From positions 1 to 26,213 of the forward strand of contig CAZPAL010000001.1 of the NCBI GenBank assembly GCA_964584525.1: a stretch of 26,213 nt of DNA. The letters run 5' to 3'. Positions 1 to 26,213 of the stretch are shown here, piece after piece. The notes under the pieces are model-generated. The model worked only from the letters and a program-made list of their open reading frames with translations, was not told the origin of the DNA and made no database searches. The first letter of the stretch is position 1. The number at the start of each line of letters is the position of its first letter. Both the position numbers and the translations under genes were made by a program. This stretch comes from an uncultured Dehalococcoidales bacterium. GTDB lineage: Bacteria > Chloroflexota > Dehalococcoidia > Dehalococcoidales > UBA1222.

Positions 1-265
1 GCGCAGCAGGTGCGGCAATCCCGTACCCGGAGGAATACGCCCCACCCGTCAAGATCCTTCGGCCATTCTTCATGGCCTCCAGGATGACACGGAAGAACTC
101 TGGATACCGGCTTTCGCCGGTATGGCGGGAGTGGTTACCCATGCTGGAAGCCACCCTTTCCTGTCATTGCGCGGAGCGCAGCAGGTGCGGCAATCCCGTA
201 CCCGGAGGAATACGCCCCACCCGTCAAGATTCTTCGGCCATTCTTCATGGCCTCCAGGATGACAC
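1..265. repeat. 90-bp direct repeat, two copies, 175-bp period; REP-like element bounded by TGTCAT...ATGACA
   Basis: Positions 1-90 and 176-265 are identical except one base (56 c vs 231 t). The complete second copy (162-264) starts TGTCAT and ends ATGACA, a 6-bp terminal inverted repeat, and contains the hairpin GGCCAT-tcttc-ATGGCC. A 19-bp repeat TACCCATGCTGGAAGCCAC follows each copy (136-154, 273-291). The first copy is cut by the window edge. Confidence 0.9.
101..124. repeat. REP-like palindrome of the GTCATxCCGGCGAAAGCCGGxATCCA type
   Basis: ATACCGGC-tttc-GCCGGTAT perfect 8-bp stem (104-123). The minus strand translates as IPAKAGIQ, the typical spurious peptide of this widespread palindrome class. 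Confidence 0.75.
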
Positions 266-275
266 ATAGGGATAC

Positions 276-408
276 CCATGCTGGAAGCCACGATGGGTGG
301 CTGAAGCATCCGGGGTGGTGTCAATGTTACACCTCTCCCCCTGCCCCCTCTCCAGCGGAGAGGGGGTATTACATATATCGAGAGGGGCTGGCGCCCCTCT
401 CGGACTCC
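276..408 (+). repeat. Three palindromic repeat modules (A 276-315, B 338-366, C 379-408) that recur inverted at 6072-6195
   Basis: B: CCCCCTCTCC-agc-GGAGAGGGGG 10-bp stem. C: CGAGAGGGGC-tggc-GCCCCTCTCG 10-bp stem. A: imperfect ATGCT..AGCCAC..GTGGCT..AGCAT. A matches the reverse complement of 6072-6111 at 38/40, and C matches the reverse complement of 6127-6156 at 29/30. Confidence 0.9.
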
Positions 409-436
409 TGCGTTTCTGCCAGAAAACCCCAGGCGG

Positions 437-445
437 TGATATAAT
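437..445 (+). promoter_or_regulatory. Extended -10 promoter (TGnTATAAT) 10 nt before the GTG of the PAP2 gene
   Basis: TGATATAAT at 437-445, with no Shine-Dalgarno before GTG 456. Confidence 0.6.
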
Positions 446-455
446 CGCAGCAAGC

Positions 456-1136
456 GTGCTGAAAATCATATTCAAAAATCGGGTCTTTTGGGCCTGGACA
501 CTGCTGGTAGCTGCGGCCGCCGGGCTGAGCCTGGCCGCCGGGCGCTACGATTATTTCCCCCTCGACCTGGAGCTTGCGCTGCGCCTGCAAGCCTTCCAGG
601 CGGGCTGGTTTCGAGATTTCATGGGAGCGGTGTCGTTCGTGTCAGGGAGCTGGCGGTTCGGACTGGCGGTGTTGCTCACCGGCATACTGCTCTGGAAGTG
701 GGCCAGCCTGAACCATGCGGCGGCGGCGCTGGCCGCCGGCATGCTCAGTTATGGCAACGTGCTGATGAAACTGGTGGTGGGCAGGCCGAGGCCGGCGGCG
801 GAACTGGTGGCTATAACCGCGCTGTACAGCGGTTCCAGTTTCCCCAGCGGACACACCTTCAGTTCATCGATGCTGCTGGGTATGCTAGCCATATTCGTTC
901 TGCTGAGCACCGCCCGCCGCCCGGAGAAAGCGGCGGCGGTTTCCGTGCTGGCGGGGTTGGCGCTGCTGGTAGGAGTGTCGAGGGTGTATCTGGGCGCGCA
1001 TTGGCCGAGCGATGTGCTGGGGGCGTACCTGTGGGCGGGGGTGTGGCTGGTTCCGCTCTACTACGGGCTGCGCCGCCGGCTGGCGGCCAGCGACGTTTCC
1101 GGGGTAGGGGAAAGACAGCGAGCCGGGCGCGGTTGA
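456..1136 (+). CDS. PAP2-family membrane phosphatase (lipid/undecaprenyl-PP phosphatase-like), about 226 aa
   Basis: Motifs KLVVGRPRP (C1), SFPSGH (C2) and SRVYLGAHWPSDV (C3), plus hydrophobic helices. I moved the start from 297 to GTG 456 because 297-455 is repeat DNA; the start is uncertain. Confidence 0.9.
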   Translation: MLKIIFKNRVFWAWTLLVAAAAGLSLAAGRYDYFPLDLELALRLQAFQAGWFRDFMGAVSFVSGSWRFGLAVLLTGILLWKWASLNHAAAALAAGMLSYGNVLMKLVVGRPRPAAELVAITALYSGSSFPSGHTFSSSMLLGMLAIFVLLSTARRPEKAAAVSVLAGLALLVGVSRVYLGAHWPSDVLGAYLWAGVWLVPLYYGLRRRLAASDVSGVGERQRAGRG

Positions 1137-1143
1137 TGATGTG

Positions 1144-1152
1144 TGATATTAT
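1144..1152 (+). promoter_or_regulatory. Extended -10-like promoter (TGaTATTAT) 9 nt before ATG 1162
   Basis: TGATATTAT in a 25-bp AT-rich gap, with no SD. Confidence 0.45.
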
Positions 1153-1161
1153 ATTAGCGTT

Positions 1162-1896
1162 ATGCGTTATGCCATTCTGGCGGACATCCATGCCAACGCC
1201 ACGGCTTTTGAAGCCGTACTGGCCGATATGGAACGCCGGGGCGGAGCGGATGAAATCTGGTGCCTGGGCGACATCGTCGGCTACGGCCCCGACCCCGGGC
1301 GCTGCATAGACCTGCTGCGGGGGTACAAACACGCGGCGGTGGCCGGCAACCATGACCTGGGGGCCATCGAAAAAATCAGCCTGGCGCGGTTCAACCCGGA
1401 CGGGGCGCAGGCTCTCCGGTGGACGATGGGGCAGCTCAAACCTGAACACCGTATCTTCCTGGAAAGGCTACCCGACAGCCGTGAAATCGGTGCTTTTACG
1501 CTGGTACACGGCAGCCCGCGGCAGCCGTTCGCCGAGTATATTGCCTCGCTGGGTTCGGCGCGCCAGGTTTTCGCCTGCTTCAAGACCAATTATTGCCTGG
1601 TGGGCCACACCCATCTGCCGCTGATTTTCAGCCAGGAAGGCGGAGAATGCGCCTTCAACCCCCCGCTGGAGAACATCGGGCGGGTGCTGGAGGCCGCCAG
1701 GCTGATTATCAACCCGGGAAGCGTGGGGCAGCCGCGCGACGGAAATCCGCGTGCCAGCTACATGCTTTTCGACAGCGACGCCGGCATTTTACGCCTGCAC
1801 AGGGTAGCCTACGACATCAACGCGGTACAGGCGCGTTACCTGGCGGCCGCCGGTTTGCCGCTGCGGTTGAGCGCGCGGCTGGAACGCGGAGCCTGA
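1162..1896 (+). CDS. Calcineurin-like metallophosphoesterase (YfcE/ApaH-like), 244 aa
   Basis: ADIHAN, LGDIVGYG, GNHD, HGSP, GHTH and NPGSVGQPRD motifs. Confidence 0.92.
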   Translation: MRYAILADIHANATAFEAVLADMERRGGADEIWCLGDIVGYGPDPGRCIDLLRGYKHAAVAGNHDLGAIEKISLARFNPDGAQALRWTMGQLKPEHRIFLERLPDSREIGAFTLVHGSPRQPFAEYIASLGSARQVFACFKTNYCLVGHTHLPLIFSQEGGECAFNPPLENIGRVLEAARLIINPGSVGQPRDGNPRASYMLFDSDAGILRLHRVAYDINAVQARYLAAAGLPLRLSARLERGA

Positions 1897-1897
1897 G

Positions 1898-2776
1898 ATG
1901 ACCGGCTTCACGCCGAAGACGCCCTCCCTGATGCAGGATACCCGCAGGCTGCTGGCCGGGCTGGAACACCGGGCGAGCAAGGGGCTGGGGCAGCACTTTT
2001 TAATCGACGCCGGCGTGCTGGCAAAAATCTGCCGCGCCGCCTGCCTTTCCGCCGGCGATACGGTAATCGAGGTGGGCCCCGGCCTGGGAGTGTTGACCCG
2101 CGAACTGGTGTCCGGCGCCGGGCGGGTGATTGCGGTGGAACTCGACCGCCGCCTGGCGGAGGCGCTGCCCGGCACGCTGGGGAACGTTCCCAACCTCTGT
2201 GTCGTCCACGGCGATATCCTCAAGATGGACGTGGCGTCACTGCTGGCGGAAGGAGGGCAGTCCGCTCCACGCAGTTACAAGGTGGTGGCCAACCTTCCAT
2301 ATTACATAACGTCAGCGATACTGCGTTTTTTCCTGGAAGCGGTACCGCCGCCGGAAGTGATGGTGGTGATGGTGCAGCGCGAAGTGGCTAAAACAATCAC
2401 CGCCAAACCCGGCCGGATGAGCCTGCTGGCGCTGAGCGTGCAAGTTTACGGCCGGCCTCAAATCGTAAGCCGCGTGCCGGCGGGTTGCTTTCACCCGGTA
2501 CCCGCAGTGGATTCGGCAGTGCTCAAGGTGTGCCCGCACGAAGCGCCGCTGATAACCCCTGGTGAAAGGGAGTCGTTTTTCCGGCTGGCACGCGCCGGTT
2601 TTTGTGCCGCCCGCAAGCAGCTGCCGAACTCGCTGGCCCAGGGACTCGGCATGGATAAAGCGGCAGCCCGGAACCTGCTGGCGGAGGCCGGCATAGACCC
2701 GCGCCGCAGGGCCGAGACACTGTCCGTAGAGGAATGGCTGAAGCTGTGGCGGGGTTACGTGAGGATGGACGAATGA
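1898..2776 (+). CDS. rsmA: 16S rRNA adenine dimethyltransferase KsgA/RsmA, 292 aa
   Basis: KGLGQHFLID, EVGPGLGVLT (SAM binding), VVANLPYYITS, MVQREVA, FHPVPAVDSAV and RRAETLS. Confidence 0.97.
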   Translation: MTGFTPKTPSLMQDTRRLLAGLEHRASKGLGQHFLIDAGVLAKICRAACLSAGDTVIEVGPGLGVLTRELVSGAGRVIAVELDRRLAEALPGTLGNVPNLCVVHGDILKMDVASLLAEGGQSAPRSYKVVANLPYYITSAILRFFLEAVPPPEVMVVMVQREVAKTITAKPGRMSLLALSVQVYGRPQIVSRVPAGCFHPVPAVDSAVLKVCPHEAPLITPGERESFFRLARAGFCAARKQLPNSLAQGLGMDKAAARNLLAEAGIDPRRRAETLSVEEWLKLWRGYVRMDE

Positions 2777-3639
2777 AGCTGACGCTGGCGTCCCCGGCCA
2801 AGCTCAACCTGAGCCTGGAAATCCTGGGAAGGCGCCCGGACGGCTACCATGAGGTGTTGAGCGTGATGCAGGCCGTCAGCCTGTGCGATTACCTGGAAAT
2901 AGAACCCCATTCCTGCCTGGATGTCAGTTGCGGCCTGCCCGGCTGGCAGGCTGAAAAGAGCCTGGTGCGGCGCGCCGCCTGCCTGATGGCGGAGCGGGCG
3001 GGGGGCGGGGCGGGAGCCCGCATCCGCATAACCAAACATATTCCGCTTTCATCGGGCTTGGGCGGGGATTCCAGCAACGCGGCGGCGGCGCTTGACGGCT
3101 TGAACCGCCTGTGGGGGTGGGGATTATCTGGAATTCTCCTGGAGCAAATCGGGGCCTCCCTCGGAACCGACGTATCCTTCTTTCTCAGAGGGGGCACCGC
3201 GCTGGGGGCCGGGCGGGGGCAGGAACTCACTTCCCTGCCACCGCTGGGGGTGCTGCATGTGGTTATTTTCCACCCGGCTGTGGCCCGGCCTGAAAAGAAA
3301 ACGGCAACCCTCTATAATATGCTCCAGGCCGGGGATTATTCCGATGGCAGCCGCACCCGGGAACTGGCCGGCCTGATAGCCAGGGGAGCGGCTATCGAAA
3401 GTGCCGGGCTGTACAATGCATTCGAAGGGGCTGCCCTGCGCGTTTTCAGCGGGCTGGCAGCCAGCCGGGAAGAGTTCAGGGCAGCGGGAGCGGGGGAAGT
3501 GCACCTGGCCGGTTCCGGCCCGGCGCTTTTTGCCGTCTTCGCTGACGCCGTGAACGCCGTGGATGTGTGCGCGCGCCTGAAATCGAGGGGGCTGAACGCC
3601 TGGGCGGCAGGTCCAGCCTTGAAAACTTGGAACGGGTGA
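2773..3639 (+). CDS. ispE: 4-diphosphocytidyl-2-C-methyl-D-erythritol kinase (MEP pathway), about 288 aa
   Basis: SPAKLNLSLEILGRRPDGYHE, IPLSSGLGGDSSNAAA, LGTDVSFF and LAGSGP. ATG 2773 overlaps the rsmA stop (ATGA). Confidence 0.95.
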   Translation: MKLTLASPAKLNLSLEILGRRPDGYHEVLSVMQAVSLCDYLEIEPHSCLDVSCGLPGWQAEKSLVRRAACLMAERAGGGAGARIRITKHIPLSSGLGGDSSNAAAALDGLNRLWGWGLSGILLEQIGASLGTDVSFFLRGGTALGAGRGQELTSLPPLGVLHVVIFHPAVARPEKKTATLYNMLQAGDYSDGSRTRELAGLIARGAAIESAGLYNAFEGAALRVFSGLAASREEFRAAGAGEVHLAGSGPALFAVFADAVNAVDVCARLKSRGLNAWAAGPALKTWNG

Positions 3640-3651
3640 CGAAAAAAGAGT

Positions 3652-4329
3652 ATGTTTGAATCCGTCTTCGCTATTCTGGCAGGCTACCTGCTGGGTTCCT
3701 TCCCGTCGGCATTCATCGCATCGCGCCTTTTCAAAAAGCGCGACATCCGGGAGCTGGGAGGCGGAAACATGGGCACCATCAACGCCATGCGCGAAATCGG
3801 CCTGGTGCCCGGGTTACTGGTGCTTTTCTTCGACGTTTTCAAGGGAGTGGCGACCGTGCTGCTGGCCGGGTGGCTGGGAGTGTACATCGGGGTCACTTTC
3901 GCCGCCGGGCTGGCTGCCGTCATCGGCCACAACTACCCGGCCTATCTAAGCTTCCGGGGGGGTAAGGGAGGAGCGGTGGCGATGGGCGTGCTGGCGGCGC
4001 TGGTCCCGCCTGGCGCGGCGGCTGTCGGTTTCGCCGTCATGCTGGCGGTAGTGCTGCTCACCAGCAATATGCGGCTGGCCCTCAGCGCTGGTTTTGCAGC
4101 GCTGCCGCTGCTTGCCTGGGCTTTCGGTGGGCCGGCCTCAGTGGCGCTCTATGCGCTGGCGTTGGCGCTGCTGCTGGGAATAAGGATGGTAATCAGGGAG
4201 CGCCATCTGCTGGCGGACAAAAACACACGTAAAAACCTCATCTTCGACCGCGATTTTACTCCCTGGCAGACCAAGCGGCGCAAAAAAGAAAATAATCAAA
4301 TACGTTCACAGGAGAAGAAGGATGAGTAA
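3652..4329 (+). CDS. plsY: Glycerol-3-phosphate acyltransferase PlsY, 225 aa
   Basis: GYLLGSFP, DIRELGGGNMGTIN, DVFKG and GHNYP..RGGKG motifs; multi-pass hydrophobic. Confidence 0.93.
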   Translation: MFESVFAILAGYLLGSFPSAFIASRLFKKRDIRELGGGNMGTINAMREIGLVPGLLVLFFDVFKGVATVLLAGWLGVYIGVTFAAGLAAVIGHNYPAYLSFRGGKGGAVAMGVLAALVPPGAAAVGFAVMLAVVLLTSNMRLALSAGFAALPLLAWAFGGPASVALYALALALLLGIRMVIRERHLLADKNTRKNLIFDRDFTPWQTKRRKKENNQIRSQEKKDE

Positions 4330-4825
4330 CACCCCGCAAAATTTGAAGGACGCCTTTGCCGGCGAAAGCCAGGCCAGCCGCAAATACCTTTATTTTGCCG
4401 AAAAGGCCGATCGCGAAGGACATGCGCAGGTGGCCCGGCTGTTCCGGGCGGCGTCCGAGGCCGAGACTGTGCACGCGCGTAACCACCTGACCGCCCTGAT
4501 GGGCATCGGCCAAACCGCGGACAACCTGAAAGCGGCGGTGGCCGGCGAACATTATGAATTCACCCTGATGTACCCGCCCTTCATCGAGCAGGCGCAGGCG
4601 GAAGGTGCGGCCGAAGCCCGGCGCAGCTTCGACCTGGCCAACCGGGTGGAGGAAATCCATCACAGTCTCTACCAGCAGGCGCTGGCGGCTGTTTCGGAGG
4701 GGAAGTCTCTACCCGAGGGCGAGTATTTGGTCTGCCAGGTGTGCGGCTATACCGTGCTGGGCGAGGCCCCGGAAATCTGCCCCATCTGCGGCGCCCCGCA
4801 CGTCAAGTTCAAGAAAGTGGCCTGA
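4322..4825 (+). CDS. rbr: Rubrerythrin, 167 aa
   Basis: AFAGESQA..KY, AETVHA, GEHYE and EEIH diiron ligands. C-terminal CQVCGY..CPICG rubredoxin domain. Confidence 0.96.
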   Translation: MSNTPQNLKDAFAGESQASRKYLYFAEKADREGHAQVARLFRAASEAETVHARNHLTALMGIGQTADNLKAAVAGEHYEFTLMYPPFIEQAQAEGAAEARRSFDLANRVEEIHHSLYQQALAAVSEGKSLPEGEYLVCQVCGYTVLGEAPEICPICGAPHVKFKKVA

Positions 4826-6020
4826 ACTCGGCGTCAAGCCGTTCCGCCAGTCGCCGGCGGAGCACCTCCCCGATACACGGCCCGGGCGGGATTCCCATCT
4901 TGAGAAGGTCCCGGCCGCTGATGCCGGGACTGACGTGGCGCAGTTTGTTTAGATAGAACTCAATGTTGCGTGAAGCGGCGGAATCCGGCACGGCGACGGC
5001 GGCGGCGCGCAGCGCAGCCGGGTCCAACCCGTGAAGCAGGTCATAGACCTCACTCGGCCTGCGCCCGGGCTCCGAGAGTTCGCCGAGCCTGCTTTTCAGC
5101 CTGCGCAAGCTGTTCAAGACCGATGCGGCGGCCTTCGGCAGGTTCAGCTTTTGCTCAAGCGCGGCTGCGGCGCTGTCTTCCAGGCGATAAACCAGCAGGC
5201 CGAGATAGAGGCTTGCCGGCGGAGTTTCAGGTGCTTCACTTTGCCGGGCCAAGCGGTACCTTTCGGCCAGCCAATCGTCGGCTCGCAGGGCGGGATGGAT
5301 GCCGGCCAGCGCGCCCAACTCCCCGGCCCGCGCCAGGATTTTCTCCGGGAACTCCTCGGCGAACACGCATTCCAGTTCGTAGCGCAGCCGCTCGCCGCTG
5401 ATGGCGTCCAACCCGGCTATGTCGCGCACCAGCCAGCCCAGCGTCTGAGCTTCGATTAAAAAATCAAGGCGCTGTTGGTAGCGAATAGCGCGCCAGATGC
5501 GGGTGGGGTCGTCCTGAAAACCGCGCTCGTGAAGCACCCGCACCAGTTTCGCCTCCAGGTCCCGTCGGCCGCCGCAGGGGTCGCTGAGCGCGCCGAAATC
5601 ATCCTGGTTGAGTGAAATTGCCATGGCGTTGATGGTGAAATCACGGCGCAGCAGGTCTGCCGGCAGGCTGCCCGGCCTGACCGAGGGCAGCGCCCCGGGC
5701 CGCTCGTAGCTCTCCCGGCGCGTCGAAGCGAAATCCAGGCTGTAACGGCCCCAGCGCATGGCGGCGGTGCCGAAAGCACGGTGGACGGTAAGAGGGGCGT
5801 TGCCCTCTGCAGCCAGAGTTTGCGCCAGCGCAACGGCGTCGCCCTCCACCGCCAGGTCTATGTCCAAGCCGGCGCGCTCCAGCAGCAGGTCGCGCACGGC
5901 TCCGCCGGCAAGGTAGAGCCGTTCACCGCGTCCGGCGGCCTCCGCCGCCGCTTTCAGCACAAATTGCAGCAGGTCGGGCGGCAGACGCCGCCGGACCGGT
6001 TCGGCCAGGTTGGTATCCAT
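4809..6020 (-). CDS. cca: tRNA nucleotidyltransferase (CCA/A-adding, class II PolyA_pol family), about 403 aa
   Basis: LYLAGGAVRDLLL, DID, RRESY..PGALPSV loop, DLLRRDFTINAMA and FQDDPTRIWRAIRY. I set the start at ATG 6020 because the upstream MCYN is the promoter TGTTATAAT read as codons. Confidence 0.88.
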   Translation of the reverse strand: MDTNLAEPVRRRLPPDLLQFVLKAAAEAAGRGERLYLAGGAVRDLLLERAGLDIDLAVEGDAVALAQTLAAEGNAPLTVHRAFGTAAMRWGRYSLDFASTRRESYERPGALPSVRPGSLPADLLRRDFTINAMAISLNQDDFGALSDPCGGRRDLEAKLVRVLHERGFQDDPTRIWRAIRYQQRLDFLIEAQTLGWLVRDIAGLDAISGERLRYELECVFAEEFPEKILARAGELGALAGIHPALRADDWLAERYRLARQSEAPETPPASLYLGLLVYRLEDSAAAALEQKLNLPKAAASVLNSLRRLKSRLGELSEPGRRPSEVYDLLHGLDPAALRAAAVAVPDSAASRNIEFYLNKLRHVSPGISGRDLLKMGIPPGPCIGEVLRRRLAERLDAEFRPLS

Positions 6021-6029
6021 AACGACAAA

Positions 6030-6038
6030 ATTATAACA
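6030..6038 (-). promoter_or_regulatory. Extended -10 promoter (TGtTATAAT) 9 nt before ATG 6020
   Basis: Reverse complement of ATTATAACA (6030-6038), with no SD. Confidence 0.6.
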
Positions 6039-6071
6039 CACCGGCTTCCGCTGAAAACGGGACGCGCCCCG

Positions 6072-6195
6072 CCCCGGATGCTTCAGCCACTCTTCGTGGC
6101 TTCCAGCATGGACACAGCTAAAGCGGGGAGTCCGAGAAGGGCGCCAGCCCCTCTCGGAAATATTTCCCCCTCTCTTCTCAAGAGAGGGGCAGGGG
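6072..6195 (-). repeat. Second copy of repeat modules A, C and B (inverted, permuted)
   Basis: rcA 6072-6111, rcC 6127-6156, rcB 6166-6195 (CCCCTCTCTT-ctc-AAGAGAGGGG stem). Lies in the divergent cca/kinase intergenic region. Confidence 0.9.
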
Positions 6196-6221
6196 TGAGT
6201 TCGTCATGAACCCTGCCGGGG

Positions 6222-6251
6222 TTGTTAAAGGCCGGGCCTTTAACCTATAAT
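6222..6251 (+). promoter_or_regulatory. Sigma70-like promoter (TTGTTA-N18-TATAAT) overlapped by a perfect 21-bp palindrome
   Basis: GTTAAAGGCC-g-GGCCTTTAAC at 6224-6244, TATAAT at 6246-6251, and SD AAGGAG before ATG 6279. Confidence 0.55.
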
Positions 6252-6278
6252 CCTTGCCATCACCATTGAAGGAGCACC

Positions 6279-6839
6279 ATGGGAGTTATCGCTATCGTGG
6301 GCATGGCCGGAGCAGGCAAATCCGAGGCCGCCGCCGCGTTTGAAAAACAGGGGTTTACCCGCATCAGGTTCGGCGACACCACCGATACAGAACTGAAAAG
6401 GCAGGGCATGGAAGTAAATGAAGCCAACGAGCGCAAGATGCGCGAGGCGCTCAGGCAGCGCTACGGCATGGCCGCCTACGCGGTGCTCAACCTTTCACGC
6501 ATAGACATGGCGCTTAAAACAGCCCCGGTGGTCATCGACGGCCTCTATTCGTGGGAGGAATACATATCCCTCAAGGATTATTTCAGCCAGCGTTTCCTGG
6601 TGGTGGCGGTGTGGGCTTCGCCCGAAGTGCGCTACGGGCGGCTGGCGGTGCGCGCGGTGCGCCCGCTGACGGAAGCCGAAGCCTTCAGTCGTGACAACGC
6701 CGAAATAATCAAACTCAACAAGGGCGGCCCCATCGCCATGGCGGATTACACCATCATCAACGAAGGTTCTTTGAAAGACCTGGAGAGAAATTGCCGCAAG
6801 CTGGCCTCCGGATTGAAAAAAAGCCATGAGCCGGCCTGA
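6279..6839 (+). CDS. P-loop NMP-kinase-fold protein (archaeal-type dephospho-CoA-kinase-like/AAA family), 186 aa
   Basis: [12 protein letters not shown] Walker [24 protein letters not shown] and ADYTIINEG. The substrate cannot be determined from sequence. Confidence 0.8.
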
Positions 6840-7299
6840 CGCGGACCAGTATTTTCTGAAAATTGCGGCGGTGGTGGCCGAACGCTCCACCTGCCTGCGC
6901 CATCACGTGGGCGCGGTGGCGGTGAGGGACAAGCATATCCTGTCCACCGGTTACAACGGCGCTCCTTCGGGCGTGCCGGACTGCCTGAGCCTGGGATGCC
7001 TGCGCAACCAGCTCAACATCCCTTCAGGCACGCGCCACGAAACCTGCCGCGCTGTCCATGCCGAGCAGAACGCCATCATCCAGGCCGCTCTGCACGGGGT
7101 CAGCCTGGAGGGGGCCACCATCTACTGCACGCACACGCCCTGCATACTGTGCGCCAAGATGCTGACCAATGCCCGCATCGCGCGTTATGTGAGCTTCGGC
7201 AAATATGCCGATGATGCCTTCGTGGAGTTGTTCCAGACTGCCGGTATCCGGTATGAACGGTTGCCCTGCCCGGCAGTGGAAATAGGGTTCCTGGAGTAG
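6826..7299 (+). CDS. dCMP deaminase / deoxycytidylate deaminase family, 157 aa
   Basis: [24 protein letters not shown] and PCILCAKM zinc motifs. Overlaps the upstream kinase by 14 bp. Confidence 0.93.
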
Positions 7300-7312
7300 G
7301 GCTGAAACCGCC

Positions 7313-7960
7313 TCAGCTCATCAGCTTCAGGCGCGCCAGCGACCACACCGCATCCAGCAGCACCGGGCGCTCCGGAGCGATGCTGCGGAACCAGGCCTGC
7401 CAGGCGGAGTACTGCCCGCAATCGAAAGCGAGCAGGCGGCGCAGGCTGTTCTCGTTGACGTCTTTCATATGGAACGATGGTTCCGGAAAGCGGTCGCCCC
7501 CAGTGATGGTCGGAGCCACGTAATGCAGGTAGTCGTCGCGAAAAAACGACTGCAGGTACAGGATGACAACCCCGTCCAGCGTCACGTGTAAAAAAGGGGA
7601 CAGGCGGCAGGATTCGTCAGCCGGCAATATCTGGCTGCTTTCCACGTATTCTTTGAGGAAAACATTGACTGCCTGCTGGGCTTCACCGTAGCTGACGCTG
7701 CCCCCGCTGCGGGATTTGACCTGCTGGAGGAACGACTGCACGAAGCGGTGGTGACAGGCATCGAACTCTTCCAGCGAGGAGACCGGCCTGAACTCCTGCG
7801 AATACTGCCAGGCCAGCTCCTGCAATTTGGGCAGGAAGTTGCGCTCCATCAAGCGCGACAGCCTGGACAGCAGAATCGGCCCGGCCTCGAACCCGCGCCG
7901 TTTTTCTTCATTCTCGCGCTCGCGGCAGCAGCGGATGAGGTTTTCGTAATCGCACATCAT
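7313..7960 (-). CDS. Hypothetical protein, about 215 aa, translationally coupled to mgsD
   Basis: ATG 7960 overlaps the mgsD stop (ATGA). It fills the gap to the deaminase. Motif-like segments: SYGEAQQAVNVFLKEY, LHVTLD, YSAWQAWFR. Confidence 0.75.
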   Translation of the reverse strand: MMCDYENLIRCCRERENEEKRRGFEAGPILLSRLSRLMERNFLPKLQELAWQYSQEFRPVSSLEEFDACHHRFVQSFLQQVKSRSGGSVSYGEAQQAVNVFLKEYVESSQILPADESCRLSPFLHVTLDGVVILYLQSFFRDDYLHYVAPTITGGDRFPEPSFHMKDVNENSLRRLLAFDCGQYSAWQAWFRSIAPERPVLLDAVWSLARLKLMS

Positions 7961-10032
7961 ATTTTTTCTGAAATGGGGGGGCATGGCGGCAGTATCAATT
8001 CGGATACGGCACGGGCGAACCCTTCCGGCCCTACCCCTTTGACCTTCAGTACCCGGCCGGCATTGATTTTATTCCAGTGGCGCCGCCCGTTCTGAACCAG
8101 CATCGGGTAGTCAACCCTTTCCAGCATGGGGGCGTCGTTTTCGGTATCTCCGAGCCCGAAGGTCTCAATCTGGCCGTAATTCAGTTTGAAGAGCTCATTC
8201 AGAATCTGTACCGCCTTGCCCTTGTCGGCTCCCTGGTTGGCCTCGAAGAAACGGCCGCCGAAGACTACGTGCAGGCCCTGTTTGCGGATGAAGTCCAGCA
8301 TCACCTCGATTTCCCGCCGGGTGCCGGGCAGGATGATGGTCTCGCTGTACTCCCTCTCCTTGGCCAGCTGGGCCATCTTGAGGCTGAGGTCGGTATGGCG
8401 CGCCACCTCTTCAACCGTCATGTCCCCGAAAGACAGAATTTCCTTCCCTGCCTCCTCCGCCGCCAGTTTTAGCCGCTGCCGGATTTCAGCATATGGCACG
8501 CCCAGTTCAATCAGATAGTAATCGCCGCTGACGCGGTCATAGGTGAAGGGGAAACGGAAATAGTCCTTGGGAATCAATATCGCCCCGCCGTTTTCGACGA
8601 TGAAGGGGTCACACACTTCCAGTTCCTGCCGGTAAACGAGTTGCTCGCTGCGTGTTTTGGCGGAGCAGAACACGGTTGGGATTTTCCGGGACTGCAGGCT
8701 GCGCAGGGCTTCCAGCGCAGCGGTGTAGGAATAGCTCACCGGGTGTAACAGCGTCCCGTCCAGGTCGGTGTAGACGATTTTACGGATTGTGCTCGAGGGA
8801 GCGCGGGGCGCCAGGCGGCCTTCCATTACCCAGTCGTCCGGAACCGCTATTTTGGCCAGGTGCCGGTCAAGGGCGCTCATCAGGGTTGTCAAATCCGCCT
8901 GGGCGGGCGGGGGGATCAGGCGTTGAACCGGCACCTGCTCTTCCTCTCCTTCTCCCAGGCAGGACATAGTCCTGAGTTGGTCCATAATCATCTTGCGGGT
9001 TGAAGGCTCGCAGGCCGCGCTGTGATAAATTACCGACAGGCTGGGCAGCAGCATGTCCTGGAGCAGGTGTTCGGAGTCTCCCCGGTCTTCGTGGAGGTGG
9101 GGGTTGACGGTTTCGGTCTGAATTATGTCAACGCCCTTCTCGGTGGCTGTTTTATCGCATATGGGCAGGATGCCGCCGAATTGTTCGAACACCGAGACCA
9201 GTTCCTGGGTTTCGACGCCGTAACCGGTGGCATATGTCAGCCGCATGGCCAATTCCATGCTCATGGCATGCTCCCCGGCGTTGGCTGTTTTGATGATTTC
9301 AGTTTCGAAGCGGCCCTTGGTGGACAGGAAATGGTTGATATGGCGGTTGGTAACCTCGGAAACCCGCCCCCATTTTTTGAAATAGATATCGGTGGTGATT
9401 TTGGGCTTGTAGCGCCACAGGATGCGCACCATCGAGAAGGGCGACTGGGCCAGGGTAAACCCCAGCGCGTAGTGCTTGGCGTATTCCCAGACAGCCCCCG
9501 GAATGAAGTTGTCGGTGTCGATCCCACCGACGTATTCCTTTTCGAGCAGTTTAGCCAGCAGGATGCCGGTAATCATGCCCTCGCTTTTTCCGCTGCGGAT
9601 AAACCCCTGGTCGTCGAGCAGTTCGGCGTAACCCGCCTGTTCGATGGCCTGAGCCATGAAGGGGTCTTTCTGGTGGACGATGAGTGCCCGGCGCTGGGTG
9701 GCCTGGCAGAAGCGGGTAAGTATGTCCTGCTCTATCTTGAAGGTGTCTATCTCTTCGCGCTGGCTGTTGGAAACCACGATGATGGTGCAGTCATGGGGGA
9801 TGCCGCTCAGCACCCCCTCGAACAGCTTCAGGTCTTCGTTCATGGTGGGCAGCACGATAGCCATCTTGCGCTCGACGGCTTCAATGGCTTCGCGCTCGAT
9901 GCGCTGCGTTTCCGTGCTTTCCCTGGCGCCGGGCATGGGCTTGGTGCCGGAATCCAGTTCCACCACGCGGCGCACGCCCTGGATGCGGACCGAACCCAGA
10001 TGTTCAAATGCTCTCATTGCTTCTATGCGCAA
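7957..10032 (-). CDS. mgsD: Bifunctional mannosyl-3-phosphoglycerate synthase/phosphatase (mannosylglycerate synthesis), about 691 aa
   Basis: N-terminal GT55 synthase: GIPHDC.IIVVSNS, SGKSEGM, IDTDN, RILWRYKPK, KWGRVSE, NAGEHAM, NPHLHE. C-terminal HAD phosphatase: YTDLDGTLL, CSAKT, VENG, DKGKAV, LGDTEND. TTG start at 10032 with AAGGAGG 7 nt upstream. Confidence 0.93.
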   Translation of the reverse strand: MRIEAMRAFEHLGSVRIQGVRRVVELDSGTKPMPGARESTETQRIEREAIEAVERKMAIVLPTMNEDLKLFEGVLSGIPHDCTIIVVSNSQREEIDTFKIEQDILTRFCQATQRRALIVHQKDPFMAQAIEQAGYAELLDDQGFIRSGKSEGMITGILLAKLLEKEYVGGIDTDNFIPGAVWEYAKHYALGFTLAQSPFSMVRILWRYKPKITTDIYFKKWGRVSEVTNRHINHFLSTKGRFETEIIKTANAGEHAMSMELAMRLTYATGYGVETQELVSVFEQFGGILPICDKTATEKGVDIIQTETVNPHLHEDRGDSEHLLQDMLLPSLSVIYHSAACEPSTRKMIMDQLRTMSCLGEGEEEQVPVQRLIPPPAQADLTTLMSALDRHLAKIAVPDDWVMEGRLAPRAPSSTIRKIVYTDLDGTLLHPVSYSYTAALEALRSLQSRKIPTVFCSAKTRSEQLVYRQELEVCDPFIVENGGAILIPKDYFRFPFTYDRVSGDYYLIELGVPYAEIRQRLKLAAEEAGKEILSFGDMTVEEVARHTDLSLKMAQLAKEREYSETIILPGTRREIEVMLDFIRKQGLHVVFGGRFFEANQGADKGKAVQILNELFKLNYGQIETFGLGDTENDAPMLERVDYPMLVQNGRRHWNKINAGRVLKVKGVGPEGFARAVSELILPPCPPISEKI

Positions 10033-10217
10033 GGTTTTGCCTCCTTGTGTGGGAACGGCTGGTGAAGATTCCCGGGGTTCCCAGTCCATAAAAGTCGGCG
10101 CAACGCACCGGCGTAAAGCCATGGATTTGTGCGGCGCTTAACAATCACTCGCGGCAGCGGACGCCGCTCACTCCACAATTTAACACACCTCCGGGTCTAT
10201 GTAAACCCCGGCAAATA

Positions 10218-10252
10218 GAGAAGCCGCGCCCGTAACCGGGGTGCGGCTTCTC
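10218..10252 (-). terminator. Probable intrinsic terminator after the lipoprotein gene
   Basis: GAGAAGCCGC / GCGGCTTCTC 10-bp stem with further inner pairs, followed by TATTT on the minus strand, about 24 nt after the stop. Confidence 0.6.
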
Positions 10253-10275
10253 GGGGCACTACGGCCGGAGTGGAT

Positions 10276-10788
10276 TTACTGGAAAGTGAACTGGTAATCC
10301 GGGCGGCTGTAACCGAAAGAATCATCGGTGATGGTAAAGGTGCAGTGGCTGATGAGGATATACCCCAGCACCGGGCCAGCGAATACTCCTTCCACATCCA
10401 CGGTGTAACCCACCTTGAGCGGCATCATCAGTTCGAGATAATCGGTGCGGAAGCGGAATCCCTGGTTGGAGATGAATTGTTCAGGGCTTGGAGGTTTGTA
10501 CACTTCGCTCATATCCTCGATTTTGACATTGCGCACCAACAGCAGCTTGCCGGAATACCTGGCGGCTGTCCCCGCCGGGTCGGAAGCGTATTCGCCGGCC
10601 AGGTCCGCCATTTCGATTTCGACGGCTTGCGGCTGGACCGGAGTGGTGGCGGTTGGGATGGTGGTGGTGGCGGCGGGAGTGGCTACCTCCAGTTGCGTCT
10701 GGCTGGTACCGGCAGGCGCGCACGCAGCCAGCGCCATGAGTAACAGAGCGGCCGAAAAGCCTGCTCCCATAATCCTGTGTGTTTTCAT
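10276..10788 (-). CDS. Lipoprotein with OB-fold (tRNA_anti-like) domain, 170 aa
   Basis: Signal peptide with LAAC lipobox, Thr/Pro linker, and the LAGEYASDP..TAARYSGKLLLV pattern. SD GAGGAG 6 nt upstream. Confidence 0.75.
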   Translation of the reverse strand: MKTHRIMGAGFSAALLLMALAACAPAGTSQTQLEVATPAATTTIPTATTPVQPQAVEIEMADLAGEYASDPAGTAARYSGKLLLVRNVKIEDMSEVYKPPSPEQFISNQGFRFRTDYLELMMPLKVGYTVDVEGVFAGPVLGYILISHCTFTITDDSFGYSRPDYQFTFQ

Positions 10789-10915
10789 TCATCGCTCCTC
10801 TTAAGGCATACGTTTATCAGATACCTGTATCGTAAGGCGCCCGGCGGCGCCCGGCAGTGATAAAAGTCACCGGGGCAGGGGCGGCGGCTTGCGCCTTATA
10901 TACCGGTGCCGGGGG

Positions 10916-10924
10916 TGGTATAAT
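10916..10924 (+). promoter_or_regulatory. Extended -10 promoter (TGgTATAAT)
   Basis: TGGTATAAT 23 nt upstream of ATG 10948, with SD GGAGG between them. Confidence 0.6.
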
Positions 10925-10947
10925 CCGCTAAAAATCCGGGAGGCAAA

Positions 10948-11673
10948 ATGACCATCAATACTGCCCGCCGCACCATGAACATCTGGATTGCCGTTACTCT
11001 GCTTTCTGTCTTCGGCATTTTCGCGCCGTCAATCTTCGGCCTGGACGGCATGGACGGCGGCTTTGCCATCTCCTTCGCCTGCCTGTTGCTGGCCATTACC
11101 GCTTTCATCGTCATCTTCATGTACCGCGGGCGGGCCAGAGCGGTGGACAAGATGCTCGAAGGCTCGAACATACTGGTGCGCTGGAAATACAGCGAGGGCG
11201 AATGGGCGGAATACACCGAGAACTCCTATCAGGCCGAAAAGTCCGGCAAATGGGGGTTGTATCTGTTCGTGATGGCCATTGCCGCCGTGGTGTGTTTCTT
11301 TTTCTGGATATTCGTAGAGGATTCCGGGTTAATCATGGTGGGGGTGATGGGCGGCCTGGCCGTGATTCTGGCGCTGACCATCCTCATCACCACCAATTAC
11401 GACCGCTGGCAGAACCGCAGACACCTGGGGGAAGCCATCATCAGCCGAGACGGCGTTTATATCAACCGCTTGCTGCACCTCTGGCGCGGATGGGGGGCCA
11501 GGCTGGACGGGGCTGAATACAACCGGCGCGAGCGCATGCTGGAATTCACTTACTCCGCCCCCTCGCGAACGGGGCGCAACTACGCCACTGCGCGCGTGCC
11601 CGTACCCACCGGGGCGGAAGCCAGAGCGGAAGAAATCCTGGCGTCGTTCACCGGCGGCAGGGAACGGGAGTAG
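10948..11673 (+). CDS. Hypothetical membrane protein (about 4 TM), 241 aa
   Basis: Two pairs of hydrophobic helices separated by LVRWKYSEGEW. Good promoter and SD. No family recognised. Confidence 0.8.
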   Translation: MTINTARRTMNIWIAVTLLSVFGIFAPSIFGLDGMDGGFAISFACLLLAITAFIVIFMYRGRARAVDKMLEGSNILVRWKYSEGEWAEYTENSYQAEKSGKWGLYLFVMAIAAVVCFFFWIFVEDSGLIMVGVMGGLAVILALTILITTNYDRWQNRRHLGEAIISRDGVYINRLLHLWRGWGARLDGAEYNRRERMLEFTYSAPSRTGRNYATARVPVPTGAEARAEEILASFTGGRERE

Positions 11674-11674
11674 T

Positions 11675-12430
11675 TCACGAAAAAAGCGTGCGGATGCGGT
11701 TTTCCAGAGCGGCGGCTGCCGGGTTGAACCTGGAACGCGGGCGGGGGGAGGCGACTTCCAGTATGCCCCTGATGGAAGCAGGCCGCCCCGAGAGCACGAT
11801 TACCCGGTCAGCCAGATAGACCGCTTCCTGGGGGTCGTGCGTAACCCACACCATGCTTTTGCCGGTGCGCGCCCGGATGGAGATGATTTCATCCTGGAGT
11901 TCCTCGCGCGTGCGCACATCCAGCCCGGTGAGGGGTTCATCCAGTAAAAGAACATCTGGATTGGTAACCAGGGCGCGGGCCAGCGCCACCCTCTGGCGCA
12001 TACCGCCGGAAAGCTGGTGCGGGAACGCCCCGGTGAAGTCAGGCAGCGATACAATGCTCAGGGCGTCCGATATGGCGGCTTGCTCTTTCGCTCCCAGCTC
12101 CTCCCCGCGCAGTTCGAAGGGCAAACCGACATTGCCGGCGGCGGTGCGCCAGGGAAGCAGCCTGGGTTCCTGAAAGACCATGCCGATATGCTGCCGGTGC
12201 TGGCGTTGAGTGCCGACCTCATGCCCCATCAGCCGGACGCTTTCCTGCCTGGAGGGGAGCAGGCCGGCCACGATGCGCAGCAGGGTGGTTTTACCACAGC
12301 CGGAAGGGCCCAGTATACATACGATTTCCCCCTGGTAGATGCTGAAGGTTATGTCCTCCAGCACCTTGAGGCGGTCGAAACTGTGCTCTAGGCGTTCAAC
12401 CTTCAGGATTTCTGTTCGGTTGGTTTCCAC
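11675..12430 (-). CDS. ABC transporter ATPase, NitT/TauT (SsuB/TauB-like), 251 aa
   Basis: GPSGCGKTT, VFQEPRLLPW, LSGGMRQR, LLLDEP and VTHD. Confidence 0.96.
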   Translation of the reverse strand: METNRTEILKVERLEHSFDRLKVLEDITFSIYQGEIVCILGPSGCGKTTLLRIVAGLLPSRQESVRLMGHEVGTQRQHRQHIGMVFQEPRLLPWRTAAGNVGLPFELRGEELGAKEQAAISDALSIVSLPDFTGAFPHQLSGGMRQRVALARALVTNPDVLLLDEPLTGLDVRTREELQDEIISIRARTGKSMVWVTHDPQEAVYLADRVIVLSGRPASIRGILEVASPRPRSRFNPAAAALENRIRTLFS

Positions 12431-13167
12431 TGGCGTATATACTTCCTGTCGATATAATTGAAAAGACCGTAATCCGTCATGAGCAGGATGAGCGCGAAGG
12501 CCAGCGTCCAGCCGAAAACCTGCGTGATACGGTAGCTTTCGAAGGCGATGGTGAGCATGTACCCCATGCCCGAAGCCGCGCCGAAAACTTCACCCAGAAT
12601 CACCACTTTCCATGCGACCATGGCTGAACTCCTGACAGCGGCGAAGAGGTAGGGATAGAGCATGGGCAGAATCACCCTGCCGAGTATGCGGGCGCGCCGG
12701 CTGGTATACATGGAGGCCATTTCTATCAGGTTGTTATCCAACTCCTTCATGCCCTCCCAGATATTGATGATGAAGAAGGGAGCGACGGCCACGGCCACCG
12801 CCAGGATGGGGGTGGCATCCGACAGCCCGAACCACAACACGAAAACCAGCGCCCAGCAGATGGTGGGGACCGATTGCAGAAGCGGATAAATCACCGTTCG
12901 CACAGCCGTGCGCAGCAGGTTGGAGTAGCGCGTGGCGATACCTAAAAGCGCGCCTAAAGACGAACCCAGCGCCATGCCCATCACCACGCGGTAGGTGGTG
13001 ATGCCGATGTGTTCCCAGTTGCGCGCCGAAAAGACGATGTCCATGAAAGCGAGCAGCGTCTGCCACGGGGTGGGGAAAAGCACGGATTCGGACAGCGCAG
13101 CCACCGCCCACCACAGCAGCCAGAAAATGGCGGTGACCAGCGCAGTCAGCAGTGCTTTTTTTACCAT
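12403..13167 (-). CDS. ABC transporter permease, NitT/TauT family, 254 aa
   Basis: LFPTPWQT, ITTYRV..G...G...G, EAA-like LIEMASMY..R..ILGRVILPMLYPYL, and WKVVILGEV. Confidence 0.93.
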   Translation of the reverse strand: MVKKALLTALVTAIFWLLWWAVAALSESVLFPTPWQTLLAFMDIVFSARNWEHIGITTYRVVMGMALGSSLGALLGIATRYSNLLRTAVRTVIYPLLQSVPTICWALVFVLWFGLSDATPILAVAVAVAPFFIINIWEGMKELDNNLIEMASMYTSRRARILGRVILPMLYPYLFAAVRSSAMVAWKVVILGEVFGAASGMGYMLTIAFESYRITQVFGWTLAFALILLMTDYGLFNYIDRKYIRQWKPTEQKS

Positions 13168-14168
13168 TTTTCGAACATAGCGCTTGCCTGCGGCAGGTTG
13201 CCTATGATTCCGCGGTCTTTGACGAAGCCGAAGATGGACATCACGCTGGTTTCCAGTTTGCCTTCCACCGCATCGAAAGTCACCCGGTAGTGCAGCCGGT
13301 AGGCATTCTGATAAAACTCGGCGCTGCCGCCGAATTCGGCCACGTACTTTTGCGACAGCTCAACCAGCCGCTCCTCTCCGTATTGCTGGCTTTCCTTGAG
13401 CAACTCATATATGGCTTTGGCTGTCTGGCGATTGTTTTCGAGGTACCCGGCCTGTACGGCCAGGAACGACGCCGGGTTATAGGTGCCGTACTTCTGCTCG
13501 AAAGCCTGGTCCACGTTCCACAGCACCTTGAAATCGGTGCTGTAGAAAGTTTGCACCGAAGGGTCGCCCAGCAGCAGGGCGGCGTCAATATCGCCCTTGC
13601 GCAGGAATTCGATGAGCTGCGGCGGGGCGCCGTCAATCATGGTGAGCTGGCTTTCATCGATGCCGTACTGGCTTTTGAGCATGCCCAGGAAGGTGCTGGC
13701 AGTGCCGCTCTGAAGGCCGGGCACGCCCACCCGCTTTCCCGCCAGGTCGGCGGGCGAACTGAGAGAACCGCCCTGGCGGATATAAACCACGGCCACGCCG
13801 CTGGTGGCCTCCAGCCCGGTATGCGCCAGATAGACACCCATCGTTTTGAGCGCCACTGCGCTTCTCTCGGTGGCCACCGCGAAAGCGGCGGTGTTCATGG
13901 CGCCGATGACATAATTGCCGGCCAGCATCTGGTCGTCGAATTTGAGCGACTGGTCTACGGTCACATTCACCTTGTCCGAGGTGACCTCGCCGCTGGTGAT
14001 GCCGTAAGTGCACAGCCAGCTCCCGAAATAGGGCGCCATGACGATGCTCACCGTCGGTGTTTCGGTGGGTGCGGTGCGGCAGCCGGCAACTGACGGAAGC
14101 ACCAGCAGGCAGCCGAGCAGAAGGCAAAGCACGAGGGTCCACTTTTTATGAGTCAATTTTCCCTCCAT
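13161..14168 (-). CDS. ABC substrate-binding lipoprotein, SsuA/THI5-like (type 2 periplasmic-binding fold), 335 aa
   Basis: VAGC lipobox, SPADLAGKRVGVPG, and LRKGDIDAALL. Starts 4 nt after the prenyltransferase stop. Confidence 0.9.
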   Translation of the reverse strand: MEGKLTHKKWTLVLCLLLGCLLVLPSVAGCRTAPTETPTVSIVMAPYFGSWLCTYGITSGEVTSDKVNVTVDQSLKFDDQMLAGNYVIGAMNTAAFAVATERSAVALKTMGVYLAHTGLEATSGVAVVYIRQGGSLSSPADLAGKRVGVPGLQSGTASTFLGMLKSQYGIDESQLTMIDGAPPQLIEFLRKGDIDAALLLGDPSVQTFYSTDFKVLWNVDQAFEQKYGTYNPASFLAVQAGYLENNRQTAKAIYELLKESQQYGEERLVELSQKYVAEFGGSAEFYQNAYRLHYRVTFDAVEGKLETSVMSIFGFVKDRGIIGNLPQASAMFEKW

Positions 14169-14172
14169 CGTG

Positions 14173-15120
14173 TTATGCGCTATTTGTTAACCCGTCCATC
14201 AAAAAAGTGAGGCTCAGAGTAAGGGGAGAAAGCATCAATCCCAGAAAGCCTTGGCGGCAGGCAAGTTCCAACCCCTGGCGGGTGCGCCAGCGGCCGTTGA
14301 GCATGGGTACCAGGCTCCAGCCCAGGTACAGCGCCGGCCCCAGGTTGAGGGCAGCCCAGGGCGAGCGCGTGATGAGGAAGGTGGGGATGAAAAGCAGGAT
14401 GGCGGCTGCCATCAGTACGATGTAAACGCGGCTCATGCGTTCCCGCCCGAAGATGACGGCCAGCGTGCGCTTGCCGGCGGCGGCGTCGGCTTCGGCATCC
14501 GGAAAAGCGCGCAGCAGCTTGATGGCCGGCACGGCGGCGAACTGGGTTGAAGCCACCGCTACCGGCAGCCAGCTCAGGCCGGCCTGTGTGTAATAGATGG
14601 TGATGATGAGCAGCCCGTAGCCCGCCATCATGAATATTTCCCCCAGGCCGCGGTAGGCGGCCTGGATAGGCGGCGCGGTATAGAACCAGCCAATCAGCAT
14701 TCCCGCCGCGCCCAGCGGGATGGTGAGCGGCCCGGTATTGAAATGAAACTGCAGCAGCAATCCGAGCGGCGCCGCCAGCAAGAAGAACAGCAGCGAAGCT
14801 AAAAGCGCGTGCCTGAGCGGGATGAGCCCTTCTACCAGCACCCGCGTGCCTCCGGTGCTGGTCAAGCCCTGCCTGCGGCCTCCCAGCCGCCCCAGATTGA
14901 TGCGGTCGGTTTCATAATCGAAATATTCATTGGAGATGAAGGCGCCGTTGGCGATAAAAAAAACAGAAATGAGCGTGATAAGGAAAACCGGCCAGGAGAA
15001 AATGCCGGTAGCCCACCATGCCAGCACGCCGCCCAGCGCAATGCGGAAGACGACGGCGATATGTTTAGGCAGTTCCTGGATTTCTATCCATGCCCTAAGA
15101 TTGGATTTGAACGGTGACAT
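14173..15120 (-). CDS. UbiA-superfamily prenyltransferase, MenA-like (copy 1), about 315 aa
   Basis: NEYFDYETD (Asp-rich motif I), FYTAPP..AYRGLGE and RAFPDAEADAAAGKRTLAV (motif II); highly hydrophobic. I chose start 15120 by alignment with copy 2; ATG 15126 is an alternative. Confidence 0.88.
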   Translation of the reverse strand: MSPFKSNLRAWIEIQELPKHIAVVFRIALGGVLAWWATGIFSWPVFLITLISVFFIANGAFISNEYFDYETDRINLGRLGGRRQGLTSTGGTRVLVEGLIPLRHALLASLLFFLLAAPLGLLLQFHFNTGPLTIPLGAAGMLIGWFYTAPPIQAAYRGLGEIFMMAGYGLLIITIYYTQAGLSWLPVAVASTQFAAVPAIKLLRAFPDAEADAAAGKRTLAVIFGRERMSRVYIVLMAAAILLFIPTFLITRSPWAALNLGPALYLGWSLVPMLNGRWRTRQGLELACRQGFLGLMLSPLTLSLTFLMDGLTNSA

Positions 15121-15382
15121 GTTCATTTTCTGATTCGGCCGGGCCGGCAATTTCCCGGGCCGGCTAAACGGCGCCCCATTTTTCACCTGTGCCGGAACGC
15201 AACATAACTCAGGGCAATATATGATAGCAGAGAGCCTGCCTTTTTGTCATGAGCCCCGGGGGCCTACATCGAGTCAAACCCCGCATTGCCGGGTCTGCCT
15301 CTCTGTATGCGCCGGGGTGGTAAAAAGGGTAAAATGCAAGCGGCGGCAATTCGGCTGCCGGAGTGCCGGGGAGGGGTTTCCG

Positions 15383-16594
15383 ATGAAGATGGCGCAGCAG
15401 GAACTGGACGAAGCGCGCAGGCTGGAGCGGGTGTTCATTTTTCACCGGTGGCTCTACGTTCCGGCTGTTCTGCTCACCGCTTGGCTGTATGGCTGGCTCA
15501 GCCAGCCGCTGGTGATGCTGGCGTCCGGCGGGCTGGCGGCTGCCAATATGGCAGCCCATCTGATAAACGGCAGGCTGGGCACCCTGCGCGCCCAGGCGGC
15601 GCTGGGCGCCTGCCTCTTCGCGGTAGACAGCCTGGCAGCCTGGGCGTTGATAATCCTGGGCATGTCTAACGGCCAGGGCGCAGTCTATGTTGTATTCGCC
15701 CTGATTATCGTCGAGGCCGCCACGCGTTACAGCCTGTGGGGTAGCCTGGCCACGGACATCGTTTTCGCGCTGGGTTTGTACCTGCTCTGGTTTGCGGGGC
15801 CGCGGAACCCGGGTGAAAACTTTACGGCGGCGAACTATCTGGTGGCGGTGGGAGTGCTGTCGTTTGTGTCCCTGATGGTGGGCATGGTCGCTCGCGAATG
15901 GCGCAAACAGCGTCGCTTTGCCGAGCAACTGGCGGCGGACAAGGCTTCATTGCTGGAAAGGCGGCGCATCTCCAACGAACTGCATGACAGCGTTCTCAAG
16001 AGCCTGCAGGGACTGGCGCTCGAGGCGCATGCCCTTGAGCGCGACAGCGCCAGCGGCGCCGCACGGTCGGCGGGAGAAAGGGCCGGCTATATCGAGGATG
16101 TCTGCGCGCAGCTCAGCCAGGAGATAAGGGGTGTCATTTTAGGACTGCGCGATGAGGGGGCGGGTGAGGATTTAGTCCGGCGCATTACCGGCCTCCTCAA
16201 GGCGTGGAGCGAAAAAACCGGCATCGCCGCCGGGTTCACTCATGGCGGAGATGTGCCGCCGCTGCCGCCCAGGATGGCGCATGACCTGCTGAGGGTTATC
16301 GAGGAAGGGCTGGCTAACATCGCCCGTCATGCCGGAGCGTCGCGGGCCGAGGTTTTCCTGGAAGTCAGCGAAAACCATCTCCGGCTGATGATTCGGGATG
16401 ACGGCTGTGGTTTCGCGGCGGATGCGGGGGAGATTTATGCGTTCGTGCGCCAGGGCAAGCTGGGGCTGGTTTCCATGAAAGAGCGGGTGGAGCTGGCAGG
16501 GGGGCGTTTTACCATCGAAAGCGGGCCGGGGGGGACGGTGTTGACCGCTGGTATTCCCCTGGCCGGTGGGGGTCCTGCGGAGACTGATAAATGA
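15383..16594 (+). CDS. Membrane sensor histidine kinase, HisKA_3 (NarX/DesK-like), about 403 aa
   Basis: About 6 N-terminal TM helices with no large extracytoplasmic loop. ERRRISNELHDSV H-box, EGLANIARHA, DDGCGF, GLVSMKER. Start 15383 after GGAGGGG. Confidence 0.93.
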   Translation: MKMAQQELDEARRLERVFIFHRWLYVPAVLLTAWLYGWLSQPLVMLASGGLAAANMAAHLINGRLGTLRAQAALGACLFAVDSLAAWALIILGMSNGQGAVYVVFALIIVEAATRYSLWGSLATDIVFALGLYLLWFAGPRNPGENFTAANYLVAVGVLSFVSLMVGMVAREWRKQRRFAEQLAADKASLLERRRISNELHDSVLKSLQGLALEAHALERDSASGAARSAGERAGYIEDVCAQLSQEIRGVILGLRDEGAGEDLVRRITGLLKAWSEKTGIAAGFTHGGDVPPLPPRMAHDLLRVIEEGLANIARHAGASRAEVFLEVSENHLRLMIRDDGCGFAADAGEIYAFVRQGKLGLVSMKERVELAGGRFTIESGPGGTVLTAGIPLAGGGPAETDK

Positions 16595-17241
16595 ACATTA
16601 CCAGGGTGTTCATCGTCGACGATAATTTTATCGCCCGCCGCGGGTTACGCAGCACGCTGGAAACGGAAGCGGGCATAAACGTGGTGGGCGAGGCTTCGAC
16701 AGGGGTAGAAGCCATCGGCAGCCTGCCCGTTTCAGATGTGGATGTGGTCCTTATGGATATCCGTATGCCTGAATTGGGAGGCATAAATACCGCTGCCGAG
16801 TTGCTCAGGCAGGCGCCCGATTTGAAAATCCTGATGCTGACGGTGGTAGACGACCCGTTTACGCTGGCCGGCGCGCTGGCGGCAGGGGCCGCGGGTTACC
16901 TGGTTTACGGCCATTTTTCCCCGGAGCAACTGGCGGAAGCGGTTTTCCGGGTGGCCGCAGGGGAAACGGTATGCCTTCCGCCTCTGACGGACCTTTTCCC
17001 GGTAGAGGGGGGAGAAGCGGCGGAGGCGGGAATTGGGGCACGGATTTCCGCCCTCACGCCGCGCGAGCTCGAAGTTCTGAAGCTGATAGCCGCCGGCAGG
17101 GAAAACCGGGAGATTGCTCAAGCCCTGGGCATCGAAGAGAAAACGGTCAAGAATCACATCAACAGCATATATTCCAAACTGGGGATTTCCAACCGGCAAC
17201 AGGCGCTGCTGTGTATGCTGGATGCACGTTTTAGAAGTTGA
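16591..17241 (+). CDS. NarL/LuxR-family response regulator, 216 aa
   Basis: IVDD, LMDIRMP (phospho-acceptor Asp), and LTPRELEVLKLIAAG..N.EIA..L.I.EKTVKNHINSIYSKL HTH. ATGA overlap with the kinase. Confidence 0.95.
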   Translation: MNITRVFIVDDNFIARRGLRSTLETEAGINVVGEASTGVEAIGSLPVSDVDVVLMDIRMPELGGINTAAELLRQAPDLKILMLTVVDDPFTLAGALAAGAAGYLVYGHFSPEQLAEAVFRVAAGETVCLPPLTDLFPVEGGEAAEAGIGARISALTPRELEVLKLIAAGRENREIAQALGIEEKTVKNHINSIYSKLGISNRQQALLCMLDARFRS

Positions 17242-18175
17242 TGAACCCGTCCAGCACGAAGGTGACTATCAAAGTCAGCGGCGTTAACAGCAGCCCCTGA
17301 AATCCCGTGCGGCAGGCGGCCTCCAGTTGCTGGCGGTTGTGCCAGCGGCCTCTCAGCATGGGCACCATGCTCTGCGCCAGGAAGACAGCCGGGATGACGT
17401 TGATAAGAGCGAAGGGGGAGCGCGTCACCACCGCAGCGGGGATGAAGGCTAGAATCGCCGCCCCAGTCAGGATGGCATAAAGGCGGCTGGCGCGCGCTTG
17501 CCCTATAATAACCACCAGCGTCCTTTTGCCGGCCTGGGCGTCGGCGCGCGAATCGGGGAAATTGCGCAGTATTTTGAGCGCCGGTACGCTGAGTATGCGC
17601 GGCAGGCAGATGAGCAGCGGAAACCAGCTCGCGCCGGCCTGGATATAGTATGCCGTGAAAACCAGGGCGGCGTAACCCAGCATCATGAAGAGTTCCCCCA
17701 TGCCCCGGTAGGAAGCCTTGACCGGCGGGTTGGAGTATCCGTAGGTAAAGAACAGCCCCGCCACCCCCAGCGGAATGGTCCACGCCCCGGTATTGAAGCC
17801 GAACTGGATGACCAGCCCCAGCGGCACGGTCAGCGCGAAAAATGCCATGCCCGCTATCAGTACATGGCGGCGTTTCAGCCGCCCCTGCACCAGCACCCGC
17901 GTGCCGCCGGTGGTGTCCAGTCCCATGCCGCGCTTCTCGCCGCCGATGCGCTCGCGGTTCAGCCGGTCGCTTTCATAGTCCTGGTATTCGTTGGTAAGAT
18001 AGATGCCGTTGGCCATGAAAAATACCGCCAGCAGGCCGGCGATGAATACGCCCCAATGGAACTGGCCGGCGTGGTACCAGGCCAGCACCGAACCCAGCAC
18101 GAACGAAAAGACATCGTTGGAATGGCGGGGGAATTTTTGCACCTCAATCCAGGCCTTTAAACTGTTCGTGGACAT
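17231..18175 (-). CDS. UbiA-superfamily prenyltransferase, MenA-like (copy 2), 314 aa
   Basis: NEYQDYESD, YSNPP..SYRGMGE and RNFPDSRADAQAGKRTLVV. SD AAGGAG. Collinear with copy 1. Confidence 0.88.
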   Translation of the reverse strand: MSTNSLKAWIEVQKFPRHSNDVFSFVLGSVLAWYHAGQFHWGVFIAGLLAVFFMANGIYLTNEYQDYESDRLNRERIGGEKRGMGLDTTGGTRVLVQGRLKRRHVLIAGMAFFALTVPLGLVIQFGFNTGAWTIPLGVAGLFFTYGYSNPPVKASYRGMGELFMMLGYAALVFTAYYIQAGASWFPLLICLPRILSVPALKILRNFPDSRADAQAGKRTLVVIIGQARASRLYAILTGAAILAFIPAAVVTRSPFALINVIPAVFLAQSMVPMLRGRWHNRQQLEAACRTGFQGLLLTPLTLIVTFVLDGFINF

Positions 18176-18282
18176 GGCTCCTTTTCTTTCTGTGCGATAT
18201 GGGCAGGCGCGTATTCCAGGGTCAAGCCCGCACGGCTGTCAACCGCTGCTCGCGCAGGCCGGCCAGCAAAGCGGACGAGTGT

Positions 18283-19992
18283 TTATTTTTTGCCGAAGAG
18301 CGCATTCCAGGCGGCTGAAAAATAGCGCAGGCGTATCAGCCCTACCGGGATTTCGAGTTCCAGCCGCTCTGCCGCCTGGAATCCGTTGACGCTGTCCATC
18401 TCCGGTTTCAGCCGGGCGATGCCGGCGCTGTCCTCGTTTTTCATCAGCGTGTCGATTTTCTCCTCCAGCACCCTGGCGCGCCGGATGCGCTCCAGTTGCT
18501 CGTCGGCCGCTTTCTGGGGAATCTGCCCGTACCTGGCCTTAAGCGCCGTCAGGCGGGCAATGGCTTCGTAAGTGACTTCGGTAATTTCATCGCGGCTGAG
18601 CCACTGGGTCTCGTAATTGATGCTGTATTTCCAGCTGGGCAGGGTCAACGCCCGGCGGTGCTCCTCCAGCGTTTTAAAGCGCAGGCGGAAACCGTAACGT
18701 TCCGGGTATTCGAAGGCCAGCGAGCCGGGCGCCATGAAAGGCGCCTGGTGCCCCATGAACAGGAAGAGGCGTTTATCTGCCTTGAATTTTTGCAGCAGGT
18801 GTTCGCAGTAGTCCACCGTGTCCAGCACCGATTGCCTGTCCTGTTTTTGCAACCCTATCATGAAGAATATTTCCAGCCGGCTGGCTCCCGCCTCTAGGGC
18901 GGCGCCAATCATCTTTTCCATGTCTTCATTCGAGAAATCCCGTCCCAGCGAAAGGCGGCGCACCTCCGGGTCGTGCGACTCCGGCGACATGTCCAGCGAA
19001 AAACCGGGTGCCGCTTCGGCCATGCCAGCGATAAACTGCGGGGACATGGGGTTGAAGGCCTCGAACATCAGCGTGTTTTTTACCCGCCTGGCCTTGATGA
19101 GCGACAGCAGCCGCTCGGCGCGCTCCATTCCGCCTTCGCGGATGTCGCCCACAATCAGAATCGGCCCGCGGCTGATGCGGCTGATGTTGAGCACATCCTT
19201 GAAGATGTCCTCCGGGCTGCGCCGGGCTACCTCGGTACGGTTGGCAAAACCGCTCATGGCGTCGCGCGCCCCCGCGCAGAAAATACAGTTATAGACGCAG
19301 CCGCGGCAGGTGAAGACGGCCGTCACCGGGTATTTCAGCCAGCCCTTGAAAGGAACCACGCTGGCCAAGTCGCGGTAACGTAGCACCTGCCTTACCATCA
19401 GGCCGTAATGGTTACCCATCACATGGCTGATATCGGTTGGGACATAGCTGAAGGGGTTTTCATGCACGGCGCCGGCGCCGTCTTTCCAAACCAGGTTGGG
19501 AACCGCGCTAAAATCACCCTCTTTGAAGGCCCGCATGAACCTGAGCAGGGGCTCCTCGGTGGAATCGCCGCGCATGACGAAATCAACTTCGGGATATTGG
19601 ATGAGTTCCCTGTAGAAACGCGAAGCGGAGAAACCGCCGAAGATTATTTTGGAATGCGGATGGTGTTTTCTGACCAGTCCGGCAATTTCTATCGAGCCAT
19701 GGGCGTGCACCATCCAGTGCAGGTCTATGCCGAAGATGGGTGCTTCGAGCTTGCGGATGAACTCCCCGGCATCGAAACGCGCGTCTCGCAGCATGCGCCA
19801 GGCCAGGTTGACGATGCGCACCCTGAAACCGGCTCTTTCCAGGTATTCGGCGATGCTGGAAAGCCCCACCGGATACATTTCGAATACCGGCGTGGAAAGC
19901 ACCAGGTCGGATACCGGGCCGTAGAGCTGGGGAATGCGGCGGAAATCATATACATGCGGGGCATGCAGCAGAATTATGTCCGGGTTAGCCAT
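18283..19992 (-). CDS. Cobalamin-binding domain / radical SAM protein (resembles the TIGR04190 Ta0216 family), about 569 aa
   Basis: N-terminal B12-binding Rossmann-like region: YPVGLSSIAEYL, IIFGGFSAS, VDFVMRGD. CxxxCxxC = CVYNCIFC; SPESHD. The start DIILLHAPHVYDFR..LYGPVSD resembles TIGR04190 as I recall it (no HMM run). Start set at 19992. Confidence 0.88.
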   Translation of the reverse strand: MANPDIILLHAPHVYDFRRIPQLYGPVSDLVLSTPVFEMYPVGLSSIAEYLERAGFRVRIVNLAWRMLRDARFDAGEFIRKLEAPIFGIDLHWMVHAHGSIEIAGLVRKHHPHSKIIFGGFSASRFYRELIQYPEVDFVMRGDSTEEPLLRFMRAFKEGDFSAVPNLVWKDGAGAVHENPFSYVPTDISHVMGNHYGLMVRQVLRYRDLASVVPFKGWLKYPVTAVFTCRGCVYNCIFCAGARDAMSGFANRTEVARRSPEDIFKDVLNISRISRGPILIVGDIREGGMERAERLLSLIKARRVKNTLMFEAFNPMSPQFIAGMAEAAPGFSLDMSPESHDPEVRRLSLGRDFSNEDMEKMIGAALEAGASRLEIFFMIGLQKQDRQSVLDTVDYCEHLLQKFKADKRLFLFMGHQAPFMAPGSLAFEYPERYGFRLRFKTLEEHRRALTLPSWKYSINYETQWLSRDEITEVTYEAIARLTALKARYGQIPQKAADEQLERIRRARVLEEKIDTLMKNEDSAGIARLKPEMDSVNGFQAAERLELEIPVGLIRLRYFSAAWNALFGKK

Positions 19993-20048
19993 AAGGCAGC
20001 CTTTCAGGGGGATTTTTACCTGTACCAAACCATTGAAACAGTAGTTGA

Positions 20049-20078
20049 ATTATAATCTCAAGACGGGATTATTAGCAA
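20049..20078 (-). promoter_or_regulatory. Candidate sigma70 promoter for the radical SAM gene (TTGCTA-N18-TATAAT)
   Basis: Reverse complements of TAGCAA (20073-20078) and ATTATA (20049-20054). A second TATAAT on the + strand (20099-20104) faces the PLP enzyme, giving back-to-back promoters. Confidence 0.5.
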
Positions 20079-20179
20079 AACCGGGCTTTCCGGCGTATTA
20101 TAATTGCTATGCGGGCAGACGGCCGCGAACCGCCGGCTCCCGCTCGAATCTGTTTTTCGACTGCCAGAAGGAGCGAAAC

Positions 20180-21319
20180 ATGAAGTTTGAAACCCGGGCC
20201 ATGCACTCCGGCCGCCGTCCGGACAAAGCCTACGGCGCGGTTTCCAGCCCCATTTATCAGACCTCGACCTTCGTCTGGGACGACGTGGACAAAACGCGCG
20301 GCTACGACTATTCGCGCTCGGCCAATCCCACGCGGCAGGTGCTGGAGGAGACACTGGCGGCGCTGGAGAGCGGGCGGGCTGCTTTCGCCTGCGCCAGCGG
20401 CATGGCCGCCGAGATCACCGTCATGCATCTTTTAAGCGCGGGCGACCACGTCATCGCCACGCATGACCTTTACGGCGGCACCTACCGGCTGCTGGCTGAA
20501 ATCATGCCGCGCTTCGGTATCGAAACTACTTTTGTACGCATGGACAACCCGGCTGACATCGAAGCCTCCCTGCGCTCCAATACGCGTATGGTGTGGCTGG
20601 AAACCCCCTCAAATCCGCTGCTTGGCATTACCGACCTGGCCATGGTGACCGGTTTCGCCCGGCAGCATGAACTGCTTACCGTGATGGACAACACCTTCGC
20701 CACCCCCTATCTCCAGCGGCCGTTCGAATACGGCGTGGATATCGTGGTGCATTCTACCACCAAGTATCTCAACGGGCACTGCGACGTGGTCGGCGGTGCC
20801 ATCGTCACCCGCGATGAAGAAATGACGCGCCGCATAGCCTTTCTGCACAATGCCCTGGGGTCTATCGCCGGGCCCTTCGACTGCTGGCTGGTGTTGCGCG
20901 GCATCGAGACGCTGGCGGTGCGCATGCGCCAGCATGTCGCCAATGCCCAGGCGGTGGCCGAGTACCTGGAAAAACACTGCGCGGTGGAGAGGGTGTATTA
21001 TCCCGGCCTGGAATCGCACCCCGGGCACGCCCTGGCCGGGCGGCAGATGAGGGGCTTCGGCGGCATGGTCTCCTTCGAGCTCAAAGGCGGGGTGGCGGCG
21101 GTGAATTCCTTCCTGCGGGGCATCAAGCTCATCTACCTGGCGGAATCGCTGGGAGGCACGCATTCGCTGGCCGAATACCCGGCCAGCATGAGCCATGCCA
21201 CCATGACGCCCGAATACCGCCGCAGCGCGGGCATCAAGGATAATCTGGTGCGGCTCTCGGTGGGGTTGGAAAACATCGAAGATTTATGGGCGGACCTGGA
21301 GCAGGCGCTCACTGCCTGA
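20180..21319 (+). CDS. Cys/Met metabolism PLP-dependent enzyme (cystathionine gamma-synthase/lyase family), about 379 aa
   Basis: PIYQTSTF, YSRSANPT, SGMAA, DLYGGT, ETPSNP, DNTFATP, HSTTKYLNGH (PLP Lys), AESLGG and RLSVGLE. SD AAGGAG before ATG 20180. Confidence 0.93.
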   Translation: MKFETRAMHSGRRPDKAYGAVSSPIYQTSTFVWDDVDKTRGYDYSRSANPTRQVLEETLAALESGRAAFACASGMAAEITVMHLLSAGDHVIATHDLYGGTYRLLAEIMPRFGIETTFVRMDNPADIEASLRSNTRMVWLETPSNPLLGITDLAMVTGFARQHELLTVMDNTFATPYLQRPFEYGVDIVVHSTTKYLNGHCDVVGGAIVTRDEEMTRRIAFLHNALGSIAGPFDCWLVLRGIETLAVRMRQHVANAQAVAEYLEKHCAVERVYYPGLESHPGHALAGRQMRGFGGMVSFELKGGVAAVNSFLRGIKLIYLAESLGGTHSLAEYPASMSHATMTPEYRRSAGIKDNLVRLSVGLENIEDLWADLEQALTA

Positions 21320-21358
21320 GATTAGAAGCACGGTGGGCTATGCCCTGTCCACTATTAT

Positions 21359-21389
21359 AGAGAACAGGAGTGTGTCGCTCCTGTTCTCT
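21359..21389. terminator. Bidirectional terminator-like hairpin between convergent genes
   Basis: AGAGAACAGGAG-tgtgtcg-CTCCTGTTCTCT perfect 12-bp stem. Confidence 0.65.
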
Positions 21390-21416
21390 GCGTTAATGCC
21401 GGCTTACTAGCAGTAT

Positions 21417-21983
21417 CTAACGGCTGAAGCTTTCCAAGTGGTCCAAATACCCGTTGAGGCTGGTATAGGCCAGCATGCCGGCGGCAATCACCAGTAAAAC
21501 GATTCCCACCCACTGCGCCAGTCGCCCCAAACCAGGGTTTCGATTGGCGAAAAACGTAGCGGGCAGTGCGAAAATCCCGGGCAGGCCGGCAAATATGAGT
21601 GCCAGTCCGGTCGGCACAGGGTTCTCCCCTAACCCCAAGTCAATAATACGGTAAGCGATAACCAGTACCACCAGGCCGGCCATGGCCCCGTAAACACCGA
21701 GCGGAGTGAAACTCCAGGATTTGTGTATGGACCAGGCTGCCCCCAGCAAGAGTGCCCCTATCATGATTGAGGGTTCGCCGAAGGCTATATTCCAAGCACC
21801 GGGCATAGGCCAGGTAAATGTCATGTGTAACCCGGTAACCAGTGATACAAAGCCGGTGATGGTGAAGGCGGGGATGAAATATTTATTATTTGTCGCATAG
21901 ATACCGCGGTATATGAATACGGCGAGTAAAAAGAGGGCTACGGCGATATTGGCGTTCATCAGGGTCAGATAAACGATAGGCAT
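21417..21983 (-). CDS. DUF981-like integral membrane protein, 188 aa
   Basis: YLTLM, GLHMTFTWPMPGAWNIAFGE pattern; about 6 TM. SD AAGGAG. Confidence 0.8.
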   Translation of the reverse strand: MPIVYLTLMNANIAVALFLLAVFIYRGIYATNNKYFIPAFTITGFVSLVTGLHMTFTWPMPGAWNIAFGEPSIMIGALLLGAAWSIHKSWSFTPLGVYGAMAGLVVLVIAYRIIDLGLGENPVPTGLALIFAGLPGIFALPATFFANRNPGLGRLAQWVGIVLLVIAAGMLAYTSLNGYLDHLESFSR

Positions 21984-22094
21984 TAGTCACTCTCCTTTTC
22001 TTTGCTTAACCAACCAGGTGCAATCCCTTGAATTTACTTTCGCAGTTCCACCTCCTTCTGTTATCAGTTCAGTATCGGCTAAAGCGCAGCGCTC

Positions 22095-22709
22095 TCACTG
22101 CCTGAGCATGAAATAAAGCGCCAGGTTCGCTCCCGGCACGACGGCTTCACCCACCAGTTTGAAGCCGAAGCGCCCGTACATGGCGACGTTTTTAAGATTC
22201 TGCGTTTCAAGGTAGCAGGGCAGTTTAATCCGGTCAAGTTCCCCGGCCAGCGCCCTGAGCAGGCGGCCGGCGTAACCGCGCCCCTGGCTCTGAGGCCGGA
22301 CCGCCAGTAAAGCCAGGTAAACATGGTGCTTCGGTGCGTAGCGTTTTTTAAACTTTTCAACCTGGCGGTTGAGCCGGAATTCCCTGACGACATAGGTCAG
22401 GCCGCATCGGAACGGCAGCCAGGGTCTGGCCCGCAGCCACGTCCAGAACGGTTCCTTGCTCAGCGAGTCCTGCCAGACGGCCACCCCCTCGCAGGCCGGT
22501 GAAGTGGCGAAAATCTCCGCCCCGCCGAGCAGCGACTGGCGCAGGTAATACTCACAGCCGTAACGCAGGCCGGCTCTTTTTTTAACATCGGGGATGGAAT
22601 AGGCCGTATAGCCATCGTCCATAAAAGCCTCAGCACAAGTGATGGATGCTTCCGCAAGCATGCCCGGGCTGACGGGAATCAACTCATCCATATATGGTTG
22701 TCGGGTCAA
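22095..22709 (-). CDS. GNAT family acetyltransferase, about 200 aa (start may be ATG 22691)
   Basis: YLALLAVRPQSQGRGYAGRLL (acetyl-CoA motif A) and CYLETQNLKNVAMYGRFGF. Confidence 0.88.
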   Translation of the reverse strand: MTRQPYMDELIPVSPGMLAEASITCAEAFMDDGYTAYSIPDVKKRAGLRYGCEYYLRQSLLGGAEIFATSPACEGVAVWQDSLSKEPFWTWLRARPWLPFRCGLTYVVREFRLNRQVEKFKKRYAPKHHVYLALLAVRPQSQGRGYAGRLLRALAGELDRIKLPCYLETQNLKNVAMYGRFGFKLVGEAVVPGANLALYFMLRQ

Positions 22710-22727
22710 CCTTTCATCCCCGGAGCC

Positions 22728-23183
22728 TCAGGGTTTTATCACCAGAACCGGCAGTTTCGACTCGCGCAGCACATAGTCAGCCACGCTGCCGAATACCGCC
22801 CGTCCCAGCCCGCCGCGCCCGTGGGTGGCGATGGCAATCAGGTCGATTCGTTTGTTTTCCGCGTAGGCAACGATGGTTTTCCCGGCCGCGCCCGGCGCGG
22901 TGGCCGTTTCCACCTTCAGATTCTTGGCCCGCAGCGGAGCGGCCAGTCTTTCAAGGTAATTTACCGCTTCTTTCTCTTCCCTTTGCGCTTGTTTCATTAA
23001 CGTTTCAGTGCCCACCGGCACAGGAGGAGACCCCGGTATTCCAGGGCTCAGAAAAGTGGGTTCGGCAGTGGCCTGAAACAGGATGATGCGGGCGGAGGAA
23101 TGCACCGCTTCCTCTGCAACATGGGGTATCACTTTTTCCGCCAGTTCGGACCCGTCCAGACAGACCATAATCCTGTGATACAT
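22728..23183 (-). CDS. Universal stress protein, 151 aa
   Basis: IMVCLDGSELAE and IAIATHGRGGLGRAVFGSVADYVLR. Confidence 0.95.
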   Translation of the reverse strand: MYHRIMVCLDGSELAEKVIPHVAEEAVHSSARIILFQATAEPTFLSPGIPGSPPVPVGTETLMKQAQREEKEAVNYLERLAAPLRAKNLKVETATAPGAAGKTIVAYAENKRIDLIAIATHGRGGLGRAVFGSVADYVLRESKLPVLVIKP

Positions 23184-23255
23184 CGCCAGTCTCCTTCGGT
23201 GTGATTTGGCTCATACTAACACATCCGTATCATGCCACGAAAGCGGGCAGATAAC

Positions 23256-23287
23256 AATATGGGAATCTCCCGGGAGGCTCCCATATT
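23256..23287. terminator. Long hairpin/palindrome downstream of the PRC-barrel gene
   Basis: AATATGGGA / TCCCATATT 9-bp arms around the self-complementary CTCCCGGGAG. The U-tract is weak, so it could be a terminator or an operator. Confidence 0.45.
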
Positions 23288-23312
23288 TGCAATGCCTGGC
23301 GTTCCCGGCTTT

Positions 23313-23870
23313 TCAGGCTGGTCTGACCAGCCTCCAGACGGCCGGTTTGCCGCACGACCTGACCGGAGGAAAAGTCTCTCCCACCGCCAGCGGTATCTCC
23401 ATTTCGGCGCCGGATGGCTGGCAATCCAACGCGCAGGACTTGGCATCCAGGTGGGTGATATATTCATAAATGCCGGACTGTTCCGCCTTTTCGCCGGTGT
23501 GGAAGGTTTCTCCCAGGCGTTTTTCCCAGTACGGCGAACAGCCATACAAGGCGTAGATGCCATGCAGCCAGTCGGCGTTGACCTCTTCCGGCCACCTCTC
23601 CTTGTCGATGCCCGGGGCGTCCTCCAGAGCGGTCCTGGGCAGGTTCAGCACGAACTTCGCCTCCATGGGTTTCCAAACCAACCTTTCGAAGGGTATGGCA
23701 ATCCATTTATCCGAAATGCCCAGCACGCCTCCGAAAGAGACAACCACCAGAGCCACCCGGCCGGTGACCATGTCAATCATGAAGTTCTGCACCTGCCCCA
23801 TGTCGTCTCCATTGGCGTTGATGACATCGTAAACCTTGAGTTTGCTGGTCGGCACTAGCCTGTTAATCAT
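23313..23870 (-). CDS. PRC-barrel protein fused to a C-terminal YjzC-like domain, 185 aa
   Basis: PRC barrel: SKLKVYDVINANGDDMGQVQNFMID...GRVALVVVSFGGVLG..DKWIAIPF, L..APG.D...WP, YGCSPYW. The C-terminal TGEKAEQSGIY..IPLAVGETFPP...W resembles YjzC-like proteins. SD AAGGAG. Confidence 0.85.
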   Translation of the reverse strand: MINRLVPTSKLKVYDVINANGDDMGQVQNFMIDMVTGRVALVVVSFGGVLGISDKWIAIPFERLVWKPMEAKFVLNLPRTALEDAPGIDKERWPEEVNADWLHGIYALYGCSPYWEKRLGETFHTGEKAEQSGIYEYITHLDAKSCALDCQPSGAEMEIPLAVGETFPPVRSCGKPAVWRLVRPA

Positions 23871-24083
23871 GTTCTGCGCTCCTTTTTCGGGGTGATATTG
23901 GAGGTTTCGTCCAATTTTACCAGCCCGAAGGTTACAAAGTCCTAAAATTATCGGCTAAAAGATAAAGAAAGGATTACATCCTTGTCCCGTTCAATGAATC
24001 CCGGAGTTCCGGGCGTGGGGCGGCTAACCCGGGGCTTGAGGCGGCGTTGTATAATGGGATGGTATCCAGCGGAGGGGTTTGTC

Positions 24084-24959
24084 ATGACACTCAGATTTGG
24101 CGGCGGCATGGCGGCAATGCTGGCTGTCTGCGTCCTGCCGCTATGCGGCGGCTGCGCGGAACCCGAAGGATTCGCTGTTTACCTGACGGAAGGGGATATA
24201 CCCCCGGTCCGCATGGAAGCCCTGAGCCACGTAAAAATTGCCGGCCGGCCGGTTGTGAGCGTCGAAGACATCATCACCTACAACGCCGGCACTCATGAAA
24301 TTACCCTGACTGCCGGCGCCTACGAACGTGTTTCCAACCTGGCTGTTCCAACACACGGACGCTCGTTCGTGGTGTGCGTTGATAGAGCGCCGCTATACTG
24401 GGGGGCTTTCTGGACACCGATTTCTTCCCAGTCGTTTTCCGGTGTGGTCATTCAAAAGCCGTTCGGCCCCGCAACCGGCACGACTATCAAAATAGAAATG
24501 GGGTATCCATCCCCCGCTTTTCGGCAAGGCGCGGACCCCCGCGAAAACGCGGACGTTTTAGCTTCCCTTCAGCAAGCCGGCAAGCTAATCAACACCCCGC
24601 CTTCAAGCATGCTGCCACCCATGATGAAGGGTTACGAGCTGTATTCCTGGGTGGAAGATGACCGGTGGCACTTCGTGCTGATGCCGGGCACCAATCGTAA
24701 CAAGACGCTAGCCGAGGTCGTCGCCGTCAAAAACGGGATTTCCATGGACGGATGGGCTCATGTAACCGGGATGACGGCTCTCGACGACCTGATGCGCCGA
24801 CTGCCCCCGCATGAATACGTCTCCTGGCTGGGCGAACTGCGGGAGGAGGCGGCAACCTGCTGTGCCGTCAACATCACCCTCCCGCCGCCGGCCGCAGTGG
24901 AAACGGTGAAAACGACCGCCGCCGCCTGCTCATTGAATCTGAGCGTGCCGGCGCCGTAA
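24084..24959 (+). CDS. Two-domain hypothetical lipoprotein, about 291 aa
   Basis: Signal peptide ending CGGC. TATAAT at 24050-24055 and GGAGG SD support ATG 24084. No function recognised. Confidence 0.75.
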   Translation: MTLRFGGGMAAMLAVCVLPLCGGCAEPEGFAVYLTEGDIPPVRMEALSHVKIAGRPVVSVEDIITYNAGTHEITLTAGAYERVSNLAVPTHGRSFVVCVDRAPLYWGAFWTPISSQSFSGVVIQKPFGPATGTTIKIEMGYPSPAFRQGADPRENADVLASLQQAGKLINTPPSSMLPPMMKGYELYSWVEDDRWHFVLMPGTNRNKTLAEVVAVKNGISMDGWAHVTGMTALDDLMRRLPPHEYVSWLGELREEAATCCAVNITLPPPAAVETVKTTAAACSLNLSVPAP

Positions 24960-24969
24960 CCGGCACCGC

Positions 24970-25284
24970 TTACTTTTTAGCCTTGTCCATCTTTATTATT
25001 TCGGCCTCGACTTCACCGGCTCCCTCGCGGTAGAATCCTTCCTCGTCCGGCGCGAGGTGCTTGAGCAGCCTCAGAAATTCGCCGGCATGCACTCTTTCTT
25101 CGTCGGCGATATCCTTGAGTACCTCGATAGCCAGCTTGTCGCTGATAGATTCAGCCAGCTGCATGTAGAGCTGCACAGCCTCATATTCGGCGGCCACCAT
25201 AAAACGGATGGCGCGAACCAGTTCGGCATGGGTCAGCCTGCGTTCGCTGGCCAGCCCCGAAAACGATGAACCAAAACCCGGCAT
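24970..25284 (-). CDS. Small ferritin-like protein (encapsulated-ferritin/Flp-like), 104 aa
   Basis: Helix pair with AEYEAVQLY and DIADEERVHAGEF (E..E / ExxH ferroxidase pattern). SD AAGGAGG. Confidence 0.85.
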   Translation of the reverse strand: MPGFGSSFSGLASERRLTHAELVRAIRFMVAAEYEAVQLYMQLAESISDKLAIEVLKDIADEERVHAGEFLRLLKHLAPDEEGFYREGAGEVEAEIIKMDKAKK

Positions 25285-25318
25285 TTCAGCCTCCTTAGTT
25301 TTATTTAGTCTGTGTTAA

Positions 25319-25348
25319 AATATGGCTGTTTAAGCTGGCACTTGTCAA
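25319..25348 (-). promoter_or_regulatory. Candidate promoter for the ferritin-like gene (TTGACA-N18-CATATT)
   Basis: Perfect -35 (reverse complement of TGTCAA, 25343-25348) and a weak -10. Confidence 0.45.
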
Positions 25349-25386
25349 GCCGTATCGGCGGTTAAAGCCTTCGCCAGGGGCTCCTG

Positions 25387-25415
25387 TTCAGACGGCCTTA
25401 GATTTGGGATATAAT
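25387..25415 (+). promoter_or_regulatory. Candidate promoter for hisF (TTCAGA-N17-TATAAT)
   Basis: Consensus -10 at 25410-25415 and a 4/6 -35 at 17-nt spacing. Confidence 0.5.
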
Positions 25416-25460
25416 AGCGGTGCCACGTTCAAAATAACGGCTGATGAAAGGATTCCTTTG

Positions 25461-26213
25461 ATGAAAATAATCAAGATTATGCCCTGCCTGGATATGAAAA
25501 ACGGGCAGGTGGTGAAAGGCGTGAATTTTGTGGACCTGAAATACGCCGGCGACCCAGTCGAGAACGCCGTGTTTTACCAAAAGGAAGGCGCCGACGAACT
25601 GGCCATGCTGGATATTGCCGCCACGCTGGAAAACCGCAAAACCCGGCTGGAGTGGATTAGAAGCGTCTCAGCCGTCATCGACATCCCGCTGACTGTGGGC
25701 GGCGGCATCGCCTCGCTTGAGGACATTGAGCTGGTGCTCGGCGCTGGGGCCGCCAAGGTCTCGATTAACAGCGCGGCGGTTAAAAACCCTGAATTGATAC
25801 GGGAATCCTCCCGGCGGTTCGGTCTCGAAAGGATTACGGTTGCCATCGACGGGCTCAGAAACAACGAAATGCCGTCGGGTTTCGAAGTGATGGTCTCCGG
25901 CGGCACCCGCACAGCCGGGCTGGATGTCACCACCTGGGCGCTGGAATGCGAGGAGCTGGGCGCGGGAGCCATACTGCCGACCAGCATGGACGGCGACGGC
26001 ACGCAGAAAGGCTACGACCTGGATTTTACCCGGGCGGTGTCGGAAGCGGTTGGCCTGCCGGTCATCGCCTCAGGCGGCGCGGGTACGCTGGAACATTTTT
26101 ACGAAGCCGTGGACGAAGCCGGCGCTGAAATCCTGCTGGCCGCCTCCGTTTTCCATTTCCGCATCCTGAGTATCAGACAGGTCAAAGAATACTTGAGAGA
26201 AAGAGGCCTCCGG
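25461..26213 (+). CDS. hisF: Imidazole glycerol phosphate synthase cyclase subunit (partial; 251 codons, runs off the window end)
   Basis: Translated by hand (absent from the ORF track because no stop is in the window): MKIIKIMPCLDMKNGQVVKGVNF..GDPV..DELAMLDI..PLTVGGGI..KVSINSAAV..VAIDG..TSMDGDGT..GYD..PVIASGGAG..LAASVFHF. Confidence 0.93.
   Translation, partial: MKIIKIMPCLDMKNGQVVKGVNFVDLKYAGDPVENAVFYQKEGADELAMLDIAATLENRKTRLEWIRSVSAVIDIPLTVGGGIASLEDIELVLGAGAAKVSINSAAVKNPELIRESSRRFGLERITVAIDGLRNNEMPSGFEVMVSGGTRTAGLDVTTWALECEELGAGAILPTSMDGDGTQKGYDLDFTRAVSEAVGLPVIASGGAGTLEHFYEAVDEAGAEILLAASVFHFRILSIRQVKEYLRERGLR

Follow-up and report, generated by a model that had tools for sequence, protein, structure and literature searches.

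The region at 11675-21319 of the window analysed here, a 26,213-nucleotide stretch of DNA from an uncultured Dehalococcoidales bacterium, carries a conserved, Dehalococcoidia-specific module of three parts: an ABC importer, a UbiA-family prenyltransferase and a cobalamin-binding radical SAM enzyme of the TIGR04190 family. We see about an even chance that this module converts a scavenged precursor into a prenylated membrane cofactor resembling menaquinone; a quinone-like cofactor is probable because relatives of the TIGR04190 enzyme adjoin true menaquinone genes and because importer and UbiA are kept together. The system is real and, as a form of quinone-salvage biosynthesis, apparently undescribed, with a putative function. 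No description of an import-prenylate-radical SAM system was found in the searchable literature, in agreement with the sequence-only reading of this DNA, which had put the cluster forward as a candidate undescribed system. The module would represent probable synthesis of a quinone-like cofactor in a lineage thought to be without quinones; for cultured Dehalococcoides and Dehalogenimonas, a lack of quinone synthesis has been reported (PMC5736913).

The nine-gene cluster proposed from the sequence is real, each of the nine genes being intact and confirmed at its proposed position by Pfam and NCBIfam scans (Table 1). The importer operon is transcribed from the minus strand in the order UbiA1, substrate-binding protein, permease and ATPase. 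Its junctions and that of the kinase/regulator pair are overlapping or 4 bp apart: UbiA1 ends 4 bp from the binding-protein gene, the permease gene overlaps the binding-protein gene by 7 bp and the ATPase gene by 28 bp, and the kinase and regulator genes overlap by 4 bp. No men, mqn or ubi ring-synthesis genes and no UbiE were found by Pfam/NCBIfam among the ORFs of the window, which upholds the earlier statement on ring biosynthesis; the remaining substantial ORFs are housekeeping genes or have no family match. The other ORFs include PAP2, KsgA, IspE, PlsY, rubrerythrin, a CCA-adding enzyme, a TadA-like deaminase, a bifunctional mannosyl-3-phosphoglycerate synthase/phosphatase, DUF981, GNAT and Usp. 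The same searches found no polyprenyl synthase gene in the window, which counts against a quinone product, and nothing among the genes of the window points to organohalide respiration. The divergent Cys/Met PLP enzyme, earlier counted as part of the cluster, was rejected as a module member; its gene is not kept with the module in related loci.

Table 1. Features of the region and the evidence for each.
Feature	Coordinates	Strand	Evidence or remark
ATPase, NitT/TauT-type importer	11675..12430	-	PF00005 (ABC_tran), E = 1.7e-36; last gene of UbiA1 operon
Permease	12403..13167	-	BPD_transp_1, PF00528, E = 2.6e-20
Lipoprotein substrate-binding protein	13161..14168	-	PF09084 NMT1, E = 2.5e-9, 37.8 bits
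UbiA1	15126(15186)..14173	-	PF01040, E = 2.8e-31; first gene of importer operon
Palindrome and promoter-like site	15221..15264	-	Conserved palindrome GGCCCCCGGGGC fused to TCATGAC(A), extended -10
HisKA_3 sensor histidine kinase	15383..16594	+	HisKA_3 and HATPase_c
NarL/LuxR-type response regulator, REC and GerE	16591..17241	+	PF00072, E = 4.7e-23; PF00196, E = 4.1e-20
UbiA2	18175..17231	-	PF01040, E = 1.2e-30; downstream of radical SAM gene
Cobalamin-binding class B radical SAM	18283..19992	-	TIGR04190, PF02310 and PF04055
Promoter-like site, radical SAM-UbiA2 pair	20049..20078	-	TTGCTA-18-TATAAT, 10/12 positions; consensus match only
Cys/Met PLP enzyme	20045-21319	+	PF01053, E = 9.6e-156

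Far from being scattered and uncorrelated in relatives, the radical SAM, UbiA and ABC importer genes occur together in all ten stretches long enough to judge, namely the window and nine related loci (ATPase syntenic in L004 and L081-L088), and binding protein, permease and ATPase are all present in 10/10 loci that reach far enough. Within the window's radical SAM clade, UbiA adjoins the radical SAM gene at 14 loci, lying directly after it at 13 (the window, L001-L005, L081-L084 and L086-L088) and divergent from it in L085; L006 and L007 are the two exceptions. Four layouts are found among the related contigs: one with the two-component pair and a second UbiA, one with three nitroreductase-family genes, a single compact operon (L082) and a divergent arrangement (L085). 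Because the same genes recur jointly in four arrangements, their clustering is not due to chance. The two-component pair and second UbiA are limited to one of these four variants, and the cluster composition first proposed is upheld for importer, UbiA and radical SAM, and not for these additions. Much of the synteny is confined to one bacterial class, which counts against the quinone reading.

The radical SAM enzyme reaches 597.6 bits in the NCBIfam scan against a cut-off of 500 for TIGR04190, the family guessed from the sequence. Its ORF spans 20028..18283, with the start set at 19992 because relatives are 569 aa long. This family, named after Thermoplasma acidophilum Ta0216, is uncharacterised and no literature on it was found. 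All members of the family alignment keep the CxxxCxxC motif, and the AF2 model (pLDDT 78.7) finds its best PDB fold match in TsrM (E = 3e-17), a methyltransferase acting on an aromatic sp2 carbon. T. acidophilum makes a methylated menaquinone that is dominant in anaerobic growth (PMC10821996). Class B radical SAM enzymes also carry out cyclisation, desaturation and ring contraction (PMC13459092), which argues against methylation as the sole option. The menaquinone C-methyltransferases MenK, MqnK and MenK2 belong to class C of the radical SAM enzymes and are HemN-like (PMC10114718). They share with TIGR04190 the radical SAM superfamily and a genomic tie to late menaquinone steps, and both groups are plausible makers of lower-redox-potential methyl-menaquinones, whereas TIGR04190 is a class B family of putative activity with an N-terminal cobalamin-binding domain, a predicted TsrM-like fold and no HemN-like architecture.

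Neighbourhoods of TIGR04190 genes in other lineages add weight to a quinone-type product. A sister Dehalococcoidia radical SAM clade has the gene order MenA-(UbiE/MenG)-radical SAM, with MenA at 155 bits and UbiE at 201 bits, above its cut-off of 158. In MAGs labelled KSB1, Cytophagia and Zhuqueibacterota, MenA comes next after the radical SAM gene and, at 105.7 bits, exceeds the TIGR00751 cut-off of 102.15, and in an Actinomycetota MAG the TIGR04190 gene is flanked by HepS-like and HepT-like polyprenyl synthase genes, at a locus adjoining Rex and a cytochrome-b-linked NiFe hydrogenase. As its relatives adjoin MenA, MenA with UbiE/MenG, or HepS/HepT-like genes, TIGR04190 is tied to late menaquinone-type biosynthesis, and the suspected co-localisation with MenA-type genes is thus seen in independent lineages. 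Counting against the quinone reading, UbiA is missing from the neighbourhood of ~38 Anaerolineae-type TIGR04190 loci, and at some loci, from Thermodesulfobacteriota, from a MAG labelled 'Proteobacteria' and from an unclassified bacterium, the gene lies directly before selA.

The two prenyltransferases are 55% identical and belong in the UbiA tree to a 'binding-protein-side' (UbiA1) and a 'radical-SAM-side' (UbiA2) orthologous group; on sequence grounds they are old paralogues inside a Dehalococcoidia-only clade. As they form a clade of their own, an acceptor other than a naphthoate is conceivable. UbiA1 retains both Asp-rich motifs, and N62/D66/D70 and D208/D212/G216 of UbiA2 are invariant in the alignment. 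UBIAD1 is the top solved-structure match (8djk, E = 5.6e-6, for UbiA2), and distant relatives carry fused flavodoxin-like quinone-reductase domains. Judged by these comparisons, UbiA1 and UbiA2 resemble MenA and UBIAD1, sharing with them the UbiA fold and both Asp-rich motifs, yet they have an insertion of ~12 residues after the first motif, are only 25-30% identical to MenA-type proteins and fall far under the MenA cut-offs, TIGR00751 and PRK06080 included (54-86 bits against 102-264 in NCBIfam), which counts against a quinone.

These low MenA scores are in keeping with an isoprenoid lipid as the product, in which case UbiA would transfer a prenyl group to a non-aromatic acceptor or make a polyprenyl lipid and TIGR04190 would methylate, cyclise or desaturate the isoprenoid chain, in the way that archaeal Grs, Gmm, Cgm and Ted act on tetraether lipids. 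HpnR, HpnP, GrsA/B, Gmm, Cgm and Ted, which act on membrane isoprenoids, have the same domain order as TIGR04190, B12-binding and then radical SAM. Known lipid-modifying class B enzymes target isoprenoid chains, and the C-terminal helix of Grs is thought to engage the substrate (PMC13459092); a conserved basic, hydrophobic C-terminal tail is present in TIGR04190. The second-best NCBIfam match of the radical SAM enzyme is HpnR (47 bits, E = 1e-12), a similarity at the superfamily level only. In related loci a TIGR04190 paralogue forms an operon with an ABC-2 exporter and DAGK_prokar (lipid/polyprenol kinase family), a DAGK gene follows the importer in L085, and polyprenyl synthases neighbour the TIGR04190 gene in L032. 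We nevertheless consider a lipid product unlikely, as the partners of TIGR04190 are MenA-type rather than hopanoid or tetraether genes, with UbiE/MenG as operon partner in the sister clade. The closest named UbiA subfamilies are consistently MenA and UBIAD1, with GGGP-dependent and DGGGP synthase models much lower, and import of a soluble precursor suits a head group better than a lipid.

The importer is of NitT/TauT type, with an ATPase under every NCBIfam equivalog cut-off and a permease whose top NCBIfam matches, SsuC and SaoP, are far under theirs. The signal peptide of the binding protein ends in the lipobox VAGC. This protein scores 23.3 bits with PF02621, its orthologues lie above the gathering score of that model, and among 5.8 billion proteins its family numbers only 43, mostly with PF02621 matches; the 10 contexts examined are all inside the module. 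From its profile matches, it is assigned to a small module-specific family between the NMT1/TauA and MqnA/MqnD families. Fold neighbours of its AF2 model (pLDDT 88.7) are TauA and SsuA together with PqqT, 4,5-dihydroxyphthalate decarboxylase and MqnA/MqnD, the latter three being binders of aromatic acids and quinones. The family profile retrieves no MqnA or MqnD structures, and the nearest solved relative by sequence is the taurine binder TauA, which counts against the quinone reading. TauABC, SsuABC, ThiXYZ and the PQQ importer with PqqT have the same three components and binding-protein fold, but the binding-protein family of the module is tiny, module-specific and has an MqnA/MqnD-like Pfam signal, and its importer shares an operon with a prenyltransferase gene.

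Such likenesses bear on whether the functional unit is the radical SAM-UbiA pair only, with an ordinary transporter for sulfonate, taurine, phosphonate or thiamine pyrimidine kept nearby by descent and a two-component system that regulates nutrient uptake. By sequence the transporter parts are closest to Tau, Ssu and PhnT types, the binding-protein fold neighbours include ThiY and Thi5, the radical SAM gene of L081 has Thi4 and ThiN immediately upstream, and the synteny is all within Dehalococcoidia. This explanation is quite improbable given that UbiA1 heads the importer operon across a 4-bp gap, that radical SAM, UbiA, binding protein, permease and ATPase lie serially on one strand in L082, and that the neighbourhood is kept through four rearranged layouts down to 49% UbiA identity. 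The placement of the binding-protein family inside the module in all 10 contexts examined, the wide margin by which every transporter equivalog cut-off is missed and a window without a TPP riboswitch also argue against it.

Salvage of a quinone-type precursor has a precedent in DHNA salvage via menA and ubiE, which is established, with a DHNA or menaquinone transporter undescribed as of 2017 (PMC5738691). In quinone-dependent gut and oral bacteria, as proposed for the module, a MenA-type enzyme adds the prenyl chain to a soluble ring precursor supplied by a neighbour, methylation follows, and ring-synthesis genes are not needed. The module differs in having prenyltransferases of a separate clade under the MenA cut-offs, a cobalamin radical SAM protein as the adjacent tailoring enzyme in place of UbiE, and a dedicated ABC importer encoded in the same operon, none having been described for DHNA salvage as of that date. 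In the salvage reading favoured here, the lipoprotein and its importer would take up a small, soluble, probably anionic aromatic head-group precursor, and UbiA1 and UbiA2, given their family and intact catalytic motifs, would attach a polyprenyl tail. The TIGR04190 enzyme would then tailor the prenylated product, C-methylation of the ring or chain being likeliest from its class and its genomic partners elsewhere. The naphthoate, quinone or phenazine-like head group and the electron-carrier product named in the sequence-only reading are likewise putative. Ordinary menaquinone biosynthesis without salvage, with a full men/mqn pathway elsewhere, redundant MenA isoenzymes and an accessory radical SAM enzyme, would fit the bona fide MenA and UbiE genes beside TIGR04190 in the sister clade and a gene inventory that covers only the 26-kb window of the host genome, but is very unlikely in view of a UbiA clade distinct from the sister-clade MenA (25-30% identity) and tightly coupled to a dedicated importer, and of the reported lack of quinone synthesis in cultured Dehalococcoides and Dehalogenimonas.

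The HisKA_3 kinase and NarL-type regulator may control the UbiA1-importer operon through the palindrome-promoter element at 15221-15264, as its conservation suggests. The kinase ORF covers 15221-16594, with a likely start at M55 (15383) that is preceded by GGAGGGG and supported by relatives of 397-402 aa. Four hydrophobic segments above threshold at residues 128-224 predict a multi-pass membrane N-terminus without a sizeable external domain. The regulator gene is equally placed in L005, L081, L084 and L088. Divergent from the kinase gene, the element is a candidate regulated promoter/operator of the UbiA1-importer operon and includes a promoter-like site, ATGACA-18-TATCAT with TG, at 15250-15221; it links the regulator that the sequence-only reading had assigned to the system with the importer operon. 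The window has a single exact copy of the 19-mer, at 15246-15264, where chance would give 0.01; the 19-mer is identical in L081 and L084 and, by the alignment, nearly identical in L005 and L088.

The radical SAM gene, UbiA and the ABC importer (binding protein, permease and ATPase) of the window very probably represent one functional module. Species-representative bacterial and archaeal genomes were scanned with an alignment of the radical SAM protein, which matched more than 560 stretches; the best 80 were kept as loci, eight more contigs were obtained by exact-protein look-ups (L081-L088), and the clade of the window's radical SAM protein was delimited by a tree. Within this clade, a UbiA gene directly follows the radical SAM gene in the window, L001-L005, L081-L084 and L086-L088, and is divergent from it in L085; L006 and L007 alone lack it. 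The importer could be judged in ten loci whose sequence reaches far enough, namely the window, L004 and L081-L088, and its three genes are there in every one. The loci fall into four layouts. In layout (a), the radical SAM and UbiA genes are followed by an opposite-strand regulator and kinase pair, beyond which come another UbiA gene and those for binding protein, permease and ATPase; the window, L081, L084 and L088 have this layout, and L005 has part of it. Layout (b) consists of radical SAM and UbiA, a trio of nitroreductase-family genes in opposite orientation, and the importer; it is found in L004, L083, L086 and L087, and in part in L002 and L003, contigs which stop short of where the importer would lie. 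In layout (c), found in L082, radical SAM and UbiA make up a single compact operon with the importer genes, in the order binding protein, permease, ATPase. In layout (d), found in L085, the radical SAM gene is divergent from a series of UbiA, the same three importer genes and DAGK. The neighbourhood has thus been kept despite rearrangement, and at UbiA identities as low as 49%, which argues for selection on it. A sequence-only reading of the window had proposed an undescribed system for import, prenylation and radical methylation, to be abandoned if its genes were scattered among relatives; the genes stay together in the loci examined, and the central idea survives its own test.

The extent of the module differs from that reading in two respects. 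The divergent Cys/Met PLP gene had been included and is here rejected as a member, as the upstream neighbours vary: ThiN in L081, UvrB in L082, a lipoprotein and an ABC-2 operon in L083 and L086, and a radical SAM paralogue in L005, with the divergent PLP arrangement repeated in one locus only (Anaerolinea L067). The two-component pair and a second UbiA gene, also counted as parts, are present in the window's variant but confined to that one variant of the module. Another variant carries three tandem nitroreductase-family paralogues (L002, L003, L004 12950-15173, L083 11420-13646 and L086 7601-9824), which stand in place of the kinase, the regulator and UbiA1, the prenyltransferase heading the importer operon. 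BluB was the best match of the two L086 paralogues scanned, at 82-86 bits against a cut-off of 150, and a link of these genes to the cobamide lower ligand was set aside on this score and on their absence from the window's variant.

Every gene listed by the sequence-only reading was recovered by Pfam and NCBIfam scans (see the table), and the same is true of its statement on ring biosynthesis: family scans of the window ORFs detected no men, mqn or ubi ring gene, UbiE or polyprenyl synthase. The remaining ORFs are housekeeping genes or lack an assignment. The G+C content of the window is 55-67%, and the region shows no compositional break. The junctions from UbiA1 through binding protein and permease to ATPase (a 4-bp gap, a 7-bp overlap and a 28-bp overlap) indicate one operon; the kinase and regulator genes overlap by 4 bp. 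The radical SAM start was placed according to its relatives, which are 569 aa long. The PLP protein scores 506 bits for cystathionine gamma-synthase (cut-off 513), and its true start is probably later than listed, as family alignments begin at about residue 42; promoter-like sites lie inside the 5' end of the listed ORF (20045-20110).

Genes and promoter-associated sites of the window
Feature	Position	Strand	Basis or remark
ABC ATPase	12430..11675	-	Pfam and NCBIfam scans
BPD_transp_1 permease	13167..12403	-	Pfam and NCBIfam scans
Substrate-binding protein	14168..13161	-	Pfam and NCBIfam scans
UbiA1	15126..14173 (listed ORF from 15186)	-	Pfam and NCBIfam scans
19-mer palindrome GGCCCCCGGGGCTCATGAC	15246-15264	-	kinase-UbiA1 divergent region
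HisKA_3 kinase	ORF 15221-16594	+	Pfam and NCBIfam scans
REC-GerE regulator	16591-17241	+	Pfam and NCBIfam scans
UbiA2	18175..17231	-	Pfam and NCBIfam scans
B12-binding radical SAM	ORF to 20028, start placed at 19992	-	Pfam and NCBIfam scans
Promoter-like site, radical SAM operon	20078-20049	-	within listed PLP ORF
Promoter-like site, PLP gene	20072-20101	+	within listed PLP ORF
Cys/Met PLP gene	20045-21319	+	Pfam and NCBIfam scans

The radical SAM protein, for which family TIGR04190 had been suggested, is a full member of it (597.6 bits against a cut-off of 500, with ORF residues 17-533 aligned in NCBIfam), the next-best NCBIfam family being HpnR at 47 bits. An N-terminal B12-binding domain (PF02310, E = 1.2e-14) accompanies the radical SAM domain (PF04055, E = 2.2e-10), and the cysteines of the CxxxCxxC motif, C232, C236 and C239, are invariant among relatives (alignment A1). 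A PDB sequence search returned no relative. For the AlphaFold model (pLDDT 78.7), the cobalamin methyltransferase TsrM ranks first among the fold matches (E = 3e-17), and MgmA, AprD4, TokK, OxsB and CysS come next. TsrM methylates an aromatic sp2 carbon, a circumstantial point for the mechanism proposed below. Class B radical SAM members also perform chemistry other than methylation (PMC13459092), and we regard methylation as an evenly balanced reading of this step. Those C-methylases of the menaquinone ring that are known belong to class C and are HemN-like (PMC10114718); unlike MenK/MqnK, which lack a B12 domain, the protein described here has one, gave no HemN-type family match in Pfam and NCBIfam scans, and matches the HemN fold (1olt) weakly and partially (E = 1.2e-5). 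Its conserved C-terminal tail was considered as evidence of membrane binding and dropped, being only moderately amphipathic. Literature searches on TIGR04190/Ta0216, on B12 radical SAM enzymes with menaquinone, and on UbiA with B12-binding radical SAM and quinone turned up no description of either the family or the module.

The association of TIGR04190 with menaquinone-type genes extends to other lineages. A sister Dehalococcoidia clade (50-59% identity) has the order DUF62 SAM hydrolase, MenA, UbiE/MenG where present, and radical SAM in L010, L014-L017 and L021; its MenA scores 155 bits on PRK06080 models and its UbiE 201 bits against a cut-off of 158, and a search of the flanks of these loci for men and mqn genes found none. 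Six MAGs labelled KSB1, Cytophagia or Zhuqueibacterota carry radical SAM, MenA and then a conserved ORF of about 126 aa; the MenA of L055 passes TIGR00751 (105.7 bits, cut-off 102.15). The sole family signal of the ~126-aa ORF (L047, L055 at 12648-13028, L056, L071, L072 and L078) is a sub-threshold STAS match. An Actinomycetota MAG (L032, 839-11140) encodes Rex, a HepS-like protein, TIGR04190, a HepT-like polyprenyl synthase, a TPR protein and TatC, continuing with NiFe(Se) hydrogenase small and large subunits, a cytochrome b subunit and a maturation protease. The Bacillus order hepS-menH-hepT has a menaquinone methyltransferase gene in the middle position, and the HepS-TIGR04190-HepT order mirrors it. 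TIGR04190 stands beside menaquinone-type genes in no fewer than three gene orders, spread over three or more phyla, and the chance adjacency of a single-copy gene such as menA to a given gene is roughly one in a thousand per genome. The link is nevertheless not universal: about 38 loci of Anaerolineae type have MoxR- and PfkB-type neighbours and no UbiA, and in two Thermodesulfobacteriota MAGs, one 'Proteobacteria' MAG and one unclassified bacterium (L041, L074, L077 and L079) the gene directly precedes selA. A Dehalococcoidia clade (L010, L011 and L014-L016) likewise has TIGR04190 directly followed by selD-selA, with selB next in L010, L011, L014 and L015, and L079 has FdhE-like and patatin genes upstream.

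The two prenyltransferases of the window, UbiA1 and UbiA2 (the latter downstream of the radical SAM gene), share 55% identity, match PF01040 and retain invariant NxxxDxxxD and DxxxDxxxG motifs. MenA models are the best named subfamily for both, at 54 bits for TIGR00751 (cut-off 102.15) and 86 bits for NF004751, the PRK06080-type MenA (cut-off 264), and UBIAD1 is the only PDB sequence match. The genomic company expected of MenA (UbiE/MenG and men or mqn ring genes) is missing within the window. In the UbiA tree they belong to separate, old orthologous groups, one made up of the copies next to the binding protein and the other of those next to the radical SAM gene; the two groups together form a Dehalococcoidia-only clade. 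Two distant MenA-like proteins, P0208 and P0210, share 32-35% identity with UbiA2 and carry fused Flavodoxin_2/FMN_red domains, which are of the NAD(P)H:quinone reductase type.

The importer is of the NitT/TauT type: a single operon encodes its NMT1-type binding protein, BPD_transp_1 permease and ABC ATPase. The binding protein carries a lipoprotein signal ending ...VAGC and is thus a real extracytoplasmic receptor. In a set of 5.8 billion proteins its family has only 43 members, none of them below 40% identity, and all 10 contexts examined lie inside the module. Evidence on its ligand is indirect and mixed, and fits a small anionic molecule, possibly aromatic. The nearest solved relative is TauA (1e-7 with the single sequence, 3e-9 with the family profile), and the AlphaFold model (pLDDT 88.7) has as top fold neighbours 4,5-dihydroxyphthalate decarboxylase, TauA, the PQQ-binding PqqT and SsuA, followed by the MqnA/MqnD family (about 1e-13 to 1e-14) and then ThiY. 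Assignment to the taurine or sulfonate systems falls short of the cut-offs (TauA model 46 bits against 304, SsuA family 27 against 163.5, SsuC 95 against 347). An identity as an MqnA/MqnD-type protein was raised by PF02621: the binding protein scores 23.3 bits (NMT1, 37.8) where the gathering score is 26, its orthologues in L085, L084 and L081 reach 38.7, 31.7 and 28.4 bits, and most of the 43 family members carry a precomputed PF02621 match. However, MqnA and MqnD are cytoplasmic enzymes, whereas this is a signal-peptide-bearing transporter subunit encoded with a permease and an ATPase, and its family profile retrieved no MqnA/MqnD chains from the PDB; this speaks against the identity, and we take the resemblance as no more than a weak hint about ligand type. 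Import of a thiamine pyrimidine, suggested by the NMT1/ThiY fold and by Thi4 and ThiN genes that immediately precede the radical SAM gene in L081 (8394-9816, same strand), was dismissed, as those genes occur in this locus only and a riboswitch search of the window found none, including no TPP riboswitch.

The two-component pair is of the NarL type, a HisKA_3 and HATPase_c kinase with a REC and GerE regulator. Kinase residues 128-224 contain four hydrophobic segments over threshold, joined by short loops and with no external domain, which suggests sensing of a signal within the membrane. The 19-mer palindrome occurs once in the window (0.01 expected by chance), is identical in L081 and L084 and near-identical in L005 and L088, is absent upstream of the radical SAM gene, and continues into the -35 hexamer of an extended -10 promoter-like site (15250-15221). 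Judging from this conservation, the UbiA1-importer operon is most likely controlled by the pair.

We propose that the importer would take in a soluble head-group precursor, that the MenA/UBIAD1-like enzymes would prenylate it, and that the TIGR04190 enzyme would tailor what is then a membrane-bound product, with cobalamin-dependent C-methylation as the likeliest reaction. A conceivable role for the nitroreductase-family genes of layout (b) is to hold an imported quinone reduced for prenylation, an idea made less arbitrary by the fusion of distant UbiA relatives to flavodoxin-like quinone-reductase domains. Compared with menaquinone synthesis, such a module works like a salvage branch, with enzymes that belong to neither the MenA equivalog families nor the MenK family. 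We lean slightly towards a quinone-like product and consider DHNA itself quite unlikely as the imported ligand. Salvage of DHNA via menA and ubiE is established, and transporters of DHNA or menaquinone were stated to be undescribed as of 2017 (PMC5738691). TIGR04190 is named after Ta0216 of T. acidophilum, a circumstantial pointer to quinones, and in this organism a methylated menaquinone reaches 97% of quinones during anaerobic growth (PMC10821996). As a tentative proposal, and one that we hold somewhat unlikely, TIGR04190 may be the first cobalamin-dependent radical SAM family in menaquinone-type quinone biosynthesis (e.g. of methyl-menaquinones, and possibly including archaeal thermoplasmaquinone), coupled by this module to what would be the first ABC importer dedicated to a precursor of quinone head groups.

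If true, uncultured and widespread Dehalococcoidia would build a respiratory quinone by cross-feeding; to our knowledge, cultured Dehalococcoidia are regarded as quinone-free. Dehalococcoides and Dehalogenimonas are reported not to synthesize quinones, and single-cell genomes of deep-sea Chloroflexi have only menA and ubiE (PMC5736913). The proposal would provide a first function and substrate class for TIGR04190, a family widespread in anaerobes, add a second and mechanistically different enzyme class to quinone tailoring, and offer a candidate for the precursor transporter that work on quinone cross-feeding has called undescribed. It would also reopen the question of membrane quinones in environmental Dehalococcoidia, which affects models of their energy metabolism, and it is directly testable, as the parts of the module are small, expressible genes.

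Several further features accompany the module. A second TIGR04190 paralogue, 58-63% identical, lies divergent beside it in L004 (5784-9172), L083 (3172-6947), L086 and L087 (51-3823), and also in L003, L005 and L009; its operon, absent from the window, encodes a DrrA-like ABC ATPase, an ABC-2 membrane protein, the radical SAM protein and DAGK_prokar, partners that point to an export or lipid-kinase-linked role. In the two-component variant, the importer ATPase is followed by a conserved protein of 645-675 aa without Pfam or NCBIfam match (L081 18352-20289, L084 8137-10161 and L088 7751-9778); at that place the window has instead a 241-aa ORF for an unrelated multi-pass membrane protein, encoded in the opposite orientation (10948-11673). 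In L084 and L088, GGR and UbiE-like genes occur 5-7 kb away from the module; they were set aside, the methyltransferase being only weakly UbiE-like, with a corrinoid protein as neighbour, and thus probably unrelated. Elsewhere in the window, ORFs 7313-7984, 10276-10788, 23982-24959 and 25574-26002 have no family match, the second of these having an N-terminal hydrophobic segment resembling a lipoprotein signal, and 7957-10122 (minus strand) encodes a 721-aa fusion of mannosyl-3-phosphoglycerate synthase to a HAD phosphatase domain, a putative bifunctional enzyme for making mannosylglycerate, a compatible solute.

Follow-up and report, generated by a model that had tools for sequence, protein, structure and literature searches.

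Several radical SAM enzymes that modify lipids or aromatic compounds have been described. MenK, MqnK and MenK2 are menaquinone C-methyltransferases, introducing additional methyl groups into prenylated naphthoquinones. They belong to class C (HemN-like) and do not carry a cobalamin domain. The hopanoid C-3 methylase HpnR and the archaeal lipid enzymes GrsA/GrsB, Gmm, Cgm and Ted belong to the B12-binding radical SAM enzymes and act on unactivated carbons of membrane isoprenoid lipids. The tryptophan C2-methyltransferase TsrM is a cobalamin enzyme methylating an aromatic sp2 carbon. The methylthiotransferases MiaB and RimO share the radical SAM core and require a C-terminal TRAM domain as well as an auxiliary [4Fe-4S] cluster with three conserved cysteines at the N terminus. 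Class B enzymes also catalyze cyclization, desaturation and C-S bond formation. Among UbiA-family prenyltransferases, UBIAD1 acts as the menadione prenyltransferase.

The window analyzed here is the whole stretch of 26,213 nucleotides from an uncultured Dehalococcoidales bacterium. It contains a gene for a B12-binding radical SAM protein of the TIGR04190 family, located back to back with a gene for a pyridoxal phosphate (PLP) enzyme. The first-pass annotation had regarded the radical SAM gene as an orphan and had proposed a class B enzyme acting on a prenylated quinone-like compound, with the PLP enzyme in a supporting role. Analysis of the locus and its relatives revealed that the conserved partner of the radical SAM gene is a UbiA gene and not the PLP gene.

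Architecture of the radical SAM protein

The mechanical open reading frame (ORF) of the radical SAM gene covers positions 18283-20028. The true start was set at ATG 19992 (MANPDIILLHAP) because the homologues have 569 amino acids at 100% coverage. Scoring against TIGR04190 (B12_SAM_Ta0216) yielded 597.7 bits over residues 5-521 of 569, above the cutoff of 500, in agreement with the family originally assigned. The protein is a full-length member with the same architecture and the same invariant DLHW..H, GG and CxxxCxxC motifs. The family itself has no assigned function, so membership leaves the role of the enzyme unexplained. Pfam analysis predicted a B12-binding domain (PF02310, 54.7 bits) and a Radical_SAM domain (PF04055, 41.5 bits) and found no TRAM, MiaB N-terminal or HemN-type domain; the absence of a MiaB-type auxiliary domain and of TRAM had been noted before. 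With an N-terminal B12-binding domain followed by a radical SAM barrel containing CxxxCxxC, the protein falls into class B (cobalamin) of the radical SAM enzymes by architecture. In this respect, it differs from the class C enzymes MenK and MqnK, although their substrate class is the one proposed here. Comparison of its AlphaFold2 (AF2) model with HemN (1olt) gave a weak partial structural match (TM 0.29).

Inspection of the residues confirmed the five cysteines reported at the outset, four within TCRGCVYNCIFC (C229, C232, C236 and C239) and the distal C396, as well as the DLHWMVHAHG motif, which begins at residue 90. C232, C236 and C239, which form CxxxCxxC, are invariant in 52 of 52 family sequences, and the alignment of these 52 sequences contains no conserved Cys column beyond the radical SAM triad. 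Members with three cysteines in total exist. The DLHW..H segment (residues 90-96) is likewise invariant across the aligned TIGR04190 members. Because only the three radical SAM cysteines are invariant, MiaB-type methylthiolation is unlikely. MiaB and RimO were weaker structural matches (E values of 1e-11 to 1e-8), and the window protein lacks both their auxiliary cluster and TRAM.

Searching the Protein Data Bank (PDB) by Foldseek with the AF2 model (pLDDT 91.5) revealed TsrM, MgmA, TokK and OxsB as the top matches, the first three being cobalamin methylases. The best of these was TsrM (PDB 6wte; E 9e-20, TM 0.58), although it shares 16% sequence identity with the window protein and serves an antibiotic pathway, where its substrate is a soluble amino acid. 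Searching the PDB by plain sequence gave no match, and a profile search gave TokK as the only match (E 1.6e-4). The invariant DLHW..H loop aligns just ahead of the segment matching TokK residues 82-220, the part of TokK that contains the residue beneath the corrin ring. This position lends indirect support to the predicted use of cobalamin.

HpnR (TIGR04367) is the nearest characterized model in NCBIfam, but the window protein scored 47.5 bits against a cutoff of 650 and does not belong to that family. Identity with the tetraether synthase Tes/GDGT-MAS was considered and rejected, given no PDB sequence match, although a GDGT-MAS structure is presumably deposited there, and five cysteines in the window protein; Tes/GDGT-MAS carries several clusters. 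GrsA hits have been reported absent from Chloroflexota metagenome-assembled genomes (PMC11868695); for this reason, the window protein is unlikely to be GrsA.

Gene neighborhoods in the window and in related loci

The features of the locus are listed in Table 1. A UbiA-family gene (UbiA-1) lies directly downstream of the radical SAM gene on the same strand, so that the description of the latter as an orphan had to be abandoned. In most relatives, too, a UbiA gene directly adjoins the radical SAM gene. The corresponding gap measures 4-36 bp in relatives, and the two genes are probably co-transcribed.

Table 1. Features of the radical SAM locus (positions in the window)
Feature	Position	Strand	Size	Evidence or remarks
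NitT/TauT-type ABC importer	11675..14168	-		Three genes, given in the next three lines
ATPase of ABC importer	11675-12430	-		
Permease of ABC importer	12403-13167	-		
NMT1-like binding protein of ABC importer	13161-14168	-		
UbiA-family prenyltransferase 2 (UbiA-2)	14173..15186	-		55% identical to UbiA-1; heads ABC-importer operon
HisKA_3 sensor kinase and LuxR-type response regulator	15221..17241	+		Between the two prenyltransferase genes
UbiA-family prenyltransferase 1 (UbiA-1), MenA/UBIAD1-like	17231..18175	-	314 aa	Pfam UbiA, 107 bits
Spacer between radical SAM gene and UbiA-1	18176..18282	-	107 bp	No terminator-like site
TIGR04190-family B12-binding radical SAM protein	18283..19992	-	569 aa	TIGR04190 score, Pfam, AF2/Foldseek, residue conservation
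Divergent intergenic region	19993..20179	.	187 bp	Two ATTATAAT boxes; each strand has one promoter-like -35/-10 pair
Cys/Met-metabolism PLP enzyme, cystathionine gamma-synthase/lyase type	20180..21319	+	379 aa	Pfam, NCBIfam

MenA models were the best NCBIfam matches of UbiA-1, and UBIAD1 (8djk) was its sole match among PDB sequences (E 5.6e-6). UbiA-1 retains both Asp-rich motifs as well as the GKRTL segment. However, UbiA-1 failed all MenA models, with 54-86 bits against cutoffs of 102-555 (the top match 86.3 bits against 264; TIGR00751 54.1 bits against 102.15). The partner UbiA proteins form a subfamily with motifs of their own, namely, NEYxDYxS, [ST]GG[ST] and FPDxEAD, the last within a common FPDxEADxxxG[RK]R.

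To analyze the genomic context, neighbors were counted over 236 related loci within 3 kb, using all ORFs; the relatives entering this analysis scored 622-801 bits against TIGR04190. A UbiA gene was present within 3 kb in 84 of the 236 loci, corresponding to 12 of about 50 clusters at 60% identity. In the Dehalococcoidia lineage of the window, the radical SAM gene precedes UbiA. In a sister Dehalococcoidia paralogue lineage the order is UbiA, sometimes UbiE, and then radical SAM, and some genomes hold both lineages. The pairing recurs in Bathyarchaeota and Spirochaetales. A UbiE/COQ5 methyltransferase gene (Pfam, 189 bits) adjoins the radical SAM gene in 33 of the 236 loci, and Actinomycetota carry UbiE-radical SAM fusions (P0123 and P0160; Pfam Ubie_methyltran, 235-240 bits), of which P0123 is a single continuous ORF in locus L191. 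The cluster in the window contains no UbiE gene. Further radical SAM fusions, with TatC (P0124) and PGA_cap (P0133), were predicted and may be gene-calling artifacts.

Within two genes on either side of 33 diverse representatives, the commonest Pfam families included polyprenyl_synt (5), cis-prenyltransferase (4), geranylgeranyl reductase (4), UbiE (3), UbiA (3) and NuoA/NuoB (4 and 3). Archaeal TIGR04190 genes adjoin genes for prenyl-diphosphate synthases, geranylgeranyl reductases and complex I. In Methanomassiliicoccales, a UppS-family cis-prenyltransferase gene is located directly ahead of the TIGR04190 gene in nearly all loci. About half of the diverse clusters have no UbiA, UbiE or cis-prenyltransferase gene within 3 kb, and the neighbors at several crenarchaeal, Methanoperedenaceae and Asgard loci were uninformative. 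Some loci instead carry genes for ArsA-type ATPases, a sulfatase or cobalamin synthesis.

On the other side of the radical SAM gene, the two genes diverge across exactly 187 bp with TATAAT on each strand, as described initially. The hexamer lies at 20051 and 20099 on the plus strand, with its complement at 20049 and 20097; it appears on both strands because both sites are the near-palindrome ATTATAAT. A consensus promoter scan of positions 17000-21600 found 3 sites, compared to 2.1 +/- 1.0 in shuffled sequences. Promoters in the gap are thus plausible, with matches not above chance. No Rfam riboswitch was found in positions 14000-22000.

The mechanical ORF of the PLP gene covers 20045-21319, with the true start at ATG 20180 after a GAAGGAG ribosome-binding site. 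The deduced protein exceeded the threshold of Pfam Cys_Met_Meta_PP (519 bits). Its best NCBIfam match was the cystathionine gamma-synthase PRK07811 (503.4 bits against a cutoff of 513), and the CGL, CBL and MGL models all scored 440-480 bits. No PLP homologue was found within 3 kb of the TIGR04190 gene in any of the 236 related loci, and the two genes stand back to back in only one relative, the 91%-identical L238. The PLP enzyme is an ordinary sulfur amino-acid enzyme and a mere physical neighbor of the radical SAM gene. The gene to be studied together with the radical SAM enzyme is therefore that of the prenyltransferase.

Proposed role of the TIGR04190 enzyme

The balance of the evidence tips toward the radical SAM gene and UbiA-1 forming one operon of one pathway, which would perform cobalamin-dependent tailoring, most likely C-methylation, of a prenylated and probably naphthoquinone-like product. 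The initially proposed class B enzyme acting on a prenylated quinone-like compound gains from the conserved UbiA partner, from UbiE/COQ5 as a neighbor or fusion partner, and from the class B fold. The part assigned to the PLP enzyme does not survive the absence of its gene from the related loci, a finding that had been named beforehand as one counting against it. In the proposed pathway, UbiA-1 would work in the membrane, joining a polyprenyl chain to an aromatic head group that is most likely of the naphthoquinone type. The resulting prenylated lipid would next be modified by the TIGR04190 enzyme, which would use cobalamin together with its [4Fe-4S]/SAM site. This modification would most likely be a C-methylation beyond the reach of ordinary SAM methyltransferases such as UbiE; of the several reactions open to class B enzymes, methylation is the commonest. 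Both the identity of the substrate, whether a quinone or a different isoprenoid lipid, and the type of reaction, whether methylation or other radical chemistry, are inferred.

The family extends far beyond the window. Among 8,000 candidates scored, 5,468 proteins reached an E value of 0.001 or below. Carriers include Dehalococcoidia, in which the family is ubiquitous, Anaerolineae, Actinomycetota, Spirochaetota, Methanomassiliicoccales, Bathyarchaeia, Thermoproteota, Korarchaeota and Asgard archaea, as well as Thermofilaceae and Desulfurococcales. There are also sister clades that fall below the TIGR04190 cutoff, for example P0243 (376 bits) and P0190 (392 bits). The sequencing runs that contain the sequence are DNA metagenomes only. 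Many carriers, among them Dehalococcoidia, Methanomassiliicoccales and Thermofilaceae, are not known as menaquinone producers, so that the substrate could be another isoprenoid lipid.

Such a non-quinone substrate, which might be a polyprenyl- or dolichyl-phosphate carrier, a polyprenyl diphosphate or an archaeal ether lipid undergoing chain methylation, cyclization or desaturation as with HpnR, Grs, Gmm/Cgm and Ted, is on the whole unlikely but carries real weight. The UppS-family gene ahead of the Methanomassiliicoccales gene argues for it, as do the trans-prenyl synthases and geranylgeranyl reductases among the archaeal neighbors, HpnR as the nearest characterized model, and carriers not known for quinones (Thermofilaceae, Desulfurococcales and Korarchaeota). 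The characterized archaeal lipid-tailoring enzymes of this kind are, moreover, all B12 radical SAM enzymes (bioRxiv 10.1101/2025.10.20.683597; PMC11214058). However, the MenA/UBIAD1-like partner and the UbiE/COQ5 genes that adjoin or are fused to the radical SAM gene speak for an aromatic head group, archaeal ether lipids are not made by the bacterial carriers, and the Methanomassiliicoccales synteny represents one order and few independent events. GrsA homologues are reported missing in Chloroflexota (PMC11868695), the phylum in which TIGR04190 is ubiquitous among Dehalococcoidia. An unrelated, soluble substrate, for instance a peptide, a cofactor or a sugar, with coincidental neighborhoods and a functionally heterogeneous family, is less probable still. 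It would account for the half of the diverse clusters without an isoprenoid neighbor, for the ArsA-type ATPase, sulfatase or cobalamin-synthesis genes at some loci and for the sister clades below the cutoff. Yet the association with UbiA, UbiE and prenyl synthases recurs in several phyla of both domains, in differing gene orders and in a gene fusion, and this recurrence is not readily put down to chance.

Methylthiolation of a prenylated naphthoquinone to a methionaquinone-type product, with the divergent PLP enzyme giving sulfide, methanethiol or SAM, had been put forward as a more speculative reading and is now highly improbable. No enzymes have been assigned to methionaquinone formation (bioRxiv 10.1101/2025.09.17.676790), TIGR04190 takes its name from a Thermoplasma protein, a thioether is formed by one B12 radical SAM enzyme, ThnL (PMC9407657), and the two genes stand back to back both in the window and in a 91%-identical relative. 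These points are countered by the lack of a PLP gene in all 236 loci, by three invariant cysteines in a protein without an auxiliary cluster, MiaB N-terminal domain or TRAM, by promoter matches not above chance and by a distribution far broader than that of the known methionaquinone producers. No positive support for methylthiolation was obtained; formation of a C-S bond by B12-type chemistry like that of ThnL is formally conceivable.

Cobalamin-dependent tailoring of a prenylated quinone-like product thus remains the preferred reading, and its consequences would reach beyond the window. The literature search found no paper naming TIGR04190 or Ta0216, a large family across anaerobic Bacteria and Archaea, nothing linking Dehalococcoidia with menaquinone, prenyltransferase and radical SAM, and nothing relevant on methylmenaquinone and B12. 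The relatives of the enzyme suggest a step, so far undescribed, by which anaerobes make or modify quinone-like isoprenoid membrane lipids. A broader and doubtful proposal is that TIGR04190, its own UbiA subfamily and UbiE-type methylases constitute an unrecognized cobalamin-dependent route by which strict anaerobes of both domains make or remodel a quinone-like redox lipid of the membrane, among them lineages regarded as free of quinone pathways (Dehalococcoidia and Methanomassiliicoccales). Such a route could explain an orphan quinone modification, such as the extra methylation of the thermoplasmaquinone type, methionaquinone, or a cyclized or altered side chain. If the family does tailor prenylated quinones or related lipids, a cobalamin-dependent class would join quinone biosynthesis, and Dehalococcoidia, methyl-reducing methanogens and other organisms regarded as quinone-free would possess a prenyl-lipid cofactor pathway. 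The gene would also provide a marker for modified quinones or lipids serving as environmental biomarkers.

Second prenyltransferase and ABC importer

The importer genes probably belong to the same module as the radical SAM-UbiA pair. Genes for an NMT1-type binding protein, a permease and an ATPase are located about 3.6 kb from the pair in 77%-identical relatives (L239 and L240), and the arrangement of UbiA-2 with the importer is unchanged in L238. UbiA-2 and the importer may deliver a scavenged head group to the pathway. The HisKA_3/LuxR-type pair is kept in L238 and absent in more distant relatives.

The radical SAM protein and its divergent PLP neighbor

Pfam analysis of the radical SAM protein revealed B12-binding and Radical_SAM domains only. 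NCBIfam assigned it to TIGR04190 (597.7 bits versus a cut-off of 500), and the second-best model was the hopanoid methylase HpnR (47.5 bits). The window derives from an uncultured member of Dehalococcoidia, and the nearest named proteins and loci belong to Dehalococcoidia metagenome-assembled genomes (MAGs). The sequence details of the first-pass annotation were all recovered: five Cys residues (229, 232, 236, 239, and 396), the Cys motif TCRGCVYNCIFC at residue 228, DLHWMVHAHG at residue 90, and a 187-bp gap to the PLP gene with two ATTATAAT boxes, each reading TATAAT on both strands. A consensus promoter scan of this gap revealed one promoter-like pair per strand; the number of promoter-like sites in the region was not above chance (3 versus 2.1 +/- 1.0 in shuffled sequences), and a riboswitch search around the gap found none.

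Pfam and NCBIfam place the PLP protein among ordinary Cys_Met_Meta_PP enzymes, specifically the cystathionine gamma-synthase/lyase type. It was compared with all ORFs of 236 loci encoding TIGR04190 relatives, taken from species-representative genomes, and a homologue was found in none of them (0/236). The proposed functional link between the radical SAM and PLP enzymes, against which the first-pass annotation had itself listed a non-conserved PLP neighbor as counterevidence, is therefore not supported. Both the PLP pairing and the entire gene order are retained on a metagenomic contig that encodes a radical SAM protein with 91% identity. In 77%-identical relatives (loci L239 and L240), the upstream position is taken by an ABC-2 exporter together with another TIGR04190 paralogue, and the radical SAM-UbiA pair is kept together with an NMT1-type ABC importer.

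Coordinates of the genes discussed (in the window unless a locus of a TIGR04190 relative, L###, is named)
Feature	Position	Strand	Remarks
Radical SAM gene	ATG 19992 to stop 18283	minus	569 aa
PLP gene	ATG 20180 to 21319	plus	379 aa
UbiA-1, UbiA-family prenyltransferase	17231-18175	minus, same as radical SAM gene	314 aa
UbiA-2, paralogue	14173-15186	minus	55% identical to UbiA-1; operon head, with NitT/TauT-type ABC importer
Mannosyl-3-phosphoglycerate synthase + HAD phosphatase fusion	7957-10122	minus	721 aa; Pfam 476 bits for the synthase
GHMP kinase beside KsgA	2734-3639	plus	
PlsY acyltransferase	3652-4329	plus	
SAM hydroxide adenosyltransferase (SAM hydrolase, DUF62 family)	L021 6122-6991 and 10 further lineage B loci		Pfam 175 bits; directly upstream of UbiA-(UbiE)-radical SAM
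cis-prenyltransferase, TIGR04190 gene, and complex I-like (Fpo/Nuo) operon starting NuoB, C, D, H	L081 7122-14599, most of L082-L146		operon start about 1.3 kb past TIGR04190 gene
TIGR04190 gene of Methanoperedenaceae GB37 with its neighbors	L237 12915-17671		about 3 kb from cobalamin-biosynthesis cluster (CbiC, CbiA, CbiG, TP_methylase)
Second TIGR04190 paralogue, divergent to radical SAM-UbiA pair; ABC-2 exporter; diacylglycerol-kinase-family gene; three tandem nitroreductase genes after UbiA	L239, L240 3784-7172, 8001-10700		

Prenyltransferase partners and conserved gene context

The radical SAM gene had been described as an orphan. This description does not hold, because the UbiA-1 gene follows on the same strand 107 bp downstream, and no terminator-like site was found in the 107-bp spacer. 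The sequencing runs that contain this sequence are all DNA runs. The top HMM matches of UbiA-1 are MenA models, with every score far below the cut-off, and a search of PDB sequences matched only the menadione prenyltransferase UBIAD1. The UbiA-1 and UbiA-2 genes are separated by a HisKA_3/LuxR two-component pair. Judged from gene content, UbiA-2 and the accompanying ABC importer suggest that a head group may be imported, not made.

Members used for context analysis were true TIGR04190 proteins (622-801 bits), with two outlying clades at 376-392 bits. A large share of the loci comes from a few orders, so counts per locus exaggerate independence and clusters at 60% identity are the fairer measure: within 3 kb, UbiA was present in 84 of the 236 loci (12 of about 50 clusters), a cis-prenyltransferase of the UppS family in 66 (8 clusters), and a UbiE-type methylase in 33 (8 clusters), with any of the three in about 25 of the about 50 clusters. 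A Pfam census of two genes on each side of 33 diverse representatives revealed, among the commonest families, polyprenyl synthase (5), cis-prenyltransferase (4), geranylgeranyl reductase (4), NuoA/NuoB (4/3), UbiE (3), and UbiA (3).

Within Dehalococcoidia, the enzyme falls into two sister lineages, which occur together in three genomes. Lineage A (at least 69% identity to the window's protein) carries UbiA immediately downstream, and lineage B (52-57% identity) immediately upstream. In 16 lineage B loci a gene for a UbiE/COQ5 methyltransferase (189 bits in Pfam) is located beside or between UbiA and the radical SAM gene, and in 11 the SAM hydrolase is found upstream.

Bathyarchaeota again have the UbiA-UbiE-radical SAM set, and Spirochaetales again have a UbiA neighbor. 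In Thermoproteota and Korarchaeota a methylase is located immediately upstream, in one case preceded by a prenyl-diphosphate synthase. A UbiE/COQ5 domain (Pfam 235-240 bits) is fused to the radical SAM protein in Actinomycetota (P0123, 826 aa; P0160, 893 aa), the P0123 fusion being a single continuous ORF in locus L191. In Methanomassiliicoccales, a cis-prenyltransferase precedes the TIGR04190 gene and the complex I-like operon lies nearby. The partner prenyltransferases share the motifs NEYxDYxS, [ST]GG[ST], and FPDxEADxxxG[RK]R and are of two types, a split that does not track the bacterial-archaeal divide.

Predicted structure and candidate reaction

The AlphaFold model of the radical SAM protein, built from a 52-sequence alignment, was confident (mean pLDDT 91.5, pTM 0.91). 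Its top PDB structure matches were the cobalamin radical SAM enzymes TsrM (E 9e-20, TM 0.58), MgmA, TokK, and OxsB, followed by AprD4 and MiaB. Comparison of the aligned sequences revealed only three invariant Cys residues, C232, C236, and C239; C229 is present in 21/52 and C396 in 19/52, and four members hold just three Cys altogether. An auxiliary cluster is thus absent, which argues against MiaB-type sulfur insertion, and methylthiolation, one of the two reactions first considered, is not supported. The DLHW..H loop is highly conserved (H92 and W93 in 52/52, D90 in 51/52, H96 in 50/52) and directly precedes the segment aligned to TokK residues 82-220; by analogy with the TokK structure, it presumably sits close to the corrin ring's lower face. 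Many members have a hydrophobic, basic C-terminal tail, a sequence feature that might hint at membrane association.

The conserved partners belong to enzyme classes that build prenyl chains, link these to a head group (UbiA), and methylate quinone rings (UbiE). Because of these partners, the simplest reading is that TIGR04190 would perform a further, chemically harder modification of the same prenylated membrane compound. That the enzyme and UbiA act on a prenylated lipid, with the PLP gene irrelevant, we consider somewhat probable; within this model, a quinone-type substrate and a methylation reaction rank first but are unproven. Class B enzymes most commonly catalyze C-methylation, which also fits the nearest characterized relatives (HpnR in sequence, TsrM in structure). 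By contrast with this class B protein, the menaquinone ring methylases known so far, MenK, MqnK, and MenK2, belong to class C. The main rival, a non-quinone isoprenoid lipid as substrate, is favored by archaeal contexts with cis-prenyltransferase and reductase genes and by carriers without known quinones; we regard it as rather doubtful. Gene context supports, but does not prove, the earlier proposal that a class B enzyme modifies a prenylated quinone-like lipid.

The B12 radical SAM enzymes so far known to act on lipids are HpnR, GrsA/B, Gmm, Cgm, and Ted (PMC11214058; bioRxiv 10.1101/2025.10.20.683597). Chloroflexota were reported to lack GrsA homologues (PMC11868695), which argues against identity of TIGR04190 with Grs. 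The enzymes that make methionaquinone and omega-cyclic menaquinone have yet to be identified (bioRxiv 10.1101/2025.09.17.676790). A literature search for TIGR04190 or Ta0216 revealed no paper naming either. TIGR04190 is a real, uncharacterized enzyme family and a coherent lead across both domains of life.

Other genes and atypical loci

In the window, the mannosyl-3-phosphoglycerate synthase fusion represents a bifunctional enzyme for synthesis of the compatible solute mannosylglycerate; an enzyme of similar kind is known from Dehalococcoides. Upstream in the window, the GHMP kinase gene adjoining KsgA probably encodes IspE, an enzyme of the MEP route to isoprenoids; together with PlsY it represents housekeeping lipid-precursor genes with no evident tie to the radical SAM cluster. 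Three tandem nitroreductase genes follow UbiA in L239 and L240. In L237, ArsA-type ATPase fragments and a phytoene-desaturase-like flavoprotein precede the TIGR04190 gene. Predicted TIGR04190 fusions to TatC and PGA_cap (P0124, 814 aa; P0133, 1060 aa) are either real or gene-calling artefacts. Loci L083, L085, L100, and L101, labeled Acutalibacteraceae, Faecalibacterium, Bifidobacteriaceae, and Ruminococcus, are 68-76% identical to the Thermoplasmata query and resemble Methanomassiliicoccales loci; L033 and L043, labeled Methylococcales (54% identical) and Terriglobia (78% identical), are Dehalococcoidia-like. These labels look like binning or labeling errors in public MAGs.
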